Below are positions 1 through 64,000 of a DNA stretch of 64,000 nucleotides, piece by piece. The position numbers were made by a program, and so were the translations under genes. Within the stretch, counting starts at the first letter, position 1, and every line of letters starts with the position of its first letter. A model generated the notes under the pieces. It was not told where the DNA came from and ran no database searches. It saw nothing but the letters and a program-made list of their open reading frames with translations. This stretch comes from Thermoleophilaceae bacterium (GTDB lineage: Bacteria > Actinomycetota > Thermoleophilia > Solirubrobacterales > JACPNS01): positions 57,481 to 121,480 of the forward strand of contig JAEMSX010000002.1 of NCBI GenBank assembly GCA_016462645.1, in the 5' to 3' direction.

Positions 1-1326
1 CTGGCGCTGGCGAAGATCGAGGAACTCGATCCGACGCTGAACGCATTCACGATGACCGACGCCGACCGCGCGCTCGCCGCGGCCGATGCGGTCGAAACCG
101 GCGACGATCGCCCGTTTGCCGGCGTGCCGACAGCGATCAAGGACATCGGCGCGATGGTGGACGGGTATCCCTTCACCTGTGGCTCGCGGATCTTCGGCGA
201 CTTCGTCGCGCCGTTCGACTCGCATGTCGCTCGTCGCATCAAGGACGCGGGCTTCGTGATCGTCGGCAAGACGAACCTGCCCGAGCTCGGGATCCTGCCG
301 GTCAGCGAGTCTTCGCGCTATGGCGCAGTGCGCAATCCATATGACACCGATCGCACCCCCGGCGGCTCATCTGGCGGCGCCGGTGCGGCCGTCGCTTCGG
401 GGATGCTGCCGATCGCCCACGGGTCAGACGGCGCGGGCTCGCTGCGGATCCCTGCTGCCTGCTGCGGCCTTGTCGGTCTGAAGGCCAGTCGCAACCGCAT
501 CTCGCCCGGCCCGGTGCTCGCGGAATCGCCGATGGTCACCGAAGGATTCCTCACGCGCAGTGTCGCGGACGCCGCCGCGACGCTCGACGTGCTCGCCGGC
601 TACGAGAGTGGCGACGCCAACTGGGCACCGCCGCCGAGCGGCACATTCCTCGAGGCTGCCCGCCGGGATCCGGGCAAGCTGCGCATTGCCGTCTCGGTCA
701 AGCCGTCGATCGATGTGCCGGTCGCAAGTGAGCACCTGGAGAACGTCGCCGAGACCGCCAGGTTGCTCGAGTCGCTCGGCCATGAGGTGGTCGAGTTTGA
801 TCCGCCCTTCAACTCCTCGATGCTCGAATTCTTCATGGATGTCTGGGCGATCGGCATTTCCTCGCTCGCGCGCTCGGGCGCGCAGCTCTCGGGGCAGGAG
901 GTCACGCCGGACACGGTTGAAGCGCTGACCTGGGCTTTCTGGGAGCGCGGCAACAAGATCAAGGCGCTCGACATGGTGATGGTGGACAACACGCTCAAGG
1001 GTTTCGCGCGTCAGACGGTCGCGGCACTGGAGCCGTTTGATGCTCTGCTCACGCCGACACTCAACCTGCGCCCGGTCGAAATCGGCTGGATCGACGCGAG
1101 TCACGGCATGCCGGCATTCGACCGCGCAGTTCAGTTCACGTCGTTCACCGCGGGGGCGAACCTCTCGGGCCTGCCTGCCGTCTCGCTCCCGACCGGGATC
1201 GAGAAGGACGGGCTCCCCGGGTCAGTCCAGCTGATCGGCGGTCCGGCCGGCGAGGAGTCGCTGCTGTCGCTCGCCGGCCAGCTTGAGGATGCGCGGCCTT
1301 TTGCGCAGCTGAGGCCACGCCAGTAG
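1..1326 (+). CDS. Amidase-signature (AS) family amidase, 5' end cut by window edge
   Basis: Frame 1 is open from base 1 (LALAKIEELDPTLNAF precedes the first ATG at 52). AS motifs are present: IKDI, GGSSGGAGAAVA, GSDGAGSLRIPA. Confidence 0.85.
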   Translation: MALAKIEELDPTLNAFTMTDADRALAAADAVETGDDRPFAGVPTAIKDIGAMVDGYPFTCGSRIFGDFVAPFDSHVARRIKDAGFVIVGKTNLPELGILPVSESSRYGAVRNPYDTDRTPGGSSGGAGAAVASGMLPIAHGSDGAGSLRIPAACCGLVGLKASRNRISPGPVLAESPMVTEGFLTRSVADAAATLDVLAGYESGDANWAPPPSGTFLEAARRDPGKLRIAVSVKPSIDVPVASEHLENVAETARLLESLGHEVVEFDPPFNSSMLEFFMDVWAIGISSLARSGAQLSGQEVTPDTVEALTWAFWERGNKIKALDMVMVDNTLKGFARQTVAALEPFDALLTPTLNLRPVEIGWIDASHGMPAFDRAVQFTSFTAGANLSGLPAVSLPTGIEKDGLPGSVQLIGGPAGEESLLSLAGQLEDARPFAQLRPRQ

Positions 1327-1335
1327 TCTCGGACG

Positions 1336-2061
1336 ATGCCGTACGTTCGCGATCTCAGCTTCGGTTCTCTGGCGCCGGACTCGCGCGCTCCGAATCTGCT
1401 TGTCGGTTCAGGCGTCGAGATCCATCCGACCGCCCAGATCGGCGCAAACGTCGTGATCTACGACGACGTGACGATCGATGCGTTGGCGGTCGTCAAACAC
1501 AACTGCGTGATCGGCGAGAGCCCGACGCTCGCGATCGACACGCGCGCCGTGCCACAGCCGAAGGTGCGTACCGTGATCGAGGCGGGGGCGATGATCTGCA
1601 ACGGCGTCGTGATGATCAGCGGGTGCAGGATCGGGTCCGACACGATCATCGGAGACCAGTCGTTCGTTCGCGAAGGCGCCGTGGTGGCCGAGGACTGCGT
1701 GATCGGGCGCGGCTGCAGCATCGGTGTCGGCGCGAGTATCGGGCGCGGCACGAAGATCCAGAACAACTCGATCGTGATGCCGGGAATGGTGATCGAAGCG
1801 GACGTCTTCATCGGCGCAATGCTCTCGGGCGCAACCGATGACTCGATCGGACGCGATCCCGATCTCGCCCAACAGGCCGTGACCGTTCGCCGCGGCGCGC
1901 GGATCGGCTCGTCGGTCTGTCTGCTTCCCGGAATCGAGATCGGCGAAGAGGCGTTTATCGGTGCCGGGGCCGTCGTGCTCGACTCGGTGCCGCCGCGCGC
2001 GAAGGTCGCGGGCGTCCCTGCCCGGACCATCGGCGTCGTCGCCGACGAAGAAACGCTCTGA
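1336..2061 (+). CDS. Left-handed beta-helix (hexapeptide-repeat) acyl/acetyltransferase
   Basis: Reiterated [LIV]-G-x4 hexapeptides run through the 241-aa ORF (IGANVVI, IGESPT, IGSDTII, IGRGCSI, IGRGTKI, IGSSVCL, IGAGAVV). It starts 10 nt after the amidase stop. Confidence 0.75.
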   Translation: MPYVRDLSFGSLAPDSRAPNLLVGSGVEIHPTAQIGANVVIYDDVTIDALAVVKHNCVIGESPTLAIDTRAVPQPKVRTVIEAGAMICNGVVMISGCRIGSDTIIGDQSFVREGAVVAEDCVIGRGCSIGVGASIGRGTKIQNNSIVMPGMVIEADVFIGAMLSGATDDSIGRDPDLAQQAVTVRRGARIGSSVCLLPGIEIGEEAFIGAGAVVLDSVPPRAKVAGVPARTIGVVADEETL

Positions 2062-2064
2062 TCG

Positions 2065-2424
<360 letters not shown>

Positions 2425-2455
2425 TCAAATGCTCCTTTGAATTCAGGTGATTGGG

Positions 2456-3895
2456 CTAGCCGTGGCGGAAGCCGGCCGCGGCCGGAAGACCCGGGTCTGC
2501 GAGTTCGCTCGGCGGGATGAAGGTCTCGGGGTAGCCGTACATGCCGTGGTCGGTGATGTCGAGCCCGCCGTCTTCCTCTTCGGGTGACACGCGGATACCG
2601 ATCGTGTACTTGATTGCGGAGAACACGGCGAAGCTCGTCACGAACACGAATGCCGCGACGATCGCGACGCCCGCGAGCTGCACGCCGAGCTGCTGGAAGC
2701 TGCCGCTGTAGAACAGGCCGCCGATGAACTCGCCGCCGTCCTGCACGCCGACTCCGGCCTGTTCAGCGAAACGCGGAACCGCGAAGAGCCCGGCCGCGAT
2801 CGTGCCCCAGATGCCGACCATGCCGTGCGCCGTGATCGCACCGATCGGGTCGTCGAGCTTGTGGTCGATCCAGTTCAGGCCGAGCACGACGATCACCCCG
2901 CCGAGCAGGCCGATCGGCACTGCTGCCCACGGCTCGACGTATCCGGAGGGCGCCGTGATCGCGACCGCTCCGGCGATCGCGCCGTTGCCGATCATCGCGA
3001 TGTTGAAGTCCTTCTCGAAGAGATAGTTCGTGATCGTCGCGCCGATGACGCCGCATGCGACGGAGAGGTTGGTCACCACCGCGACCTCGGCGAAGTGCAC
3101 GCCGAGCGCCTGGAAGGTGGATCCGGCGTTGAAGCCGAACCAGCCGAACCAGAGGATCAGGATTCCGAGGCCGAACATCGGCATCGAGTGGCCGGGCATC
3201 GGGCGGCTCACGCCGTCGCGATACTTGCCGCGGCGCGGGCCGAGCAGCAGCACGCCGGCGAGCCCTGCGGTGGCGCCGACCACGTGGACCGCGGTCGATC
3301 CGGCGAAGTCCTCCATGCCCCATTGCTGCAGAAAGCCGCCGCCGTAGACCCAGTGGGCGGCCACGGGGTAGATCAGACCGCAGAAGATCAGTCCGAAGAT
3401 GATGTAGACGCCGAACTTCACGCGTTCGACCAGCGGGCCGACGGCGATCGCCAGCACCACGGCCGCAAAGCCGTACTGGAACAGGAACTTCGCGTAGATC
3501 GAGGCGTCGGATCCCGCCATCGCGGGGAACGAGGTCAGCGGATCGGTGAACCCCGCGAGAAAGAATCCCGTGGTCCCGAAGAAGTCCCCGTCGCCGCCGA
3601 AGCCGATCGCGAAGCCGACCGCCCAGAAGGCGACAGTCGCGATTGCGGCGTTGAGCAGGACCTTTGCGATGATCGATCCGGCGTTCTTCCCGCGCACGAG
3701 TCCGACTTCAAGCGCGGCGAATCCCGCGAGCATGAAGATGACCAGAAACGCGCAGATCAGAACCCAGAGCGTGTCGATTGCACTGTTGCTGGCCGCAGAC
3801 GAGGTCGTCTTGGCCAGCGCCGAGGTTGGCAGCAGCAGAAGTGACCCGACGGACGCGGAAAGCAGTCCGAGGGCACCGAGGCGTGAGCACTTCAA
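2456..3895 (-). CDS. amt: Ammonium transporter (Amt family)
   Basis: Amt motifs AGFAALEVGLVRGKNAG and LWFGWFGFNAGS, multi-TM. I place the start at TTG 3893-3895 (in frame, preceded by GGGAGA) with signal-like LKCSRLGALGLL. The 115-aa Arg/Pro-rich N-terminal part of track ORF 2456..4243 is rejected. Confidence 0.9.
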   Translation of the reverse strand: MKCSRLGALGLLSASVGSLLLLPTSALAKTTSSAASNSAIDTLWVLICAFLVIFMLAGFAALEVGLVRGKNAGSIIAKVLLNAAIATVAFWAVGFAIGFGGDGDFFGTTGFFLAGFTDPLTSFPAMAGSDASIYAKFLFQYGFAAVVLAIAVGPLVERVKFGVYIIFGLIFCGLIYPVAAHWVYGGGFLQQWGMEDFAGSTAVHVVGATAGLAGVLLLGPRRGKYRDGVSRPMPGHSMPMFGLGILILWFGWFGFNAGSTFQALGVHFAEVAVVTNLSVACGVIGATITNYLFEKDFNIAMIGNGAIAGAVAITAPSGYVEPWAAVPIGLLGGVIVVLGLNWIDHKLDDPIGAITAHGMVGIWGTIAAGLFAVPRFAEQAGVGVQDGGEFIGGLFYSGSFQQLGVQLAGVAIVAAFVFVTSFAVFSAIKYTIGIRVSPEEEDGGLDITDHGMYGYPETFIPPSELADPGLPAAAGFRHG

Positions 3896-3909
3896 GGTGT
3901 GTCTCCCGA

Positions 3910-3939
3910 TATGTGTTGAACGAGGGGTGTGTGGTGAAC
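3910..3939 (-). promoter_or_regulatory. Direct repeat pair upstream of amt-glnK (candidate nitrogen-regulator site)
   Basis: + strand TATGTGTTGAAC (3910-3921) and TGTGTGGTGAAC (3928-3939). 10/12 identical, 18-bp period, 15-45 nt upstream of the amt TTG start. Confidence 0.3.
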
Positions 3940-3996
3940 GGCGGGGGGAGTTTATGGGGCAGGTCGGTTGCCTGTGAGTAAAACTCTCCAGACGCG

Positions 3997-5598
3997 ATGA
4001 GCACCGTCGACTTCCAAACCGCCTCAACCGGGTCGCCCTGGGCGCCCTTGCGTCATCGCATGTTCTCGATCCTCTGGGCCGCGCAGCTCGGCTCAACCAT
4101 CGGCGTCTGGATGCAGGTCGTGGGCGCGCAGTGGTTCCTGGTCGAGTCCGCGCACAGCCCGGCGCTGGTCGCATGGGTGCAGACAGCGACGCTGATCCCC
4201 GTGCTGTTCCTCGCGCTGCCCTCCGGCGCGCTCGCTGATTCACGCAACCGCCGCACGATTCTGCTCGTCTCGACGTTCGCCTCGATGATCTTCGCCGGCG
4301 CGCTGACGGCGCTGGCGATCACGGATGAGCTGACCTCCACGTCGCTGCTCGCGATGCTGTTTCTGCTCGGCGGCGCGAACGCATTCATGCTGCCGGCCTG
4401 GCAGGCGATCCAGCCGGAGCTCGTTCCGCGCAAGGAGCTGCCTGCGGCGTCGTCGCTCAACGGCGTGATCGTCAACCTCTCGCGCGCCGTCGGGCCCGCG
4501 CTGGCGGGTGTGCTTGTCGCCGCCAGCGGACCGGCGCTCGTGTTCGGGATCAACGCCGCGTCATTCGTCTTCGTGATCGTCGCGCTGCTGATGTGGAAGC
4601 GCCCGCCGCAGAAGTCGCTCGGCCGCGAGCGGATGATCCCCGCGCTCGGTGCAGGTGTGCGCTACACGCGGTTCGGCCGGATCGTCCGTCGGATTCTCTT
4701 GCGCGCGGCGCTCTTCACGATCCCGGGTTCGGCGCTGTGGGCGCTGTTGCCATCGGTTGCGGCCGATCGACTCGGGCTTGGCTCAAGCGGGTACGGCCTG
4801 CTGCTTGCGGCGCTGGGAGTGGGCGCGCTGCTTGCCGTCACGGTCCAGCCGAAGATCCGCGCGCGTCACTCCGAGAATCGCATTCTCGCGGCCGGTGCGA
4901 TCGTCTTCGCGGTCGCCACGGTCGCCGCCGCGACCCTGCCGGTGGGCGCCCTGATGGTCCTGCTGCTGGCCGGTGGATTCGCATGGCTCAGCTCGCTGGC
5001 GATGCTCAACGCGCTGATGCAGCTCAGCCTCGCGCAATGGGTGCGCGGCCGCGCGCTCTCGATCTACTCGCTCGTCTTCATGGGAACGCAGGGCGTCGGC
5101 GCGTTCGTCTGGGGTCTGCTTGCCAACTGGACCTCGATCGAGACGGCGTTGATGATTGCGTCCGGCCTGCTTGTGCTCACGGCCGTGAGCGTCTACTGGT
5201 GGGGCCTGCTCCCGAACACCGGGAAGCTCGACTTCAGCATGGTGACGATGGAGCTCGCCGACCCGGACAGCGTCTACGAGCCGGAGCAGGCTTCGAGCCC
5301 GCTCCACGTCGCGGTTCAGTACTTCGTCCCGGAAGAGAACGACGCTGCGTTTGTCGAGGCGATGAACGGCCTTGAGCGCGCCCGCCGCCGCACGGGGGCG
5401 TATGAATGGCATCTCAATCGTCGCGCAGGCAGTGAGAAGCAGTGCACATACGTGGAGGAGTTCAGCATCGGATCGTGGGAGGACTACAAGAGTCAGGTCA
5501 CGGCCCGCTGGACGGCGGCCGACAGCGGCGTCTACCAGCGCGCGCTCGATCTGATCGAAGGCGATCCGTTGGTACGGCACTACTACAGGGTGGTTTGA
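3997..5598 (+). CDS. MFS transporter with C-terminal ~120-aa soluble domain
   Basis: 533 aa. About 12 hydrophobic segments, then a hydrophilic tail from ~aa 411. Divergent from amt. Confidence 0.8.
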   Translation: MSTVDFQTASTGSPWAPLRHRMFSILWAAQLGSTIGVWMQVVGAQWFLVESAHSPALVAWVQTATLIPVLFLALPSGALADSRNRRTILLVSTFASMIFAGALTALAITDELTSTSLLAMLFLLGGANAFMLPAWQAIQPELVPRKELPAASSLNGVIVNLSRAVGPALAGVLVAASGPALVFGINAASFVFVIVALLMWKRPPQKSLGRERMIPALGAGVRYTRFGRIVRRILLRAALFTIPGSALWALLPSVAADRLGLGSSGYGLLLAALGVGALLAVTVQPKIRARHSENRILAAGAIVFAVATVAAATLPVGALMVLLLAGGFAWLSSLAMLNALMQLSLAQWVRGRALSIYSLVFMGTQGVGAFVWGLLANWTSIETALMIASGLLVLTAVSVYWWGLLPNTGKLDFSMVTMELADPDSVYEPEQASSPLHVAVQYFVPEENDAAFVEAMNGLERARRRTGAYEWHLNRRAGSEKQCTYVEEFSIGSWEDYKSQVTARWTAADSGVYQRALDLIEGDPLVRHYYRVV

Positions 5599-5795
5599 TG
5601 AATCAGGACGATCAGAAGCTGGATCCGCGGGCTGTGCCGATCGCGGTCGCGTCGGCCGTGGTGATCGTGCTCGGGATCCTGCTCACTTACGCAAACACGA
5701 CGTTCGGAGCTGTGATCGTGCTGCTCGGTCTGTGCGGGGTCGTCTGGGTCGCGATCCTCGCTGCCCGCGGCGCGCCGACCGACCGGAGCGATTGA
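5598..5795 (+). CDS. Small membrane protein (65 aa, two hydrophobic helices)
   Basis: The ATG overlaps the MFS stop (TGATG at 5596-5600). MNQDDQKLDPRAVPIAVASAVVIVLGILL...VIVLLGLCGVVWVAILAA. The upstream part of track ORF 5442..5795 overlaps the MFS gene and is rejected. Confidence 0.5.
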   Translation: MNQDDQKLDPRAVPIAVASAVVIVLGILLTYANTTFGAVIVLLGLCGVVWVAILAARGAPTDRSD

Positions 5796-5800
5796 GTCAA

Positions 5801-5833
5801 CTGGCTTCCTCAACAAAATCACGAGGAAGCCGG
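5801..5833. repeat. GGCTTCCTC-type hairpin repeat, single copy
   Basis: CTGGCTTCCTCA-acaaaatca-CGAGGAAGCCGG, an 11-bp stem (one G:U). Starts 6 nt after the stop at 5795. Same arms as the array at 22874-23093 and the copy at 40406-40436. Confidence 0.7.
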
Positions 5834-5876
5834 TCTTGGGGGTGGGGTCGACGGTGGCACATAGAATCCCCCGCAA

Positions 5877-6482
5877 ATGCCAGAACTCACCTTCGACTCA
5901 AACGGCCTGATCCCGTGCATCGTTCAGGACGCCGACAGCGGCGCCGTGCTGACGCTTGCCTACATGAACGAGGAATCGCTCGGAAAGACGCAGGAGACGG
6001 GGGAGACCTGGTTCTTTTCCCGCTCGCGCAACAGGCTCTGGCACAAGGGTGAAGAGAGCGGCAACGTTCAGAAGGTTCGCGAGCTGCGCTACGACTGCGA
6101 CGCCGACGCGATCCTCGCGCTCGTCGAGCCGACCGGACCCGCCTGCCACACGGGCGAGACGACCTGCTTCTACCGCGGATTCGATGGCGAGCCGGCGCTC
6201 CAGCGCTTTGAATCGCCGGGCGAGCTCACGAGCACGCTGAACGCCCGCCGCGCCGAGATGCCCGAGGGCTCCTACACGACACAGCTCCTGAACGACCCAC
6301 CGTTCATCGCCGAGAAGGTGCTCGAAGAGGCCGAAGAGGTCACACGCGCCGCGCGCGAGGAGACCGACGACCGCGTGGCCAACGAGGCCGCCGACGTGAT
6401 CTACCACCTTGCCGTGCTGATGACGCAGCGAGGACTCAGCCTGCAGGACGCCTTCGCGATCCTCAACGAGCGCGCGCGCTGA
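5877..6482 (+). CDS. hisIE: Bifunctional phosphoribosyl-AMP cyclohydrolase / phosphoribosyl-ATP pyrophosphatase
   Basis: HisI motifs ([34 protein letters not shown]) followed by a HisE-like helical C-terminus ([15 protein letters not shown]). Confidence 0.92.
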
Positions 6483-7963
6483 TGGCGCTGCCATCGCTCG
6501 AAAAGGTCCGCACCCTTGCGGTTGACGGGGCGACAGTCATTCCGATCAGCGAGTCGTTCATCGAGGACGTCGAGACCCCGGTCTCCGCGTTTCTGAAGCT
6601 GCGCGGCGATGGTCCGGCGTTTCTGCTTGAGTCGGCCGAGCAGGGCAACCGCTTCGGTCGCTGGTCGTTCATCGGGGTCAAGCCGCGCGCGCTGATCACC
6701 CTGAAGGACGGCGTGCTGACCGTCGGGGGGGTCGCCACGGAGTTCAGCGACCCGTATCGCGCAGTCGCCGACGATCTCGCCAAGTACGTCCCGGCCGAAC
6801 TTCCGGAGCTCGACCTGCCGCCCTTCACGGGAGGCGCGGTCGGGCTGTTCGGCTACGACCTCGTGCGCTACGTCGAGCCGGTGCTGGGCGACCCCAACCC
6901 CGACCCCGTCGGCCTTCCCGACATGGCGCTCACGATCACCGGCGCGCTCGTCGCGTTCGACCACTTCAAGCACCGCCTGACGGTGATCGCAAACGTCTTC
7001 CTCGACAAGGGCGCAGATGTCGACGCCGCCTACGCCGCCGCAGAGGCGACGATCGCCGAGATCCGCGAGCGCCTGAGCGGTCCGGTTCCGCGCGCCGAAA
7101 AGCGTGAGGCCGCGTCGGCACCTGATTTCGAATCGAACATCGGCGACGAGGGCTACGCCAACGCCGTCGAAGCGGTCAAGGAGTACGTCCGCGCCGGCGA
7201 CGCCTACCAGGTGGTGCCCTCCCAGCGCTGGAGCGGCGAATGCCCGGTCGACCCGTTCAGTGTCTACCGCGGCATCCGCGCGGTCAATCCCTCGCCGTAC
7301 ATGTACTTCCTCGAGTTCGACGACTTCCACATCGCCGGTGCCTCGCCTGAGCCGCTCGTGAAGGTCACTGGTCGTCACGCCGAGTACCGCCCGATCGCCG
7401 GCACGCGCCCGCGCGCCGAGGACCCGGCCGCAGATGCGGCCCTCGGCGAAGAGCTGCTCGCGGACGAGAAGGAAGTCGCAGAGCACGTGATGCTGGTCGA
7501 CCTCGGCCGCAACGACCTCGGCCAGGTCTGCGAATTCGGCTCGGTGAAGGTCGATGACCTGATGCGCATCGAGACCTTCAGTCACGTCATCCACATCGTC
7601 AGCCAGATCAGCGGCACGCTCAAAGCCGGCGAGTCGGCAATTGAACTGCTGCGCAGCTGCCTGCCCGCCGGCACGCTCAGCGGCGCGCCCAAGGTACGCG
7701 CGATGGAGATCATCGACGAGCTCGAGCCGGTCAAGCGCGGCGCCTACGCAGGCGCCGTCGGCTACGTCGATTTCGGCGGCAACCTCGACACCTGCATCGT
7801 GATCCGCACGGTCGTGATCAAGGACGGGATTGCGCACGTTCAGGCCGGCGGGGGTATCGTCGCCGACTCCGATGCGGCGACTGAGGTCGCAGAGACGCAC
7901 GCCAAATCGCGCGCGGTCTTCAAGGCTCTCGAACTCGCCGCAGCTCAGGAGGACTGGGCATGA
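6482..7963 (+). CDS. trpE: Anthranilate synthase component I
   Basis: 493 aa. LLESAE, chorismate-binding C-terminal motifs ([25 protein letters not shown]). ATGA-type overlap with hisIE. Confidence 0.95.
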
Positions 7964-8532
7964 ATGTTCTGATCATCGACAACTACGACTCATTCACGTA
8001 CAACCTCGTGCAATACCTCGGCGAGCTTGGCGCGGAAGTCGAAGTGGTGCGCAACGACGCGGCGACCGTTCCGGAGCTGCTGGCTCGCAACGCAGATCGA
8101 CTCGTTGTGTCGCCGGGGCCGTGCACCCCGAACGAGGCGGGGGTTTCGCTTGAGGCGATAAAGACATTCGCCGAGGCGGGCACGCCTGTGCTCGGGGTCT
8201 GCCTCGGTCACCAGGCGCTCGGGCAGGTCTTCGGCGGCGAGGTCGTTCGCGGAACACCCACGCACGGGAAGTCTGCGCTCGTCGAGCATGACGGCAAGAC
8301 GATCTACGCGGGCGTCGAATCGCCGATCGAAGTCGCGCGGTACCACTCGCTGGTCGTCAAGCCCGAAACTCTGCCCGACGTTCTTGAAGTCAGCGCCACC
8401 ACGGACGCACCGGAGGGCAGGATCATCATGGGCCTGCGCCACAAGGAACTGCCCGCAGAAGGCGTCCAGTTCCACCCGGAATCGATTTTGACCGGCACAG
8501 GCCTTTCGTTGCTGGCAAACTTCCTCAAATGA
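7960..8532 (+). CDS. trpG: Anthranilate synthase component II (glutamine amidotransferase)
   Basis: 190 aa. [22 protein letters not shown] (catalytic Cys), FHPES. ATGA overlap with trpE. Confidence 0.93.
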
Positions 8533-9584
8533 ATTCCGCCGCCGACGAGCCGTTGATACCGAATCCCGTCCTCACGGAGGCGATCGATCGCGCCGCGGAC
8601 GGGGAGGACCTGACGCTTGATTCGGCGGCCAACGTGCTCGACGAGATCATGTCCGGCAACGTCGGAGAGGCGCAGACGGCCGCCTTTCTGATCGCGCTTC
8701 GCACCAAGGGCGAGACCGCCCAAGAACTCGCCGGCCTCGCCCGCACGATGCGCCACCACGCGCTCCCGGTCAACACCGGTCGCCACGACCTCGTGGACAC
8801 CGCCGGTACCGGCGGCGGCACGCCGACCTTCAACGTCTCGACCACTGCCGCGTTCGTCGCCTGCGGCGCGGGCTGCGCGATCGCAAAGCACGGCAATCGA
8901 TCGGCCACCAGCAAGAGCGGCAGCGCCGATCTGCTCGAGGCGCTGGGCGCCAAGATCGAGCTCAGCCCCGAGTCCGTCGCCACGCTGATCGACGAGATCG
9001 GCTTCGGCTTCATGTTTGCGCCGGTCTACCACGCGGCCACCAAGTACGTCGTCCCGGTGCGCAAGGCGCTCGCCGTGCGCACGGTCTTCAACTTCCTCGG
9101 TCCGTTGACCAATCCGGCCGGAGCCGGCCACCAGCTGATCGGCGTCTCCGACCCGCGCTACCAGCAGGTCATCGCCGAAGCGCTCGCGGAGCTCGGCACC
9201 GACCACTCGATGGTCGTGCACGGGATGGATCGCCTTGACGAGCTTTCGGCCACCCACACCACTCGGGTGACCGAGATCCGCGGCTCGGAGATCAGCTCGC
9301 ACGAGGTCACGCCCGAGGACCTCGGGCTCGAAACCGTCGAGCCCGGACGCTTCTCGGCGGGTACGCCGGAGGAGAACGCGGCAACGACAAAAGCCGTGCT
9401 GAGCGGTTCCGACGGCCCGGACCGTACGCTTACGATCATCAATGCTGCAGCGGCGATCTACGTCGGGGGCAAGGCCGGTTCGCTGGCCGAAGGCGTGCAG
9501 CAGGCGACGAAGTCGATCGACACCGGCGCCGCACATGACAAACTGAACCAGTTCGTGGAGCGCTCACAGCTCCTCGCCGGGTAG
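8529..9584 (+). CDS. trpD: Anthranilate phosphoribosyltransferase
   Basis: 351 aa. [29 protein letters not shown]. Overlaps the trpG stop. Confidence 0.93.
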
Positions 9585-9601
9585 GGGAATACGCAGAAAC
9601 T

Positions 9602-10393
9602 TTGGGCAGCAGGATCGAAAACCTCATCACAGTGACGCGCGACGAGCTTGAGACGCGCAAACGCGCCGTGCCGGTCAGCGAGCTGGAGAAGCTGATCGCG
9701 TCATCAAGTCACGAAGGCAAACCGTTCAACGAGGCACTCGTGCGGCCCGGCCTGTCCGTGATCGCCGAACACAAGCGTCGCTCACCCAGCGCCGGTGAGA
9801 TTCGCGCGGGCTCGACCGTCTCCGAGATCGTCCAGGCCTACGAGCGCGGCGGAGCCGCGGCGCTCTCGGTGCTGACCGACGAGAAGAACTTCGGCGGCAC
9901 GATCGCCGACCTCGACGAGGCGCGCGCCGCAAGCGGGCTGCCGATCCTCGCCAAGAACTTTCACATCGACCCGTACCAGCTCTACGAATCGGCCGCCCAC
10001 GGCGCTGACGCGATCCTGATCGTCGTCGCATCCGTGAGCGAGCGTCGGCTCCGTGAGCTCTACGACGAGGCGCATTCCCTGGACCTCGACGTGCTCGTCG
10101 AAGTGCACAACGAGGAAGAGCTCGAGCAGGCCTTCGAGATCGACGCCGACGTGATCGGCATCAACAACCGCGATCTTGCGACCTTTGAGATCGACGTTGA
10201 AACGACTTTTGAGCTGATGGCCGACATCCCGACCGGGATCACGATCGTCGCCGAATCGGGGATCGCCAACATGGACCAGATCATGCGTCTGGACGATGCC
10301 GGCGTCGATGCCGTGCTGATCGGCCAAGCTCTGATGAGTTCTCCGGATGTCGAAGAGGCCTGTCGCGCGTTTTCGCGCGTCGACGAGGACTAA
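9602..10393 (+). CDS. trpC: Indole-3-glycerol phosphate synthase
   Basis: 263 aa, TTG start. IAEHKRRSPSAG, LSVLTDEKNFGG, INNRDL. Confidence 0.93.
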   Translation: MGSRIENLITVTRDELETRKRAVPVSELEKLIASSSHEGKPFNEALVRPGLSVIAEHKRRSPSAGEIRAGSTVSEIVQAYERGGAAALSVLTDEKNFGGTIADLDEARAASGLPILAKNFHIDPYQLYESAAHGADAILIVVASVSERRLRELYDEAHSLDLDVLVEVHNEEELEQAFEIDADVIGINNRDLATFEIDVETTFELMADIPTGITIVAESGIANMDQIMRLDDAGVDAVLIGQALMSSPDVEEACRAFSRVDED

Positions 10394-10398
10394 CGCGT

Positions 10399-10427
10399 TC
10401 TCAGCCTGTTTCTCAGGTTTCTCTCAG
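10399..10427 (+). promoter_or_regulatory. Three direct TCTCAG repeats (11-12 bp period) upstream of the htrA-like gene
   Basis: TCTCAG at 10399-10404, 10411-10416 and 10422-10427 within gTTCTCAGcctgTTTCTCAGgTTTCTCTCAG. About 115-140 nt upstream of the ATG at 10541. Confidence 0.45.
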
Positions 10428-10540
10428 ACAACGCCGCGATTATTGATCGTGGTTTGAGCACGAATTGCGGAATAAAATCCGCCCGCACCGAGGCTTCAGA
10501 ATCGGTGTTCATGTGCCGAACCCCCTGCTAAACAAAGGAC

Positions 10541-11797
10541 ATGAACTCGATGAACGACTTTGACCACACCCCTCAGCCCCCCGCATCCGGCGGCGGCTCG
10601 AGTGCCGGACTCTCCTTCGTATCGGCGATCATCGGCGGCGCGATCGTTGCCGCGATCGTCGCCGCGCTGATTGCCACGGGCGTGATCGGTGGCAAGGAGA
10701 CCGTCGTGCAGGGCGGCGGCGTGGCCGCGACCACTGCCAACGCCACGGGCGACTCCAAGACTGTCGGCGCGATCTACAAGGAATCCTCTCCCGCGGTCGT
10801 CTCGATCGCAGCGCGCGTATCGACCGGCGGCGAGAGCACCTTCGGCCAGGAGCAGGAAGGCACCGCGACCGGCACCGGCTTCGTGATCAGCGACGACGGC
10901 TACATCATCACCAATGATCACGTCGTGGACGGCCACCAGGGCGACGTCAAGGTGACCTTCAACGACGACAAGAGCATCACCGGCAAGGTGATCGGTCAGG
11001 ATCCGTCCAACGACGTCGCGATCGTCAAGGTCGACAAGGGTGACCACAAGCTGACGACGCTCCCGCTCGGAGACTCCGGCAAGGTTGCGGTCGGCGATCC
11101 GGTGGTCGCGATCGGGAACCCGTTCGGCCTCAACCAGACCGTCACCACCGGAATCGTCTCTGCGCTCCAGCGCACGATCACGGCACCGAACAACTTCTCG
11201 ATCGACAACGTGATCCAGACCGACGCCGCGATCAACCCCGGTAACTCCGGCGGCCCGCTGATCAACGGAAGCGGCGAAGTGATCGGCATCAACAGCCAGA
11301 TCGCCACCGGCGGCAGCGGCGGCAGCGGCGGAAACGTCGGCATCGGATTCGCGGTGCCGATCAACACGGTCAAGCGCATCATCCCGCAGCTCGAGAAGAA
11401 CGGCAAGGTTGACTACGCCTACCTCGGCGTCTCGACCGGCACGCTTCCGTCCGCGGCGGCCGAGCGTCTCAAGCTCGGCACCGACGAAGGTGCGGTTGTG
11501 GCCTGTGTCGTCAAGGACGGACCGGCCGCCAAGGCCGGCCTGACCGCAGGCGGACAGGACACGGCGACGATCGACGGCGCCCAGTTCAACCTCGACGCGG
11601 ATGTGATCACGAAGATCGCCGGCGAGGACGTCAAGACCAGCACGGACGTCCAGAAGGCGGTGCTCAAGAAGCAGCCCGGCGACGAGATCGAGATCGAAGT
11701 CACCCGCAACGGTGAGGACAAGACGCTGAAGGCCAAGCTCGGCTCGCGTCCCACCGACACGCAGAACAACTGCAGCGTCGCCCAGACTCAGCCGTAG
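10541..11797 (+). CDS. HtrA/DegP-family (S1C) serine protease with N-terminal TM anchor and one PDZ domain
   Basis: 418 aa. The catalytic His/Asp/Ser are in ITNDHVV, NDVAIVKV and GNSGGPL. C-terminal PDZ-like segment (GAVVACVVKDGPAAKAGL). Confidence 0.9.
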   Translation: MNSMNDFDHTPQPPASGGGSSAGLSFVSAIIGGAIVAAIVAALIATGVIGGKETVVQGGGVAATTANATGDSKTVGAIYKESSPAVVSIAARVSTGGESTFGQEQEGTATGTGFVISDDGYIITNDHVVDGHQGDVKVTFNDDKSITGKVIGQDPSNDVAIVKVDKGDHKLTTLPLGDSGKVAVGDPVVAIGNPFGLNQTVTTGIVSALQRTITAPNNFSIDNVIQTDAAINPGNSGGPLINGSGEVIGINSQIATGGSGGSGGNVGIGFAVPINTVKRIIPQLEKNGKVDYAYLGVSTGTLPSAAAERLKLGTDEGAVVACVVKDGPAAKAGLTAGGQDTATIDGAQFNLDADVITKIAGEDVKTSTDVQKAVLKKQPGDEIEIEVTRNGEDKTLKAKLGSRPTDTQNNCSVAQTQP

Positions 11798-11861
11798 TCC
11801 GGCAGCGCATCGAGAACGCCTTGCGGCGGACCGTCGTCACGGTCATGTCAGAATTCCGACC

Positions 11862-12703
11862 GTGACGACGGATTCGCCCGAAAACCAGGATCTCCCGGAG
11901 GTAGTTGACCCGGACGCGATCAAGCCCGCAGCACGCGCCAGAACGCGCGTCAAGATCTGCGGGATCACCCGCGTCGAGGACGCCCAGCTTGCGGTGCAGA
12001 ACAACGTCTGGGCGCTGGGCATGATCATGTGGCCCGCCAGCCCGCGTTACGTCGCGCCGCAAGCCGCCGCCGACATCGCAGACAGCGCGCGCAAGTCCGC
12101 AGAGATCGCCGGCGTGTTCGTCGATCAGCCGCTTGACGAGGTGGTCGCGCTGACCGCCGAGATCGGCCTGACGCTGGTGCAGCTCCACGGCAACGAGGGC
12201 AAGCACTTCTGCCAGGCGATCGTCGAGCGCACCGGGGCCCGCGTGATCAAGGCATTCCGCGTCCAGGGACGCGACGTGCTGGGTGAAATGGGCAAGTTCT
12301 ACGGCGTCGACTTTCATCTGCTTGACACCTACAAAGCCGGGATCCCCGGCGGAACCGGCGAGACCTTCGACTGGAGATTCCTGCTGGACACCCCGCGCCG
12401 CGGCGATGTGCCGCTGATTCTTTCTGGCGGGCTGACCCCCGAGAACGTGGCCGGCGCGATCGAAATGGTCGGTCCGTACGCCGTTGACGTCTCCTCGGGC
12501 GTGGAGTCCGAGCCGGGAATCAAGGACCCGGAGAAGCTCGCCGCATTCTTCGCCGCCGTGGAAGGCGCCGAATCCCCGCGTCACGCGGTGCCGGACGCTC
12601 CGCTCACCGGTGCTGAGGAAGAAGTCCTCACGCTTGCCTACACCCGCCGCATCGCCGCAGAGCAGGAACTCGCCGCCCGCAAACCGTCAGGCCAGGATCG
12701 CAA

Positions 12704-12707
<4 letters not shown>
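11862..12707 (+). CDS. trpF: Phosphoribosylanthranilate isomerase with N- and C-terminal extensions
   Basis: 281 aa, GTG start. Core [12 protein letters not shown] ... LLDT..GGTG..FDW ... ILSGGL.PENV ... [12 protein letters not shown] overlap with trpB. Confidence 0.88.
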
Positions 12708-13929
<1,222 letters not shown>

Positions 13930-13930
<1 letters not shown>

Positions 13931-14742
13931 TGGGCTCGGTCGAGACGGCCTCCGGCGTGGAGCGGATCGCCGCTGCGTTCGCGGGCCACGGCCGCAAGGC
14001 GGCGTTGATGCCGTACTTGATGGGCGGGTACCCCACGACCGACGACTCGCTGCGGATCGCCCAGGCGTACATCGACGGCGGCGCGGACCTGATCGAGTTC
14101 GGCCTGCCGTTCAGCGACCCGCTGGCGGACGGTCCCGTGATCCACGGAGCGGCCGTCGATGCGCTCGCCAACGGCGTGGTCATCGAGAAGCTGCTTGACG
14201 GCATCGCGCCGATCGCGGCGCAGGTGCCTGTGCTCGTGATGACCTACTTCAACCTGATCGAGGCACGCGGGGTCGAGCGTTTCCTCGGACGCGTCGCGGA
14301 TCTTGGCGTCAGCGGCCTGATCATCCCGGACATTCCGCTCGAGGAGTCGAGCGTGCTGCTGGAGCCGTGCGACCGCCACGGTCTGGCCCTGATTCCCCTG
14401 ATCGCACCAACCACGCCCGATGACCGCATGGCCGACATCTGCGCGCAGGCGCGTGGCTTCATCTACACAGTCGCAGTGACCGGCACGACCGGTGAGCGCA
14501 GCGCCGACGCGGAGGGTCTTTCGACGCTCGTCGGTCGCGTGCGTGCACACACCGATCTGCCCGTGGCCGTCGGGTTCGGCATTTCAGACCCTGAGCAGGC
14601 CGCCCGCGTGGGCGCGGTCGCAGACGGCGCGATCGTCGGCACCAGGCTGGTGCGTGAGGCGCGTCAGGCGCACGAAGGCGGGGGAGACCCGGTCCCGGCC
14701 GTGCTCGACCTGGTCAAGTCCTTTTCCGACGCGCTGTCCTGA
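13930..14742 (+). CDS. trpA: Tryptophan synthase alpha chain
   Basis: 270 aa. GADLIEFGLPFSDPLADGPVI, VGFGIS. Start overlaps the trpB stop. Confidence 0.95.
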
Positions 14743-14780
14743 CCGGATCGACGCCGCGCAGCGCGCTAATCTCCCGGCCC

Positions 14781-14954
14781 ATGATCAACCTTGTCGCACT
14801 TGTTCTGGCCGCCATCCTGTACCTGTTCATCTGGTCCATGGGAGTTGGCGCCCTGACTGCCGCACTGATTCCGGCGCTGATTCTGATCATCGCCGCAGCG
14901 GCCTACACCTACATCCCGCTGATCAAGAAGACCATCCACGGGACTCAGCAATAG
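14781..14954 (+). CDS. Unannotated 57-aa hydrophobic peptide (two predicted TM helices)
   Basis: Below the 60-aa track cutoff. ATG 14781 to TAG 14952-14954: MINLVALVLAAILYLFIWSMGVGALTAALIPALILIIAAAAYTYIPLIKKTIHGTQQ. Mostly G/C-ending codons. Confidence 0.45.
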   Translation: MINLVALVLAAILYLFIWSMGVGALTAALIPALILIIAAAAYTYIPLIKKTIHGTQQ

Positions 14955-14985
14955 CCGCCATTCGGCGGATTGCCCGTAGCGTCTT

Positions 14986-16023
14986 CTAGCCGAAGAACTT
15001 GCGCGCGACCTCGACGTACTGCATGTCGACGGTCTTGACGTCTGTGATGCCGCTCAGCGGGACCGAGACGATGTCGTTGCCGATAAGTGCGGCCATGTGG
15101 CCAAAGTCTCCGTTGATCGCGCATTCGGCCGCCTGCACGCCGTAGCGGGTCGCGAGGATCCGGTCGGTCGCCGTCGGGGTGCCGCCGCGCTGGAGGTGCC
15201 CGAGCACGGTGACGCGTGACTCGTAGCCGGTAAGCGCCTCGATCTCCGAGGCAAGCGCCGCTCCGATGCCGCCCAGGCGCGGGTAGCCGTAGTCGTCGGT
15301 CGACTCGTTGGCGCGAATCTGTCGCGAATCGCCGGATGCGAAGGCGAGGTTTGCGCCCTCGGCGGCGACGATGATCGAGAAGTTGGCTCCGGCCTCGTGG
15401 CGCGCCTTCAGTTTTTCGGCGATCTCCTCGACGGGTGTGTCGAACTCCGGGAGCACGACTCCGTCGGCGCCACCTGCGATCGCCGAGAACAGCGCGATCC
15501 AGCCACTGTTGCGGCCCATCACCTCAAGCACGATCAGGCGGTCATGCGATGCCGCCGTCGTGTGCAGGCGGTCGAGCGCGTCGGATGCGATCTGCACCGC
15601 AGTGTCAAAGCCGAAAGTGAAGTCCGTGCCGACGACGTCGTTGTCGATCGTCTTCGGAACGCCGATCGTCGGGATGCCCTCCTCAAGGTAGAGCCGGCGG
15701 GTCATCATCATCGTGTGCTCGCCGCCGATCGCGATGATCGCGTCGAAGCCGTCCTCCTCGACGGCCTGCTTCACGAGCTGGATGCCGTCCTCCTCGCGGT
15801 ACGGGTTGTAGCTCGAGGTGCCGATGATCGTGCCACCGAGGTGCAGGATCCCGCGAATCTTCGTGCGATCGAGCGGGATGTAGTCGCGCTTCGCGAGTCC
15901 GCGATAGCCGGACTTCAGGCCGACGGCCTCGTGGCCTTCCTGCTGGAGCGTGCGCGCCGCTGCGCGGATGACTGCGTTGAGTCCGGGGCAGTCGCCGCCC
16001 GCGGTGAGGATCCCGACCTTCAT
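14986..16023 (-). CDS. pfkA: 6-phosphofructokinase (PfkA family)
   Basis: Start placed at MKVGILTAGGDCPGLNAVIR (CAT at 16021-16023). 345 aa. GGEHT, PKTIDND, MGR motifs. Confidence 0.9.
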   Translation of the reverse strand: MKVGILTAGGDCPGLNAVIRAAARTLQQEGHEAVGLKSGYRGLAKRDYIPLDRTKIRGILHLGGTIIGTSSYNPYREEDGIQLVKQAVEEDGFDAIIAIGGEHTMMMTRRLYLEEGIPTIGVPKTIDNDVVGTDFTFGFDTAVQIASDALDRLHTTAASHDRLIVLEVMGRNSGWIALFSAIAGGADGVVLPEFDTPVEEIAEKLKARHEAGANFSIIVAAEGANLAFASGDSRQIRANESTDDYGYPRLGGIGAALASEIEALTGYESRVTVLGHLQRGGTPTATDRILATRYGVQAAECAINGDFGHMAALIGNDIVSVPLSGITDVKTVDMQYVEVARKFFG

Positions 16024-16135
16024 TGGCGCGAGTATATGAGCGCAAAGCTGGAGCCCGTGTTGCCATCCGGACAACGATCGGGTGCGCGCGTTCGCCGCAT
16101 TGGCGTACGGGCGACGGGGCTAGGCTTGCCGCTCG

Positions 16136-16963
16136 ATGCGCCTGAAACTGGCAAGAATCGCGGCCGTGGCCGTCGCCGCCGCGCTGGCAGCGGGATTGGC
16201 CGGGTGTGGGGGCTCGGATGAGAGCCTCCCGCTGCGCCAGATCTCGATCCAGGGACCGACCTCGGGCCCGCTTGCGCCGCGCGTTGCCGATATCCGGAGG
16301 GCCGCGTCGCTTGAACTTGAGGCGATCAACGGGGACACGAACGGTTCGCGGCTGAAGCTGGTGGATGAACCCAGCGGGAACTCGATCGCGACGATTGACG
16401 CGCTGGCAGATGCTTCGCTCTCTGCACCCGGCGAACTTGTGGTCTCGCTGAATCCCCCGCTGCTGCGCTCGACCAGACCCGCGAGGGGCACGCGGGAGAT
16501 TTCGCTGTTGCCGCCGGTCGGCCTGGCGGATGCCGCGCACGAGAGCTACGCCGCGTCGGGCGCTTCCGGCGCAACGAACTCAGTCGTGGATACGCCGCTG
16601 ATCTCGGGCACTCCTCGCCGCACGTACGTGACTCCGGCACTCTCGTCCGACAACTATCCGCCGGCTGGTCGTGACTTCTTCGAGAAGTTCGAGAGGAAGT
16701 ACGGCCGCGCCCCAGATCGGTACGCAATCTACGGATATGAGGCCGTTGGCTTGATCGTGGACGCGATCACCCGCTTGGAAAAGGCCGGGGACGCAGTGAC
16801 TCAAGCTTCAGTCGCCAAGTCAGCGCTGGCGATCCGCAACCGCTTCAGCCCGGTCGGCCACTACGACGTCCTGCCGTCAGGCCAGACCACGCTCTACGTG
16901 TTCCAGGCGCGGGGCAGGGGCGCGCCGCCCGGCCAGGCTGCGTTGATCGAGGCGCTCCGCTAG
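16136..16963 (+). CDS. Lipoprotein, periplasmic-binding-protein (type 1, Leu/Ile/Val-binding-like) fold, no cognate ABC genes adjacent
   Basis: Signal peptide plus lipobox (AAGLAGC GGS). C-terminal half resembles amino-acid SBPs (YGYEAVGLIVDAI). The functional call is weak. Confidence 0.55.
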   Translation: MRLKLARIAAVAVAAALAAGLAGCGGSDESLPLRQISIQGPTSGPLAPRVADIRRAASLELEAINGDTNGSRLKLVDEPSGNSIATIDALADASLSAPGELVVSLNPPLLRSTRPARGTREISLLPPVGLADAAHESYAASGASGATNSVVDTPLISGTPRRTYVTPALSSDNYPPAGRDFFEKFERKYGRAPDRYAIYGYEAVGLIVDAITRLEKAGDAVTQASVAKSALAIRNRFSPVGHYDVLPSGQTTLYVFQARGRGAPPGQAALIEALR

Positions 16964-18429
16964 TTGCGTCCGGCAACGGCCGGCATGTCAATCGTCGGCG
17001 AAGTGTCCGCGACTTCCTGAGACACGCCGCTACGAGCAGCCTCATCGCGCACGGCCTTGGCGACTTCGATCGCAACATCGCGGTTGAACACCGACGGGAT
17101 GATGTAGTCCTCGGAGATCTCGGCCTCGGGCACGCACGCGGCGATTCCCTTGGCGGCGGCCATCTTCATCTCGTCCGTGATCTTCGTCGCGCGGGCGTCC
17201 ATCGCACCGCGGAAGATTCCCGGGAAGCAGAGCACGTTGTTGATCTGGTTCGGGTAGTCGCTGCGGCCGGTGGCCATGATGCGCACGTACGGGGCGGCCT
17301 CTTCAGGCATGACTTCCGGCGTGGGGTTCGCCATCGCGAAGACCATCGCGTCGGAGTTCATCTTTGCGAGTGACTTGGCGTCAAGCACGCCGGGGCCGGA
17401 GAGGCCGACGACGAGGTCGGTGCCCTCGATCACTTCGTTGGGCCCGCCAAGACGCTTGTCCTTGTTGGTGTGCTCGGCGTACCACTGCTTGACCGGGTCG
17501 AGGTCCTCGAAGTCTTCGCGGGTGGTGCTGAGCGCGCCCTTGCGGTCGCAACCGATGATGTCGTCAACACCTGCGGCCTCGAGCATCTCGGTCACGGCGA
17601 TACCGGCGGCGCCGAGGCCCAGCATCAGCACGCGCATGTCGGAGATCTTCTTGCCAGTGACCTTGCATGCGTTCATCAGCGCGGCGATCGCAACGACGGC
17701 GGTGCCGTGCTGGTCGTCGTGAAAGACCGGAATGTCGAGCGATTCCTTCAGGCGGCGCTCGATCTCGAAGCAGCGCGGCGAAGAGATGTCCTCAAGGTTG
17801 ATGCCGCCGAAGGTGGGGGCCAGCAGCTCGACGGTGCGCACGATCTCGTCCGGGTCCTTGGTGTCAAGGCAGATCGGGAAGGCGTCGATTCCGGCGAACT
17901 CCTTGAAGAGCATCGCCTTGCCCTCCATGACCGGCATTGCGGCCTCCGGGCCGATGTCTCCCAGTCCGAGCACGGCGGTGCCGTCGCTGACGACGGCCAC
18001 GGTGTTGGCCTTGATCGTGTACTTGTAGGCCTTCTCGACGTTCTCGTGGATCGCCATGCAGACTCGGGCGACGCCCGGGGTGTAGGCCATTGAGAGGTCA
18101 TCACGGGTACGCAGCGGATGCTTGTTGTGCTGCTCGATCTTGCCGCCCTGGTGCATGTTGAAGGTGCGGTCAGTGGTCTCCAGCAGCTTCGCGCCGCGGA
18201 TCTCCAGCAGAGCAGAGATGATCTCCCGGTAGTGGTCCTGGTTGCGGGCCGCGACGACGATGTCGCGGATCGTCATGTCGTCCTTGGACCCGGTGATGTC
18301 GATCGCCGAGATTTCACCGCCGGCCTGGCTGATCGCGCCCGTTACACGCGGAAGCGTGCCTTCGCGGTTGTCAATCGCGACTGAAAGGGTGATGCTGTAA
18401 CTGGCGGATGGTGAGGGCGTCGTTGCCAC
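16960..18429 (-). CDS. NAD(P)-dependent malic enzyme with N-terminal ACT-like domain
   Basis: 489 aa, GTG start. The first ~80 aa look ACT-like (ITLSVAIDNREGTLPRVTGAISQAGGEI). Then LSMAYTPGVARVC, GTAVLGLGDIG, LGLGAAGIAV. Confidence 0.9.
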   Translation of the reverse strand: MATTPSPSASYSITLSVAIDNREGTLPRVTGAISQAGGEISAIDITGSKDDMTIRDIVVAARNQDHYREIISALLEIRGAKLLETTDRTFNMHQGGKIEQHNKHPLRTRDDLSMAYTPGVARVCMAIHENVEKAYKYTIKANTVAVVSDGTAVLGLGDIGPEAAMPVMEGKAMLFKEFAGIDAFPICLDTKDPDEIVRTVELLAPTFGGINLEDISSPRCFEIERRLKESLDIPVFHDDQHGTAVVAIAALMNACKVTGKKISDMRVLMLGLGAAGIAVTEMLEAAGVDDIIGCDRKGALSTTREDFEDLDPVKQWYAEHTNKDKRLGGPNEVIEGTDLVVGLSGPGVLDAKSLAKMNSDAMVFAMANPTPEVMPEEAAPYVRIMATGRSDYPNQINNVLCFPGIFRGAMDARATKITDEMKMAAAKGIAACVPEAEISEDYIIPSVFNRDVAIEVAKAVRDEAARSGVSQEVADTSPTIDMPAVAGRN

Positions 18430-18509
18430 TGGAATCTCTTTCTCTTCTATCTCTTCTTGATGTTAGGCATGAGCAGGCGTTTACCTGCGCGAGCAGGCAC
18501 TGTGGAGGC

Positions 18510-18533
18510 GTCCGCTTCTGGAAGGAAGCGGAC
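18510..18533. other. Perfect 9-bp-stem hairpin in the intergenic region
   Basis: GTCCGCTTC-tggaag-GAAGCGGAC. Lies downstream of the minus-strand gene ending at 18657. No U-tract, so the terminator role is uncertain. Confidence 0.4.
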
Positions 18534-18656
18534 TAGCTGAGTACTACTACGAGCTTGAGCACGGCGGGGCCAACGATCGTTGCGCTTGCGGCGCAGAAAA
18601 CCTCGTTGGCGGGCGTACTCATGGGTTCAGTATGACAAATGGCGAGACTGATCGCG

Positions 18657-19280
18657 TCATCCGTGTCCAACGGCGACGGCCGAGGCCTTGCATCCGATCG
18701 CTGCGCCTGAGACTTCATAGGCCACGTCGGGATCTGCCTCTCGCCAGACTGAGAGTTCGAATTTCGGCGACGCGTAGAACGGCAGTGTCACGAATTCCTG
18801 TGGGTCAAAGGTGCCGCCGGTGGGCGGTGCAACCGTGTTTGACACAAGAGCAGAGAACCTGAAGGAGACCGCGCTTCCCAGGGATTTGAACGTGAACCCG
18901 ACCGCGCTTGACCCGTTGCACTCTCCAGTCAACTGAGCGAGGCCAGGAATCTCGATAATCGTCGCGTCCGTTCCCTGCGGGAGCGTCGTGTTGTGCGTGA
19001 TCACCCGCGCACTTCCCTGGACGAACGACTCCGGCGCAAGGCCGCCGAGCTTCGCTGAGTTCAGCGCGTTGTCCGCGGAGATGGCCGACGGAACCTTTGC
19101 AAGCTTCGACTCGTTGATCTGGGTGCCGGTCAGCGTGTTCTTCTTCAGCGCCTTACCTGAGATCGTTCCCTTCTTGATCGCTTTGCCGTTGATCTTCACG
19201 GCGGCGTAGCTCGTGCCGCCGAGGGCAACGACGAGGGCAATGATCGAGATCACGAGTGCGGGAGACGGTTTGCGCTTCAT
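18657..19280 (-). CDS. Secreted/anchored protein of unknown function, paralog A (KKN-x-x-TG repeat family)
   Basis: 207 aa. N-terminal TM PALVISIIALVVALGGTSYA, then IKKGTISGKALKKNTLTGTQINESKLAKVPSA. Paralogous to 45891..46571. Confidence 0.75.
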   Translation of the reverse strand: MKRKPSPALVISIIALVVALGGTSYAAVKINGKAIKKGTISGKALKKNTLTGTQINESKLAKVPSAISADNALNSAKLGGLAPESFVQGSARVITHNTTLPQGTDATIIEIPGLAQLTGECNGSSAVGFTFKSLGSAVSFRFSALVSNTVAPPTGGTFDPQEFVTLPFYASPKFELSVWREADPDVAYEVSGAAIGCKASAVAVGHG

Positions 19281-19289
19281 TGAACCAAT

Positions 19290-19622
19290 CTACTCGGCTT
19301 CGTGTGGCCAGAAGACGGAGCTGATGTAGATCGAGCCCAGAAGCACGAGCATCCCGACCTGCACCAACGGACCAATTGAACCGCCGTCGGTCACCACCGC
19401 GATCGTCACGATCGAGATGATCACGCCGACCGCCGCGTACCAGCGCCAGGGCGCGGGGAGCGAGTAGGCCGAATAGATCAGGATCACCAGCGCCGTGGCG
19501 CCGCCGAGCAGGTGCAGCGCGATCCAGCCGCCGCTGAGTCCGAGGACGATCGGGGCGACCGCCAACAACGGGGCGAGGATCGCCACGGCTTTGAAGGCGG
19601 GCTTGGCGCGAACGGCTTGCAT
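19290..19622 (-). CDS. Small integral membrane protein (110 aa)
   Basis: Start placed at MQAVRAKPAFKAVAILAPLL (CAT at 19620-19622). Four hydrophobic segments. The Arg-rich N-terminal part of the track ORF is rejected. Confidence 0.55.
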   Translation of the reverse strand: MQAVRAKPAFKAVAILAPLLAVAPIVLGLSGGWIALHLLGGATALVILIYSAYSLPAPWRWYAAVGVIISIVTIAVVTDGGSIGPLVQVGMLVLLGSIYISSVFWPHEAE

Positions 19623-19684
19623 TGCCGACCGGAGGCTAACGCTCGCTGCTGCCGCCCGGCCGAGCTCTTCTTTAGGATGCGCCC

Positions 19685-22396
19685 GTGGCCAAAGCTGATC
19701 CAGACGCACGCAAGCTCTACCTGCTCGACGGCAACTCGCTGGCCTACCGCGCGTTCTTCGCGCTGCCAGACACGTTCGTGAACGCGAAGGGCATGCCGAC
19801 CGGTGCGCTCTTCGGCCTGGCAAACATGTGGGTGAAGCTGATCGAGGACAACGACCACGGCACGCCGGCTGTGATCGCAGTCTGGGACGCCGGCCTGTCT
19901 GGTCGTGGAGAGATCTACGAGCCGTACAAGGCGCAGCGCGACGCCAAGCCCGATGCCCTGCGCGAGCAGTGGCCGCACTTCTATCCGCTGGCCGAGGCTT
20001 TCGGCTTCAAGAACGTGCGTGTCGACGGTTGGGAAGCAGACGACGTGATCGCGTCGATCGCCGAGAAGGCCAAGGCCGAGGGCTACTGCGTTGTCATCGT
20101 CACCGGCGACCGCGACTCCTTCCAGCTCGTCGACGACGAGCACGGCCCCGTGACGATCATGGCCACCGGCCGAGGAATCACCGACACGACGATCTACGAC
20201 GAGGGCGCGGTTCAGGAGCGCTACGGAATCCCGGCACGGCTCGTGCCTGACTTCATCGGCCTGAAGGGCGACACCTCGGACAACATCCCTGGCGTCCCCG
20301 GCATCGGCGAGAAGACTGCGATGCAGCTGCTCCAGGAGTTCGGCGGACTCGAAGAGGTGCTCGCCAACATCGACAACATCTCCGGCGCCAAGCGCAAGGA
20401 GAATCTCGCCAACAACGCCGACCTCGCACGGATCTCGCGCGATCTGGCGACCATGCACCGCGACATCGAGTTGCCCGAACTCTCAATCGAAGAAGTCTTC
20501 GCGTCGCGGATCGACCCGAAGGCGCTGCGCGACCAACTGCGCGAGAACGATCTGCGCGAGCCGTTGCGCCGGGTCGAGCGGCTCTTCCAGGAGGCCGAGT
20601 TCGAGGGCATCGAGGATGAGATTCGCGAGGCGATGGCTGAGGAGTCCGGCGCGGAGGAGGCTGTCGCGGAGATCACGGTCAAGCAGACGCCGGTAGGGGC
20701 GCTCGAGAAGGTGTTCACCGACCCTGCGCAGTTTCTCGTCCATCGCGCGGATGCCGCGCTTGACGGGCCGGCCGATTCCCTCCTGGCCGACGCCGAGAAT
20801 CAGTCAGCCGGCGAAGCGGCGCGCTACGCGGTCGTCGCGAAGAACGGCGTGGTGCATGTTGGTGAGGCGGCTTCGGTGGAGGAGTTCCTGGCGCTCGTTG
20901 GTGAGCGCGCGGTGGTCACGCATGACCTCAAGGCGCAGCTCGAGCGCACCGACGCGGCTGTTCCGCAGCTCGATCACGACACGCGCATTGCTGCCTACCT
21001 GATCGATTCGGCGCGACGCCAGTACGCGATTCGCGAGATGGCGATCGAGCTGGGCGTGCAGCCGGGCGCGGTGGACGACGACGCGATCCCGGCCGAACTC
21101 ACCCAGCTGGCGATTGACGCCGACGCGATGGTTCGCGTCGCCGAGCTTCAGCGCGAAGAGCTGAAGTCGTTGGGCCTCGAGAAGGTCGAGAAGGAGGTCG
21201 AGCTCCCGCTCGTCTCCGTGCTCGTGGAGATCGAGCGCAATGGTCTGAAGCTTGATGTCGACGCGCTGGCGAAGGCTGCCGAGGGATTCGTCGAGGAGAT
21301 CGCTCAGCTCGAGTCCGACATCTACGAGCTCGCCGGCAGGCAGTTCACGATCGGCTCGCCCAAGCAGCTCGGACCGATCCTCTTCGAGGAACTCGGTCTT
21401 CCCGCCGGACGCAAGGGCAAGACCGGGTACTCGACCGACGCTCGCGTGCTCGCGGGAATCCGCGACAAGCACCCGATCGTGGAGAAGATCGAGCGCTGGC
21501 GCGAACTGACCAAACTGAAGAGCACATATGTGGACTCGCTGCCCAAGGACGTCTCGCCCAAGGACGGCCGCATCCACACCACGCTCGACCAGACGCGCGC
21601 GGCGACCGGGCGCCTCAGCTCGACCAATCCCAACCTGCAGAACATCCCCGTGCGCACGCCGCTCGGCGCGACGATCCGCGAGTGCTTCGTCGCAGAGCCG
21701 GGGATGATCCTGACCAGCGCCGACTATTCACAGGTGGAGCTGCGCGTGCTGGCGCAGGTCGCAGACGACGAGGTCCTGAAGGACATTTTCCGCCGCGGTG
21801 AAGACGTGCACACAGAGACCGCTGCCGCAATCTTCGGTATCGATCCCGCCGATGTCGACCACGCCACGCGCGATCGCGCCAAGGCCGTCAACTTCGGGAT
21901 CATCTACGGGCTGAGCGCGTTCGGCCTGAGCGACCGCCTGAAGATCCCGCGCGATGAAGCCGCCGAGTTCATCAAGCGCTACCTCGGCCGCTTCACCGGC
22001 GTGAAGCAGTTCATGGACGACACGGTCGCCCAGGCCAAGAAGGACGGCTATGTCACGACCCTGATCGGCCGCCGCCGCGCGATCCCGGAGATCAACTCCT
22101 CGCAGGTCCAGACGCGCAACCTCGGCGAGCGGCTCGCGATCAACACCGTCGTGCAGGGCACCGCCGCCGACATCATCAAGCAGGCGATGATCGATGTGAG
22201 CAAGGCTCTGGCCGAGAGTGGCCTCAAGACCAAGCTTGTTCTGCAGATTCACGACGAACTGCTTTTCGAAGGGCCGAAGGACGAGGCCGACGCAATCGCC
22301 GAGCTGGCCGTGCGCGTGATGGCCGACGCCTATCCGCTCGATCCGCCGCTCGGTGTGTCGGTCGGCTCGGGCCCGAACTGGCTCGCTGCCAAGTAG
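19685..22396 (+). CDS. polA: DNA polymerase I
   Basis: 903 aa, GTG start. 5' nuclease N-terminus (LLDGNSLAYRAFFAL, GDRDSFQL). Polymerase motifs DYSQVELRVLA, RDRAKAVNFGIIYG, QIHDELLFE. Confidence 0.97.
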   Translation: MAKADPDARKLYLLDGNSLAYRAFFALPDTFVNAKGMPTGALFGLANMWVKLIEDNDHGTPAVIAVWDAGLSGRGEIYEPYKAQRDAKPDALREQWPHFYPLAEAFGFKNVRVDGWEADDVIASIAEKAKAEGYCVVIVTGDRDSFQLVDDEHGPVTIMATGRGITDTTIYDEGAVQERYGIPARLVPDFIGLKGDTSDNIPGVPGIGEKTAMQLLQEFGGLEEVLANIDNISGAKRKENLANNADLARISRDLATMHRDIELPELSIEEVFASRIDPKALRDQLRENDLREPLRRVERLFQEAEFEGIEDEIREAMAEESGAEEAVAEITVKQTPVGALEKVFTDPAQFLVHRADAALDGPADSLLADAENQSAGEAARYAVVAKNGVVHVGEAASVEEFLALVGERAVVTHDLKAQLERTDAAVPQLDHDTRIAAYLIDSARRQYAIREMAIELGVQPGAVDDDAIPAELTQLAIDADAMVRVAELQREELKSLGLEKVEKEVELPLVSVLVEIERNGLKLDVDALAKAAEGFVEEIAQLESDIYELAGRQFTIGSPKQLGPILFEELGLPAGRKGKTGYSTDARVLAGIRDKHPIVEKIERWRELTKLKSTYVDSLPKDVSPKDGRIHTTLDQTRAATGRLSSTNPNLQNIPVRTPLGATIRECFVAEPGMILTSADYSQVELRVLAQVADDEVLKDIFRRGEDVHTETAAAIFGIDPADVDHATRDRAKAVNFGIIYGLSAFGLSDRLKIPRDEAAEFIKRYLGRFTGVKQFMDDTVAQAKKDGYVTTLIGRRRAIPEINSSQVQTRNLGERLAINTVVQGTAADIIKQAMIDVSKALAESGLKTKLVLQIHDELLFEGPKDEADAIAELAVRVMADAYPLDPPLGVSVGSGPNWLAAK

Positions 22397-22409
22397 GGGT
22401 GGGGCGGTG

Positions 22410-22859
22410 ATGGATCGCACGCTCGCCGTGCTGCTCACCGCCGGGGTCGGCGGACTGCTTGCCGCGCAGGCGCCGATCAACGGTCAGCTCGGTCTGCATG
22501 TCGGCAAGCTGCAGGCGGCGATGATCTCGTTCGTCGTCGGGACGGCGCTCCTGAGCATGATCGTCTTCGCCTTCGCCGGTGGTCTTCCGGACGGCACCGG
22601 CGTGGGGACGGTGCCTTGGTACTACTTCATCGGCGGCCTGCTCGGCGCCGGATACATCACCACGGTGATCTTCACGGTCGGGACTCTGGGCGCCGGGGGC
22701 ATCACCGCTGCGACGATCTCCGCGCAGCTGGTCACCTCGATGCTGCTGGACCAGTTCGGGGCCTTCGGCCTCGACAAACACCCGATCACCTGGACCCGCC
22801 TGCTCGGCGTTCTGTTGCTCGCAGCAGGCACCTACCTCGTCGTCGCCGGCCGCGGCTGA
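22410..22859 (+). CDS. DMT-superfamily small membrane transporter (YdcZ/DUF606-like)
   Basis: 149 aa from MDRTLAVLLTAGVGGLLAAQAPINGQLG. About 5 TM. The track start at 22353 overlaps the polA end and is rejected. Confidence 0.6.
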   Translation: MDRTLAVLLTAGVGGLLAAQAPINGQLGLHVGKLQAAMISFVVGTALLSMIVFAFAGGLPDGTGVGTVPWYYFIGGLLGAGYITTVIFTVGTLGAGGITAATISAQLVTSMLLDQFGAFGLDKHPITWTRLLGVLLLAAGTYLVVAGRG

Positions 22860-22873
22860 TCGCCGCATCGACT

Positions 22874-23093
22874 GGCTTCCTCGCGACGCCGCCGAGGAAC
22901 CGAGTGGCTTCCTCACGACGCCGTTGAGGAACCCACTGGCTTCCTCAATACCGCGCTGAGGAAGCCACTCGGTTCCTCGGGGTTTCGCTGAGGAAGCGCG
23001 GTGCCTCCTCGGCGAACACGCGAGGAAGCGCGGTGCTTCCTCGGGCAATCGCTGGGGAAGAACGGTTGCTCCTCACGCGAATCCCGAGGAGGC
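22874..23093. repeat. Array of 7 tandem hairpin (palindromic) units, period 32-33 bp
   Basis: Unit starts are at 22874, 22906, 22938, 22971, 23003, 23035 and 23068. Each unit is G(G/C)(C/T)TCCTC(A/G)-loop 9-11 nt-(C/T)GAGGA(A/G)(G/C)C. Unit 3 is a perfect 10-bp stem (GGCTTCCTCA / TGAGGAAGCC). Outer units degenerate. Confidence 0.85.
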
Positions 23094-23170
23094 GCGCGCG
23101 GGCTCGATTTTCCCGCAAACCACGCAATCGCAGGCCCCGTGCGGGGATGCGGGTGACCGCGTTTTGGTAT

Positions 23171-23190
23171 GCAGAGTTGTATACAGCTCT
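23171..23190. promoter_or_regulatory. 20-bp palindrome, candidate GntR operator 1
   Basis: CAGAGTTGTATACAGCTCTG; 9 of 10 positions pair as an inverted repeat. Lies 129-148 nt upstream of the GntR ATG. Confidence 0.5.
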
Positions 23191-23219
23191 GAACACATGG
23201 CTAAACGGGGCCTGTGCAT

Positions 23220-23227
23220 TTTGTACA
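23220..23227. promoter_or_regulatory. TTGTACAA palindrome, candidate GntR half-strength site / promoter overlap
   Basis: Perfect 8-bp palindrome in an AT-richer patch (cattTTGTACAAgctgagataaaagg). Confidence 0.3.
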
Positions 23228-23294
23228 AGCTGAGATAAAAGGGGATTGCGAGCGCGCCTAACTTGCCCCGTAATGCGTTGCTCGTCTACATCTC

Positions 23295-23308
23295 GGTATA
23301 CAACTCTG
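23295..23308. promoter_or_regulatory. Candidate GntR operator 2 (inverted copy of operator-1 half-site)
   Basis: GGTATACAACTCTG is the reverse complement of CAGAGTTGTATACC and matches 13/13 of the left half of operator 1. Lies 11-24 nt upstream of the ATG at 23319. Confidence 0.5.
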
Positions 23309-23318
23309 GACTCGGAAC

Positions 23319-24071
23319 ATGTCTCCGCGTGACCTCATCGCTCAGCTACTTGAGCAGGGGGGCGCCGACGACGTGAGCGGTGGCGACTCGATCGCAGAAC
23401 GCGTCTACCAGGACCTTCGCGGCGAACTGCTCTTCGGGCAGATCCCGCTCGGTGAGCGCCTGGTCGAGGAGCATCTCGCCGAGCGCTACGAGTGCAGCCG
23501 CACGCCCGTCCGCGAGGCGCTGCATCGCCTCCAGGCCGACGGCCACGTCGTCAAGCATCCGATGGGCGGAATCACTCCGCAGCCGCCGCAGGCGACCGCG
23601 CTCGAGGAGCTCTACGAGCTTCGCGTCGTGCTCGAGGACCTGATCGTCCGCCGTGCCGCGAACGCCGAGGAGAAGCTCGAGGTCGCCGACCTGCGCGCCA
23701 GCTGGGCCGAGCTCGCTGAGCTCGACCCGGAGCGTCGCGCCAGGATCGGCACACCCGACTTCGTCTACGCCGATGAGGCCTTCCACGAGGGCCTCGCTGC
23801 CGCCGCCGGAAACCACTCGGCCGCGCGCTACCTGCGGGACATCAACGAGCGCATCCGCATCCTGCGCGTCCACGACTTCACGACCGACGACCGCATCGAC
23901 GCCACGATCGTCGAGCACATCGAGATCGCAGATGCGGTGCTCGCCGGCGAGGCTGACGCCGCCGCCGCGCTGATGCGCGTTCACATCGACCGCAGCGCTC
24001 GTGTCGTTGAAGACCGCGTGGGCCGGATGCTCACAAGAATGTTCGACGCATCACAAGGGAGCGCCGAGTAG
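23319..24071 (+). CDS. GntR-family transcriptional regulator (FadR/FCD-type C-terminal domain)
   Basis: 250 aa. w[33 protein letters not shown]. All-helical C-terminal domain with His residues ([14 protein letters not shown]). Confidence 0.88.
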
Positions 24072-25627
24072 TGGAAGCTCAGATGAACCCCGAGCCGACT
24101 CCGTCGGTCGCCGTCATCGGTCTGACCAAGCGTTTCGGCAGCCTGGTCGCCAACAACAAAGTCGACTTCGAGCTCTACCCCGGCGAGGTGCACGCGCTAC
24201 TCGGCGAGAACGGCGCCGGCAAGTCCACGCTCGCGAAATCGCTCTACGGCGTGAACGTGCCCGACGAGGGCCAGATCCTCGTCGACGGCGAGCCGCTCGA
24301 GATCGACTCACCGGCGGTCGCCCGCGAAGCCGGCATTGGGCTCGTCTTCCAGGACTTCCGGCTGATCCCGGCGCTCACCGTGCTCGAGAACATCGCGCTC
24401 GCGCTTCCCGAGCACGGCATTCTGCTCAACAACGACGAGATCGAGGAGCGCTTCGTCGCGCTCGCCGAGCAGTACAACATGAGCGTTCACCCGCATCGCC
24501 TGATCGAGGAGATCTCGATGAGCGAGCGGCAGCAGGCGGAGATTCTCAAGGTGCTGCTCTGCGGCGCCAAGACCGTCATCCTCGACGAACCCACCAGCCT
24601 GCTCGCACCGCAGGAAGTCGAGGGCCTGATGAACGTCATCCGCGATCTGCGCGACCAGGGCTTCGCGCTGGCGATCATCACGCACAAGATTCCGGACGTT
24701 CGCGCCGTCTGCAACCGCGTCACGATCCTGCGCCAGGGCACCGTCGTCTTCGCAACCGACAAGCTCGCCGAAATGAGCGACGAGGAACTGATCGACAACG
24801 TGGTCGGCCAGGAGATCCCGACGCTCACGCATCGCCCGCAGGTGGTCGCGCACGCAGAGGGTCCGGCCCTGATGCTCGAACACATCACGGTCAACGGCGA
24901 CAACGACCTTCCGGCGATCAAGGGACTCACGCTGGTCGCAGAGCGCTGCGAGGTGATCGGCGTCGCCGGCGTCTCCGGCGGTGGTCAGCGCGAGCTGGCC
25001 GAGGCGATCATGGGCTTGCGGCCCCTCGTCAACGGCCAGATCTCGGTGCGCGGCGCGCACGTCGAGGGCAAGACCGTCGAGGAGATCCGCGAAGCCGGCG
25101 TCGCCGTGATGGCCGAAGACCCGCTTTCGATGGAAGTCGTTCCCGGCCTCAGCATCGCCGAGCACATGGCGATCGGCGGCATCGATCCGCCGAAGACGCG
25201 CATCGGTTACGACTGGAAGCGCGTCGCCGAGGAGACCGGCGATCTCGAGTCCGCCAAGGCGATCGGGCTCGCCGACCCCAACCGCCGCGTCGACTCGCTC
25301 TCGGGCGGAAACGTCCAGCGTCTGATGATCGTCCGCTCGCTGGTCAGCGACCCGAAGGTCGTCGTGGCTTGCTACCCGACCCGCGGACTCGACCTTTTCT
25401 CAGTCAGCACCACGCACAAACTGCTCTTTGAACAGGCAGAGAAGGGGGCAGCAGTGATTTTCATCTCGGAAGATCTCGACGAGCTCTTCACCGTCAGCGA
25501 CCGGCTCATCGTGCTTCACGACGGCGAACTGGCCGGCGACCTCAAGCCGTCGGAGACGACGCGTGCCGAAGTCGGCGCGATGATGCTCGGACGAAAAGAA
25601 GCTGAAGAAGCGGCGGCAATCGGATGA
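24071..25627 (+). CDS. ABC transporter ATP-binding protein, duplicated ATPase (BMP/sugar-type importer)
   Basis: 518 aa. Walker [10 protein letters not shown], signature-like MSERQQAEI, Walker B VILDEPT. Second, degenerate domain ([18 protein letters not shown]). GTG overlaps the GntR stop by 1 nt. Confidence 0.9.
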
Positions 25628-26649
25628 GTGCTCCGGACGCCACAGTCACCACCGGCGAGGAATCGCGCGGCTTCGACCCGCGGGCCTGGGTGCCCACCGG
25701 CACGTGGTTCAAGATCGCCGCGCCGATCGCCGCGCCGCTGCTGATTCTTCTGATCATCCCGCTCTTCGGGATCGACGTGCCGGCTGTGATCACTCGCTCG
25801 GTCCCATTCATTCTCGCCGCGCTCGCCGTGGCGCTCCCTGCGCGTGCCGGGTTGATCAACGTCGGAGGTGAGGGTCAGATCTTCATCGGCGCGGTCTTCG
25901 GCGCCGCGTTCGTGAAGATTGTCGGTGGCGGCCTGCCGCTCCCGGTGATGCTGCCGATGGTTCTGATCGCCGGCACGATCGGTGGGGCGCTCTGGGTCGG
26001 CATCGCGGCGTTCCTGAAGGCCTACTTCAACGTCAACGAGACGATCGCGACGCTGCTGCTCAACTACGTCGCGCTCTACGTCCTCTCGTACATGGTCAAC
26101 GGCGCGCTGAAGGACCCGGAGTCCTACGGCTTTGCGATCGGAGCGATGCTCCCCGACTCGGCGCTGCTGCCGCAGCTCGGAATCTCGACGCTGAGCATCG
26201 GCATCGTGCTCGCCGTACTGATGACGATCGCAGTCTGGCTTCTGCTCGATCGCTCGCGCTGGGGCTTTCGCGCGAAGGTCGTCGGCGGCAACCCCGAGGC
26301 GGCCCGTCGGGGCGGCTTCGCGGTCAACCGCACCGTTGTGACGGCGCTGCTCCTCGGTGGAGCGATCGCAGGATTCGCGGGCGTCGTCGAACTCGCGGGA
26401 ACTGAACTCCAGCTCCGCGCGCAGATGGCGACCGGCTTCGGTTACATCGGCTTCCTCTGCGCCTTTCTCGTAGCTCAGCGCGCCGCCTGGATCCCGGCCG
26501 GCGCGATGTTGCTGGCAGCCATCTCGGTCTACGGCGACAGCCTGCAGCTCGACTTCGGTCTCCCGGCGGCAAGCGTTTACGTGGTGATGGCCGTAATCGT
26601 CCTGTTTGTACTCGGAATGCGTGGCACAAAAACGAAAGGCGCCAACTGA
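25624..26649 (+). CDS. ABC transporter permease 1
   Basis: 341 aa polytopic. Overlaps the ATPase stop. Confidence 0.88.
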
Positions 26650-27557
26650 TGCTTGAAGCAATCATCCTCGGAGCCGTCAGTTACGGCGCATGCCTGATCT
26701 TTGCCGCTGAAGGCGAGCTGATCGCAGAGCGCTCCGGCATCGTCAACCTCGGCACAGAGGGCTCGATCCTCTGCGGCGCGCTGCTGTCGTTCATGGTCAC
26801 GGTCTGGACGGGCTCGCCCTACATCGGCGCGATCTTCGGACTCGTCGGCGGCGCACTGCCGGCTCTGCTCCACGCGTTCATGGTCGTGGGCCGCAAGGCT
26901 GACCAGCTCGCCAGTGGTCTCGCGATCACGTTCCTCGGACTCGGCGTCACAGCCGCGCTCGGCAAGAGCTTCGTCGACGACAAGATCAACGGCATGGATG
27001 CGATCGGCATTCCGCTGCTCAAGGACATCCCGCTGATCGGAAGCGCCTTCTTCGACCAGGACATCCTGACCTACCTCGCCCTGCTCGTCGGACCGGCGCT
27101 CTGGTGGTTCTTCAAGCGCACCCGCGCCGGTTTGATCCTGCGCGCGACCGGTGAGAGCGGCGACGTCGTCTACGCCTACGGTCACTCGCCGCGCAAAGTC
27201 CGCTATCTCGCGGTCACCGCCGGCGGCGCGCTGGCCGGACTCGGTGGCGCGCAGCTGGTGCTCGCGACCACGCTCAACTGGACCGAGAACATCACGCAGG
27301 GTCGCGGCTTCGTCGCCGTCGCGCTCGTGATCTTCGCCTCCTGGCTTCCGCTCAGGGCGGCCGGCGGAGCGCTGCTCTTCGGCGCTGCCTTCGCGCTCAA
27401 CCTCGTGCTCCAGACCGAGGGCGTCGGAATCCCATCCTTCTATCTGCTGATGCTCCCGTACGTGCTGACTCTGATCGTTCTTGCGGTCACGAGCAAGGGG
27501 CAGAAGCAGATGATGCCGGCCGGATTGAAGGCCGTGTTCGCTCCCGGTGGGACGTAG
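26649..27557 (+). CDS. ABC transporter permease 2
   Basis: 302 aa polytopic. Start overlaps the permease-1 stop. Confidence 0.88.
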   Translation: MLEAIILGAVSYGACLIFAAEGELIAERSGIVNLGTEGSILCGALLSFMVTVWTGSPYIGAIFGLVGGALPALLHAFMVVGRKADQLASGLAITFLGLGVTAALGKSFVDDKINGMDAIGIPLLKDIPLIGSAFFDQDILTYLALLVGPALWWFFKRTRAGLILRATGESGDVVYAYGHSPRKVRYLAVTAGGALAGLGGAQLVLATTLNWTENITQGRGFVAVALVIFASWLPLRAAGGALLFGAAFALNLVLQTEGVGIPSFYLLMLPYVLTLIVLAVTSKGQKQMMPAGLKAVFAPGGT

Positions 27558-27638
27558 TCGCACCGGTCGTCCCAGGTCTCTCTCGCAACACCCAAATGCT
27601 CGTCAACAACCTCCTCGATTGAAAGGGAAATTCCCCCA

Positions 27639-28772
27639 ATGCTCAAACGATCCTCAAAGTGGCTGGCTTTCGTAGCCCTCGCCATGCTCTCGGCTTTCGG
27701 AGTCACCGCGTGCGGCTCCGATACCGCGACTTCAACCTCCGGAGACGCGGAGGGGCAGACCGTCGGCTTCCTCTACGTCGGACCGAAGAACGACTTCGGC
27801 TACAACCAGGCGGCCTACGAGGGCTCGCTCGAGGTTGAGAAGAACGTCCCCGGCACCAAGCTGATCCAGGCTGAGAACGTGCCTGAGACCTCTGAAGCTT
27901 CTCGCGTGATGGAGAAGATGATCAAGGACGGCGCGACGACTATCTTCGCCACCAGCTACGGCCACCTGCAGCCGATGCTGGCTGTCGCCAAGAAGCACCC
28001 GGAAGTCACCTTCGAGCACCAGGGCGGCGTGAAGTCCGGTGCCAACGTCGGCACGTACTTCGGCCAGATCTACGAGGCCCAGTACCTGACCGGAATGGCA
28101 GCGGGACTCTCGACCAAGTCGAACAAGCTCGGCTACGTCGTGGCTGTGCCGATCCCGCAGACGCTGCTCAACATCAACGCTTTCGAGCTCGGCGCTCAGT
28201 CGGTCAACCCGAAGGCGAAGACGACAGTCGTCTTCACCGGCTCCTGGTGTGACCCCGCGAAGCAGAAGGAAGCCGCAGACACGCTGATCCAGGGCGGCGC
28301 TGACGTGCTCAGCCAGCACCAGGACTGCACCAAGACGATCGTCGAGACGACGGAGAAGGCCGGCGCGATGTCGGTCGGATACCACGCCGACGCATCCTCG
28401 CTCGCCCCGAACGGCTGGCTCACCGGCTCCGTCTGGAACTGGGGACCGCTCTACACCGACATCGTGAAGACGATCGGCGAGGGCAAGTGGAAGGGCTCCA
28501 AGTACGACGCCGACTACCGCGTCGGGTTCGCCGACAGCGACGTCATCGAGCTGGCTCCGTTCGGATCGGCCGTGACGCCGGAGGTCGAGAAGCAGGTCCT
28601 CGCTAAGCAGGAAGAGATGAAGGCGAAGGACTTCTATCCGTTCGAAGGCCCGGTCGTGGACCAGGCTGGCAAGACCCAGATCCCGAAGGGCGAGAACCCG
28701 ACCCCTGCCGAACTCGAGACCACCGACTACCTGGTCCAAGGCGTCGTCGGCAAGATCCCGACAGGCAAGTAG
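27639..28772 (+). CDS. BMP-family (PnrA/Med-like) ABC substrate-binding lipoprotein
   Basis: 377 aa. Signal plus lipobox (FGVTAC GSD). VGFLYVGPKNDFGYNQA and YVVAVPIPQ are typical of basic-membrane-protein SBPs. SD GAAAGGGAAA upstream. Confidence 0.85.
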   Translation: MLKRSSKWLAFVALAMLSAFGVTACGSDTATSTSGDAEGQTVGFLYVGPKNDFGYNQAAYEGSLEVEKNVPGTKLIQAENVPETSEASRVMEKMIKDGATTIFATSYGHLQPMLAVAKKHPEVTFEHQGGVKSGANVGTYFGQIYEAQYLTGMAAGLSTKSNKLGYVVAVPIPQTLLNINAFELGAQSVNPKAKTTVVFTGSWCDPAKQKEAADTLIQGGADVLSQHQDCTKTIVETTEKAGAMSVGYHADASSLAPNGWLTGSVWNWGPLYTDIVKTIGEGKWKGSKYDADYRVGFADSDVIELAPFGSAVTPEVEKQVLAKQEEMKAKDFYPFEGPVVDQAGKTQIPKGENPTPAELETTDYLVQGVVGKIPTGK

Positions 28773-28792
28773 CGACTGCGACCACGATCGGA

Positions 28793-29386
28793 ATGTCAAA
28801 CGCATCAACACAAGACGTCTCGGCTGATGCGCCGATCGTGGTCAGCGGCACCCGCCCGTATGCATGGCCCTACGACAGCCGGCTCGACCCCACGGACTTC
28901 GCGTTCGTGGTGGTCACCGGCTCGTCGGCCGGCCAGAGCGGGCAGCCGCCGGCAGACCTCGTCGAGGCCTGCAAGGCGTTCGCCGCAAAGGTGACCGCAC
29001 TCGGTGGCTCAGTCATCTGGACGGCGTGCAACGGAAGCGCGCTCCCCGATGGACTGGCGAGCACGGACATGACGTCCGAATCGCCGACCTCGAACGGCAT
29101 GATCGGCGGCGAACTGGAGCTGATCCTGCGCAGCCAGGGCATCGACCGCTTTGCGATTGCGGGCTGGCCCCTTGAGATCGCCGTTCACTCAACACTGCGG
29201 CGCGCAAACGACATCGGCTACGAGTGCATCCTGCTCGAAGACCTCTGCGTGCCGCTCGACCCGGACCTCATGGAATCGTCTGTCTCACAGATCCTGATGT
29301 CCGGAGGAATCTTTGGCGCCGTGGGCGAATCCGCGGCGCTGCTCGAAGCATTGAACACTTCAACCCCCGAAGGAGACCAGGCGTGA
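28793..29386 (+). CDS. Isochorismatase-like hydrolase paralog lacking the Asp-Lys-Cys triad (predicted pseudoenzyme)
   Basis: 197 aa. Homologous to the next gene (PYAWPY; [17 protein letters not shown]; [15 protein letters not shown]). It has T42 for Asp and A130 (GCC 29180-29182) for the nucleophile Cys. No equivalent Lys, and a ~40-aa deletion. Confidence 0.8.
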
Positions 29387-30099
29387 TGGAGACCACTGCG
29401 CTGGGCGAGAAGCGGATCACTGGCGTCGCTGGAGACCCGTATGACTGGCCCTACAACCAGAATCTCGACCTTGAGAAGACCGCGCTCATTCTGATCGACT
29501 GGCAGACCGACTTCTGCGGCGAGGGCGGCTACGTCGACCACATGGGCTACGACCTTGCACTCACCCGGGCGGGAATCCCGGCGACTCAGAAGGTGCTGGC
29601 GCGCTGGCGCGAGCTGGGCCTGCTCGCCGTGCACACGCGCGAAGGGCACAAACCCGACCTCTCGGACTGCCCTCCTAACAAGCTCTGGCGCTCGAAGCAG
29701 ATGGGGGCCGGGATCGGCGACTCAGGTCCCTGCGGCAGGATCCTCGTGATCGGCGAGCCGGGCCAGGACATCGTGCCCGAGCTGTACCCCGAGCCGGGCG
29801 AGATCGTGATCGACAAGCCCGGCAAAGGCGCGTTCGTGGCGACAAACCTCGACCTGATCCTGCGCACCAACAACATCGAGAACCTGATCTTCACCGGCAT
29901 CACCACCGACGTGTGCGTGCACACGACGATGCGTGAGGCGAACGACATGGGTTACGAGTGCCTGCTGCTTTCAGACTGCACGGGCGCCACGGACTACGGC
30001 AACTACGAAGCCGCGCTCAAGATGGTCAAGATGCAGGGCGGAGTCTTCGGGTCGGTTGCGACCAGTGAAGACCTGCTCGGCGCCTTGTCGGTCCTTTAG
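29386..30099 (+). CDS. Isochorismatase-like cysteine hydrolase (intact triad; biuret-hydrolase/CSHase-like subgroup suspected)
   Basis: 237 aa from [10 protein letters not shown] (ATGA overlap with the preceding stop at 29384-29388). LILID38WQTDF, VIDK144PGKGAF, TTDVC177VH (TGC 29914-29916). The track start at 29224 overlaps the previous gene and is rejected. Confidence 0.88.
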
Positions 30100-30110
30100 G
30101 GGGCCGCCGG

Positions 30111-31553
30111 ATGACAAGCGTTGCAACAAATGCCTTCGCGTGGGCACTTGAGTACCTCGCGGAGTGGGACACCGACGACCTCGAGCGCCGCGTCGCCTTC
30201 GACCTGTGGGCCGGAGAGCGCGGGGTGGGGGCGGCGAGCGGCACGCCGACCACCGTCGGTGTTGATTCAGGCAGGATCGCTGAGGCTGCCGCAAAGCTGG
30301 CCTCCGGCGAGACAACCTCGGTCGCCCTGGTCGAGGAGGCCCTTGCGGTCGCCGCCGATCACAACGAGCGGCTCGTCGGATTCGTCGAGCTCACCGCAGA
30401 ATCGGCACTGGCCGACGCAGCCGCGCTCGACGCCGAGCGCGCCGCCGGTGAAGTGCGCGGACCGATGCACGGAATCCCGATCTCCGTGAAGGACGTGATC
30501 CACGTCGCCGGCGTTCCGACGCGCTGCGGCTCGGACGCCTTTGAGGCGCTGCCTGAACACGACGCCTGGGCCGTCGCGCGCATGCGCGAGGCCGGCGCGG
30601 TGATTCTCGGCAAGGTCGCAACGCACGAGTTCGCGCTCGGCGTCACCTCGCCGCAGTCGCGCAATCCTCACGATCCCACCCGTATTCCCGGGGGATCCTC
30701 CGGCGGTTCCGCCGTCGCCGTCTCCACCGGCATGGGGCTGGGCTCGATCTGCACCGACACGCGCGCTTCCTCACGCGTGCCCGCAGCACTGAGCGGAGTG
30801 GTCGGAATGAAGCCGACCTACGGAACGGTCCCGACCAAGGGTGTCGTGCCGCTGGCCTGGACGATGGACCACGTCGGCGTGATCGCCGACACCGTGGCCG
30901 ACACGGCGACGATGTTCGACATCCTGCGCGACCTGCCACCGATGGCGCCGGGAGTGAATGACGGGGTGGAGGGATTGAAGCTCGGCCTCCCCAGGGCAGC
31001 GTTTGAAGATGTCGATCCCGACGTCGAGGCGGTCGTGCGCGCCGGCGTCGAGCGGCTCGTCGGGGCCGGCGCAACGACGATCGACCTCGACACGCCGGGG
31101 GAACCCGACTTCACCGGAGCGAACGCCGGCGGCATGATCACGAGTCGTTGTGAGGCGGCAACCTTCCACAAATTCATCGACACCGACCGCAGTCTTTACT
31201 GGGGCGAGGTCCGCGACCAGCTCAACGCCGCAGACGAAGTGCTCGCCACCGAGTATCTCCAGGCTCAGCGCTACCGCGCGTGGCTGCGCGAGCGCATGCT
31301 CAAGGTCTTTGAGGGCGTGGACGCGCTAGTGATGCCGACCGTCCCTGTGCTGGCCCCGCCGGTCGAGGACGCCGACGACTACCTGACGATCCTCTCGCGT
31401 AACGCGATCCTCTGGAGCTTTGTCGGATTCCCAGCGATCTCGGTGCCTGCCGGCAAGTCGCCGTCGGGTCTGCCGATCGGCCTGCAGGTCGTCGGCGCCC
31501 CGTTTGCGGAGCGCACGCTGATCGCCGTCGCCGCAGCAGCCGAGACGGACTGA
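30111..31553 (+). CDS. Amidase-signature family amidase, copy 1
   Basis: 480 aa. SVKDV (Lys), GGSSGGSAVAV (cis-Ser), TDTRASSRVPA (nucleophile Ser retained). Confidence 0.9.
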   Translation: MTSVATNAFAWALEYLAEWDTDDLERRVAFDLWAGERGVGAASGTPTTVGVDSGRIAEAAAKLASGETTSVALVEEALAVAADHNERLVGFVELTAESALADAAALDAERAAGEVRGPMHGIPISVKDVIHVAGVPTRCGSDAFEALPEHDAWAVARMREAGAVILGKVATHEFALGVTSPQSRNPHDPTRIPGGSSGGSAVAVSTGMGLGSICTDTRASSRVPAALSGVVGMKPTYGTVPTKGVVPLAWTMDHVGVIADTVADTATMFDILRDLPPMAPGVNDGVEGLKLGLPRAAFEDVDPDVEAVVRAGVERLVGAGATTIDLDTPGEPDFTGANAGGMITSRCEAATFHKFIDTDRSLYWGEVRDQLNAADEVLATEYLQAQRYRAWLRERMLKVFEGVDALVMPTVPVLAPPVEDADDYLTILSRNAILWSFVGFPAISVPAGKSPSGLPIGLQVVGAPFAERTLIAVAAAAETD

Positions 31554-31604
31554 AGTCCACTGCGAACTGGGTTTGTCCACACGGAGAGTCGCCCAGCGCG
31601 ATTT

Positions 31605-31617
31605 TTGTACGGCACAA
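31605..31617. promoter_or_regulatory. TTGTACGGCACAA imperfect palindrome in the inter-amidase gap (possible additional GntR-type site)
   Basis: TTGT-N5-ACAA with 5 of 6 pairs complementary. Shares the TTGTA half-site with the 23.2-kb operators. Lies 108-120 nt upstream of the ATG at 31725. Confidence 0.25.
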
Positions 31618-31724
31618 GCACGGGGCGGGTCGCCTGCGCGGGTAGCTTCGGTCTACAGCCACAGGTACGTACGTCGCGGCACCCCGTTAGCGATGGTGGC
31701 TTCACCCAACAGATTGATCAATTG

Positions 31725-33173
31725 ATGTCGAACCTGGCAACTGACGCGTTCCAGAACGCACTTGCGCTGCTCAGAAAGTGGCGCGCCGAGCGGGCAGACG
31801 CAGCTCCGGCATACGCCCTTGAGCTGCCGGTGGACCGCCCGAGCGAGCGTCCGGTCCAGCCTCCGTCACCGCGTCGTGGCGCGATCGCGTCCACCGAGCG
31901 GTTGCTCGATTCGCACGACGTCACTTCGGAAGAGCTCGTCTCGCGCTCACTGCGGGCGATCGCCGATCAGAACGATGAGCTCTACGCATTCGTGGAGATC
32001 CTCGAGGTCGAGGCGCTCGCGCGGGCAAAGAAGATGGACGTCGAGCGCGGCGCCGGCCGCGTGCGCAGCCCGCTGCACGGCATTCCCGTGTCGGTCAAGG
32101 ATCTCTACGCCGTGAAGGGCGGGACGACTCGCGCCGGCTCGCTCGGCTATGAACGCCGCGACGACCACGACGCCGTAGCCGTCAAGCGCCTGCGTGAGGC
32201 CGGAGCCGTGGTGATCGGTAAGACATCAACGCATGAGTTCGCGATGGGCGTGATCGCGCCCCAATCGCGCAATCCCCACGACACGACGCGTATTTCCGGT
32301 GGATCCTCCAGCGGCGCCGCCATCGCAGTCGCCACCGGAATGGGCATGGCGGCGCTCGGCACCGACACGCGCGGGTCGATCCGCATTCCCGCGGCGCTCT
32401 GCGGAGTCGTCGGCCTGAAACCGACTTTCGGGACGATCCCGCTGGATGGCGTGGTGCCGCTGGCGTGGTCGATGGATCACGTTGCGGTGATGGCGCCGTC
32501 CGCGGATGACGCCGCGACCGTGCTCGACGCCCTGACTCCGGAGAAGAAGACGGTCGACACGCCCGTCGCCGCGGTCAGCGACATTCGCGTAGGCCTGCCG
32601 CGCACGGCCTGGCGTGACGCCGAGCCGGCGGTCGAGCATTCGCTGGAGTCTGTGATGGACACGCTTGTCGCGACCGGCGTTGAGATGGTCGATGTGCAAC
32701 GCCCGAGCGCGATCGACTTCGACAACGCGAATCTCACCAGCATGGTCGTCTCGCGCTGCGAGGCGGCGGCGTTCCATCGCGATCTGGGTCTTGATCCGAT
32801 TCTCTACACGTCCGATGTGCGCACGCAGCTTGAGGTTGCCTCGGAGGCCACCGCGCAGGACTACATCGATGGCCAGCGCCTGCGCGCCGAGCTCCAGCGC
32901 GACATGCTCAGAGTCTTCGAGGACGTCGATGTGTTGTTGATGCCGACTGTGCCGATCGTCGCGCCGACCGTCGAGACCGCGGACCAGACCCCGCTCGTGC
33001 TCACGCGCAACGTCGCACTCTGGAGTTTTGTCGGATTTCCGGCCATCACGGTCCCGTGCGAGCCTTCGCCCGCGGGTCTGCCGATCGGCCTTCAAATCGT
33101 TGCCGCGCCGCACCGGGAGGCCGCGATTCTCGCGGTTGCCCGTGCAGTCGAGCGAGGGGTGAACGCGCGATAG
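31725..33173 (+). CDS. Amidase-signature family amidase, copy 2 (tandem paralog)
   Basis: 482 aa from MSNLATDAFQNAL (parallels MTSVATNAFAWAL of copy 1). SVKDL, GGSSSGAAIAV, TDTRGSIRIPA. The track start at 31605 is rejected. Confidence 0.88.
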   Translation: MSNLATDAFQNALALLRKWRAERADAAPAYALELPVDRPSERPVQPPSPRRGAIASTERLLDSHDVTSEELVSRSLRAIADQNDELYAFVEILEVEALARAKKMDVERGAGRVRSPLHGIPVSVKDLYAVKGGTTRAGSLGYERRDDHDAVAVKRLREAGAVVIGKTSTHEFAMGVIAPQSRNPHDTTRISGGSSSGAAIAVATGMGMAALGTDTRGSIRIPAALCGVVGLKPTFGTIPLDGVVPLAWSMDHVAVMAPSADDAATVLDALTPEKKTVDTPVAAVSDIRVGLPRTAWRDAEPAVEHSLESVMDTLVATGVEMVDVQRPSAIDFDNANLTSMVVSRCEAAAFHRDLGLDPILYTSDVRTQLEVASEATAQDYIDGQRLRAELQRDMLRVFEDVDVLLMPTVPIVAPTVETADQTPLVLTRNVALWSFVGFPAITVPCEPSPAGLPIGLQIVAAPHREAAILAVARAVERGVNAR

Positions 33174-33248
33174 CGGTCAACGGGGCATTCCCGACTCGAC
33201 CCGCCGACGGTACCGGTCGCCGGGGTGTACGGGAGGCTCGTAGGCAGA

Positions 33249-33280
33249 GGGTCCGGCAGAGATGCCGGGCCCTTTGTCGT
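33249..33280 (+). terminator. Rho-independent terminator closing the amidase locus
   Basis: GGGTCCGGC-agagat-GCCGGGCCC (9-bp stem, one G:U) followed by TTTGTCGTT. Confidence 0.7.
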
Positions 33281-33374
33281 TCTCCGACTGTTCCTGGCGA
33301 GTGAATTGGCCGAAATTCCGCATCATTGGTAGCCTTAGAGGTTCTGCAAATCCACCTACTAGTTAGAAGTTCAC

Positions 33375-34922
33375 GTGTCAACGACCCTTACCGAATCACC
33401 CGCAGTGGCCGAACCTACGGCCGCCGCACCTGAAACCGAAGCCCCTGCCGGAAACGTAGTTCCGGGATCCGACGGCCTGCTGCTCGAAGTCGACGGCAAG
33501 ATCGTCCCCAACTACGCCGCAACACTTGTCAACTTTGACGACGGAGACGTCGTCCAGGGCACGGTTGTCCAGATCGACCGCGACGAAGTTCTCGTCGACA
33601 TCGGATACAAGTCCGAGGGCGTCATCCCGGTCAACGAGCTTTCGATCCGCAAGAACGTCAACCCCGCCGATGAGGTCTCGCTCGGCGAAGAGGTCGACGC
33701 ACTTGTCGTCACCAAGGAAGACGCCGATGGGCGCCTGGTGCTCAGCAAGAAGCGCGCCAAGTTCGAGAAGGCATGGCGCAAGATCGAAGAAGCTGCCGAG
33801 TCTGGTGAGCCGGTTGAAGGAACCGTTATTGAAGTGGTCAAGGGTGGTCTGATCGTGGACCTCGGAATCCGTGGATTCCTCCCCGCATCGCTCGTGGACA
33901 TCCGACGCGTCCAGGACCTCGATGAGTTCCGCGCCACAACCGTGCGCTGCAAGGTCATCGAGCTCAACCGCTCACGCAACAACGTTGTGCTCTCCCGCCG
34001 CGCGATTCTCGAAGAAGAGCGTCGCGAAGTGCGCCAGCAGATCATCGGCTCGCTCGAGCGCGGTTCTGTTGTCGAGGGTGCGATCAGCAACATCGTGGAC
34101 TTCGGTGCATTCGTCGACCTCGACGGCATCGACGGCCTGATCCACATTTCCGAGCTCTCCTGGAGCCACGTCAACCACCCGAGCGAAGTTGTTTCGATCG
34201 GTGACGTCGTCAAGGTCAAGGTGCTCGACATCGACCACGACCGCCAGCGCATCTCACTGGGTCTCAAGCAGACCCAGGAAGACCCGTGGCAGAAGGTCAT
34301 CGACACGCACCACATCGGTGACGTGCTCGAGGGCACCGTCACGAAGATCGTCTCCTTCGGAGCGTTCGTCGAGATCTACAACGGCGTCGAGGGTCTCGTG
34401 CACATCTCGGAACTCTCCGAGCAGCACGTCGAGAACCCGCGTCAGGTGCTCAACGAGGCAGACGTCGTGCGCGTCCGCATCCTCGAGATCGACACCGAGC
34501 GTCGTCGCCTTTCCCTGAGCGCCAAGCAGGTTGATGGTCAGGAACTCGTTCCGGCCGAGCTCAACGAAGAGGGCGAAGTCATCACGCCGAAGGACCACGA
34601 CGTCGAAGAGGCGATCGCGGAGGCCCTTGGCGACCTCGACCTCGGCGACCTGAGTGAAGCGGCTCCGGAAGCCGAAGCGGAAGCCGCAACCGAAGCCCCT
34701 GCTGAAGAAGCAGCCCCGGCCGAAGAAGCTGCTCCTGAGGCTGAAGTAGCTGAAGAGGCGCCTGCCGCCGAAGAAGCTCCCGCCGAAGACGCCGGCGACT
34801 CCGCCGACGGCAACCTCGAGGACGCCGCTCCCGAGGTCGACCCGGCTCTGGAAGCTGGCAGCGCCGACACCGTCGACGCCGATGGCGATGAAGCCCCCGC
34901 CGCGGAAGCGCCCGCTGAGTAA
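33375..34922 (+). CDS. rpsA: 30S ribosomal protein S1 with acidic Ala/Glu-rich C-terminal tail
   Basis: 515 aa, GTG start. Four S1 repeats (GDVVQGTVVQID, VEGTVIEVVKGGLIVDL, VVEGAISNIVDFGAFVDL, VLEGTVTKIVSFGAFVEI). Confidence 0.95.
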   Translation: MSTTLTESPAVAEPTAAAPETEAPAGNVVPGSDGLLLEVDGKIVPNYAATLVNFDDGDVVQGTVVQIDRDEVLVDIGYKSEGVIPVNELSIRKNVNPADEVSLGEEVDALVVTKEDADGRLVLSKKRAKFEKAWRKIEEAAESGEPVEGTVIEVVKGGLIVDLGIRGFLPASLVDIRRVQDLDEFRATTVRCKVIELNRSRNNVVLSRRAILEEERREVRQQIIGSLERGSVVEGAISNIVDFGAFVDLDGIDGLIHISELSWSHVNHPSEVVSIGDVVKVKVLDIDHDRQRISLGLKQTQEDPWQKVIDTHHIGDVLEGTVTKIVSFGAFVEIYNGVEGLVHISELSEQHVENPRQVLNEADVVRVRILEIDTERRRLSLSAKQVDGQELVPAELNEEGEVITPKDHDVEEAIAEALGDLDLGDLSEAAPEAEAEAATEAPAEEAAPAEEAAPEAEVAEEAPAAEEAPAEDAGDSADGNLEDAAPEVDPALEAGSADTVDADGDEAPAAEAPAE

Positions 34923-34929
34923 GAAACCT

Positions 34930-35526
34930 GTGTTCATTGGCTTGACCGGCGGCGTTGCCGCCGGCAAGTCAACTGCACTTGCTGCGCTGGCCGAGGCCGG
35001 CGTACCCACGCTTTCGGCCGATGCCGTCGTGCATCAGGTCTACGAAGACCCGGAGATGATCGAGCTCGTTCGCGAGCGGCTCGGCGACGACGTGATCGTC
35101 GACGGTGCGGTCGATCGCGACGCCGTCGCCAGCGCGATCTTCGTCGAGCCGGAGCTGCGCTCCTGGCTGGAGCAGTTGATCTGGCCGCGCGTGGGGTTGA
35201 AGATCTTTGAGTTTCGCCGCGACCACGAGGCACTGGATGATCCTCCGGCCGCCACCGTCGTCGAGGTGCCGCTGCTTTTCGAGGCCGGGATGGATCAGGG
35301 CTTTGACCGCACGATCGCCGTGATCGTCGATGACGAGCTGCGCAAATCGCGCGCGGCGGAGCGCGGCGGGGAAGAGCTCGCCGCCCGCGACGAGCGACAG
35401 ATGTCGCAGGACGAGAAGGCCGAACGCGCCGATGTGGTCGTCGTGAATGACGGCGACCTCGAGCTGTTGGCGCAGCGTGCCGTCGCCGCCGTCGCGCAAT
35501 GCGTGGAGCTCGGCCCGCGCGTCTGA
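34930..35526 (+). CDS. coaE: Dephospho-CoA kinase
   Basis: Start placed at GTG 34930 (VFIGLTGGVAAGKST P-loop), avoiding overlap with rpsA. The track start at 34882 is possible but less likely. Confidence 0.88.
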   Translation: MFIGLTGGVAAGKSTALAALAEAGVPTLSADAVVHQVYEDPEMIELVRERLGDDVIVDGAVDRDAVASAIFVEPELRSWLEQLIWPRVGLKIFEFRRDHEALDDPPAATVVEVPLLFEAGMDQGFDRTIAVIVDDELRKSRAAERGGEELAARDERQMSQDEKAERADVVVVNDGDLELLAQRAVAAVAQCVELGPRV

Positions 35527-35537
35527 CGGTTGTATGA

Positions 35538-36230
35538 GTGGCCGCGCCGGTCCCGCTGACACAATCAAAGGCCGTGCCAAGCCGTACCGCAACAGCCAAA
35601 AGCCCGTCACGCAGGGCCCAGAAGCGCCAGGTCAAGAAGGCCCAGCGGCGCTCGGTCGCGCGTCGGCGCACGATCGGACTGCTCGTGATTCTGATGCTGG
35701 TCGGCGGGATCGCCTTCGCCGTCTCCAAGACCTACGAGAAGGGCTACCGCGAACTCGCCCTGCCGCTGCGCCATGACGACATCATCCGCCAACAGGCCAA
35801 AGCGAAGGATCTCGATCCTGCGCTGATCGCGGCCGTGATCTATCAGGAGTCGCGCTTCCGCCCGCGCGAATCATCGGCCGGCGCGCTCGGCCTCATGCAG
35901 CTCCTGCCAGACACCGCGCACTTCATCGCCGGAAAGACCGGCGGATCGGCATTCACCACGGAAGATCTCGCCACGCCGCAGATCAACATCCAGTACGGCG
36001 CGTGGTACCTCCGCTACCTCATGAACGAGTTCGACAACCACGAGGTCACGGCGCTGGCCGCCTACAACGCCGGCATCGGCACGGTCCAGGGTTGGCTCGC
36101 GAAGTCGGGGGAGAGTGCGATCACCGATCCGGACGACATCCCGTACCCCGAGACGCGCGAGTACGTCAAAAACGTTCTGAAGGCGCACGATCAATACCGC
36201 GTCGAATACGCCAAAGAGCTCGGCCGGTAG
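35538..36230 (+). CDS. Membrane-anchored lytic transglycosylase (SLT domain)
   Basis: 230 aa. Basic N-terminus plus TM (TIGLLVILMLVGGIAFAV). IYQESRFRP (catalytic Glu), GALGLMQLLP, AYNAG. Confidence 0.88.
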   Translation: MAAPVPLTQSKAVPSRTATAKSPSRRAQKRQVKKAQRRSVARRRTIGLLVILMLVGGIAFAVSKTYEKGYRELALPLRHDDIIRQQAKAKDLDPALIAAVIYQESRFRPRESSAGALGLMQLLPDTAHFIAGKTGGSAFTTEDLATPQINIQYGAWYLRYLMNEFDNHEVTALAAYNAGIGTVQGWLAKSGESAITDPDDIPYPETREYVKNVLKAHDQYRVEYAKELGR

Positions 36231-36245
36231 TCGGCCGGGCGCCGG

Positions 36246-36836
36246 TCAGACGATCCCGAGGATCTTGTCGGCGACGGTGCGCCAGTGCTCTTTCTTGTGC
36301 TCGCGCTCGCCGGCGTCCGCGAGTCCCTCGTGGTGAAAGTTGACCGAAGTGCCCGACTTGTTGGCTTCCAGACTGACCTGCATCGTCGAGGTCTCTCCGG
36401 TCTCGGCGTCGGTGTGGCGCAGGCGGATCTTCTCGCCGGGCTTCACTGATCGCAGCTCATAGGTGTGGCCTTCGGCGTCGGTGACGGTCTCGCCGGGCTC
36501 GGTCGGGACCTTGGCGCCGTTCAACCAGATCGCCGCCGCTGCGGGGGAGGTCATCAGTTTCCAGGCCTCATCCGGATCGACCGGAAGCGTTGTTCGCACG
36601 CCGACCTGGAAGCTGCCGTCGGAGGTCTTCCCGAGTTCGCGCCTGCCGATCGACTTCTCGAACTCGACGGTGATGCTTTGTTGCCACCAGGTGCTCTCGA
36701 CCTCACCGTCCGTAGCGAGCAGATTGACGATCGCCTTGTGGTCGAGCTCCATCGCCCCTTTCTCGCGCAGGTAGGCGAACCACTGATCCCAGCTCTGGCC
36801 GGTTGCTTTCAGGACGGCTTCGTCTGAAGGGGGCAT
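36246..36836 (-). CDS. Cytoplasmic protein, DUF4287-like N-terminus plus SRPBCC/AHSA1-like C-terminus (tentative)
   Basis: 196 aa from MPPSDEAVLKATGQSWDQWFAYL (CAT 36834-36836). The upstream Arg-rich part of track ORF 36246..37166 overlaps the next gene and is rejected. Domain names are from memory of similar sequences only. Confidence 0.55.
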   Translation of the reverse strand: MPPSDEAVLKATGQSWDQWFAYLREKGAMELDHKAIVNLLATDGEVESTWWQQSITVEFEKSIGRRELGKTSDGSFQVGVRTTLPVDPDEAWKLMTSPAAAAIWLNGAKVPTEPGETVTDAEGHTYELRSVKPGEKIRLRHTDAETGETSTMQVSLEANKSGTSVNFHHEGLADAGEREHKKEHWRTVADKILGIV

Positions 36837-36855
36837 CCCGTCAGAATAAAGCGAT

Positions 36856-37926
36856 TCAGTGCGGTCTGGCCGGAGCGACCACTTGGAACGCTGCCTTCGA
36901 AGTCCCGCTGCCGTAGGGGAATGCAGCCGTTGTCGCCTTTGCGTAGGCGACGTAGTTGCCGGTCGCCAACGTCCTGGTCCTGGAGCCGACTTTGATGCGG
37001 CCGGAGAAACCGAGGTTGCTCGTGCCTTGCGGCAGCTCGCGAGCGAACGTGTAGGTGGCCGGGTAGCGCGTGCATTTCTTCTTCTTGCGGTTCCTTGAGG
37101 TCTGCTTCTTGCATTTGGTTCCGATCTGGCGACCAGTCGTCTTGAGTCGCATCTCGAACTGAACACGCGCTGCCTTCGAAAGGGTGATGATCACTGTCGT
37201 GCCCTTTGCGGTTGCGGCAGGAGCCAGGACGGCTCCGTTCTTCGCGACTGCGAACTTGCTCAACGAGAATTTGAACGCAGAAATCGTGGGGGCGGTGCAG
37301 GGTCCGTGGTCTGATCGGTCCGTCGGGCAGCCGTCCTGGGTTTCGTCTCCGTAGCCATCGTGATCAGCGTCGGGCTCGAGCGTCGCGGTCAAGTTCAGTC
37401 TGAGCGTCGGTTGGCCGATGTCGAACGTCGCAAGCGCTGAGCCCTCGGGGGCCGTGGCGATGCCCGTCGAAGTGCGAATTGAGTTGGTTCCCGACGAAGC
37501 TCGAGTGCCGCCCACGACCGAAGTCGACCAGTTGCTTCCGATCAGGTCTCCGGCTTCGACAGTGAGCTTCACCGGGAAGGTCTCGAGCTTGTTCGCCGCG
37601 CGTCCGGCAAAGTTCTCCTGCGGGCCGTGGCCGACCATCGTGTACGTCGCACCGGAAGCCGGTCGAACGACCATGAAGCTGATCTGGTCAGCCGCGCTGG
37701 GCACCGAGCTGCCGGTCAGAACGGAGAACGACGTGATCACGCCGTTGCTCGGGACGACGTAGCTCGCGCCTGAGCCGACGACCGTCTGGAATCCGCCGCA
37801 GTTCGCGCAGCCGGCTCCCGCGCTGGAATACGGGGAGGGGTTCTGACCGATCGTTGTAGCGGCCGATGCAGAGCCCGAAAGCGCCAATAGGACGAGTATC
37901 GCCGTCAAAGCAGCAAGTCGTTTCAT
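36856..37926 (-). CDS. Secreted protein of unknown function
   Basis: 356 aa. Signal peptide MKRLAALTAILVLLALSGSASA. Asp-rich DADHDGYGDETQDGCPTD motif. Lys-rich patch KKQTSRNRKKKKC. Confidence 0.7.
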   Translation of the reverse strand: MKRLAALTAILVLLALSGSASAATTIGQNPSPYSSAGAGCANCGGFQTVVGSGASYVVPSNGVITSFSVLTGSSVPSAADQISFMVVRPASGATYTMVGHGPQENFAGRAANKLETFPVKLTVEAGDLIGSNWSTSVVGGTRASSGTNSIRTSTGIATAPEGSALATFDIGQPTLRLNLTATLEPDADHDGYGDETQDGCPTDRSDHGPCTAPTISAFKFSLSKFAVAKNGAVLAPAATAKGTTVIITLSKAARVQFEMRLKTTGRQIGTKCKKQTSRNRKKKKCTRYPATYTFARELPQGTSNLGFSGRIKVGSRTRTLATGNYVAYAKATTAAFPYGSGTSKAAFQVVAPARPH

Positions 37927-37995
37927 GGCGCGAGCGTAATCGCTCGTTCCGAAGCGTGCGACTTGTCGCTCGGCGATCGTTCGTAATCTTCATCA

Positions 37996-39999
37996 ATGGC
38001 CGTTGCGACTGACGACAAGTTTGTACTCACCAGCGAGTACCAGCCCACGGCTGACCAGCCGAAGGCGCGCGATCAGCTGGTCGAAGGCCTGCGGGCAGGC
38101 GATCGCTTCCAGACCCTGCTCGGCGCCACCGGAACCGGCAAGACCTTCACGATGGCCACGGTGATCGAACAGATCCAGCGCCCGACGCTGCTGATCGCCC
38201 ACAACAAGACGCTGGCGGCGCAGCTCTGCAGTGAGCTGCGGGACTTCTTCCCGGACAACGCCGTCGAGTACTTCGTCAGCTACTACGACTACTACCAGCC
38301 AGAGGCGTACGTCCCGAGCAGCGACCTCTTCATCGACAAGGACTCCGCGGTCAACGAGGAGATCGACCGCCTGCGCCACGCCGCGACGGCCGCGCTGTTC
38401 ACGCGCCGCGATGTGATCGTGGTCGCGAGTGTCTCCTGCATCTACGGCCTCGGCTCGCCGGGCGCGTACCAGGACTCCCATCTGATGTTCGCGGTCGGCG
38501 AGGAGACGCCGCGCGAACGCGTGCTTGAGAAGCTCGTGAACATGATGTACCGCCGCAACGACACGGTGCTTGAGCGCGGCACATTCCGCGTGCGCGGAGA
38601 CACCGTCGAGCTGTTCCCGGCGTACGCCGACTCGGCCTACCGGATCGAGCTCTTCGGCGACGAGATCGAGAAGATCGAGCGCTTCGATCCGCTCACGGGC
38701 GAGCACTTCGGCGAGCTGAAGTACGTCTCGCTCTGGCCTGCCACCCACTACGCGACCAGCCGCGACACGATCGAGCGCGCGCTCGAGACGATCGGCGCTG
38801 AGCTGACCGAGCGCCTGGCGGAGCTTGAAGGGCAGGGCAAGCTGCTCGAGGCGCAGCGCCTGAAGCAGCGCACGCGCTACGACCTTGAGATGATGCGCGA
38901 GCTCGGATTCACCAACGGGATCGAGAACTACTCACGCCACCTCGACGGGCGCAAGCCGGGCGAGCGGCCGTACTGCCTGCTCGACTACTTCCCCGAGGAC
39001 TTCATCACGATCATCGATGAGTCGCACCAGACTGTCCCCCAGATCGGCGCGATGTACAAGGGCGACCGCGCGCGCAAGGAGACGCTTGTCGAATACGGCT
39101 TCCGCCTTCCGAGCGCGCTCGACAACCGGCCGCAGACATGGGACGAGTTCCTCGGCGACGTCAATCAGGTCGTCTTCGTCTCGGCGACTCCGGGCGAATG
39201 GGAGCGCAACTACTCGTCGCGAATCGCTGAGCAGATCGTGCGCCCGACTGGCGTTGTCGACCCCGAGATCGAGATCCGCCCGACGCGCAATCAGGTCGAC
39301 GACCTGATGAACGAGATCAAGAAGCGCGTCGAGCTCGATCAGCGCACGCTGGTCACGACGCTGACCAAGAAGCAGGCCGAGGATCTGACCGAGTACCTGG
39401 TCGAGTACGGACTCAAGGTGCGCTATCTGCACAGCGACGTCGACACGCTTGAGCGCATCGAGATCATCCGTGACCTGCGGCTCGGTGTCTTCGACGTGCT
39501 GGTGGGCGTGAACCTTCTGCGTGAAGGACTGGACATGCCCGAAGTCGCGCTTGTGGGGATCCTCGACGCCGACAAGGAGGGCTTCCTCCGCGGCGAGACA
39601 GCGCTGCTGCAGACGACGGGCCGCGCTGCCCGAAACATCAACGGCAAGGTGATCATGTACGCCGATCGCGAGACCAGGGCGATGGCCAGCACGATCGAGG
39701 AAACCGACCGCCGCCGCGAGATCCAGGTCGCCTACAACGAGGAACACAACATCACGCCGACGACGATCGCCAAGCGCGTCGGCTCACTGGCGGCGATGAC
39801 GCCGCAGGGCGCGAAGGTTCCGGCAAGGAAGGCGGCCAAGGACGCTCTGGACGCCGAGATCGCCAAGCTCAGCCCGGACGAACTGCACGACAAGATCGCT
39901 TCACTCGAAGAGGAGATGCTCTACGAGGCCGAAGAGCTCCACTTCGAGCGCGCGGCAGAACTGCGCGACGAGATCAAGGCGCTCGAAGCGCGGCTCTGA
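37996..39999 (+). CDS. uvrB: Excinuclease ABC subunit B
   Basis: 667 aa. [14 protein letters not shown], helicase C motifs, C-terminal UVR domain ([11 protein letters not shown]). Confidence 0.97.
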
Positions 40000-40020
40000 T
40001 CGCCCGGCCAGAAGCGCTTC

Positions 40021-40059
40021 AACAAAAAAGGCCCCGCCGAGCGCGGGGCCTTTTTCTTT
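40021..40059 (+). terminator. Rho-independent (bidirectional-type) terminator after uvrB
   Basis: AACAAAAAA-GGCCCCGC-cgagc-GCGGGGCC-TTTTTCTTT. Perfect 8-bp GC stem. Confidence 0.85.
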
Positions 40060-40150
40060 GGCTTTTGAGACACAGGATCGGTTTCAAGTTTTGTCTCTCG
40101 AGCTGCGTCACCTTGCGGTGACTGGGAGGGTGCAGCTCAAGTCACTCCCC

Positions 40151-40405
40151 ATGAGTTCCGATATCGTGTTCGATATGAGAACTATATCGCTAGCGGTATC
40201 GGAAAAAAACTATGAGTTATTCCGCGAGCTTGCGCAGGCCGAAGATCGGTCGATCGCGAGTCTGATCCGCGATGCGATGGCCGATTACATCGCCAGAACT
40301 GGCACTCAGCCGGCTCCGGCGGAGCCGGGAACCACGGTCGTGCAGCAGCTGCTGCCGGGGCCGGGGCGATATCGGATCTATGCCGAGGTCAGCGAAGCGG
40401 AATAG
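40151..40405 (+). CDS. Ribbon-helix-helix (CopG/Arc-like) small DNA-binding protein; start uncertain
   Basis: MRTISLAVSEKNYELFRELAQAEDRSIASLIRDAMADYI matches an RHH beta-alpha-alpha pattern. Possible starts are 40130 (GTG), 40151 and 40175 (ATG). The region has locally low GC. The track start at 40058 lies inside the uvrB terminator. Confidence 0.55.
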   Translation: MSSDIVFDMRTISLAVSEKNYELFRELAQAEDRSIASLIRDAMADYIARTGTQPAPAEPGTTVVQQLLPGPGRYRIYAEVSEAE

Positions 40406-40436
40406 CCGGCTTCCTCATCAAAACCTTGAGGAACCG
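40406..40436. repeat. GGCTTCCTC-type hairpin repeat, single copy
   Basis: CCGGCTTCCTCA-tcaaaacct-TGAGGAACCG. Begins 1 nt after the TAG at 40403-40405, between convergent genes. Confidence 0.65.
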
Positions 40437-40453
40437 AGCATGACGGGGCGGCG

Positions 40454-41005
40454 CTAGACCTCGCCGAGCATCAGCACTGCGGCGCGCTGCATGCCGAGGC
40501 GCTCGTAGAAGGCGCGGGCGTCTTCGTTGCCCGGGACGGTCGAGAGCTCGAAGTGGCTGTAGCCACGCGCCTTGAACTCCGCGCGCGCCGCGTCCATCAG
40601 TGCACGTCCGACGCCGAGCTTTCGCGCGCTCTCAATCACTCCGATCTCCTCGACGTATCCGATCGCTGGCCCGGTCTCGTATGCGGCCAGACCTTCGCGC
40701 TCGACGCAGAAGACGAATCCGAGCACCGCACCGTCCGCGCGTTCGGCGACCAGACAGAAGCCGTTCCCGTCAGCCATCCAGCCGGCGAACTTCGAGGAGT
40801 AGAGCTCCCAGTAGGGCTCGTCGGCGCGCGCGGGCGCATCGGCCAGGGCGGGCTGCACTGCGATCTCGTGCCGATGCAGTGCCAGAGCCGGCTCGCGCAG
40901 TTTCTCCACGGCGCTTGCATCAATTTCAACTACCGCGAAATCCACGGCTGGGACCGTAGCGACCGCATCGGTCCGCTGAGCATTGTGTTTGTATGTCCGA
41001 CTCAT
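40454..41005 (-). CDS. GNAT-family N-acetyltransferase; start uncertain
   Basis: Acetyl-CoA motif IESARKLGVGRALMDAA. 183 aa if started at ATG (CAT 41003-41005). GTG at 40945 is an alternative. The long Arg-rich N-terminal extension of the track ORF (to 41332) is rejected. Confidence 0.8.
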   Translation of the reverse strand: MSRTYKHNAQRTDAVATVPAVDFAVVEIDASAVEKLREPALALHRHEIAVQPALADAPARADEPYWELYSSKFAGWMADGNGFCLVAERADGAVLGFVFCVEREGLAAYETGPAIGYVEEIGVIESARKLGVGRALMDAARAEFKARGYSHFELSTVPGNEDARAFYERLGMQRAAVLMLGEV

Positions 41006-42857
41006 GCCGGCCCTCCTCCGACCCTCCGCACGGATCGCGCTCGTCGTTTTGTCCCTGTCCGTTTTCGCCCTGATGAACGCCGGCGGCGCATCCGCGGTCG
41101 ACCAGGCCTCCGGCCCGGATTCCGCTCCCCTGCGCGAGCTGCCGGACCTGGTGCTCGACCCGTGGCTGAGCACGCAGACGAAGAACGGCAACTTCAACCG
41201 CCCCTCGGGAACGCCGGCGGTCGACGGATACGCCAATGCCGGCATCGCGTACGGGATGCTCCAGGAGGCCGCTCGCACCGGTGACATGAAGTACCTCAAG
41301 GCGGGCATGAAGACCTTCAACTGGATCAACAAGACGCGCCAGCCGATGAACGGCGTTTTCTACCAGATGTTCTCGGCCTCGGCCTACAACTTCGCGCGCG
41401 CCAACTTCGCCGATCGCCCTGAGTTCAAACGCGTTCGGGTCGCCTGGGCGAACAAGCTCCGGCGCTTTCCGTACCAGCGTGGCGTGCTCGGCAGCCGGTA
41501 CCACTACAACAAGAACCTGGTCGAGGCGCTTGAGGTGATCGAGCTCTACAACACAGGGCTGCGCGGCAACGCGACCAACGCGATCCTGCGCGATCGCAAG
41601 CTCGCGCTGCGCCGGGCACTGCGCATCATTGACGTACTGATCCCGGCGCGCGTCGCCAGCTACACCAAGACGGTCGGCGCAGGGGAGGGGTGGCCTTTCA
41701 CAACGCAGGTGGCCGACATGAGCGACCCGCCGGACAACCCGCCCGCCTACAACGCCTTTGTCGCCGGCTACTACGCCCGCGCCTACCACCAGCTCGCGCC
41801 CGGCTTCCGCACGGAGAAGATGCGCCAGACGGCCGAGACGATGATCCGCGGAGTGATCGCGCGAACGGCGCCCGACGGCGACGTTGCGTTCGCCGGTCGC
41901 TCTCAGGAGCAGGCGTGGGCGCTCTCACTCGCTTCCTACGCGGCGTGGTCGGCGTCGTCTTTTGCGACCGGCACCGAGCGGGAGATCTTCCTGGCGTTCG
42001 TACGCCGCGTGGTCACGCGCCTTGAGACCGTGCACGTCACCAGCGCGTCGTCGTTCGGCTTCGTCCTGACGCCGGCGGCCGGGTGCTGCGACAAGCAGGA
42101 CATGCCCCCGGGACAGGACCACTACTACGACGTCGCCAAGTACTCGGGCCTGACTGCGATGGCGATGGGCTGGGCGCTTCAGGAGCGCCCCGAGGACTGG
42201 CAGAGCGGCGACGCGACGCTCCCGACCGACGCTCCTTCGAATTTCGTCTACGGCGCGGGGCGCGGACGGTTCCTGCAGCATCGCGGGAACAACAACTACT
42301 GGTTCCTGCGCATGCAGACCGACTACTACGACGCGCGCTCGGACATGGCCGTCTCGGTCATGAAGGTGCGCAACGCCAACGGCACCTGGACCGATGTCGT
42401 GCCGCCGCGCCCGTACACCGGTGGGCACTTCAAGCCGGCAGACCCAGCGGCGCCATGCCTGGTGTTCCGCAAGGGCTGCGCGTATCTCGAGCTGCATGGC
42501 GGCACGCTGAACGCGACGGGCGGATTCGACTTCAGCACAATCTGGCGAACCGCGAGGGGTACGCTGGTGCGCCGCGGTACCGCGACAGTGACGCCTCGGG
42601 AGAACGGACTCAGCCTGCGCTGGTCGGGGATCCCCGGGGACGTGTTCGAGTTCGACAACTTCCTCGTCTCGGCGAGGTGCTCGAGCACCGGGGTCACCGG
42701 CCCTGGCCTGGTTGTGACGGTTTCCGGCCAGTCGAAGTGCGTCGTCGAGAAGGGCTTCTTCGCCGGTGGTTCACGCGTTGACCTGCGTCGCACGCACTCG
42801 ACCACGACCCCGCAGGGCGGTGCTGTCGAAGTGACTTACACGGCTACCGCAAATTAG
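41004..42857 (+). CDS. Secreted 617-aa protein of unknown function (alpha-rich N-half, beta-rich C-half)
   Basis: Signal peptide MPALLRPSARIALVVLSLSVFALMNAGGASA. No motif I can assign with confidence. Confidence 0.7.
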   Translation: MPALLRPSARIALVVLSLSVFALMNAGGASAVDQASGPDSAPLRELPDLVLDPWLSTQTKNGNFNRPSGTPAVDGYANAGIAYGMLQEAARTGDMKYLKAGMKTFNWINKTRQPMNGVFYQMFSASAYNFARANFADRPEFKRVRVAWANKLRRFPYQRGVLGSRYHYNKNLVEALEVIELYNTGLRGNATNAILRDRKLALRRALRIIDVLIPARVASYTKTVGAGEGWPFTTQVADMSDPPDNPPAYNAFVAGYYARAYHQLAPGFRTEKMRQTAETMIRGVIARTAPDGDVAFAGRSQEQAWALSLASYAAWSASSFATGTEREIFLAFVRRVVTRLETVHVTSASSFGFVLTPAAGCCDKQDMPPGQDHYYDVAKYSGLTAMAMGWALQERPEDWQSGDATLPTDAPSNFVYGAGRGRFLQHRGNNNYWFLRMQTDYYDARSDMAVSVMKVRNANGTWTDVVPPRPYTGGHFKPADPAAPCLVFRKGCAYLELHGGTLNATGGFDFSTIWRTARGTLVRRGTATVTPRENGLSLRWSGIPGDVFEFDNFLVSARCSSTGVTGPGLVVTVSGQSKCVVEKGFFAGGSRVDLRRTHSTTTPQGGAVEVTYTATAN

Positions 42858-42871
42858 CGAACATACGTTCG
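42858..42871. promoter_or_regulatory. LexA SOS box (Cheo-type) upstream of uvrA
   Basis: CGAACATACGTTCG is a perfect GAAC-N4-GTTC palindrome. Lies 38-51 nt upstream of the uvrA start. Confidence 0.7.
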
Positions 42872-42908
42872 GTCCGGACGCGCTGCTAAACATCACTCCT
42901 AGGATCGA

Positions 42909-45836
42909 GTGATGGCGCAAGGCAACGGACAACCAAGGAAGGCAGGCACTGCCTTCAGCGACCGAATGGTGATTTCGGGCGCGCGCGAACACAACCTCAA
43001 GGACATTTCCATTGAGTTGCCGCGCGACGCCCTGATCGTGATCACCGGTCTGTCCGGCAGCGGCAAGTCCTCGCTCGCCTTCGACACGATCTACGCCGAG
43101 GGGCAGCGCCGCTACGTCGAGTCGCTCAGCGCTTACGCGCGTCAGTTCCTCGGCCTGATGGAGAAGCCCGACGTCGACTCGATCGAAGGGCTCTCACCGG
43201 CGATCTCGATCGACCAGAAGACCAGTTCGCGCAATCCGCGGTCCACGGTCGGCACCGTCACCGAGATCTACGACTACCTCCGCCTGCTCTGGGCCCGCGT
43301 CGGCCATCCCTATTGCTACAACTGCGGCGAGAAGATCGAGGCGCAGTCGGCCGAGCAGATCATCGACCGCGTGCTGGACCTCGAGGACGGCACGAAGTTC
43401 CTGGTGCTGGCGCCGATCGTGCGCGGGCGCAAGGGCGAGTACGCGAAGGTCTTTGATCAGCTGCGCGCCGACGGTTTCGTGCGCGTCAAGGTCGACGGCG
43501 AGATCCGTCGGCTGGACGAGGACGAGCCGATCGTGCTCGACAAGAAGTTCAAGCACGACATCTCTGTCGTCGTTGACCGCTTGACGATGCGCCCCGATCT
43601 GCGCAAGCGGTTGGCGGATTCGATCGAGACTTCAGTCAGTCTGGCGGACGGTCTCGTTGAGATCGAGACCGTCGAGAACGACTACCGCACATATTTGTAC
43701 AGCGAGAAGTTCCTCTGCATGAACTGCGGCTCCTCGATGCCCGAGCTCGAGCCGCGCAGCTTCTCCTTCAACTCGCCGCACGGCGCCTGCCCGGAGTGCC
43801 ACGGATTGGGCATGGTGCGCACGGTCGATCCGGACCTCGTGGTCCAAGATGAGAACAAGCCGATCGCCGACGGCGCAATCAGCGGCTGGCTCGTTCCGTT
43901 CTCGCTGCACTTCGACCGCCTCGCCCAGGCGGTCGGCGAGCACGCCGGGTTTGACGCGTCGCTGCCCTGGAATGAATTGTCAGACGAAGCGCGCGAAATC
44001 TTCATGAACGGCCTCGGCAAAGAGCGCATCCCGGTCACTTACACGACCAGGCGCAACAACCAGCGCACCTACATGGCCAAGTACGAGGGCATCGTCCCGT
44101 CGATCGAGCGCCGCTACGCCGAGACCGACTCCGACAACGCCCGCGAATTCCTGGAACAGGTGATGGCGCTCAAGCCGTGCGCCGCCTGCGATGGCGCGCG
44201 CCTGCGCGCCGAGAGCCGCTCCGTGCGCGTCGACGGCCTCGGTCTGCATGAATACACGCATCTCTCTGCCGCCGCGGCGCTCGAATGGATCAGCAATGTC
44301 AAGCTGAGCAACACCGAGCGTCAGGTCGCCAGGCTGATCCTGAAGGAGATCGAGGAGCGCTTGAACTTCCTCGTTAACGTCGGCGTGGGTTACCTGTCGA
44401 TGGACCGCACCGCCTCCACGCTTTCCGGCGGCGAGGCGCAGCGCATCAGGCTTGCCACGCAGATCGGGTCGAGTCTGGTCGGCGTGCTCTACATCCTTGA
44501 CGAGCCGTCGATCGGTCTGCACCAGCGCGACAACGAGCGGCTGATCGCGACGCTTGAGCGTCTGCGCAACCTCGGCAACACCGTGATCGTCGTCGAGCAC
44601 GATGAGGGCACGATGCTGGCCGCGGATCAGATCGTCGACATCGGCCCGGGCGCCGGCATTCACGGCGGCGAGATCATCGCCCAGGGCACGGCCGCCGAGA
44701 TCAGCAAGGTCAAGGAGTCGCTCACGGGCCAGTACCTCTCGGGTGCGCGCAAGATCGAGATGCCGTTCGCGCGTCGCAAGCCGCAGGGTTGGATCGAGAT
44801 CAAGGGCGCAAACCAGCACAACCTCAAGGGCGTCGACGCGAAGTTCCCGATCGGCGTGTTCTGCTGCGTCACAGGAGTCTCCGGCAGCGGCAAGTCAACG
44901 CTGGTCAACGACATCCTCAACAAAGCGGCCACAGCCGCGATGAAGCACGGCGGCAAGTCGCGTGGACGACCCGGCTCGCACAAATCGATCCTGGGGCTCG
45001 AGCAGGTCGACAAGGTGATCGACATCAACCAGTCGCCGATCGGTCGCACGCCGCGCTCGAACCCCGCCACCTACACGGGCCTGTTCGACCAGGTCCGCGA
45101 TCTCTTCAGTCGCACCCAGGAGGCGCGCGCCCGCGGCTACAAGCCGGGCCGTTTCAGTTTCAACGTCAAAGGCGGCCGCTGCGAGGTCTGCTCGGGCGAG
45201 GGCCAGATCAAGATCGAGATGCACTTCCTGCCCGATGTGTACGTGCCCTGTGAGCAGTGCCACGGCAAGCGCTACAACCGCGAGACTCTCGAGGTCAAGT
45301 ACAAGGGCAAGAGCATCGCCGACGTTCTCGACATGACGATCGAAGAGGCCGCCGAGTTCTTCGAGCCGGTGCCGAAGATCGCGCGTCGGCTCAAGACTCT
45401 GAATGACGTCGGCCTCGGTTACGTCACGCTCGGTCAACCGGCCACCACGCTTTCGGGTGGCGAGGCGCAGCGCGTCAAGCTCGCCAACGAGCTCGCGCGC
45501 GTCGCCACCGGGAACACGCTCTACATCCTCGATGAGCCGACAACCGGCCTCCACTTCGCCGACATCGAGCGCCTGCTCCAGGTGCTCCAGCGGCTTGTGG
45601 ACGCCGGCAATTCAGTCGTTGTGATCGAGCACAACCTCGACGTGATCAAGACCGCCGACTGGCTGATCGACCTCGGGCCGGAAGGCGGCGAGGGCGGGGG
45701 AGAGATCCTCGTGGCCGGCACGCCGGAAGTGGTGGCAGGCGAAGCGCGGTCATACACGGGCCAGTTCCTGGTCGATCTCGTCAAGGCCAAGAAACCCGCG
45801 CCGAAGAAGACACCGCGGGCGAAGGCCGCTGCCTAG
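42909..45836 (+). CDS. uvrA: Excinuclease ABC subunit A
   Basis: 975 aa. [14 protein letters not shown], zinc-finger Cys pairs (CMNCGS..CPEC; CEVC..CEQC). Second ABC module [18 protein letters not shown] x2. Confidence 0.97.
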
Positions 45837-45890
45837 AGCGGGTCCCTCGTCGTCCGTGCAGGCGCCAGCGGGGATCTGTATTTTGGTTGA

Positions 45891-46571
45891 ATGACTGGGC
45901 GGCTTCAGAACCCCGCGATGATCGTTGCCATCCTTGCCCTCGTGCTTGCGCTCGGCGGATCGGCCATTGCTGCCGGCCTGAAGAAGAACAGCGTCACCAA
46001 TCGCTCGATCAAGAAGAATGCGGTGACGGGCATCAAGGTCAAGAACAGTTCGCTGACGGGCGCCGATGTCAAGAACTCGTCACTGACGGGCGCGGACATC
46101 GACGAGTCGACGCTCAAGCAGGTTCCGTCGGCCGGAAATGCCGATGCCGTCGGGGGTATCCCGGCCGCGAAGCTCACGACCGACGACACGCTGATCAAAT
46201 TCAACGTCGTGATGAACCGTGGTCCCGGCGTGCGCACTCTCGCGACGGCCGGGCCGTTCACGCTGACCGGATCCTGTTTCGAGAACGGCGCGACCAACTT
46301 CGATGTTCGCGCCGAGGCAGCGACCTCGGTCAACGACACATACGGGACCGTCGGCACGAGTCCGCTTGACACGGACTTCGATGTCGGGGAGACCAAGTAC
46401 ATCAACAACGCTTTTGCAGTCGCGCCGAACGCGCGAAGTCGCCTGGCGGGCGGGGTGGATCTGCTTGACCCGACGAGTGGCCTCGCCGTGCAGGGCACGG
46501 TCTACGAGTTCTACGGCTTCCCGGGTGCGAACTGTCGTTACGTCGGCGTGCTCACCGTCGAGCGTCCGTAG
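45891..46571 (+). CDS. Secreted/anchored protein of unknown function, paralog B (KKN-x-x-TG repeat family)
   Basis: 226 aa. TM PAMIVAILALVLALGGSAIA. LKKNSVTNRSIKKNAVTGIKVKNSSLTGADVKNSSLTGADIDESTLKQVPSA. Paralog of 18657..19280. Confidence 0.75.
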   Translation: MTGRLQNPAMIVAILALVLALGGSAIAAGLKKNSVTNRSIKKNAVTGIKVKNSSLTGADVKNSSLTGADIDESTLKQVPSAGNADAVGGIPAAKLTTDDTLIKFNVVMNRGPGVRTLATAGPFTLTGSCFENGATNFDVRAEAATSVNDTYGTVGTSPLDTDFDVGETKYINNAFAVAPNARSRLAGGVDLLDPTSGLAVQGTVYEFYGFPGANCRYVGVLTVERP

Positions 46572-46595
46572 GGGACGCCGCCGCTCGTCGGTAGT

Positions 46596-47207
46596 GTGGG
46601 CCGCATGGAGCCCACCGAGGAAGATCTACAACTCTTCGCCCAGAAGCGCGACTGGTATGAGCGCAACGACAAGCCCGAGAACCGCGACCGCATCATGCGC
46701 GAGTTCGCCGCGCGGCGCTCATATGTTCATTTCCCGATCCACGGCGAGGTGATCGAGGGCTTCGACAGCGGTCGACTGGAGGTTGGGGAGAACACGCACC
46801 TCGAGCCGCACTGCTGGATCACCCTGAACCTCGACGCAGCGCACGTGAAGATCGGCTCCGGCTGCTTCCTGAACATCGGCACGATGATCGCCGCGCAGGA
46901 CGCGGTCACGATCGGAGACCACTGCATGTTCGGCAACGGCTTCTTCGTCGGCGATGCCGCGCACAACTACGACGACCCGAACACACCGATCACCACGCAG
47001 GGCTTCACGAGCAAGGGCCCGGTGACGATCGGCGACAACTGCTGGTTCGGCGTCAACTGCGCGGTGCTGCCCGGCGTGACCGTGGGCAACCGCGTCGTCG
47101 TCGGGTCAAACAGCGTCGTGACTCACGACCTGCCCGACGGCGTCATCGCCGCCGGGGCTCCCGCGAAGGTCATCCGCGAGATCGACTTCAGGTCATCAGC
47201 GGATTGA
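46596..47207 (+). CDS. Hexapeptide-repeat O-acetyltransferase (maltose/galactoside acetyltransferase-like)
   Basis: 203 aa. IGSGCFLNIGTMI, IGDHCMFGNG, IGDNCWFGVNCAVLPGVTVGNRVVVGSNSVV. Confidence 0.8.
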   Translation: MGRMEPTEEDLQLFAQKRDWYERNDKPENRDRIMREFAARRSYVHFPIHGEVIEGFDSGRLEVGENTHLEPHCWITLNLDAAHVKIGSGCFLNIGTMIAAQDAVTIGDHCMFGNGFFVGDAAHNYDDPNTPITTQGFTSKGPVTIGDNCWFGVNCAVLPGVTVGNRVVVGSNSVVTHDLPDGVIAAGAPAKVIREIDFRSSAD

Positions 47208-47816
47208 GAGATCGCGCAAAGCGATCGCGACAGCGTGGGCACGCGTTGAGGCATCGAGCTTGCGCATCGCGTTCTTGACGTGCGTGCGCACGGTGTGAGC
47301 ACTGAGAGAAAGCTTCTCCGCCACCTCGTCGGTGGAGTAGCCATCCGACAACAGTCCGAGGATCTCGCGCTCGCGGCGTGAGAGCTGTGGCTGCTCAGAG
47401 GCAATCATTTCGTCGATCTGCTGATCGCTCATCGGCTCGGGCAGCCAGCGGCGTCCGCCGGCGACGGTGCGGATGCCCTCGATCAGCGCATCGGTGTCGT
47501 CGTCCTTGATCGCGAAGCCGAGTGCGCCGGCGCTCATCGCGCGGGCGACCAGGCGATCGTCGTGATAGTCGCCCCAGGCGATCACGTTGAAGCGTTTGCG
47601 ACTGAGGTCGCGAATCAGATCGATTGCGTCAGCACCTTCGGGGCGCAGGTCCACGACGACCACATCGGGCCGTTCGGCCGCGATCAAATCCCTTGATCCA
47701 TCGTTCGCCACCGTGTCGGCGACGACGTGGATGTTGTGCGGTTCCAATACGTAGCGCAAGCCACTACGCAGGACCGCATGGTCATCGATGACCACAACCC
47801 TGGTCTCGGCGCTCAT
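47196..47816 (-). CDS. NarL/FixJ (LuxR-type HTH) response regulator, no kinase gene nearby
   Basis: 206 aa. Receiver VVVIDDH...DVVVVDL (acceptor Asp)...IKDD. C-terminal LSRREREILGLLSDGYSTDEVAEKLSLSAHTVRTHVKNAMRKL. Confidence 0.9.
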   Translation of the reverse strand: MSAETRVVVIDDHAVLRSGLRYVLEPHNIHVVADTVANDGSRDLIAAERPDVVVVDLRPEGADAIDLIRDLSRKRFNVIAWGDYHDDRLVARAMSAGALGFAIKDDDTDALIEGIRTVAGGRRWLPEPMSDQQIDEMIASEQPQLSRREREILGLLSDGYSTDEVAEKLSLSAHTVRTHVKNAMRKLDASTRAHAVAIALRDLSIR

Positions 47817-48056
47817 TCTTCTATGGATTCCTTTCGCTCCGACATCGTCAGGCGCTGGGCGGAACCTCCTTCAACTGTGAAGGTTTCCGAGTCGCGATCT
47901 GGCGAGCCGTTTCAAGCTCAGTTTGAGCTGCTTCCCGAGCGGGGCCACTCGGTAACACCCGCCGGTCCACCAAGGCCGACGGTGAACGCAATATACATCA
48001 ACAATCGGCGGGTGACCAGTGAGTCAGTTGGCCGCTCGGCCAGTTTCGATGCGCGT

Positions 48057-49013
48057 TCAGCCGAGTTTGCCGGCGGCTGGCGCGACGGGAAGCGACTCGG
48101 CCCAATTTTGGAGTTCGTGAGCCTCATCCGGCGACATCCCGTACCCGTGTTCAGGCGCCGGATATGAACGTTCGCGTACATCATACGCATATGCGCTGAC
48201 GCCACGAACCATCTCCTCGCGCACCTGCGCGTACTGGCGCACGAACTTGGCCGGACGACCGTTCCAGATGCCGAGCAGGTCGTGGTAGACCAGGACCTGT
48301 CCGTCGGCCGCCGGTCCGGCGCCGATTCCGATCGCGGGAATCTCGAGGTGCGGCATCAGGGCTTCAGTCAGTTCCGAGGGGACTGCCTCGAGCACGACGG
48401 CGAAGCAGCCGGCTTCCTGCAGCTGCAACGCCTCTTCGATCACTTCCCGGCCGCGCGCGGCGGTGCGTCCCTGAGCGCGGAAGCCGCCGAGCTGCACTGC
48501 GCTCTGCGGGGTCAGGCCGACGTGGCCCATGACCGGGATGCCGGCGTCGACGATCGCCTTGGCGCGGTCGGCGGACGCGCCGCCACGCTCGAGCTTGACC
48601 GCGTCGCAGCCCGCCTCTTTGATGAAGCGCTGGGCGTTCGCGATCGCCTGCTCGTTCGATGCCTCGTAGCTGCCGAATGGCATGTCGCCGATCAGCAGGG
48701 GGGTCTTCAGCCCGCGGCGGACCGCAGCCGAGAGCATCACCATCTCATCCATCGAAACCGGGGTGGTGTTGGGGTAGCCGAGCACGACCATCGCCGCCGA
48801 GTCGCCGACGAGCACGAGGTCCACGCCCGATTCGTCCACCACCGTGGCCGAGGGGTAGTCGTAGGCCGTGACCATGACGATCGGCTCGCCGAGCGCCTTC
48901 TTCTCGAACAGCCGCGTGATCGACATCGGGCTGACGGACTGACTGTTGGGCTTGTTGCTGGTCGGGCTGCTCTGCTGGGGCTGGTGCGGGGCGGGCTGCG
49001 GATAAGTGCTCAT
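48057..49013 (-). CDS. panB: 3-methyl-2-oxobutanoate hydroxymethyltransferase
   Basis: IVMVTAYDYPSA, LVGDSAAMV. Start placed at ATG 49013, preceded by AGGAGA. This gives a ~44-aa Pro/Gln-rich N-terminal extension. An internal ATG at 48926 (MSITRLFEKK) is the canonical-length alternative. Confidence 0.9.
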   Translation of the reverse strand: MSTYPQPAPHQPQQSSPTSNKPNSQSVSPMSITRLFEKKALGEPIVMVTAYDYPSATVVDESGVDLVLVGDSAAMVVLGYPNTTPVSMDEMVMLSAAVRRGLKTPLLIGDMPFGSYEASNEQAIANAQRFIKEAGCDAVKLERGGASADRAKAIVDAGIPVMGHVGLTPQSAVQLGGFRAQGRTAARGREVIEEALQLQEAGCFAVVLEAVPSELTEALMPHLEIPAIGIGAGPAADGQVLVYHDLLGIWNGRPAKFVRQYAQVREEMVRGVSAYAYDVRERSYPAPEHGYGMSPDEAHELQNWAESLPVAPAAGKLG

Positions 49014-49058
49014 GGTGATCTCCTGGTCTGGGGTACCTGGCAATGCGCGAAGCGCCAA

Positions 49059-49475
49059 TTACACCGCGCGCTCGCGGGGGTCCTGAACGACGGAGCTGCC
49101 AAGCAGCTTCGCCACTTCGTTGTCGACTGAAACGCGGCGGTTGTCCTCGTCGACGTGGACCACGACGGGCTCGTAGTCCTCAAGCTCGGCCTCGCTGTAC
49201 TCGGCGTAGCTCACGACGATGACCTTGTCGCCCTTGGCGACGAGGCGCGCTGCGGCGCCGTTGACCTGCACCATGCCGCTGCCACGGGCACCGGCGATCG
49301 TGTACGTCTCAAAACGCTGCCCGTTGTCGATGTCGAGCACGTGGACGAGCTCGTTCTCGAGGATGTCGGACTGTTCAAGCAGATCCACGTCGATCGTGAT
49401 CGAACCGACGTAGTGAAGGTCACAGTCGGTAACCGTGGCGCGGTGGATCTTGCTCTTGAGCATCTTGCGTTGCAT
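49059..49475 (-). CDS. panD: Aspartate 1-decarboxylase
   Basis: 138 aa. [25 protein letters not shown] (Gly-Ser self-cleavage site). Confidence 0.95.
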
Positions 49476-49492
49476 CGCTTGTGGTCTCCTGA

Positions 49493-50407
49493 TCAGCCCT
49501 GCAGGTGTGCGGCCTGAGGCGTGGGGTTTGGGTTTGTGGGTGTGGTCACGGCAGTTGCGTGCGGTTCGAGCAGAAAGTTGTCAATCAGGCGGGTTTTGCC
49601 GACGCGGGCTGCAGTGACGGCAAGCACCGGACGCTCGATCGTGCTGACGGGCTCGAGTGTGTCGGGGTCGACGATCTCGAAGTACTCGACCGAGTCGGTG
49701 ACTGAGAGCTCGTCGCGCGCGATGGCGCTGAGTGTTGCCACGTCGCGCTGACCGTCCGAGAGCGCGCCGGCAACCGAGCGCAGCGCCTTCGAAAGCGCAA
49801 GCGCGCGCGGACGCTCCTCGGCGGTGAGGTAGGCATTGCGCGAGCTGAGCGCGAGTCCGTCGGCCTCGCGCACCGTCGGGCAGGCGATCACCTTGGTGCG
49901 GAAGTTGAGGTCCGTCGCCATGCGTCGGATCACGGCGACCTGCTGGGCGTCCTTCTGGCCGAAGTAAGCGCGATCGGCCTGGACCATGTTGAAGAGCTTG
50001 GCCACGACGGTGGTGACGCCGTCAAAGTGCTCGTGTCCGCGGCGCTCGGGGGCTCCGCAGAGCGTTTCGGTGATGCCGACGACGGAGACAGTGGTGGAGT
50101 ATCCGTCGGGGTAGATCTCGTGGACCGGCGGGGCGAAGACAATGTCGGCGCCGCGTTCGCTGGCGAGCGCGATGTCGTCCTGCAGCTGGCGCGGGTAGGC
50201 CTCGAGGTCTTCGCCGGGCCGGAACTGCGTCGGGTTGACGAAGATCGTCACGACGGTGACGCCGTTCTCGGCGACGCTGCGGTCGACGAGCGAGAGGTGG
50301 CCTTCGTGCAGCGCGCCCATCGTGGGAACAAGGCCGATGCTTCGACCGGACAGCCGCGCGGCGTCGAGCTCGAGGCGCAAATCATCCAGCGTCGTCAGCG
50401 TGCGCAT
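49493..50407 (-). CDS. panC: Pantoate--beta-alanine ligase
   Basis: 304 aa. [30 protein letters not shown] before the ATG. Confidence 0.95.
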
Positions 50408-50629
50408 GACGTCTCCTGTGAGAACGGTTGGGTGTGATTCGGTGTCATCTTCGTTCCAGTTCTTGCGATACCGGACGAATTACATGCCGCATTCACCTGC
50501 GGCCGGTGTGGGTCGATCTGAGTCCGTCCCCTGTGGGTGACGGCTACTGCTGGAAATTGTACTGCGATCGACAGATGGGGGCAAGCACAAAATTGCTGAT
50601 CTGCGCGGATCTGCGCGCTAGGTACATTC

Positions 50630-51085
50630 GTGGCAATGAGTCCCGCCGCGATGACCGAAACATTCAGCACCTCGTCGCCCGATGAAACCGCTGCTATTGC
50701 CGCAAACTTTGCCGAGCGACTGACGCCCGGTGACGTTGTCGTGCTGCGCGGCGAGCTCGGGAGCGGCAAGACGGTGTTCGTGCGCGGGGCCGCAGGCGCG
50801 CTCGGCTTCAGGGGTCGCGTGACGAGCCCGACCTTCGCGATCGGCAACGTCTACTCGGGCGATTCGGCCGAGATCGCGCACCTCGATCTCTACCGCCTGG
50901 CCGAGATTGACGTGGCCGACGAAGCCGTGCTGGACGACTTCCTCACGCCCGAACGGATCGCCTTCGTCGAGTGGCCCCACGATGAACTCGCCAATGCCGA
51001 GCGCCTCCGCGCTGTCGTCGCGTTGGAGCACGCCGGCGAGGATCAGCGGGCGATCGAGATCAACTGGATCGGCGAGCGCGCATGA
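50630..51085 (+). CDS. tsaE: tRNA t6A37 biosynthesis ATPase TsaE
   Basis: 151 aa. P-loop GELGSGKTVFVRG, HLDLYRL. An ATG at 50636 is an alternative start. Confidence 0.88.
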   Translation: MAMSPAAMTETFSTSSPDETAAIAANFAERLTPGDVVVLRGELGSGKTVFVRGAAGALGFRGRVTSPTFAIGNVYSGDSAEIAHLDLYRLAEIDVADEAVLDDFLTPERIAFVEWPHDELANAERLRAVVALEHAGEDQRAIEINWIGERA

Positions 51086-51744
51086 TCGAGCTGGCCTTCG
51101 ACACCGCGACCGCGGCTTGTTCCGTTGCGCTCCGAAACGCCGACGGCGAACTTTTCGAGTTGCTCCCGGCATCAACGCGCCTGACCGAGAAGCCTGCCCA
51201 CACCACCGAGCTGCTGCCGGCGATCCTCGAGGTCGCGGAACGCGCGGGCGTCGAGCTCGGTCAGGTGGGACGCGTGGCGGTCGGAGTCGGCCCGGGGGCG
51301 TTCACCGGGCTGCGCATCGGCGTCTCCACGGCACGCGCGATCGCCACCGGCAACGGGATCGGCCTTGTGCCGGTTTCGTCGCTTGCGGCGCTGGGCACAG
51401 GTGGCGAGACTCCGGTGATTGACGCGCGGCGCAACGAGTTCTACTTCCGCATCGACGGCGAGGACCGCCTTGCCGGACCCGAGCAAACTGTCACGGAGAT
51501 CGCGGCGGTGGGCGCTCCGGCGATCGGCGACGGCGCGATCAAGCTGCGCGAGGCCTTGACCGTTCAGGGCGTTTCGGTTCCGGCCGACGACGACCAGCTC
51601 CACGTAGTGAGCGCCGCCGCGCTGCTCGATCTTGCCCGCGAGATTGAGCCGCTCGCGCCGGACGATGTCGTGCCCAACTACATCCGACCGCCGGACGCCA
51701 AGGTGAGCTCCCGCGAAAGCTGGCTTGTGGGGGCGACCCGATGA
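51082..51744 (+). CDS. tsaB: tRNA t6A37 biosynthesis protein TsaB
   Basis: 220 aa. LAFDTATAACSVAL, GVGPGAFTGLRIG. Overlaps the tsaE stop. Confidence 0.88.
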   Translation: MIELAFDTATAACSVALRNADGELFELLPASTRLTEKPAHTTELLPAILEVAERAGVELGQVGRVAVGVGPGAFTGLRIGVSTARAIATGNGIGLVPVSSLAALGTGGETPVIDARRNEFYFRIDGEDRLAGPEQTVTEIAAVGAPAIGDGAIKLREALTVQGVSVPADDDQLHVVSAAALLDLAREIEPLAPDDVVPNYIRPPDAKVSSRESWLVGATR

Positions 51745-52253
51745 GCGCGCACCCCGAGCGGCACTTCACGGTGCGGCGCATGGACATGCAGGACATCGCC
51801 GACGCGCTGAAGATCGAACACCAGTCGTTTCCGACGCCGTGGTCATCGGCGATGTTCGTGCTTGAGCTCTCGAAGGCCGGAAGCATCTGTCTTGCAGCCT
51901 GCGAGGACGATGTCCTGATCGGCTATTTGATCGCCGCGCGGTACGCGCAGGTCTGGCACATCATGAATGTCTCGGTTGACCCGGCGAACCGGCGCGGAGG
52001 GGTGGGGAGCGCGATGATCCACGAGCTGTTCCGCATTGCTGACGGCGAGCGCACGCACTACACACTCGAGGTCCGCACGTCCAACGACGGCGCGATTCGC
52101 ATGTACGAGGCGTGCGGCTTCCGCGAGGCCGGCGTCCGCCCCGGCTACTACGCCGACAACAAGGAGGACGCGTTGATCATGTGGCGCAGCACCGACGAGG
52201 ACTTCGTGCCGCCCAATGCGTCCAATCCGACTGAGTGGAAGGGGCACCGATGA
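51741..52253 (+). CDS. rimI: Ribosomal-protein-alanine N-acetyltransferase (GNAT)
   Basis: 170 aa. VDPANRRGGVGSAMIHEL, sited between tsaB and tsaD. Confidence 0.85.
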   Translation: MSAHPERHFTVRRMDMQDIADALKIEHQSFPTPWSSAMFVLELSKAGSICLAACEDDVLIGYLIAARYAQVWHIMNVSVDPANRRGGVGSAMIHELFRIADGERTHYTLEVRTSNDGAIRMYEACGFREAGVRPGYYADNKEDALIMWRSTDEDFVPPNASNPTEWKGHR

Positions 52254-53236
52254 TCCTCGCGATTGAGACTTCCTGCGACGACACCTGCGCCGCGGTCGTC
52301 ACCAGCAGTGGCGAAGTGCGTTCGAACCTGATCGCATCGCAGATGGATCACGACCGCTTCGGGGGAGTCGTACCCGAGGTCGCGTCGCGCCGACACCTCG
52401 AGCTGCTCGACGACGTCGTCGCGGCCGCGCTCGCCGACGCCGGCGCGAGCCTCGACGAACTCGACGCGATCGCGGTGACGCGCGGACCGGGCCTGATCGG
52501 GGCTCTGCTCGTGGGCTTTTCCTATGCGAAGTCTCTGGCCGCGGCGGCGGGAAAGCCGCTGATCCCCGTCGATCACCTTCAGGGGCACGTCTCCGCGAAT
52601 TTCCTCGAACCCGAGCCCTTCGAGCCGCCGTTCTTGTGTCTCGTGGCCAGCGGCGGACACACGTTTCTCGCAAAAGTGACCGAGCGCGAGGGCTATGAGG
52701 TGCTCGGCTCGACCGTCGACGACGCGGCGGGGGAGGCCTTCGACAAGGGCGCGCGACTGCTTGGACTCGGCTACCCCGGCGGCGCCGCGCTCGACGCGCT
52801 GGCAAAGCAGGGCGATTCGACGGCCTACGACTTTCCGCGCAGCTACCCCGGGGAGCTCGACTTCTCGTTCAGCGGGATCAAGACCTCGCTGCTCTACAAG
52901 CTGAAGGCGCTGCCCGAGGGCGAGTTCGAGGACGTCAAGGCCGATCTCGCCGCGAGCTACCAGGCGGCAGTCGTGGAGATGCTCGTTGAGCGGGTCAAAA
53001 AGGCGATCGCGATCACCGGCGTCGATCGCGTCGCGATCGGCGGCGGGGTGGCGGCAAACTCCCAGCTGCGCGACCAGATCCGGGAAGCCGCCGGTGAGGT
53101 GAAGGTGCCGCCGCGCGAGTTCTGCACCGACAACGCGGCGATGATCGCCGCGGCCGCGCTCGGTTCGACCACCGGCCCGCTGGATGACTTCGCGGCGCTC
53201 GACGCCTACCCGTCGGGCCAGCCCGCGCCAGCCTGA
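52250..53236 (+). CDS. tsaD: tRNA N6-adenosine threonylcarbamoyltransferase TsaD
   Basis: MILAIETSCDDTCAAVV, VASGGHT, GGVAAN. ATGA overlap with rimI. Confidence 0.95.
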   Translation: MILAIETSCDDTCAAVVTSSGEVRSNLIASQMDHDRFGGVVPEVASRRHLELLDDVVAAALADAGASLDELDAIAVTRGPGLIGALLVGFSYAKSLAAAAGKPLIPVDHLQGHVSANFLEPEPFEPPFLCLVASGGHTFLAKVTEREGYEVLGSTVDDAAGEAFDKGARLLGLGYPGGAALDALAKQGDSTAYDFPRSYPGELDFSFSGIKTSLLYKLKALPEGEFEDVKADLAASYQAAVVEMLVERVKKAIAITGVDRVAIGGGVAANSQLRDQIREAAGEVKVPPREFCTDNAAMIAAAALGSTTGPLDDFAALDAYPSGQPAPA

Positions 53237-53490
53237 TGCCCGCCCACATCAAGATCTACGGAAGGCCTGACTGCCATCTCTGCGACGAGGCCGAGCAGCG
53301 CATCGCCGATGAGGCCGGCGGCAGCGGCGCGCAGATCGAAGTCGTCAATATCGAGCACGACGACGAGCTGCACAAGGAGCTGCTCGAGCTCATCCCGGTG
53401 ATCGAACTCAACGGCGAGCGCATTTCAAAGCTGATCGAGTTCCGCGGCGATCGCTTCCTGGAGGCCTTGCGCGAGGGCTTGATCAATTAG
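53236..53490 (+). CDS. Glutaredoxin-like small thioredoxin-fold protein (DUF836-like)
   Basis: 84 aa. KIYGRPDCHLCDEA (CxxC). Start overlaps the tsaD stop. Confidence 0.75.
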   Translation: MPAHIKIYGRPDCHLCDEAEQRIADEAGGSGAQIEVVNIEHDDELHKELLELIPVIELNGERISKLIEFRGDRFLEALREGLIN

Positions 53491-53498
53491 TTACTAAG

Positions 53499-54191
53499 GT
53501 GCCCCGCGGTCACCCCATGCCTTCCTCCCCGCAGAAAAGATCATCCACCGGCCCGACCGCCTCAGGAATCGACGGCGAGCGCCTCTCGCTCGGCGTGGCG
53601 GCACGGCTCTCGCGTTACCTCCAGGTGCTCACGCAGGCCAAGAAGATGGAGAAGGACAAGATCAGCTCGCAGGAGCTTGCGCGGTTCACCCATGTGAACC
53701 CGACCCAGATCCGCCGCGACCTCTCGGGTTTCGGCAAGTTCGGCAAGCGCGGGGTGGGGTACAACGTTGATTTTCTGATCGAGCAGATTCGCGCGATCCT
53801 GCACACCGCCGCGAAGTACAACATCGCGCTTTTCGGTGCCGGCCACCTCGGCAAGGCGATCGCGGGTTCTGAAGTCTTCGCCGACCATGGTTTTGAGATC
53901 AAGGCCGTCTTCGACAACGACGCCAAGAAGGTGGGAACGCTCTGCGGCAATGTCGAGGTTCAGCCCGCGGCGGAACTGCGTCAGACAGTGATCGACGAGG
54001 ACATCGTCGTCGGCGTGATCGCGGTGCCCGCCGCCGCGGCCCAGCCGGTCGCAGACGAACTGGTCGCAGCAGGCGTGACGATCATCTTCAACTACACCGA
54101 CCGCCTGCTCGAGGTCCCGCAGGAGGTCACCGTGCACACCTCCAGTCCGGCAGTCGACCTGCTCTACGCGCTCTACTTCTATCTGGCCTAG
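53499..54191 (+). CDS. rex: Redox-sensing transcriptional repressor Rex
   Basis: RLSRYLQVL, ISSQELA..NPTQIRRDLSGFGKFGKRGVGY. Rossmann IALFGAGHLGKAI. The start is GTG 53499 or ATG 53515. Confidence 0.92.
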   Translation: MPRGHPMPSSPQKRSSTGPTASGIDGERLSLGVAARLSRYLQVLTQAKKMEKDKISSQELARFTHVNPTQIRRDLSGFGKFGKRGVGYNVDFLIEQIRAILHTAAKYNIALFGAGHLGKAIAGSEVFADHGFEIKAVFDNDAKKVGTLCGNVEVQPAAELRQTVIDEDIVVGVIAVPAAAAQPVADELVAAGVTIIFNYTDRLLEVPQEVTVHTSSPAVDLLYALYFYLA

Positions 54192-54205
54192 CCATAATTC
54201 CCCGC

Positions 54206-55381
54206 ATGTCGCTGGACCTCATCAAAGCGCGGGAAATCTTCGAGGAGTCGACTGACTTCACCGTCGGACTGGAAGAGGAATTCCAGATCCTCGACCCGGA
54301 GAGCCTCGAGCTGACCCAGCGATACGAAGAGCTGCAGGCCGCCGCCATGGAGGATGCCGAACTCGGTGCATCGGTTGCGGGCGAACTGATCTCGTCGGAG
54401 ATCGAGATCCGCTCGGGCCGTGCCGAGAACTTCCCCCACGCGGTCGCGCTGCAGGAATCGTTCCGCGAGAAGCTCTTTGCGACCGCCGAGCGCCAGGGCG
54501 TGAAGCTCGGGTCGATCGGAGCGCACCCGTTCAGCCGCTGGCAGGACCAGAAGATCATCGATACCGAGCACTACCGCCTGGTGGAGGACGGACTGAAGTA
54601 CGTCGCCTGGCGCAACAACACCTTCAGCCTGCACGTGCACGTCGGGGTCCGCGGCGCTGATCGCGCGATCGGCGTCTGCGACCGCGTGCGCGAGATACTG
54701 CCCGAACTGCTCGCGATCTCGGCCTCATCGCCGTTTGTCGACGACAGGGACAGCGGGCTTGCGACTGCGCGCACGCAGTTGTTCACGCGGATGTTCCCGC
54801 GCTGCGGTATCCCCGAGCCATTCAACGACTGGAACGGCTACGCCGGCTTTGTCGAGTTCTTGAAGGACGTCAACTCGGTGGTCGAGTCGACGCAGCTGTG
54901 GTGGTCGGTGCGCCCGCATCACAGCTACGGCACGGTCGAGGTGCGCATCTGCGACGCGCAACCGACCGCCGAGTCCTCGACGGCGCTCGCCGGCCTGATC
55001 ACCGCCTGCGTCGCACAGGCCGCGCGCGACTACGACGAGGGCAGGCCGTTCACGCCGCGTCTCGGGCGTGAAATCGAAGAGAATTTCTGGCGCGCGATCC
55101 GCTTCGGACTAGATGGAAAGCTGATCGATTTCAGCGCTCGCGCCGAGTACCCGGCGGCAGCGGCGGCTGACCGCCTGCTTGAGTGGACGGCGCCGGTTCG
55201 CGCCGAACTCGGCATCGAACCGCAGCTCGCCGAGCGCAACGCGGCGCAGACGCTGCGCGATCAGCTGGTCTCCGGACGGGACCTGCGCGAGCTGTTTGCC
55301 GCGACGGTGGAGCAGACTCACGCGAGTTACGGCCGCACTGGAGCGCCCGAAGTACCGCATTTCGGCCGCTCGGCTGGATAG
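54206..55381 (+). CDS. Carboxylate-amine ligase, glutamate-cysteine ligase family 2 (YbdK-like)
   Basis: 391 aa. VGLEEEFQILD, SLHVHVGV, WWSVRPH..GTVEVRICD. Confidence 0.88.
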   Translation: MSLDLIKAREIFEESTDFTVGLEEEFQILDPESLELTQRYEELQAAAMEDAELGASVAGELISSEIEIRSGRAENFPHAVALQESFREKLFATAERQGVKLGSIGAHPFSRWQDQKIIDTEHYRLVEDGLKYVAWRNNTFSLHVHVGVRGADRAIGVCDRVREILPELLAISASSPFVDDRDSGLATARTQLFTRMFPRCGIPEPFNDWNGYAGFVEFLKDVNSVVESTQLWWSVRPHHSYGTVEVRICDAQPTAESSTALAGLITACVAQAARDYDEGRPFTPRLGREIEENFWRAIRFGLDGKLIDFSARAEYPAAAAADRLLEWTAPVRAELGIEPQLAERNAAQTLRDQLVSGRDLRELFAATVEQTHASYGRTGAPEVPHFGRSAG

Positions 55382-55505
55382 ACTCGCGCACGCTTCCCGG
55401 GGAAAGAAGCGCTCTGGCGCAGAAGCGATGGTCAAACTCGCCTAGTTGATCTCAGCCGGATCGCCCCGAACGGGAGCTCCATTTCCACCTGATCCGTTAT
55501 GAAAG

Positions 55506-57620
55506 GTGTCGGTCTTGACTGACTTTCTGAATGAACACGGCGTCGTAGTTGCGCTCGCTTGCGCACTCGTCGCGGTTGCCTACGGGGTCTTGAACACGCG
55601 TTCGCTGCTCAAGCTCTCTCCTGGCAACGAGAAGATGCAGGACATCTCCAAGGCGGTGCAGGAGGGCGCCAGCGCGTACCTCAACCGTCAGTATTCGTCG
55701 ATTGCGATCGTCGGCATCATCGTCGCGGCGATCCTCGCCCTGATCCCGGATCTCGGCCCTGCGGTCGCGATCGGTTTCATCATCGGTGGAGTCTCCTCCG
55801 CTGCTGCCGGCTACATCGGAATGAACGTCTCGGTGCGCATGAACGCCCGCGTCGCGGAATCGGCGCGTGGCGGCATCGGCCCGGCGCTCGACTCCGCTTT
55901 CCGTGGAGGCGCAGTCACCGGAATGCTCGTCGTCGGCCTCGCGCTGTTCGGCGTCGCCGCCTACTACGGAGCCCTCACCTGGCTGTTCGACTTCAGCACC
56001 CGTGACGCGGTCGACGCGCTCGTCGGTCTCGGATTCGGTGGATCGCTGATTTCCGTCTTCGCCCGTCTGGGCGGCGGAATCTTCACCAAGGGCGCCGACG
56101 TCGGAGCCGACATCGTCGGAAAGATCGAAGCCGGAATCCCCGAGGACGACCCGCGCAACCCCGCCGTGATCGCCGACAATGTCGGTGACAACGTCGGTGA
56201 CTGCGCCGGTATGGCCGCGGACCTCTTCGAGACCTACGCCGTCACGCTCGTCGCCGTCATGCTGATCGGCGTTCTGACCTTCTCCGTGGACGAGAACGCA
56301 CCGCGCGCAGCGCTGTACCCGCTGGTGCTCGGTGGAGTCTCGATCCTCGCTTCGGTCATCGGTGCCTTCTTCGTGCGTACGAAGAGCGGCAACGTCGAGG
56401 CCGCGCTCTACAAGGGCGTCGCCGTCGCGGGCGTGATCGCCGCGGCCGCGTTCTACCCCGTCACCAAGTGGATGATGGGCGACGTTGCAGTGCTCTCGAC
56501 GATTACTGACGCAGTTCCGTCCGTGTTCGAGCTCTGGGTCTGCACGCTCGTCGGACTCGCCGTCACCGGCCTGATCTTCGTGATCACCGACTACTACACC
56601 TCAACCCGCTTCAAGCCCGTCAAGACGATCGCTGAGGCGTCTCAGACCGGCCACGCGACCAACATCATCGCGGGCCTCGCAGTCGGTTTCCGCTCAACGG
56701 CGGCTCCGGCTCTGGTCTTCGTGCTCGGAATCGTCGCCAGTTACAACGTTGCCGGTGGTGGAGACGTCGGCATCTACGGCGTCGGTGTGGCCGTCATGGC
56801 GATGCTCTCGCTCTGCGGCCTGATCGTCGCGCTCGACGCCTTCGGTCCGATCACAGACAACGCCGGCGGAATCGCCGAAATGGCGGAGATGCCCGAAGAG
56901 GTTCGCGCCATCACCGACCCGCTCGACGCGGTCGGAAACACCACCAAGGCAGTCACCAAGGGCTACGCGATCGGTTCCGCGGTGCTCGCCGCGATCGTGC
57001 TGTTCGCCGCCGTCAAGGCTGAGCTTCCGGTCGACCGCGCGGACATCTCATTCGCGATCGATGACCCGTCAGTGCTCTCCGGTCTTCTGATCGGTGGCGT
57101 GATGGTCTACCTGTTCGTCGCATTCGCGATGCAGGCCGTCGGCCGCGCGGGTGGCGCAGTCGTCGAGGAGGTCCGTCGTCAGTTCAAGGAGAACCCCGGC
57201 ATCATGGACGGCTCGGTCAAGCCCGAGTACGGCCAGTGCGTCGACATCGTCACCAAGGCGGCTCAGCGCGAGATGATCATCCCGGCCCTGATCCCGATCA
57301 TCGGAACGGCGATCGTCGGTGTCTTTGCCGCGATCTGGAAGGTCAACGGCCTGCTGATGCTCGGCGGCCTGTTGATGGGAGTGATCGTTGTCGGGCTGTT
57401 CGTCGCAATCTCCATGACCAACGGTGGTGGAGCCTGGGACAACGCCAAGAAACTGATCGAGGACGGCGCCTTCGGCGGCAAGGGCTCGATCGCTCATGAA
57501 TCGTCGATCACCGGTGACACCGTCGGTGACCCGTACAAGGACACCGCCGGGCCGGCGATCAACCCGATGATCAAGGTGGCGAACATCGTCGCGCTGCTGA
57601 TCATCCCGCTGATCACCTGA
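55506..57620 (+). CDS. hppA: Membrane-bound H+(or Na+)-translocating pyrophosphatase
   Basis: 704 aa, GTG start. [40 protein letters not shown]. Confidence 0.96.
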
Positions 57621-57745
57621 GACAACCGACGCGAGCGACACTCGGTTTCGTCTGCACTTGACTTAGTGCCGCAAACCGGGTATCGTTCGCGACGTCTTTT
57701 CACCCCGGTGGGCTGTTGGGGGACAGTTCACCATCGTGTTCGAAG

Positions 57746-57777
57746 AGGCCGCTCCGAAAGGGGCGGCCTTTTCTTTT
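57746..57777 (+). terminator. Rho-independent terminator after hppA
   Basis: AGGCCGCTCC-GAAA-GGGGCGGCCT (10-bp stem with one G:U, GAAA tetraloop) followed by TTTTCTTTT. Confidence 0.85.
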
Positions 57778-57824
57778 GCTCAGAGACGGAGAGTCGTCCG
57801 GGGCGGACATAGACTTGCGCGCTG

Positions 57825-59702
57825 ATGGCTGAGCGCAGACCAAAGACTCACTCGCTCGAACGCGTACTGGGCACCAGCGCGTTGTTCAGCACGGCCTATG
57901 GAAACGTCGGCAGCTCGATCTACTACGCGCTGGGTCTGGTCACCGCGTACGCGCTGGGCGCTACGCCGCTGGTCTTCGTGATCACCGGCGTGATCTTCTT
58001 CTTCACCGCTGCCACGTACATAGAAGCCACCACGATGTTCCCCGAGGCCGGCGGATCGAGTTCCTTCGCCCGCCACGCCTTCAATGAGTTCTGGTCGTTC
58101 TTCGCGGCGTGGGGCCAGATGCTCAACTACATCATCACCGCGGCGATCAGCGCCTACTTCGTGCCGCACTACCTCGGCGTGTTCTGGGAGCCGCTGAAGG
58201 AGGCCCCGTGGGACATCGTTGTCGGTATCGCGATTCTGATCGCGCTCGGAGCCCTGAACATCTTCGGCGTGCAGGAGTCGGCGAAGGTCAACATCGTCCT
58301 CTCGCTGATTGACTTCTTCACCCAGGTCCTACTGGTCGCGATCGGCGTGGCGCTCGTCTTCAACCCGGAGGTTCTGATCAGCCAGGTCGACTTCGGTACT
58401 GCGCCGACGGTTCAGAACTTCCTGATCGCGATTCCGATCGGCATGGTCGCGTACACGGGGATCGAGACGATCTCAAACCTCGCCGAGGAGGCCAAGGACT
58501 ACCAGAAGACCGTTCCAGCCGCGACCAAGCTCGTGGTCGCAGCGGTGTTCGCGATCTACCTGTTCCTGCCGGCGATCGCGCTTTCGGCGATGCCCGTCGA
58601 AAACGGCGTCACGCTGCTCGGTCTGCCGGCTGAACAGGGTGGTTTCGCCGGAGACCCCGTGCTCGGAATCGTCGAGAACATGCCGCTCGGAGCGTTGCAG
58701 GGGCCGATCGAGATCTACGTCGGAGTGCTCGCCGCGACGATTCTCTTCATCGCCACGAACGCGGGCATCATCGGCGTCTCGCGCCTGACCTACAGCATGG
58801 GTCAGTACCGGCAGGTGCCTTCGGCCCTGCGATCGCTGCACCCCAAGTACAAGACGCCTTACGTCGCGATCATCGTCTTCGGCACGATCGCCTGTCTGAC
58901 GATGATCCCCGGCCAGGCCGATTTCCTCGGGACGATGTACGCCTTCGGCGCGATGCTCAGCTTCACGATCGCCCACGCCGCCGTTCTGAAGATGCGACTC
59001 GATGAGCCGATACGCGAGCGGCCGTGGTTCGGGCCGCTGAACGTCCAGTTCCGCGACCGCAGCTGGCCGCTGTTCGCGATCCTCGGAGGGACCGGCACCG
59101 CGATCGCGTGGCTCACGGTCACAGCGTTGGATTTCGCGACGCTGGTTGTCGGCACGGTCTGGATGGCATCCGGACTCACCTTCTACGTCGTCTATCGACG
59201 TACGCAGGGTCTGCCACTCAGCGAGACGCACAAGATCGCAGCGCCGAAGTTGATCGTTGACCATGAGGTCGAGTACGACTCGATCCTCGTGGTGTTCGAG
59301 GACGGTGTCTACTCCGAAGAAGCGGTGCGGACCGCCGTGAAGATGGCTACGCGCCGTCGCCGCGGCATTCACGTTCTTGTGACGATCAACGTCCCGGCCA
59401 ACGCTCCGATCGACGCGATTCTTCCGACAGCCGAATCGAACGCCGCCACGGTGATCGAACGTTCGCGCATAATCGGAGGGCGGCGCGTCACCGGCCACTG
59501 GGAGAAGGTCCGCGCGGGCGAAGCGGGCCGACGCATCGTCGCCGAGGCCGAAGAGATCAATGCCCGCGCGATCGTGTTTCCGTTGAAGGCCGACGTGTCC
59601 GGCTCACTGTTCTCGTCGGCGGTGCAGAAGGTGCTCGCCGAGCGCCCGTGCCGAGTGATCCTGACCTCTGAGCCGGTCCGCAAGGCGGTGACGGCGCGAT
59701 GA
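57825..59702 (+). CDS. APC-superfamily amino acid permease fused to a C-terminal universal stress protein (Usp) domain, copy 1
   Basis: 625 aa. 12 TM (GNVGSSIYYALG, FPEAGGSSSFARHAFNEFWSF). C-terminal YDSILVVFEDG...RAIVFPL...PCRVILT. Confidence 0.88.
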   Translation: MAERRPKTHSLERVLGTSALFSTAYGNVGSSIYYALGLVTAYALGATPLVFVITGVIFFFTAATYIEATTMFPEAGGSSSFARHAFNEFWSFFAAWGQMLNYIITAAISAYFVPHYLGVFWEPLKEAPWDIVVGIAILIALGALNIFGVQESAKVNIVLSLIDFFTQVLLVAIGVALVFNPEVLISQVDFGTAPTVQNFLIAIPIGMVAYTGIETISNLAEEAKDYQKTVPAATKLVVAAVFAIYLFLPAIALSAMPVENGVTLLGLPAEQGGFAGDPVLGIVENMPLGALQGPIEIYVGVLAATILFIATNAGIIGVSRLTYSMGQYRQVPSALRSLHPKYKTPYVAIIVFGTIACLTMIPGQADFLGTMYAFGAMLSFTIAHAAVLKMRLDEPIRERPWFGPLNVQFRDRSWPLFAILGGTGTAIAWLTVTALDFATLVVGTVWMASGLTFYVVYRRTQGLPLSETHKIAAPKLIVDHEVEYDSILVVFEDGVYSEEAVRTAVKMATRRRRGIHVLVTINVPANAPIDAILPTAESNAATVIERSRIIGGRRVTGHWEKVRAGEAGRRIVAEAEEINARAIVFPLKADVSGSLFSSAVQKVLAERPCRVILTSEPVRKAVTAR

Positions 59703-59878
59703 AGCTGCGTGTCGCAAAACTCGTTCTGTTTGTATTGATCTTCGTGCTCGGGCTCGCGACGATCATCGTCACGGTCGCAAACGGTGGCGGCATCACGTCG
59801 CGTGGAATTCTGTTTGGCGGGATTCTGTGTCTGATGGCCGCGATTCGAATATTCCTCTCGATTCAGCACAACGCCTGA
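59699..59878 (+). CDS. Unannotated 59-aa two-TM peptide between the twin permease genes
   Basis: Below the track cutoff. ATG 59699 overlaps the upstream TGA (ATGA). Its TGA 59876-59878 overlaps the ATG at 59878. MKLRVAKLVLFVLIFVLGLATIIVTVANGGGITSRGILFGGILCLMAAIRIFLSIQHNA. GC3 is lower than in neighbouring genes. Confidence 0.45.
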   Translation: MKLRVAKLVLFVLIFVLGLATIIVTVANGGGITSRGILFGGILCLMAAIRIFLSIQHNA

Positions 59879-62055
59879 TGTTTCGCCGACTGACAAACCT
59901 CCTCCGCTTCGGGCCGATGTCCACGATCGGCGCAGGCGCGCTGTTCATGGTCGTATACATCGCGGCAGCGTCCTCGCTCTACTTCGCGCTCGGCCTGATC
60001 GCGGAGCAGAGCCTTGGTCTCACGCCGGTCGTGATGGTGCTCGGCGGCGTGTTCTTCGTCTTCACCTTCATGTCGTACGTCGAAGGCTCTTCGCTGCACA
60101 TCGAGCGCGGCGGGGCCTCGAGCTTCGCCCGTTTCGCCTTTGACGAGTTCGTCAGTTTCATCGCCGGCTGGGCGATCCTGCTGGACTACGCGATCGTCCT
60201 CGCGCTTGTGGCGTCGGCGGTGCCGAATTACCTCTCGGTCTTCTGGACCGGGTTTGACAGCAAGGCGGGGGAGATGGTCATCCCGGTGGCGCTGATCCTC
60301 GCGATGACGTGGTCGAACATTCGCGGCGTCAGCGCGGAAACGCTGCGCCGTCGCCTGCCGCTCGGCTGGATCGATCTGATCGTGCTCCTGGCGATCGTCG
60401 TGATCGGACTCTTCGCGGTCTGGAATCCGTCGGTGCTCACCGACAACTGGGACCTCGGCAGCGCACCCACTTGGAACAGTCTCTTCATCGCGCTGATCCT
60501 CTCCACGGTCGCCGGCACGGGAATCGAGTCGGCTTCGGGACTCGCCGGCGAGATCAAGATCGGGCGCCGCGAGCTCAAGTCGGTCGTCTGGTCGAGTACG
60601 GCATCCACGATCACGATCTTCACCGGTATTTCGCTGGTGGCGTTGATGGCTGACCCCGTCATCGGTGTGCCCGGGAAAGAGACGACCGCGATTGCGGCTC
60701 AGTACGTCGAGGATCCGGTGATCGGCGTGGTGCGCGGCTTTGACCCGTCGTGGCTGGCAAGCACCCTGGCCTACGTCGTCGGCATCGTCGCGGTGGTCAC
60801 GCTCGTCCAGGCCTCGCGCATCTACGTGCTCGGGCCGATGCGCGTCACCTACGCGCTGGCGACCAACCGTCAGGTGCCCGGTGCGATCGGCCGGCTGCAT
60901 CCCAGGTACGGCACGCCGTATGTCGCTGCGGGCGTGGTCGCGCTCGTCTCAAGCGGCTTGGCGATGCTCGACGACCCCGAACTGCTGATCGCGATCTTCG
61001 CTTTCGGCGCGCTGCTCACCTTTTCGATCGCGAACCTGTCGATCATCAAATTGCGTTTCACGGAACGAGACGCCCCGCGCGCCTATCGCGTTCCGTTCTC
61101 GATTCCGGTCGGCAAGGGCTCGCTGCCGCTGCCGTCGGTGATCGCCCTGATCGGCTCTGTGGCGGCGTTCGTCGGCGTGGTCGTCCTGCGCCACAACGCA
61201 ACGATCGTCGGAGGCGTTTGGCTCGCGCTGGGCATCGCCCTGTACGTGACCTACCGCAAGACCCAGGGCAAGCCGCTGCGCGGGCGTGTGACGATCCCGG
61301 AGGAAGACCTCAAGCGTCGATCGGCGCGCGAGACCTCGAAGGAAGGCTTTGGCTCGATCCTCGTTCCAGTGTTCGGCGGCGTGCTCGACGACGACATCAT
61401 CGGCACCGCCGGCCGACTCGCGATGGAGGAGGGCGACGACGAGGAGGGCGCGATGATCGAGGCACTGCATGTGATCGAGATCCCGATGTCGCAGCCGATC
61501 GACGCGCCGGTTCCGGCTGAGCGTCTGACGCGCGCGCGCAAGATCCTCGCGCGCGCCAAGGAGGTCGGCGAGGAGTATCAGGGCGTCGAGGTGGCGACCG
61601 CGACGGTGCGCGCGCGTTCAACCGGCGAGGCGATCGTCAAAGAGGCGACCAGGCGCGGGGTGGAGGTCATCGTGCTCGCAGCCGAGCGCCCGTCGCGCAT
61701 CAGGGGCGGACCACTGCTCGGCGGTGTTGAGCCGCGAGCGGCCGAGTTCATCGGAAAGGTCACCGAGTACGTCGCCCGCAAGGCACCGTGCCGCGTGATC
61801 CTGACGGCGCCGCCGGAGACCGACGTCGAGGCTCTGGCGAGCTCGATCGCCGCGAATCCGCACGTCTCTGAGGACTTCGCCAAGCAGGAGGCCGATCGGC
61901 TTGAGCGCATGAAGGGCATCACCGAAGAGCACAGCGCGATCGATCCCGGTGTGGCACATCCGACCGATGCAACGCGACCGCATGAGCACGAGGCCGACCA
62001 CCACGCGGTTGCCGATGACGAGGATCCGGACGACTTCATTGACACGATTGCCTGA
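59878..62055 (+). CDS. APC-superfamily amino acid permease fused to a C-terminal Usp domain, copy 2, with acidic/His-rich tail
   Basis: 725 aa from MFRRLTNLL. Alternative ATG at 59827. SSLYFALG, ERGGASSFARFAFDEFVSF. C-terminal FGSILVPVFGG...VEVIVLAA...PCRVILT, then HEHEADHHAVADDEDPDD. Confidence 0.85.
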   Translation: MFRRLTNLLRFGPMSTIGAGALFMVVYIAAASSLYFALGLIAEQSLGLTPVVMVLGGVFFVFTFMSYVEGSSLHIERGGASSFARFAFDEFVSFIAGWAILLDYAIVLALVASAVPNYLSVFWTGFDSKAGEMVIPVALILAMTWSNIRGVSAETLRRRLPLGWIDLIVLLAIVVIGLFAVWNPSVLTDNWDLGSAPTWNSLFIALILSTVAGTGIESASGLAGEIKIGRRELKSVVWSSTASTITIFTGISLVALMADPVIGVPGKETTAIAAQYVEDPVIGVVRGFDPSWLASTLAYVVGIVAVVTLVQASRIYVLGPMRVTYALATNRQVPGAIGRLHPRYGTPYVAAGVVALVSSGLAMLDDPELLIAIFAFGALLTFSIANLSIIKLRFTERDAPRAYRVPFSIPVGKGSLPLPSVIALIGSVAAFVGVVVLRHNATIVGGVWLALGIALYVTYRKTQGKPLRGRVTIPEEDLKRRSARETSKEGFGSILVPVFGGVLDDDIIGTAGRLAMEEGDDEEGAMIEALHVIEIPMSQPIDAPVPAERLTRARKILARAKEVGEEYQGVEVATATVRARSTGEAIVKEATRRGVEVIVLAAERPSRIRGGPLLGGVEPRAAEFIGKVTEYVARKAPCRVILTAPPETDVEALASSIAANPHVSEDFAKQEADRLERMKGITEEHSAIDPGVAHPTDATRPHEHEADHHAVADDEDPDDFIDTIA

Positions 62056-62219
62056 GCGTCTGACTCGCACAATCTCGCCGATGCTCGGGCTTGGGGCACT
62101 CGGTCACGACCGAGAGGTCGCTCCCTCGTGCCCGTCGCCCTGCGCGTCGACGATCTTGCACGATTCAGTCGCCCAGGCTGCCAGCACAGGATCCATAAAT
62201 TCCGATGTAACCTCCAACC

Positions 62220-62669
62220 ATGTTCGTACTTATCGTTGGTTGTGGTCGCGCGGGAAGCGCGCTGGCAAAGAATCTCCTTGCAGACGGCAACACCGTCTCC
62301 GTCCTCGACGAGAGCGCTGAGTCGCACCGTCTGCTCGACGTCGGCCTTGAGACCAACTGGGAGGACGAGGGCGGGATGTTCACCGTCGGCACCGCGCTCG
62401 AGATCGACGCGCTGGTCGAAGCCGGTATCGAACGCGCTGACGCGTTCGTCGCCGGAACCAACGGCGACAACACAAACCTTGTGATCGCGCAGATCGCCCA
62501 GAAGAAGTTCAACGTGCCGAAGGTCGTCGTCCGCGTGCTTGACCCGCGTCGCGCCACCTGGTACGCCGAGCAGGGCCTGCACACGATCTGCCCGACCCAG
62601 GCCGGAATCGAAATGCTCACGGCCGCGGTCCGCGGCGAAACTGAAGTCGTCCTCACGGAGCAGATCTAG
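62220..62669 (+). CDS. TrkA-N (RCK N-terminal, NAD-binding) domain-only protein
   Basis: 149 aa. MFVLIVGCGRAGSALAKNL...VLDES. Lacks an RCK_C domain. Confidence 0.85.
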   Translation: MFVLIVGCGRAGSALAKNLLADGNTVSVLDESAESHRLLDVGLETNWEDEGGMFTVGTALEIDALVEAGIERADAFVAGTNGDNTNLVIAQIAQKKFNVPKVVVRVLDPRRATWYAEQGLHTICPTQAGIEMLTAAVRGETEVVLTEQI

Positions 62670-62671
62670 TC

Positions 62672-63346
62672 ATGTACGTGATCGTCGCCGGAGGCGGAAA
62701 GGTCGGCCTCAACCTCACGCGCGAACTCATGGCCAAGGGCCACGAGGTCACGCTGATCGAGAACAACCGTCGTCGCTACACGATCCTTGAGCCGCAGCTC
62801 GAGCACATCGTGCACCTCGGCGACGCCACCGAGCTGTGGGTTCTCGAGCGCGCCGGAATCGAGCGCGCCGACATGGTCATCGCCGTCACCGGTGACGACG
62901 AGGACAACATCATCATCTCCCAGGTCGCGCGCGAGAAGTACGGCCGCGAGAAGATCATCGCCCGCTGCAACAACATCCGCAACATGGAGCACTTCGACCT
63001 GCTGGACATCAAGCCGGTGATCAGCTCCACCGACCTGATCCTGCGCCTGATCGAGCACGAGGTCCCGCAGTACGGCTTGGTCCACCTGCTCAAGCTTCAG
63101 GCCGAAGACCTCGAGATCATCGAGGTCGAGGTCAGCGCCGGATCGCCGTCCGCCGGCAAGACCGTCGGCGAGATCGACCTTCCCGATGGCGGCCTGATCA
63201 TTGCGATCCTGCGCGAAGGTGAAGGCATTGTCCCGAGCGGGGACACGCTGATCAACTCCGGCGACGAAGTCATGTTGATCCTCAACCCCGGACTCGAAGA
63301 CAACATCACGCGCCTCTTCACGGCGCCTGAAGAGTCCTTCATCTAG
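62672..63346 (+). CDS. trkA: TrkA/KtrA-type K+ uptake regulatory protein (RCK_N + RCK_C)
   Basis: 224 aa. MYVIVAGGGKVGLNLTREL...LIENN. C-terminal LEIIEVEVSAGSPSAGKTVGEIDLP. Confidence 0.88.
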   Translation: MYVIVAGGGKVGLNLTRELMAKGHEVTLIENNRRRYTILEPQLEHIVHLGDATELWVLERAGIERADMVIAVTGDDEDNIIISQVAREKYGREKIIARCNNIRNMEHFDLLDIKPVISSTDLILRLIEHEVPQYGLVHLLKLQAEDLEIIEVEVSAGSPSAGKTVGEIDLPDGGLIIAILREGEGIVPSGDTLINSGDEVMLILNPGLEDNITRLFTAPEESFI

Positions 63347-63358
63347 GTCGCCGCAAGC

Positions 63359-64000
63359 ATGGCTGACCGCCACGTTGACCATCTGCTGATCGGCGGGGGC
63401 CTCGCCTCGGGCAACTGCGCGCGCCATCTGCGCGAGAACGGCGACGGGTCGATCCTGCTCGTCGGCCGCGAGCCTGAGCCGCCGTACAACCGCCCGGCGC
63501 TGACCAAGGGCTACCTCGCGCACACCGAGGAGCGCGCGATGGACTACTTCCGCCCGCCCGAGTTCTGGGAAGAACAGAACATCGAACTGATGACGCGCAT
63601 GAACGTGATGAAGATCGACACCGATGCGCACACGGCGACGCTGATGAACAAGGACGTGATCACGTACGGCAATGCGCTGATCGCGACCGGAGCGAACGTG
63701 AATCTGCTGCGCGTGGAGGGCATGGGGCAGGAGGGGATCCACTACCTGCGCGCCTTCGGCAGCAGCGACTCGATCCTCGAGGACCTCGACAAGCTCGGTC
63801 GCCGCGTCACACTGATCGGGGGCAGCTACATCGGTTGCGAGGTGGCCGCGACGCTTTCGCGCCACGGCTGCGGCTGCCAGATCATCATGCTCGAGGACCT
63901 CCCGCTGCAGCGCACGCTCGGCGATGACCTCGGTGCCTGGACCCGGCGCCACCTTGAGCGCCTCGGGGTGCAGTTGCACCCGGGCGAGAGTCTTGCCAGC
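63359..64000 (+). CDS. FAD-dependent pyridine nucleotide-disulfide oxidoreductase (ferredoxin-reductase-like), 3' end cut by window edge
   Basis: Not in the ORF track because it has no stop. ATG 63359, in-frame to base 64000. HLLIGGGLASGNCA (GxGxxG), PPYNRPALTKGYL, ALIATGA, VTLIGGSYIGCEVA. Confidence 0.85.
   Translation, partial: MADRHVDHLLIGGGLASGNCARHLRENGDGSILLVGREPEPPYNRPALTKGYLAHTEERAMDYFRPPEFWEEQNIELMTRMNVMKIDTDAHTATLMNKDVITYGNALIATGANVNLLRVEGMGQEGIHYLRAFGSSDSILEDLDKLGRRVTLIGGSYIGCEVAATLSRHGCGCQIIMLEDLPLQRTLGDDLGAWTRRHLERLGVQLHPGESLAS

Follow-up and report, generated by a model that had tools for sequence, protein, structure and literature searches.

Between a DMT/YdcZ gene and a GntR gene, the window analysed here (a 64-kb stretch of DNA) carries a strikingly regular series of palindromes, which raises the question of whether the series is an element selected for a role at this site or a repeat that has multiplied there. 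We found seven palindromic units between the DMT stop (22859) and the GntR gene, as an earlier note on this DNA had claimed. Their TCCTC cores start at 22878, 22910, 22942, 22974, 23006, 23038 and 23070, spaced by exactly 32 bp throughout, and TCCTC and GAGGA cores alternate at 16-bp steps across the array. The note had also listed two spacings of 33 bp; on re-inspection of the unit boundaries these disappeared, because they reflected a shifted unit start and not an irregular period. Tandem Repeats Finder reported a period of 32 at 22871–22978 (score 132) and 22974–23074 (score 102), and a period of 64 at 22973–23096. The array occurs far beyond chance: the pattern TTCCTC-N8–12-GAGGAA, expected 0.03 times in the window, has six matches there, four of them inside the array, and the looser TCCTC-N7–13-GAGGA has nine against 0.78 expected, six of which fall in the array.

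At its simplest, the element is a hairpin of ~29 nt, GGCTTCCTCA-N9-TGAGGAAGCC, with a stem of 9–10 bp, followed by a 3-nt A(C/G)T linker. The central unit (unit 3) indeed has the perfect 10-bp stem ascribed to it previously. The gradual decay toward both ends that had also been proposed stands only in part: units 1 and 2 have one stem mismatch apiece, but units 4–7 form a distinct, more decayed sub-type with a GCGCGGT linker. The array was rightly judged non-coding, since its 32-bp period is not divisible by 3 and its copy number shifts by whole 31–32-bp units between relatives. Coordinates and scores with our covariance model (CM R1) are collected in Table 1.

Table 1. The array, its single copies and the adjoining features (positions in the window).
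Feature	Coordinates	Strand	Remarks
DMT/YdcZ-family transporter gene, array at its 3′ end	22410..22859	+	149 aa, ATG start, stop 22857–22859
Array unit 1: GGCTTCCTCG-N9-CGAGGAACCG, 1 stem mismatch	22874..22902	+	14 nt past DMT stop; RNA hairpin −14.8 kcal/mol; CM R1 44.6 bits
Array unit 2: GGCTTCCTCA-N9-TGAGGAACCC	22906..22934	+	
Array unit 3: GGCTTCCTCA-ATACCGCGC-TGAGGAAGCC, perfect 10-bp stem	22938..22966	+	DNA fold −9.5 kcal/mol, z = −4.4; CM R1 42 bits on both strands
Array unit 4: CGGTTCCTCG-GGGTTTCGC-TGAGGAAGCG, loop oppositely oriented; first unit of the GCGCGGT-linker sub-type	22970..22998	+	
Array unit 5: TGCCTCCTCG-N10-CGAGGAAGCG	23002..23030	+	
Array unit 6: TGCTTCCTCG-GGCAATCGC-TGGGGAAGAA, right core mutated to GGGGA	23034..23062	+	CM R1 36.1 bits
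Array unit 7: GCTCCTCA-N11-GAGGAGGC, CTCCTC/GAGGAG variant, resembles variant A of L159/L160	23066..23096	+	CM R1
GntR upstream region, operator-like palindromes (GTATGCAGAGTTGTATACA..., TTTTGTACAAG)	23100..23318	+	conserved in relatives with and without the array
Single copy: ACT-GGCTTCCTCA-ACAAAATCA-CGAGGAAGCC	5800..5831	+	CM 41 bits; stem 7 nt past the stop of a small membrane-protein ORF, upstream of hisIE
Single copy (40408–40436): GGCTTCCTCA-TCAAAACCT-TGAGGAACCG, within a 46-nt insertion relative to L171	40406..40451	+	CM 38.5 bits

Folded as RNA, individual units gave hairpins of −9 to −16 kcal/mol, and hairpins formed between neighbouring units were nearly in the same range (−5 to −15 kcal/mol), which agrees with the alternative folds suggested before; single units folded as DNA gave −6 to −11.5 kcal/mol. 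For the whole array, the minimum-free-energy fold is a long-range super-hairpin of −173 kcal/mol (z = −12 for both strands). A unit reads almost alike on its two strands, which have equal CM scores (e.g., 42.3 versus 42.4 bits), and the orientation of the loop is mostly uniform, with flips in window unit 4 and in variant A of the relative L159. The arrays of two further relatives, L121 and L122, run head to tail, judged by loop sequence, and their symmetry permits super-hairpins. In the unit alignment, 89% of cells are paired, and sliding the partner lowers this to 38–54%. All 16 aligned units share the same 5-bp core, whereas outer stem, loop and linker vary. Double changes were seen at just three of the ten stem pairs, and the core pairs never vary. 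Judged from these alignments, the putative stem is supported by conservation, not by covariation.

An invariant core at regular 16-bp spacing, amid variable outer stems, loops and linkers, is what might be expected if a sequence-specific, probably dimeric protein bound the TCCTC/GAGGA cores every 16 bp, making the array a multi-site platform at the DNA level; candidates would be a nucleoid-associated protein, a gyrase-like activity as at BIME-2, or a transposase. Variant B of L159 also fits, retaining GGAGGAAGCC despite the lost complementarity of its left arm. We nonetheless regard such a platform as quite improbable. No candidate binding protein was found, the invariance of the core can be explained by recent common descent and homogenisation, and the adjoining GntR/FCD regulator has conserved GT..AC-type palindromes of its own that do not resemble the repeat. 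The array is, moreover, dispensable in relatives (see below), and since this is so while the adjacent operator/promoter is highly conserved, the idea that the GntR locus requires it as a regulatory or binding platform is unlikely to hold.

The hairpin is not confined to the array. CM R1, run unfiltered over the 64 kb, returned exactly three loci with nine units: the array and single copies at 5803 and 40408. All three are intergenic and start shortly after the stop codon of a plus-strand gene (14, 7 and 2 nt for the array, 5803 and 40408 respectively), the gene preceding the 40408 copy encoding an RHH protein and being convergent with its neighbour. A further CM match at 63503–63537 (E = 0.04) was discarded as a true copy, being inside coding sequence. 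Both single copies vary in occurrence between relatives. L162, L166 and L167 all lack the one at 5803; in L166 and L167 the segment that holds it is missing and the intergenic region measures 12 nt. The insertion bearing the 40408 copy is clean, L171 reading TAG directly followed by CGCTAG at the orthologous position, and the copy is also absent from L169 and L170, the closest relatives. Around the single copies we found no convincing longer shared flanks or target-site duplications beyond the A(C/G)T tail.

The host is an uncultured soil member of the Solirubrobacterales (Actinomycetota, Thermoleophilia), as judged by homologues recorded under that order. Relatives were reached through homologues, the GntR protein of the window having no exact-sequence record. 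At the syntenic site (polA, DMT, intergenic region, GntR), they carry from 0 to about 9 units, numbers that come from metagenome assemblies, in which near-identical tandem units may be miscounted. Ordered by DMT identity to the window, there are none in L158 (92%), four near-perfect units in L121 (91%), three in L122, L123 and L125 (89%), none in L126 and L127 (87%), five variant-A plus four variant-B units in L159 and six plus two in L160 (both 84%), and none in L172 (78%). The arrays of L121, L122 and L159 are likewise intergenic and downstream of an ORF stop, and across ~270 kb from relatives, in loci that partly overlap, the family occurs only at the DMT site. Comparison of six relatives shows strong conservation of the GntR operator/promoter region in every one, but not of the array. 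Unit variants are lineage-specific, and both unit sequence and copy number change fast between lineages. Identity within arrays is 0.85 in L121, 0.91 in L159 variant B and 0.75 in L159 variant A, against 0.44–0.71 between those arrays; however, the units of L122 are less alike among themselves (0.73) than they are to those of L121 (0.79), and the window array is heterogeneous (0.66 within the array). The signal of concerted evolution is thus not uniform.

This pattern of presence and absence already largely refutes the reading of the array as a scar left when an island integrated, marking the left-hand junction of a block running from GntR through ABC, Bmp and isochorismatase genes to an amidase, or as a degenerate CRISPR or an assembly artefact. 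L172 does lack the GntR-to-amidase block, its amidase gene directly following DMT, but among relatives that have the block, L121, L122 and L159 carry the array and L158 and L126 do not, and the hairpin also sits at two unrelated loci, so that the junction scar proposed in the earlier note finds no backing here. Neither does a CRISPR, which that note had already dismissed: successive units are only 3 nt apart, so that unique spacers are lacking, and a Pfam scan of the window genes revealed no cas genes. An artefact sits badly with the presence of the array in several independent assemblies. Taken together, explanations of this kind are hardly tenable.

The position of the three loci, each 2–14 nt past a stop codon, makes it reasonable to ask whether the array is a selected RNA element, that is, a factor-independent terminator, insulator or 3′ stabiliser between DMT and the GntR catabolic operon, with the single copies acting alike behind other genes. 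The very stable RNA folds are in keeping with this, as is occupation of the site in lineages as distant as 84% DMT identity. Stabilisation of upstream mRNA by REPs is known, and Liang, Rudd and Deutscher (2015) reported that E. coli REPs within ~15 nt of a stop codon lower translation; by analogy, a role of the array as 3′ stabiliser or insulator is plausible. Against selection for such a role, L158 and L126 lack the array with flanking genes and GntR control region intact, L172 also lacks it, and unit sequence and copy number drift freely. As for termination, a terminator scan found no terminator-like site in 22600–23400, and no T-run follows any unit, whether in the array or as a single copy, even though the genome has a canonical terminator, at 40025–40055 in the window. 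We therefore consider a selected RNA element unlikely.

At the sequence level, the resemblance of the arms to Shine–Dalgarno (SD) and anti-SD strings is real, and we found nothing to show that it is relevant. It could be taken to mean that the GAGGA(A/G) arms are SD-like sites in the 3′ UTR, serving ribosome capture or restart or the coupling of MIRU-like mini-ORFs, with the TCCTC arms as masking anti-SD mimics. SD cores do lie within GAGGAA, GGAGGAAG (variant B) and GAGGAGG (variant A), the three loci are all near stop codons, and mini-ORFs of the form SD-N5-GTG-6 codons-TGA can be read in the L122 units and in window unit 2. The mini-ORF pattern is, however, inconsistent: none occurs in L121, a single one of the seven-codon SD-GTG-TGA type in the window, and lengths vary in the other arrays. 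MIRU-like coupling was rejected on this ground. Other start codons of the window array open into long ORFs that run through it. In the favoured folds, furthermore, the SD-like arm is base-paired, and hisIE and GntR (by eye) have no obvious SD sequences. A translation element is accordingly very improbable. A long shot, too, is that the hairpin represents a distinct actinobacterial class of stop-codon-proximal palindromes, whose core would either be an SD/anti-SD pair (GAGGA/TCCTC) acting on ribosomes at the 3′ ends of ORFs, where it might capture post-termination ribosomes, stall them or sponge 30S subunits, with the seven-unit array as its dosage-amplified form, or be the site of a non-RAYT transposase that targets the first nucleotides after stops.

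The reading that we favour, with a probability of about 0.72, is that a dispersed palindrome of REP-like, untagged type has been amplified in place to give the array, which can be likened to a VNTR or a BIME cluster; a REP/BIME-like cluster had been the first role listed in the earlier note. It is supported because the hairpin recurs at two other intergenic sites, all three sites are present or absent between close relatives, and the DMT–GntR site has anywhere between 0 and about 9 units, although the REP class is assigned here from three loci in 64 kb when its defining trait is tens to hundreds of copies per genome. Copies would reach new sites by a transposase acting in trans or by templated insertion. 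At the DMT–GntR site, one copy may then have multiplied head to tail, probably when replication slipped or neighbouring palindromes recombined unequally, and the outcome would be a minisatellite, tolerated rather than required, in which concerted evolution keeps the units of a lineage alike. When transcribed through the array, the DMT mRNA would have a 3′ UTR with a very stable multi-hairpin structure; as with REP/BIME in E. coli, this would most likely form a barrier to 3′–5′ exonucleases and to read-through, insulating the GntR operon. In a single place, the site shows the usual life cycle of a repeat, which inserts near a stop codon, is amplified in tandem and homogenised, and then decays and is lost.

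Searches for a wider family, a mobilising enzyme or a known RNA gave the following. Rfam had no match at gathering score, the sub-threshold matches being miRNA-hairpin noise of at most 33.6 bits against gathering scores of at least 100 for the two best. Scanning a genome collection with GCTTCCTC-N7–13-GAGGAAGC yielded 120 loci, every one a chance palindrome, in unrelated taxa and mostly coding, and this pattern was set aside as too unspecific. The metagenome scan with GGCTTCCTCA-N8–11-TGAGGAAGCC produced 30 single matches on unrelated, mostly low-GC contigs and no family member, and neither an IMG/VR scan nor blastn against plasmids found anything related to the hairpin. By Pfam, no Y1_Tnp or other transposase is encoded among the ~50 window genes, and a RAYT search, with E. 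coli RayT by tblastn against 335 kb of window and relatives (a small sample), gave no match below E = 1. No GTAG or CGTC tag is present, flanks and linkers being A(C/G)T, GAGT, CACT, ACTC or GCGCGGT.

The element is an ordinary, well-understood kind of feature and implies no new mechanism. It does add an untagged REP-like palindrome family to the Thermoleophilia/Solirubrobacterales, an abundant, almost uncultured soil lineage for which we found none described. In practice, the DMT–GntR locus is a ready VNTR marker for strain tracking in metagenomes, and its array is likely to be troublesome for short-read assembly. Were a mobilising enzyme or an effect at the RNA level to come to light, REP biology would be extended beyond Proteobacteria.

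Among known systems, REP/BIME of Enterobacteria and REP/REPIN of Pseudomonas share several traits with the element: an imperfect palindrome of 20–40 nt, extragenic, downstream of ORFs, with a strong RNA or ssDNA fold, found as singletons and tandem clusters and varying in presence and copy number between relatives. Most REPs follow an ORF and lie between genes that run in one direction or converge, and some form tandem runs (PMC3733652); evenly spaced tandem REP arrays exist in P. fluorescens SBW25 (PMC3116915). The differences are several. Unlike the GTAG/CGTC-tagged REP super-families, the hairpin here has no terminal tag. Its dispersed copies (5803, 40408) are singlets, not the inverted REP doublets that form a long hairpin in REPIN/RAYT systems, which also have a REP-flanked tyrosine (HUH/Y1) transposase of which none was found here in the 335 kb. 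In the array, units run head to tail at a fixed 32-bp period and just 3 nt separate them, which lets the arms of neighbours pair equally well. Set beside BIMEs, in which conserved linkers separate REPs of alternating orientation, the array has conserved if short linkers, near-symmetric units and loops of mostly uniform orientation with some flips. The host, a Thermoleophilia actinobacterium, differs from those of REP/REPIN, and the word 'Actinobacteria' is absent from the main text of two surveys (PMC3733652 and PMC6006769). Comparable, too, are the untagged REP-like stem-loop families of M. tuberculosis, D. radiodurans, Bordetella, Brucella and cyanobacteria (Di Nocera et al., 2013; PMC3733652), which, like ours, are dispersed palindromes without terminal tag or known dedicated transposase, and one of which is actinobacterial. 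These families were compared by description. The stem/core GGCTTCCTCA appears lineage-specific, and the public collections scanned by exact pattern had no related copy.

The array also recalls Stenotrophomonas SMAG repeats and pneumococcal BOX (with its variable boxB), small palindromic modules that are single, dimeric or tandem in strain-variable number, but sequence and host are unrelated. BOX has a three-module architecture, and SMAGs bear GTAG tags. With CRISPR arrays it shares regularly spaced, partly palindromic repeats of ~30 bp; here, however, the variable 9–11 nt are the hairpin loop, the linker is 3 nt, cas genes and a leader are lacking, and the unit also occurs singly elsewhere. 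MIRUs measure 46–101 bp and have small ORFs that overlap the flanking genes. Unlike these, the present units are 31–32 bp long and strongly palindromic, with an inconsistent mini-ORF pattern; as in mycobacterial MIRU-VNTR, they are interspersed intergenic tandem units of strain-variable number in an actinobacterium, and potential typing markers.

Seven palindromic units follow one another at 22874–23096, as the earlier note had accurately described, and Tandem Repeats Finder reports a period of 32 at 22871–22978 (score 132) and 22974–23074 (score 102). The window contains six matches to TTCCTC-N8-12-GAGGAA versus 0.03 expected from shuffling, and nine to TCCTC-N7-13-GAGGA versus 0.78. Of the 32- and 33-bp spacings first read, the former stands and the latter is an artefact of the choice of unit starts: anchored on TCCTC, the period is exactly 32 bp, with TCCTC and GAGGA cores alternating at 16-bp steps. 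Unit 3 indeed forms a perfect 10-bp stem. Mechanically called ORFs overlap the array, which we, like the note, regard as non-coding because its period is not divisible by three and the differences between relatives amount to complete units. Directly 3′ lies a conserved flank (23100–23160, and 6040–6100 in the relative's locus L158), GGGCT..TTCC(C/T)GCAAA..GCGCAATCGCAGG, which is similar to half a unit and a loop (GGCTTC...GCAAAC/GCAATC); a proto-unit of this kind may have existed first and seeded the array, or the array may have been inserted beside it.

Features of the window and state of the array site in relatives' loci (L numbers)
Feature	Window position	DMT identity	Description
polA	19685–22396		upstream of array
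DMT/YdcZ transporter gene, true extent	22410–22859		149 aa, upstream of array
Array unit starts, TCCTC-anchored	22878, 22910, 22942, 22974, 23006, 23038, 23070
GntR/FCD regulator	23319–24071		downstream of array
ABC sugar-type transporter operon			downstream of array, with GntR/FCD regulator
Single copy ACT-GGCTTCCTCA-acaaaatca-CGAGGAAGCC	5800–5831		stem 7 nt past stop of small membrane-protein ORF, upstream of hisIE
Single copy GGCTTCCTCA-tcaaaacct-TGAGGAACCG	40408–40436		2 nt past RHH-protein gene stop, between convergent genes
Array site, window		reference	7 units
Array site, L158		92%	0 units: stop, 4 nt, then conserved downstream flank
Array site, L121		91%	4 near-perfect units
Array site, L122/L123/L125		89%	3 units + decayed remnant
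Array site, L126/L127		87%	0 units
Array site, L159		84%	5 variant A + 4 variant B units
Array site, L160		84%	6 variant A + 2 variant B units
Array site, L172		78%	0 units

Through DMT homologues we reached syntenic polA–DMT–[spacer]–GntR–ABC loci, where array sizes, taken from metagenome assemblies, are provisional counts. Two variants occur, A (CGCTCCTCA-N8-TGAGGAGRCGCGGT) and B (ATTGGCTTCCGCGCAAAAACCGGAGGAAGCC), both with a period of 31, and the window's array is itself composite, with canonical units 1–3 followed by units 4–7 that carry a GCGCGGT linker and are similar to variant A. Identity within arrays (0.85 in L121, 0.91 in L159B and 0.75 in L159A) exceeds that between those arrays (0.44–0.71), which indicates local amplification and homogenisation of units in most of them, the exception being L122 (0.73 internally versus 0.79 to L121 units). 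As far as the compared loci show, copy number and sequence of the array turn over fast.

A covariance model of the repeat unit (R1), built from 16 units and run without filters across the whole window, matches exactly three loci: the array and the two single copies, the next match (63503) being discarded as it lies inside a coding region. The unit is thus dispersed, palindromic, intergenic and stop-proximal: each of the three loci (nine units in the 64 kb) starts no more than 14 nt past a stop codon. A rough estimate puts 15 nt behind each of ~60 genes at ~1.4% of the window, so that such placement of 3/3 loci is very unlikely by chance. Presence/absence polymorphism was found at all three. 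At the 40408 site, 2 nt separate the two convergent stop codons of L171 (UvrB 96%; ...gaaTAG|CGCTAG...), relative to which the window carries a clean 46-nt insertion with the hairpin exactly at that point; in L169 and L170, which are the closest relatives (UvrB 97%), the genes are separated by an unrelated spacer of 73 nt. The 5803 site is occupied by a 12-nt spacer lacking the hairpin in L166 and L167 (HisIE 92–93%), and by a different insertion, a 114-aa ORF, in L162 (HisIE 96%). Because they are absent from these orthologous sites, the single copies were apparently gained recently in the lineage of the window itself; the fast-evolving array at the DMT site is older. In ~270 kb of DNA from relatives (partly overlapping loci), R1 detected no other members of the family; a genome-collection scan used too loose a pattern, and metagenome and viral scans gave chance matches only.

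Own-unit RNA hairpins (9–11 nt loops) have folding energies of −8.6 to −16.1 kcal/mol. The alternative pairing with a neighbouring unit's arm, proposed from sequence inspection, proved correct, with −5.0 to −14.8 kcal/mol for such inter-unit hairpins (mostly 4–5 nt loops). Across the full array, the structure of minimum free energy is a long super-hairpin (−173 and −170 kcal/mol for the + and − strands, z ~ −12 for either). Pairing in the 10-bp stem reaches 89% of cells, versus 38–54% with the partner column slid; covariation is weak, four pairs never varying. The TCCTC/GAGGA core is invariant in 16/16 aligned units, with variable outer stem, loop and linker. This pattern may stem from homogenisation and recent shared ancestry, or from a constraint on the sequence itself, imposed for example by a binding protein, a transposase or ribosome contact. 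R1 scores equal on both strands of this almost symmetric unit, so its direction is hard to define; on the upstream gene's sense strand most loops are rich in A (CAAAAC-like), and those of window unit 4 and variant A are flipped.

Several other identities were rejected. Rfam returned sub-threshold noise only, arguing against a known RNA family, and a canonical terminator is contradicted by the lack of U-tracts in the units and zero terminator-like sites. Nor is the array a CRISPR, as already recognised, since spacers and cas genes are absent. A MIRU-like mini-ORF array was suggested by SD-GTG-6 codons-TGA in L122 and one window unit, and dismissed as L121 has none. The idea of a scar marking an island junction fails: the adjacent block is gone in L172, yet relatives carrying it exist both with and without the array. 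That block (GntR–ABC transporter–Bmp–isochorismatase(x2)–amidase, ~23319–31553) is missing in the more distant L172 (10450–10667) as an ~8-kb indel of a catabolic/transport cluster, with DMT there directly followed by an amidase gene.

The 220 bp directly downstream of the array, which hold further invariant blocks besides GntR-type palindromes (GTATGCAGnGTTGTATACA, TTTTGTACAAG), are strongly conserved in 6/6 relatives compared, array or no array; it follows that the array does not belong to the conserved regulatory apparatus, and this comparison shows it to be dispensable relative to the GntR control region. Within 23160–23300 (also L121, L122, L126, L158 and L159), operator-like palindromes (GTATGCAGAGTTGTATACAGCTCTGAACAC; CATTTTGTACAAGCTGAGA) and an invariant AATGCGTTGCTCG block, strongly conserved even at only 84–87% DMT identity, probably form the autoregulated promoter/operator of the GntR–ABC operon.

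G+C is ~65%. The remaining window consists of core housekeeping genes (his/trp, uvrB, uvrA, panBCD, tsaBDE, H+-pyrophosphatase and others), and source-named homologues of DMT, HisIE and UvrB are Solirubrobacterales, Thermoleophilaceae or broader Actinobacteria/Actinomycetota MAG proteins. A textbook bidirectional intrinsic terminator (AAAAAGGCCCCGC-CGAGC-GCGGGGCCTTTTT, 40025–40055), 26 nt past uvrB, shows that the lineage uses canonical A/T-flanked terminators. Between a GNAT gene and uvrA, a 624-aa ORF lacking a Pfam match (40983–42857) is conserved and syntenic in L169, L170, L171 and L172 (602–618 aa; the L172 copy leaves the locus end); just downstream of uvrA, ORF 45891–46571 (226 aa, no Pfam match) contains a 30-bp (10-codon) tandem repeat of ~2.3 copies (46009–46093). 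Small variable islets break otherwise syntenic core regions in relatives (L162 614–958; L167 4159–4760; L159 3873–4480; L121 2628–3014; L170 6398–6854; L169/L170 18406–21114), their contents including a 114-aa ORF before hisIE, VapB/PIN within the trp operon, MazE/PIN near the malic enzyme gene, a PemK toxin and, after uvrA, an MmeI-like restriction-modification gene absent from the window.

The best explanation of the array is tandem amplification of a dispersed, REP-like palindrome, in the manner of a BIME cluster or VNTR, and the REP/BIME-like cluster listed among the earlier note's possibilities is supported by the dispersed unit, three polymorphic loci and variable array copy number. Copies may have been inserted by a putative trans-acting activity or by templated repair, and slippage or unequal recombination of adjacent palindromes would expand and contract the tandem. 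REPs in E. coli form stable 3′ structures that hinder exonucleases and read-through, and the array, if transcribed, might impede both likewise.

The unit's anatomy matches that of REP-like elements, palindromes of 20–40 bp that chiefly follow ORFs, where neighbouring genes are unidirectional or convergent, and that occur as singletons, dimers or tandemly reiterated clusters (Di Nocera et al., 2013; PMC3733652); in P. fluorescens SBW25, REPs form tandem arrays with even spacing (Bertels and Rainey, 2011; PMC3116915). Unlike REPs, the window's repeat lacks a GTAG or CGTC tag and a detectable RAYT (REP-associated tyrosine transposase; none was found in 335 kb of window and relatives, nor any transposase, RAYT or cas domains in the window), its units run head to tail with a linker of only 3 nt, and it resides in Thermoleophilia. 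Untagged REP-like families are mentioned in M. tuberculosis and D. radiodurans (Di Nocera et al., PMC3733652), and the word 'Actinobacteria' is absent from the main text of the REP surveys PMC3733652 and PMC6006769; our findings place a REP-like repeat in an under-studied lineage. With MIRU-VNTRs the array shares variable copy number but differs in unit size and coding features.

Follow-up and report, generated by a model that had tools for sequence, protein, structure and literature searches.

A candidate GntR-regulated biuret nitrogen-use operon with a conserved, catalytically dead BiuH paralogue in an actinobacterial chromosome

Gene content and organization of the locus

The window, that is the whole 64-kb stretch of DNA analysed, carries nine co-directional open reading frames between positions 23319 and 33173 of the + strand (Table 1), flanked by polA/ydcZ on one side and rpsA on the other, in a Solirubrobacterales-like actinobacterial chromosome. 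The families listed in a preliminary description of this DNA (a GntR regulator, an ABC protein, two permeases, a BMP-type substrate-binding protein (SBP), two isochorismatase-like hydrolase (IHL) proteins and two amidase-signature (AS) amidases) were all verified, and GC3 values of 0.79–0.87 across the nine genes support their coding nature. From gntR to psIHL the successive junctions are overlaps of 1, 4 and 1 nt and gaps of 81 and 20 nt; from psIHL to amiB they are a 1-nt overlap and gaps of 11 and 171 nt. Two start codons had to be moved. The active IHL gene, formerly placed at GTG 29224, starts at ATG 29386 (product of 237 aa), a codon preceded by a GAAGGAG ribosome-binding site and sharing 1 nt with the stop of the gene before it. 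The second amidase gene starts at ATG 31725 (482 aa) rather than TTG 31605; the resulting N-terminus, MSNLATDAF, parallels those of amiA and of the orthologues.

Table 1. Features of the nine-gene cluster and its surroundings (positions in the window).
Feature	Position	Strand	Description
O1	23172..23191	+	candidate GntR/FadR-type operator; palindrome I8 around TTGTATACA; 13-nt perfect inverted match to O2 (I10)
P1	23219..23264	+	bipartite promoter-like motif TTTTGTAC-N32-TAACTT, upstream of gntR
O2	23292..23308	+	candidate operator GGTATACAACTCTG, 10 nt before gntR start; inverted match to O1
gntR	23319..24071	+	FadR-subfamily GntR regulator; winged-helix HTH PF00392, 59.8 bits; FCD PF07729, 76.2 bits
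ABC protein	24071..25627	+	two fused ATPase domains (PF00005 x2)
ABC permease 1	25624..26649	+	PF02653 (BPD_transp_2)
ABC permease 2	26649..27557	+	PF02653 (BPD_transp_2)
SBP	27639..28772	+	BMP/AtzT-like lipoprotein; PF02608, 155.9 bits; lipobox ...GVTAC
psIHL	28793..29386	+	catalytically dead BiuH paralogue; triad lost; BiuH-like fold
biuH	29386..30099	+	biuret amidohydrolase orthologue (biuret to allophanate + NH3); NCBIfam NF050097 equivalog
amiA	30111..31553	+	AS amidase of a distinct clade; PF01425, 297.6 bits; no NCBIfam cut-off passed
P2	31603..31648	+	second bipartite copy, amiA-amiB gap; N32 spacing equal to P1
amiB	31725..33173	+	lineage-specific amiA paralogue (50% identity), catalytic residues intact; PF01425
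Hairpin	33243..33278	+	strong, GC-rich, closes the cluster; probable terminator with a weak U-tail; dG -33.6 kcal/mol, z = -4.1

The double-ATPase protein is 36% identical to the ATPase of the pADP-1 AtzT system, permease 1 is 36% identical to a permease of the Rhizobium biuH cluster, and permease 2 shows 40–43% identity to the Rhizobium and AtzW permeases. Across 80 species loci the genes keep the order GntR, ABC ATPase, permease, permease, Bmp, psIHL, BiuH, with gntR found at the equivalent position in most related loci; amiB is missing from related loci L014–L016.

Putative regulatory sites

The sequence GTATAC occurs only three times in the 64 kb, and two of these sites fall in the region upstream of gntR. 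The TGTATACA sites found there are also present before gntR in most orthologous loci examined (nine in all; none in L016) and, together with the promoter-like motifs, are putative regulatory elements. Just two matches to TTTTGTAC-N32-TA(A/G)CTT were found in the 64 kb, one before gntR and one between amiA and amiB. The ATTTTGTAC part of P1 stands upstream of gntR in 7/9 orthologous loci, with a variant in the remaining two, and wherever amiB is present (seven orthologous loci, L001 and L008–L013) P2 is kept in the amiA-amiB gap; in L001, a hairpin with a T-run follows amiA, ahead of P2. P1 may act as a promoter or an operator, and amiB seems to be served by a separate copy of the promoter motif. 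Because this motif repeats in the amiA-amiB gap and is conserved there, the nine genes probably form two transcription units; the co-direction and tight spacing that had suggested a single one do hold. As for the strong terminator reported after amiB, the hairpin is real (0/200 shuffles fold equally well), but its U-tail is poor and a rule-based consensus terminator scan made no call for it.

The active IHL is a BiuH orthologue

By all the sequence tests run, the active IHL is a BiuH orthologue. It scores 389.3 bits against the NF050097 equivalog (cut-off 370), which rejects the Rhizobium TrtA-like paralogue at only 248 bits, and 344 bits against the BiuH structures compared with 198 against TrtA. 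Gapless alignments gave 66.5% identity to BiuH of R. leguminosarum (RlBiuH) and 68% to that of Rhodococcus sp. Mel, both crystallised. All 16 catalytic and pocket residues, whose roles were assigned in PMC5806882, are identical to those of RlBiuH: D36, Q38, F41, Y47, K142, K145, F148, T151, G169, I170, T171, V174, C175, T179, Q215 and V218. The DPYDWPY N-terminus and the Gly/Pro-rich insertion, on which a BiuH-like assignment had first been proposed, are both present and align without gaps to the crystallised enzymes. The active IHL is not isochorismatase proper, the grouping that had been named as a check on the proposal.

The substrate-binding protein and the imported compound

The best solved relative of the SBP is AtzT of pADP-1 (6PI5, 258 bits, 41% identity); identity to the Bmp protein of the Rhizobium biuH cluster is 46%. 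Its binding-site pattern is Y45 S97 Q165 N169 W194 H218 D220. It has in common with AtzT S97, N169 and the Tyr/Trp pair (Y45/W194) that sandwiches a planar ligand, but differs at three hydrogen-bonding positions, where AtzT has E165, N218 and N220. All 86 Bmp proteins linked to BiuH (85 others and that of the window) have Q165, H218 and D220, among them the one from the cyanuric-acid/biuret cluster of Rhizobium. The ligands of AtzT are guanine, bound tightly (about 110 nM), and 2-hydroxyatrazine; for the SBP here, biuret or a close planar ureide is predicted.

Alternatively, a purine, nucleobase or nucleoside could be imported, as by PnrA and AtzT, and the substrate of the enzymes would then be a ureide of purine or pyrimidine origin instead of environmental biuret. 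The solved relatives do bind guanine (AtzT, for which the purine-nucleoside binding earlier ascribed to BMP-type proteins holds) or adenine (3S99), the aromatic sandwich is still present, and the nitrifier literature sets biuH clusters beside purine breakdown products (PMC12625717). However, the guanine contacts are changed (E165Q, N218H, N220D) to a set that is invariant in BiuH-linked SBPs, purine-catabolic genes are absent from the cluster and the window, and published work presents the pocket of BiuH as highly biuret-specific (PMC5806882). We thus regard purine import as quite improbable.

AmiA and AmiB

Both amidases carry the AS triad K / cis-S / S (VKD, GGSS, TDTRAS) and belong to a monophyletic clade apart from AtzF/allophanate hydrolase (AH) and AtzE. 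They do not group with GatA, an outcome considered beforehand (237–243 bits, below the 481-bit cut-off). Directly after biuH, the 80 species loci have a canonical allophanate hydrolase in 39 cases and an AmiA-clade amidase in 18; in no locus among the 80 did full-length copies of the canonical enzyme and of an AmiA-clade amidase occur together. Thirteen psIHL-BiuH loci, mainly of Cellulomonas, have no nearby AS amidase. Against the curated allophanate-hydrolase cut-offs (487–511 bits) AmiA and AmiB reach 208–223 bits, and both lack the AH-specific Y...R motif (LYaGpWvAER), KDNiDV, DQfATGL, TDTAGSGRVPA and the AH_C domain, so that synteny is the sole guide to their substrate. From the slot that their clade shares with the canonical enzyme, they probably hydrolyse allophanate. 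An AtzH-like gene follows the AmiA-clade amidase in two loci, which could instead indicate a carboxylated ureide as substrate, in a reaction like that of AtzE.

A conserved, catalytically dead BiuH paralogue

The "IHL pair" first described does consist of two isochorismatase-family proteins, but only one is an enzyme. In psIHL the triad D36/K142/C175 has become T/S/A, and K145 and Q215 are both replaced by S; the triad is missing in 119/120 members of the psIHL family. The AF2 model of the protein (pLDDT 92) has BiuH 6AZO/6XJM as its nearest folds (TM 0.69–0.73). With no catalytic residues, a deletion of about 40 residues and a faster evolution than BiuH, psIHL might be taken for a functionless, decaying biuH duplicate in a cluster that runs on BiuH alone. 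This view is strongly disfavoured, to the point of being hardly credible: Ka/Ks values of 0.16–0.30 indicate purifying selection, motifs are invariant among members 33–90% identical to the psIHL of the window, and the fold is confidently predicted. Moreover, relatives occur in 268 species genomes, psIHL lies directly upstream of BiuH in 76/76 pairs measured, its stop and the BiuH start share 4 or 1 nt in 45 of these 76 loci, pointing to translational coupling, and natural psIHL-BiuH fusions form 58 independent protein clusters (the three examined all occupy the equivalent operon slot).

Conservation is low at the pocket positions of psIHL itself (mean top-residue frequency 0.47); the corresponding values are 1.00 for the donated loop MSGGIFGA, 0.87 for the alpha4 dimer helix and 0.84 for the N-terminal PYxWPY. 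psIHL is probably a non-catalytic subunit of BiuH. It would most likely form a hetero-oligomer with the enzyme. It retains the helix of the dimer interface and the C-terminal loop, which in BiuH reaches from one protomer into the active site of the next. Since recombinant Rhizobium and Rhodococcus BiuH are active alone, as homotetramers (PMC5806882, PMC7948467), psIHL is not generally required for catalysis. A simple 1:1 loop-swap heterodimer fits poorly, because the Gln215 loop is retained in every BiuH partner of psIHL (100%). Two rare eukaryotic two-domain relatives (P0283, P0467) combine a catalytic domain without its own loop and a dead domain with a perfect BiuH Gln loop; dead domains are therefore able to serve as loop donors in the IHL family. 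For one natural psIHL-BiuH fusion, the AF2 model reached a pTM of only 0.61, so that its placement of the two domains is uncertain.

Could psIHL change the specificity of BiuH? In a loop-swapped dimer it would donate Ser and a TrtA-like Ile instead of Gln215 and Val218, and the enlarged distal pocket would direct the heteromer to a bulkier compound containing biuret, for example triuret, 1-carboxybiuret or an N-substituted biuret, with BiuH homodimers still acting on biuret; AmiA-clade amidases, plus AtzH-like proteins where present, would process the carboxylated products. Gln215 is indeed supplied in trans and decisive for biuret specificity, and the main difference between TrtA and BiuH is the position of that Gln, held out by Ile205 (PMC5806882, PMC7948467). 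Ser and Ile are invariant in psIHL at the 215 and 218 equivalents while its own pocket drifts, the proteobacterial/algal BiuH with active TrtA parallels the actinobacterial BiuH with psIHL, and AtzH-like genes occur in 5 related loci. Yet the BiuH partner keeps its own Gln loop and its entire biuret pocket, 100% conserved, the Q215A change cripples RlBiuH without retargeting it (PMC5806882), a plain allophanate hydrolase is the commonest downstream gene, which fits biuret as the substrate, and carboxybiuret is unstable, so that its import is unlikely. A specificity switch seems to us unlikely, if less so than purine import.

Proposed pathway

We consider it likely that the cluster is a GntR-regulated operon for the use of nitrogen from biuret (carbamoylurea), with psIHL as a non-catalytic partner of BiuH. 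Extracellular biuret would be bound by the BMP-type lipoprotein and imported through the ABC transporter. BiuH would then cut one terminal amide by an Asp-Lys-Cys cysteine-hydrolase mechanism, yielding allophanate and NH3. AmiA, of which AmiB would be a lineage-specific duplicate, would deamidate allophanate with its Ser-cisSer-Lys triad in place of the canonical allophanate hydrolase, and the N-carboxycarbamate product would decay to CO2 and NH3. Repression by the FadR-type GntR regulator would probably occur at the TGTATACA palindromes and be relieved upon effector binding. The outline of the preliminary description (BMP-type ABC import, C-N hydrolysis by an IHL, AS deamidation, a biuret-like substrate) is supported and can be sharpened to biuret. 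The route, however, is the known one from biuret through allophanate to NH3 and CO2, and the gene combination is not without a name, BiuH, a BMP-type ABC transporter and GntR being already associated in the Rhizobium cyanuric-acid/biuret cluster and in nitrifiers, where they accompany an allophanate hydrolase or a "gatA-like" amidase (PMC12625717). The window encodes no source of biuret such as TrtA or a cyanuric acid hydrolase. The new element is the conserved dead paralogue beside BiuH, of which we found no description in the literature.

Comparison with known systems

The R. leguminosarum cyanuric-acid/biuret cluster holds BiuH, AtzD, a TrtA-like IHL, a cupin, a BMP-type ABC transporter and GntR. 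It resembles the present locus in its BiuH (66.5% identical, with an identical active site), its SBP (46% identical, with Q165/H218/D220), two permeases, a double ATPase and a GntR-family regulator. The window differs in lacking cyanuric acid hydrolase, formamidase, an active TrtA-like IHL and the cupin, in its co-directional gntR and in the AS amidases being part of the cluster. The Rhizobium locus has no dead IHL paralogue, whereas the second IHL here is psIHL; a search of a plasmid collection found no psIHL.

The triuret-biuret pathway of Herbaspirillum and nitrifiers (TrtA, TrtB, BiuH, AtzF, bmpA-nupABC) also leads from biuret through allophanate to ammonia, and its genes are grouped with gntR and a BMP-type ABC transporter (PMC7948467, PMC12625717). 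The place of AtzF is taken in ammonia-oxidising archaea by a "gatA-like" AS amidase that is uncharacterised (PMC12625717). The window, by contrast, has neither TrtA nor TrtB, and its co-occurring BiuH homologue is catalytically dead. AmiA and AmiB share with AtzF/AH the AS fold, the triad and, for their clade, the position directly after biuH, but form a separate clade without AH_C, with a 5-residue deletion, TDTRAS instead of TDTAGS and about 60 additional N-terminal residues specific to the clade. They are similar in length to AtzE, the AS amidase of the AtzE-AtzG 1-carboxybiuret hydrolase of Pseudomonas sp. ADP, which acts in the same metabolic neighbourhood, but fall outside the AtzE branch (262–275 bits against cut-offs of 426–461), and the window contains no AtzG or AtzH homologue.

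AtzE-AtzG offers a precedent for a catalytic subunit needing a small vestigial non-catalytic partner, although here the partner belongs to the IHL enzyme and not to the amidase. In metformin hydrolase MfmAB and in the trypanosome AdoMetDC-prozyme pair, as here, a dead paralogue is encoded beside the active enzyme and apparently assembles with it; fold and chemistry are different, and for psIHL both assembly and effect are putative.

Gene content and setting of the cluster

Each of the nine + strand genes has a GC3 of 0.79-0.87, typical for real genes of a 65% G+C genome. Pfam searches assigned to them a GntR+FCD regulator, a two-ATPase ABC protein, two BPD_transp_2 permeases, a Bmp/PnrA-type binding protein, two isochorismatase-family proteins and two amidase-signature (AS) amidases, which together with the GC3 values confirms the nine co-directional genes and the families proposed in the preliminary description. 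The regulator carries an N-terminal GntR winged-helix HTH (PF00392) and a C-terminal FCD domain (PF07729), as in the FadR subfamily of GntR proteins. The order of the flanking genes is core actinobacterial synteny, and the placement of the cluster between polA-ydcZ and rpsA was also found in ten related Solirubrobacterales/Thermoleophilia genomes (cluster proteins 50-95% identical), the nearest being a Solirubrobacterales MAG (locus L008). This recurrence indicates that the cluster is old in the lineage and not a recent insertion. When the whole cluster was compared with plasmids at the nucleotide level, only short ABC-ATPase matches and no close mobile relative were obtained.

Positions of genes and sequence elements in and around the cluster
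Feature	Position	Location	Remarks
Third AS amidase gene	52-1326 (+)	window edge, outside the cluster	424-aa ORF; PF01425, 315 bits; hexapeptide-repeat transferase next
Upstream flank			polA and a YdcZ-type membrane protein gene
Tandem repeats, six copies	22871-23061	between ydcZ and the gntR promoter	32-nt period; hairpin unit GCTTCCTC-N11-GAGGAAG
Single copies of the repeat unit	5804-5830, 40409-40435		weaker copy at 16674-16700
Two TGTATACA-centred palindromes	23172-23191, 23292-23308	upstream of gntR	candidate GntR operators, typical of FadR-type GntR operators
gntR	23319-24071
Bmp-type binding protein gene	27639-28772
psIHL gene	28793-29386
biuH	29386-30099		start corrected to ATG 29386; GAAGGAG ribosome-binding site; 1-nt overlap with the preceding stop
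amiA	30111-31553
amiB	31725-33173		start corrected to ATG 31725
Strong hairpin	33243-33278	closes the cluster	shown by folding
Downstream flank			rpsA, coaE, SLT-domain protein gene, uvrB

A predicted biuret hydrolase

The product of the second isochorismatase-like hydrolase (IHL) gene gave 389.3 bits with the NCBIfam equivalog NF050097 (biuret amidohydrolase, EC 3.5.1.84; cut-off 370). As a control, the TrtA-like paralogue of the Rhizobium cluster gave 248 bits, and the model thus discriminates the two. Among solved structures, the protein matched 6AZO and 6XJM, the BiuH enzymes of R. leguminosarum and Rhodococcus sp. Mel, at 344 bits, and TrtA 6XIX at 198; both BiuH alignments were gapless, with 66.5% and 68% identity, respectively. 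In the Rhizobium enzyme (RlBiuH, whose numbering is used below), D36, K142 and C175 are catalytic, K145, I170, T171 and, in trans, Q215 contact biuret, and F41, Y47, V174 and V218 line the pocket (PMC5806882). The gapless alignment to 6AZO equates the triad D38/K144/C177 of our protein with Asp36-Lys142-Cys175, and all the contact and pocket-lining residues are identical, position 218 being Val and not Ile. We assign this gene as a biuret hydrolase (BiuH) on the basis of its sequence, and the earlier placement of the active IHL in a BiuH-like subgroup is borne out by the NF050097 score, the gapless alignments and the identical active-site residues. The scores rule out isochorismatase proper, nicotinamidase and RutB. 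The affiliations that had been set against the original proposal, isochorismatase proper for the IHL and GatA for the amidases, were thus not seen in the scores.

A probable pseudoenzyme partner of BiuH

The preliminary description spoke of an IHL pair. Both proteins are indeed of the isochorismatase family, but the first one, psIHL, lacks the triad and the substrate-binding residues: positions 36/142/175 hold T/S/A, positions 145 and 215 both hold S, and about 40 residues of the middle region are missing. With NF050097 it reached 78.9 bits only, over the C-terminal part. It gave 83 bits to Rhodococcus BiuH versus 43 to TrtA, and is 36% identical to the adjoining BiuH over its C-terminal 97 residues. 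The nearest folds to its AF2 model (pLDDT 92.3) are BiuH structures. We take psIHL to be BiuH-derived in fold, and predict that it is not an enzyme of the BiuH family. The triad is lost in 119 of its 120 closest database relatives, yet invariant motifs are common to them, and Ka/Ks against three orthologues was 0.16-0.30. psIHL thus appears to be a conserved pseudoenzyme and not a decaying gene.

In a scan of one genome per species, psIHL relatives were found in 268 species of Actinomycetota and Chloroflexota, including cultured Cellulomonas, Nocardioides, Microbacterium, Agromyces, Streptomyces and Aquihabitans. In the related loci, all 76 measurable pairs had psIHL immediately 5' of an intact BiuH gene, and in 45 of them the stop of the former overlaps the start of the latter by 4 or 1 nt. 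The plasmid collection searched held no equivalent, and psIHL is absent from the characterised Rhizobium locus. In BiuH, helices alpha2, alpha4 and alpha5 form the dimer, and Gln215 reaches from one protomer into the active site of the adjacent one (PMC5806882). We compared the conservation of these regions in both partners.

Conservation of psIHL and of its BiuH partner, as mean top-residue frequency over 76 psIHL/BiuH pairs (RlBiuH numbering)
Region	psIHL	BiuH partner
Own pocket positions	0.47	1.00
Donated loop 214-221	1.00 (MSGGIFGA)	0.99 (MQGGVFG)
alpha4 dimer helix 176-190	0.87	0.94
N-terminal PYxWPY	0.84	0.87
All aligned positions	0.57	0.83

This pattern suggests that the parts of psIHL touching another protomer were kept, whereas its own pocket was left to drift. 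A profile search also found two-domain IHL proteins, and we examined the best 120 relatives of one of them. In 58 distinct clusters among these, psIHL and BiuH are fused, the N-terminal half being dead and the C-terminal half an intact BiuH; the three that were looked up all occupy the same operon slot. Fusions of this sort are classic evidence for two proteins working together physically. When one of the natural fusions was modelled by AF2 with a 53-sequence alignment, the domains were good, but at a pTM of 0.61 the model does not decide between the two arrangements set out below. We consider it likely, though well short of certain, that psIHL is a non-catalytic subunit of BiuH. The recombinant BiuH of Rhizobium and that of Rhodococcus are active alone (PMC5806882, PMC7948467), and psIHL would therefore be an accessory rather than a general requirement.

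Two arrangements of such a subunit would agree with the observations. In the first, BiuH homodimers and psIHL homodimers would assemble into one tetramer; this would account for the retained Gln loop of BiuH, though not for the invariance of the psIHL loop. In the second, loop-swapped BiuH:psIHL dimers would form; this would explain the invariant Ser/Ile loop and suggest an enlarged pocket, but leaves the conserved Gln loop of BiuH without explanation unless both kinds of dimer exist. A relaxed Gln215 loop in the BiuH partners, as predicted by a strict 1:1 loop swap, was not seen in the 76 pairs. In a few eukaryotic proteins among the 120 relatives above (protein clusters P0283 and P0467, from MMETSP transcripts), the N-domain keeps D/K/K/C with a degenerate trans loop, and the C-domain is without Cys175 and Lys145 but has a perfect KMQGGVFG loop. 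These proteins look like a natural active-domain plus loop-donor arrangement, which suggests that a dead domain can donate the loop in this family. The main difference between TrtA and BiuH is where the Gln lies; in TrtA an Ile keeps it out (PMC7948467), and psIHL also has Ile at the position of that Ile. A bolder reading, to which we give little credence, is that psIHL belongs to a class of non-catalytic subunits not described before, which complete, in trans, the active site of BiuH. Its Ser/Ile loop in place of Gln/Val would then re-tune one catalytic gene to a further substrate of larger size, be it triuret, carboxybiuret or a similar ureide. If this were true, the enzyme plus pseudoenzyme of Actinomycetota and Chloroflexota would be equivalent to the Proteobacterial/algal pair of BiuH and TrtA.

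The same 120 relatives included about 55 clusters of BiuH-TrtA fusions, mostly algal. These single polypeptides (P0252, P0404, P0410, P0413, P0427 and about 50 others) join an intact BiuH to an intact TrtA-like domain with a Q...I loop, and come from green and other eukaryotic algae, including Chlamydomonas (CHLRE_10g448500), Micractinium, Scenedesmus and Symbiodinium. In some (P0441, P0497) the C-terminal domain of allophanate hydrolase (AH_C) is added.

Two amidases outside the allophanate hydrolase clade

AmiA and AmiB share 50% identity, carry the Ser-cisSer-Lys triad and conserve VKD, GGSS and TDTR(A/G)S. Neither reached any curated family cut-off, including those for allophanate hydrolase (AH; TIGR02713/PRK08186, 208-223 bits versus 487-511), AtzE (262-275 versus 426-461) and GatA (TIGR00132, 237-243 versus 481). 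GatA was rejected on this score and because neither gatB nor gatC is present in the cluster. AtzE 1-carboxybiuret hydrolase was likewise rejected, since both proteins lie below its cut-off and outside its branch and the window holds no AtzG or AtzH homologue; the N-terminal extension of the amidases also has no similarity to AtzG. PF01425 is their sole domain: they end after the AS domain, without AH_C (PF21986). The motifs of the AH clade, including the Tyr...Arg pair of LYaGpWvAER, which we take to be the allophanate-binding residues of Granulibacter AH, were invariant in 45 AH-clade sequences and absent from 28 AmiA-clade sequences.

A neighbour-joining tree was built from 78 AS amidases of the related loci plus AtzE, AtzF and the T. 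thermophilus amidase 2DC0. Canonical AH formed one clade, comprising AtzF, all AH_C-bearing proteins and two proteins without AH_C, and the AmiA/AmiB type formed a separate monophyletic clade. In the latter, AH_C is missing; its own marks are TDTRAS, SRcEA, a THEFALGVTxPQS-RNP segment shortened by 5 residues, and some 60 conserved residues that extend the N-terminus. We take AmiB to be the product of a duplication within Solirubrobacterales.

Gene directly 3' of biuH in 80 species loci
Gene	Loci
AH-clade amidase	39
AmiA-clade amidase	18
AS amidase nowhere in the locus	13
AH at another place in the locus	5
Other (contig ends, no psIHL called, AtzE-like elsewhere)	5

Full-length amidases of the AH clade and of the AmiA clade never occurred together in these 80 loci. 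From the shared slot after biuH and this lack of co-occurrence, AmiA-type enzymes are predicted to hydrolyse allophanate. The same proposal was made in 2025 for a 'gatA-like' amidase adjoining biuH in ammonia-oxidising archaea (PMC12625717).

In two loci with a fused psIHL-BiuH gene, an AtzH-like gene (PF11533) comes after the AmiA-clade amidase (L091, 11959-12342; L092, 11876-12289). This is compatible with an AtzH-like stand-in for AH_C, or with carboxylated-ureide chemistry. In other loci AtzH-like genes stand beside AtzE-like amidases; those of L091, L092, L022, L070 and L072 are 44-47% identical to pADP-1 AtzH. The 13 psIHL-BiuH loci without an AS amidase within about 9 kb are L018, L020, L024, L028, L029, L035, L045, L055 (Cellulomonas) and five others. 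The third AS amidase of the window had PRK07869 as its best NCBIfam match, below the cut-off, and is about 28% identical to AmiA.

A binding protein with a modified AtzT-type pocket

The lipoprotein substrate-binding protein (SBP) matched PF02608 at 155.9 bits, and its lipobox was read directly from the sequence. Of the solved structures, AtzT of the atrazine plasmid pADP-1 comes closest to it (258 bits); in AtzT, guanine is sandwiched by Tyr45 and Trp194 and hydrogen-bonded by Ser97, Glu165, Asn218 and Asn220 (PMC6834077). We aligned the SBP with 85 other BiuH-linked Bmp proteins, that of the Rhizobium cyanuric-acid/biuret cluster included. The Tyr/Trp sandwich (Y45, W194), Ser97 and Asn169 were kept throughout, whereas positions 165/218/220 were invariantly Gln/His/Asp in place of the Glu/Asn/Asn of AtzT. 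The window's SBP therefore departs from the AtzT purine-binding set by E165Q, N218H and N220D, with Y45, S97 and W194 kept. This points to a shared planar ligand other than guanine. Most actinobacterial loci have BiuH without cyanuric acid hydrolase and without TrtA, which makes biuret the simplest candidate. The literature searched held no ligand study for the Q165/H218/D220 subgroup. This signature marks BMP-family proteins tied to biuret metabolism, and could correct routine 'nucleoside transporter' annotations.

Regulatory sites and transcription units

GTATAC occurs three times in the whole window. Sites like the palindromes upstream of gntR were found before most of the nine orthologues examined, L016 having none. 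A bipartite motif, TTTTGTAC-N32-TA(A/G)CTT, has two copies in the window, one before gntR and one in the amiA-amiB gap, and the latter is conserved in all seven orthologous loci with amiB. In locus L001, a hairpin with a T-run follows amiA and precedes the motif. These observations indicate that amiB is probably a second, co-regulated transcription unit, so that the nine genes would form two units instead of one. Folding did yield a strong hairpin where a terminator had been described at the end of the cluster. A scan for consensus promoters and terminators gave no sites, and the 146-nt amiA-amiB gap folds no better than shuffled sequence (z = +0.46). An Rfam scan of 22300-33500 at a permissive E-value returned nothing credible, which argues against a riboswitch in the leader or in the amiA-amiB gap.

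The repeat unit upstream of the gntR promoter had 19 pattern matches on both strands of the window versus 0.18 expected, and looks like a REP-like intergenic element family. Comparable GGAAG repeats occupy the same place in L009.

The module in related loci and in known systems

A PcaD/RutD-like alpha/beta-hydrolase gene, absent from the window, is a frequent extra member of the module (L003, 9198-10004; L006, 9249-9995; L007, 9406-9999; many of L019-L087). Full-length or in a short form of about 197 aa, it is placed after Bmp and before psIHL or, in divergent orientation, upstream of gntR. In one Acidimicrobiales genome (L006/L067, 11302-16338), a convergent gene set abuts the biuret module and encodes a urea/guanidine-carboxylase-type carboxyltransferase, an allophanate hydrolase, two DUF1989 proteins and an NMT1-type ABC transporter, suggesting that several allophanate-generating routes are clustered together.

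Biuret and triuret occur as impurities in urea fertiliser, of which very large amounts are applied, and also arise as intermediates when s-triazine herbicides are broken down. To our knowledge, their soil degraders and routes are only partly known; the lineages carrying the module, Actinomycetota and Chloroflexota, are abundant in soil and little studied. By our data, Solirubrobacterales and at least 268 species of these two phyla carry a biuret module that is complete and conserved on the chromosome. The operon itself is of moderate interest. psIHL, of which we found no description in the biuret literature that could be searched, is of higher interest: a widespread partner, translationally coupled or fused to BiuH, may explain how BiuH works, or on what, in Gram-positive bacteria. 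Like psIHL and the SBP signature, the distinct AmiA clade, which appears to replace allophanate hydrolase, is a directly testable lead.

The preliminary description could not name a pathway. By gene content, we place the cluster in the known biuret/allophanate pathway, since its BiuH, transporter type and regulator family match those of the described Rhizobium, Herbaspirillum and nitrifier clusters. No gene for allophanate hydrolase, cyanuric acid hydrolase, TrtA, urea carboxylase or DUF1989 was found in the window. The cluster differs from those described in being without any upstream biuret-making enzyme, in having duplicated AmiA-clade amidases in place of allophanate hydrolase, and in providing BiuH with a putative pseudoenzyme partner.

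Follow-up and report, generated by a model that had tools for sequence, protein, structure and literature searches.

A triad-less paralog as a putative non-catalytic partner of a BiuH-type biuret amidohydrolase

Why would a bacterium keep an isochorismatase-like protein devoid of its catalytic triad directly in front of an intact paralog? The question is raised by two overlapping genes in a 64,000-nucleotide stretch (the window; GC content 0.65) of a contig from a Thermoleophilaceae bacterium of the phylum Actinomycetota. An initial annotation, made from the sequence alone, placed an ORF of 197 aa (ORF A, 28793..29386, + strand) in front of one of 237 aa (ORF B, 29386..30099, + strand), and proposed that the upstream product is a selected, dedicated partner of the live downstream enzyme. 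Both ORFs are found at these positions and with these sizes.

The A/B gene pair and its operon

The stop codon of A and the start codon of B had been described as overlapping in an ATGA sequence. The overlap stands, but the sequence is a different one: the TGA of A (29384-29386) shares a single nucleotide with the ATG of B (29386-29388; junction gcGTGATGg, overlap TGATG), or, if an alternative in-frame GTG at 29383 serves as the start of B, the overlap is 4 nt (GTGA). A Shine-Dalgarno-like GAAGGAG lies within the 3' end of A, 8-11 nt before the start of B; together with the GTGATG that follows, it makes up a junction at 29368..29388 (+ strand). A start codon for B overlapping the A stop is available at 45 of 81 homologous A/B junctions (a 4-nt overlap at 43, a 1-nt overlap at 2), which fits the coupling of the two genes that had been suggested. 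Third codon positions are rich in G/C, as also noted earlier (GC3 of 0.80 in A and 0.87 in B).

The downstream protein had been credited with a canonical Asp-Lys-Cys triad, and this assignment holds: D38 (GAC, 29497-29499), K144 (AAG, 29815-29817), and C177 (TGC, 29914-29916) are invariant in 77 aligned B sequences, with one alignment gap in the Cys column. B scores 135.2 bits against Pfam PF00857 (gathering cut-off 27) and passes the NCBIfam BiuH equivalog NF050097 (390.3 bits, cut-off 370). Against the crystallized BiuH enzymes it scores 344 bits (6AZO) and 343 bits (6XJM), with ~70% identity. It carries the biuret-binding set K147, F43, Y49, and Y55 and the trans-position residues Q217 and V220, which correspond to Lys145, Phe41, Tyr47, Tyr53, Gln215, and Val218 in BiuH numbering; the positions checked across the 77 B sequences (K147, Q217, and V220) are invariant. 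The B domain of a natural fusion protein, described below, superposes on BiuH with a TM score of 0.93-0.95 (Foldseek). Judged by sequence, B is a BiuH-type biuret amidohydrolase, predicted at the level of an ortholog. An allophanate hydrolase equivalog is encoded directly 3' in many related loci, which would lend indirect support to conversion of biuret to allophanate by B.

ORF A is homologous to B, as claimed. It matches PF00857 with 46.5 bits (gathering cut-off 27), which makes it a member of the isochorismatase-like superfamily; BLASTP aligns it with B at 36% identity over 97 aa (E = 1e-20); and the two proteins share the N-terminal PYxWPY motif (PYAWPY at A residues 22-27, 28856..28873, + strand; PYDWPY in B). 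Only the C-terminal half of A matches the NCBIfam BiuH model (78.9 bits, cut-off 370), so that A is not a member of that equivalog. With a HMMER profile built on the A family, BiuH scores highest (145 bits), ahead of TrtA (94 bits) and of other isochorismatase-like proteins (at most 63 bits). The AF2 model of A is confident (pLDDT 90.9, pTM 0.88), and Foldseek ranks BiuH as its top match (TMq 0.74-0.76); matches to BiuH, TrtA, and RutB (TMq 0.69-0.76, probability 1.00) place it in the Rossmann-like α/β fold. Sequence and predicted fold together show descent of A from a BiuH-like gene. Descent from TrtA was considered and rejected because the A profile scores higher to BiuH than to TrtA.

Where the triad should be, the window copy of A has T42 (VVVTGSS) in place of Asp, S96 in place of Lys, and A130 (LEIAVH; GCC, 29180-29182) in place of Cys. 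Three independent alignments agree on this: a MAFFT alignment of 81 A and 77 B sequences, the A-family HMMER profile against BiuH 6XJM/6AZS, and a Foldseek superposition of the AF2 model of A on BiuH. The initial annotation had named the same Thr and Ala and seen no equivalent of Lys. Among the 81 A copies, Asp and Lys occur at their sites in none and Cys in 10, and no alternative triad residues came to light in A. The segment missing from A, previously put at ~40 residues, amounts to ~45 residues of the HTREGH...GEPGQD insert (the α2 insert), plus ~12 residues of the mobile active-site (lid) loop. Every cis biuret-binding residue of BiuH is absent, and the trans positions are occupied by S170 and I173. 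By these sequence criteria, A is unable to work as a Cys-Asp-Lys hydrolase, as the annotation had concluded for the window copy, and the same holds across the family.

The pair lies within a longer run of genes on the + strand. A GntR/FCD-family regulator (23319..24071; Pfam) is the first gene of the conserved operon, as judged by synteny across 80 loci. It is followed by an ABC transporter (24071..27557), whose gene order is kept in related loci, consisting of an ATPase (24071-25627) and two permeases (25624-26649 and 26649-27557), and by a Bmp/PnrA-family substrate-binding lipoprotein (27639..28772; PF02608, 155.9 bits), which in related loci, too, always immediately precedes A. Downstream of B are two amidase-signature amidases, one of 480 aa at 30111..31553 (PF01425, 297.6 bits) and another at 31605..33173 (PF01425, 294.8 bits). 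The start of the second is uncertain (TTG 31605 or ATG 31725). Both fall under all NCBIfam cut-offs: against the allophanate hydrolase model TIGR02713 they score 208 and 214 bits (cut-off 511) and have no C-terminal domain, and an NCBIfam scan of their N-terminal extensions gave zero matches. In many relatives an allophanate hydrolase occupies the position of the first amidase; at four loci (L023, L032, L039, and L072) it passes the TIGR02713 cut-off.

Distribution, selection, and natural fusions

Members of the A family were found in 268 species-representative genomes, from Actinomycetota and some Chloroflexota, and 80 of these 268 genome loci were kept for examination. In 79 of the 80, B lies directly 3' of A, on the same strand and in the same operon; in the remaining one the contig stops before B. 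The pairing is not due to chance, since the same pair recurs in nearly every related locus, and the survey thereby extends to two phyla the co-occurrence of dead and live copies noticed in the window. The conserved order across the 80 loci is GntR regulator, ABC transporter, Bmp binding protein, A, B, and amidase or allophanate hydrolase. A query of PLSDB plasmids with A returned zero A-family members; all matches were live Proteobacteria BiuH/TrtA-like genes with less than 31% identity.

The reading frame of A is intact in all 80 loci, in both phyla, with neither stops nor frameshifts. NG86 dN/dS values are 0.08-0.37 for A, 0.03-0.15 for B, and 0.005-0.27 for the operon neighbors; A evolves 2-3 times faster than B, and its values are not near 1. 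On these sequence measures, A is shown to be under purifying selection.

In some relatives the two proteins are one. At least 55 distinct proteins of 400-525 aa join A to B in frame, among them a single 442-aa ORF (locus L037) that covers both. The three fusions whose context was checked (L037, P0164, and P0184) all lie in the same type of operon as the window pair. An AF2 model of one fusion has a pTM of 0.74 with a disordered 19-residue linker, a value which, we infer, exceeds that of two independently placed domains. Neighbor-joining trees, too rough for counting events, do not unite the fused forms in one clade: 44 of the 55 fall in the largest pure clade, and there are several small ones besides. 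The natural fusions point to a physical association of A with B, and B is the likely partner because it is with B that fusion recurs, not with the regulator, the transporter, or an amidase. Together with the pairing and the selection on A, they favor the dedicated partnership put forward in the initial annotation, in which A and B would form a complex.

Conserved surfaces of A and possible modes of action

The conservation pattern of A is most readily described with reference to the BiuH dimer, whose interface of 1800 Å² is formed by α2, α4, and α5, with α4 comprising residues 178-186 (PMC5806882). In that enzyme, Gln215 from the adjacent monomer binds the substrate (KM rises more than 25-fold in Q215A/E), and the substrate tunnel is gated by Val218 and Gln215 (PMC5806882). 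The position of this Gln and the Ile/Val three residues on set triuret and biuret specificity apart (PMC7948467).

Thirty-two positions of A are conserved at 90% or more. Fifteen of them fall in the α4 equivalent and the strand that follows, 8 in the trans loop, and 4 in the PYxWP motif; the other 5 lie in other parts of the fold. Within the PYxWPY motif, P, Y, W, and P are invariant in the A and B families alike. Residues 127-140 (29171..29212, + strand), which contain the dead nucleophile site A130 and the family-specific invariant E128, form the α4-equivalent helix in the AF2 model, with a mean conservation of 0.84 and 82% identity to the B consensus. Residues 169-176, M-S-G-G-I-F-G-A (29297..29320, + strand), are the counterpart of the BiuH loop M-Q215-G-G-V218-F and the best-conserved part of the protein (0.98, versus 0.94 in B); all 81 copies have Ser where BiuH has Gln, and Ile where it has Val. 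The least conserved part comprises the cis catalytic regions (0.25-0.64). S133 and S170 are also invariants specific to the A family. Mutual information with APC correction over 128 non-redundant A/B pairs yielded top inter-protein pairs no stronger than intra-protein ones, phylogeny dominating the signal. As read from the sequences, A keeps the elements with which BiuH reaches across its interface, helix α4 and the Gln215/Val218-equivalent loop, and its conservation pattern fits a trans-acting subunit.

The same pattern bears on whether A might instead be a free-standing accessory protein of the pathway that forms no stable complex with B. It could bind or chaperone a ligand (the substrate, allophanate, or an effector of the GntR protein), or it could anchor the enzyme on the transporter or the amidase; its strict linkage to the operon, its well-folded domain with a vestigial pocket, and the apparent self-sufficiency of B as a BiuH would all suit such a role. 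However, the pocket of A is unlike a ligand site, because its lining residues are the least conserved of all (0.25-0.64) and the three triad sites are free to vary. The conserved parts are instead the inter-subunit helix and the trans loop, and fusion singles out B rather than a regulator, transporter, or amidase. We regard an accessory role of this kind as improbable.

We think it very unlikely that A is still an enzyme that catalyzes a different step, for example decarboxylation or hydrolysis of a carboxylated ureide, with non-canonical residues such as the invariant E128, H132, S133, and S170. E128, S133, and S170 are indeed invariants specific to the family, and a Cys is kept at the nucleophile site in 10 of 81 copies; but H132 and the adjoining Ser/Thr are common to B and so are no new invention, and H132 and S133, adjacent in one helix turn, would have poor geometry for a catalytic dyad. 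The lid loop, Lys, and Asp are lost, the pocket residues are variable, and zero A sequences pass any enzyme equivalog model. The loss of the triad and of ~57 residues, with evolution 2-3 times faster than that of B, could also be taken for the decay of a pseudogene, or for a mis-called ORF, after tandem duplication of biuH. To this we assign almost no probability and reject it on the grounds that the frame is intact in 80 of 80 loci in two phyla, dN/dS is 0.08-0.37, 32 positions are conserved at 90% or more, GC3 is 0.80, the AF2 fold is confident, and at least 55 fusion proteins preserve the frame of A.

The reading that we favor, and consider probable, is that A, a pseudoenzyme paralog with no catalytic role, is produced together with B and joins it in a hetero-oligomeric amidohydrolase of the BiuH type. 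The operon would serve uptake and degradation of biuret or a close ureide, through the regulator, the Bmp-type importer, A, B, and the allophanate hydrolase or other amidase. A would bind B via the interface of the canonical BiuH dimer (helix α4, α5). The invariant M-S-G-G-I-F-G-A loop of A would reach into the active site of B in trans and stand in for the Gln215/Val218 loop, which in BiuH normally comes from a second subunit. A may thereby make B more stable and alter the shape or the gating of its substrate pocket at the far end.

The geometry may also be different. Rhizobium leguminosarum BiuH (PDB 6AZO) and Rhodococcus sp. Mel RhdBiuH (PDB 6XJM) are homotetramers active alone (PMC5806882, PMC7948467), so A is not needed for BiuH chemistry in general and the dependence of B on A is not a given, although RhdBiuH assayed by itself is slow. 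B keeps all biuret-binding residues and those that fix the trans Gln, as expected if its pocket is completed by another B subunit; this favors an arrangement in which A2 and B2 dimers could be joined via the small tetramer interface, or else a mixture of B:B and A:B dimers. The absence from A of α2, part of the canonical interface, counts against a canonical A:B dimer.

Tentatively, and with less confidence than we place in the heteromeric enzyme as such, A may be a specificity-setting pseudo-subunit of a canonical A:B dimer. Its Ser170/Ile173 loop would replace the Gln215/Val218 loop in the sole active site, that of B, and so enlarge or re-gate the distal pocket. The heteromer could then accept a ureide of greater length, whether triuret, carboxybiuret, or some unknown natural product brought in by the Bmp transporter, and any B:B dimers would keep biuret activity. 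If true, one gene pair would give two specificities, and the isochorismatase-like superfamily would have in A its first described pseudoenzyme subunit.

Related systems and significance

Biuret and triuret occur as impurities in fertilizer and arise from the breakdown of s-triazines; the reference enzymes for their use by microbes, BiuH and TrtA, have both been studied as homomers. B shares the triad and biuret-binding residues of BiuH, which is also the nearest solved relative of A by sequence and fold; unlike the homotetramers characterized so far, B is paired with or fused to a short triad-less paralog, in a Bmp-type ABC operon. The trtA-biuH-atzF operons of Proteobacteria likewise encode two BiuH-clade isochorismatase-like paralogs together with an allophanate hydrolase (PMC7948467). 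A resembles TrtA in the Ile three residues past the trans Gln position and in the Glu two residues before the nucleophile site. However, TrtA is a full-length, live dimeric enzyme that acts separately; A is dead, ~40 residues shorter, closer to BiuH, and tied to B by codon overlap or fusion.

A closer parallel in organization is the metformin hydrolase MetCaCb / MfmAB of the ureohydrolase superfamily, an adjacent duplicated pair of one catalytic protein and one pseudoenzyme that catabolizes a nitrogen-rich, urea-like compound; the pseudoenzyme binds and stabilizes the live paralog and caps or tunes its substrate pocket (PMC11271267, PMC11399263). The A/B pair, too, encodes a paralog without catalytic residues beside a live copy. 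MetCaCb differs in its unrelated binuclear Ni arginase fold and chemistry, and its complex and partner-dependent activity were shown experimentally, whereas we infer their A/B equivalents.

In tandem two-domain proteins of green algae, dinoflagellates, pelagophytes, and Paenibacillus (e.g., Chlamydomonas CHLRE_10g448500v5), a BiuH-grade domain is joined to a BiuH-clade paralog, which suggests that members of this clade tend to work as paralog pairs. In these proteins, of putative function, both domains keep Asp, Lys, and Cys, and the BiuH domain comes first, opposite to the arrangement of the bacterial A-B fusions. In the cyanuric acid pathway, the 1-carboxybiuret hydrolase AtzE needs a small non-catalytic partner, AtzG. 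The likeness to A/B is that of a hydrolase from the same metabolic neighborhood with a non-catalytic partner protein, but AtzG and AtzE are not paralogs, and the fold (amidase signature) differs from that of A/B.

Within the searchable literature, whose scope excludes most subscription journals, we found no dead isochorismatase-like subunit and no such pair described; the enzyme probably acts as a complex of two different proteins, of a kind so far unreported for the isochorismatase-like family in that literature. Several carriers of A are culturable type strains, which makes the proposal testable; carriers include Cellulomonas humilata ATCC 25174, Nocardioides fonticola JCM 16703, and Microbacterium allomyrinae. 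If the heteromer is real in the 268 genomes, the annotation "cysteine hydrolase family protein" hides a dedicated subunit, and assays of B-type enzymes expressed alone may misreport activity or specificity. The theme of pseudoenzyme partners would then gain an isochorismatase-like fold, and because the cis catalytic elements of A have decayed while the trans interface elements are frozen, the pair would be a good system for the evolution of a homomer into an obligate heteromer after gene duplication.

A triad-less paralog upstream of a biuret amidohydrolase gene

ORF A (28793-29386, + strand, 197 aa) and ORF B (29386-30099, + strand, 237 aa) encode isochorismatase-like proteins. The initial annotation described an ATGA overlap between them; the overlap and its coordinates were correct, but the motif was misnamed, as the junction reads gcGTGATGg and the A stop (TGA, 29384-29386) and B start (ATG, 29386-29388) have one base in common. 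An in-frame GTG at 29383 is an alternative B start, which would make the overlap GTGA. A Shine-Dalgarno-like GAAGGAG lies within A, 8-11 nt 5' of the B start. The G/C-rich third positions noted earlier in A are evident (GC3 0.80, with 0.87 for B; window GC 65%), and the proposed homology of the two proteins was borne out: both exceed the 27-bit cut-off of Pfam PF00857 when aligned to it (B, 135.2 bits; A, 46.5 bits), they are 36% identical over the C-terminal 97 residues (E = 1e-20), and the PYxWPY N-terminal motif is common to both. The Asp-Lys-Cys triad assigned to B (D38, K144, and C177, TGC 29914-29916) and its replacements in A (T42 at the Asp site; A130, GCC 29180-29182, at the nucleophile site) all match the sequence. 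The ~40-residue deletion claimed for A corresponds to an absent ~45-residue insert, which in B holds the equivalent of helix α2 of biuret amidohydrolase (BiuH); the mobile active-site loop is also shorter, by ~12 residues.

A sequence search with A retrieved 144 proteins of ~180-215 aa, with identity down to ~35%, from Solirubrobacterales, Thermoleophilia, and other Actinomycetota, annotated merely as "cysteine hydrolase" or "isochorismatase family protein." AlphaFold2, run with a 100-sequence alignment, predicted a confident single domain for A (pLDDT 90.9, pTM 0.88), and the best PDB matches to this model are BiuH chains (TMq 0.74-0.76). A has the isochorismatase-like fold but neither contains the triad that defines the family nor passes the BiuH model. 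Among solved structures, the A-family profile scored BiuH highest (145 bits), followed by triuret hydrolase, TrtA (94 bits), and other family members (at most 63 bits). We therefore conclude that A is a BiuH-derived paralog; the same scores rule out a degenerate TrtA.

Triad sites were compared across aligned sequences of 81 A and 77 B proteins (B numbering). D38 and K144 are present in 77/77 B proteins and in 0/81 A proteins, which have G (29), T (14), L (11), and other residues at the first site and A (44), S (23), and others at the second. C177 is invariant in B, with one alignment gap; A proteins have Cys in 10 of 81 cases and A, S, T, G, or P in the rest. The Cys-bearing A proteins are still without Asp and Lys. 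Pairwise Nei-Gojobori dN/dS across the window and the ten loci most closely related to it was 0.08-0.37 for A, not near 1, compared with 0.03-0.15 for B and 0.005-0.27 for other operon genes. A is therefore under clear purifying selection, 2-3 times more relaxed than that on B, and is not a pseudogene. Judged from these residues, A is dead as a cysteine hydrolase, as first proposed, yet maintained by selection.

B scored 390.3 bits with the NCBIfam BiuH equivalog model (cut-off, 370 bits), 344 bits (~70% identity) against crystallised Rhizobium BiuH (6AZO), 343 bits against Rhodococcus RhdBiuH (6XJM), 198 bits against TrtA, and 90 bits against RutB. In BiuH numbering (B minus 2), its triad is D36, K142, and C175, and all reported residues that bind biuret or position the trans Gln are present (K145, F41, Y47, Y53, Q215, and V218). 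Model membership thus predicts that B is a BiuH. In two metagenome-assembled loci B is damaged: residues ~90-178, Lys and Cys among them, are missing in L040 (6670-7212), and B is divided between two frames in L065 (6621-7287). This damage could be due to assembly errors or genuine decay.

Conservation and natural fusion of the A-B module

A scan of 185,579 species, one genome per species, found 268 loci with an A relative, the best 80 of which were analyzed. Cultured carriers among these 80 include Cellulomonas, Nocardioides, Microbacterium, Agromyces, Streptomyces, Acrocarpospora, Populibacterium, and Aquihabitans; numerous Acidimicrobiia and Thermoleophilia MAGs and three Chloroflexota were also present. 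B lies directly downstream of A in 79/80 loci, and in the remaining one the contig stops before B. Identity to the window proteins is 67-93% for B but only 36-82% for A. At 81 A/B junctions, a 4-nt stop/start overlap is possible in 43 and a 1-nt overlap in 2; 16 have a gap of at most 20 nt, 14 a gap of 21-80 nt, and 1 is an in-frame fusion, with 4 unclear and 1 where the contig ends before B.

The operon order in these loci is a GntR/FCD regulator, ABC ATPase, two permeases, a Bmp-family binding protein, A, B, and usually an amidase. In many loci the amidase passes TIGR02713 as a genuine allophanate hydrolase, which fits a route from biuret through allophanate to ammonia and CO2. The clade of the window has, in place of this enzyme, two amidase-signature proteins of 480-520 aa, neither of which passes a curated model. 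The two tandem window genes (30111-31553 and 31605-33173; the second may start at TTG 31605 or ATG 31725) score under all NCBIfam cut-offs and match indoleacetamide hydrolase/AtzE-like models best (~260-310 bits). Both products have an N-terminal extension of ~50 aa (ATxAFxxALxxLxxW) that matches no family. The window operon sits between polA (upstream, 19685-22396) and rpsA with a coaE-like gene (downstream, 33375-35526), and the nearest relatives of the entire operon are in Solirubrobacterales/Thermoleophilaceae MAGs (82-95% protein identity), which makes Solirubrobacterales the probable source of the window.

The binding protein of the window operon (27639-28772, PF02608) belongs to the Bmp/PnrA family, not to a urea/amide type, and is found directly upstream of A in related loci. 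Nucleosides are the usual association of this family. Given the conserved position of the gene, its ligand would be a new one for the family, possibly biuret or a related ureide.

In an Egibacteraceae locus (L037), A and B form a single 442-aa ORF with a Pro/Thr-rich linker. A search with this fusion returned many 400-525-aa proteins (88-100% coverage, 53-64% identity). In the 55 fusions aligned, N-domains have the A signature (triad absent, SGGIFGA) and C-domains are B-like with a complete triad. The fusions do not form a monophyletic group in rough NJ trees, and their B domains share 78-79% identity with RhdBiuH. Two fusions were traced to contigs, both in the same operon type between the Bmp protein and the amidase. 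Downstream of one, P0164, are an amidase of 454-500 aa and an AtzH-like protein of 137 aa (PF11533; L081 and L082, 9377-11289), and downstream of the other is allophanate hydrolase including its C-terminal domain. The P0164 operon resembles the AtzE/AtzH carboxybiuret branch rather than the allophanate hydrolase one, so the routes supplied by the A-B module may differ between lineages. The AlphaFold2 model of fusion P0132 had a pLDDT of 87.2 and a pTM of 0.74, with the linker alone disordered; by our estimate rather than computation, a pTM of ~0.5 would be expected if two domains this large were placed independently of each other.

Possible roles of A in a BiuH-type enzyme

BiuH is a dimer of dimers whose 1800 Å² dimer interface consists of helices α2 (95-102), α4 (178-186), and α5 (202-213) (PMC5806882). 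Gln215 of the adjacent monomer reaches into the neighboring active site to bind biuret at its distal amide; KM rises >25-fold in the Q215A and Q215E variants, and the main substrate tunnel is gated by Gln215 and Val218 of the adjacent subunit (PMC5806882). Triuret and biuret specificities are separated by the trans-Gln position and the residue three later, Ile in TrtA and Val in BiuH (PMC7948467). The 32 A positions conserved at ≥90% fall in PYxWP (4), the α4 equivalent with the next strand (15), loop M169-A176 (8), and other parts of the fold (5). This loop, equivalent to BiuH 214-221, is conserved more strongly than any other segment of A (0.98; B, 0.94), and the α4 equivalent is 82% identical to the B consensus, whereas the cis catalytic regions (β1/Asp, lid loop, Lys region, and nucleophile strand) reach only 0.25-0.64. 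Family-specific differences from B are confined to 4 of the 32 conserved positions: E128 and I173, where B has D and V but TrtA has the same residues as A, and S133 and S170, where B has T and Q. A has thus lost all the elements of its own catalysis and retained those that it presents to a neighbor.

We consider it likely that A serves as a non-catalytic subunit within a BiuH-type hetero-oligomer. The selected, non-catalytic partner proposed in the initial annotation is supported and much strengthened by the comparative data on pairing, dN/dS, and fusions. In a canonical A:B dimer, which we put forward only tentatively, the Ser/Ile loop of A would complete the B pocket and so alter the distal end of the site, where the far amide is recognized. 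The main argument against this geometry is that B keeps Q217, V220, K147, Y49, and Y55, which a pocket completed by another B would need; the positions checked are invariant across B sequences. Alternatively, A2 and B2 dimers could be joined via the small tetramer interface, or B:B and A:B dimers could form a mixture; A would then have a stabilizing or scaffolding role, which a neutral ratchet may have fixed following duplication. The Rhizobium (PMC5806882) and Rhodococcus (PMC7948467) BiuH enzymes are active alone, so A is not required for BiuH chemistry as such. RhdBiuH assayed alone was slow (1.7 U/mg), with a KM ~10-fold above that of other BiuH enzymes (PMC7948467).

The closest mechanistic precedent is the metformin hydrolase MetCaCb, in which a duplicated, metal-free arginase-fold pseudoenzyme binds its active paralog, stabilizes it, and caps its pocket (PMC11271267). 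The known paralog pairing in the BiuH clade, proteobacterial trtA-biuH, differs in that both copies are live (PMC7948467). Tandem two-domain BiuH-clade proteins of 450-550 aa (P0142, P0141, P0152, P0228, P0124, and others) occur in green algae (Chlamydomonas, Scenedesmus, and Micractinium), dinoflagellates, pelagophytes, and Paenibacillus sp. 598K; these keep Asp, Lys, and Cys in both domains, in contrast to the bacterial A-B fusions, where only the B domain has the triad. The N-domain of Chlamydomonas CHLRE_10g448500v5 scores 395.8 bits with the BiuH equivalog model, above its cut-off, and the C-domain 236 bits. The searchable literature, which leaves out most subscription journals and hence possibly an earlier mention, yielded no dead isochorismatase-like subunit or heteromeric BiuH. 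A pseudoenzyme partner subunit would be new for the isochorismatase-like superfamily and for a well-studied environmental enzyme.
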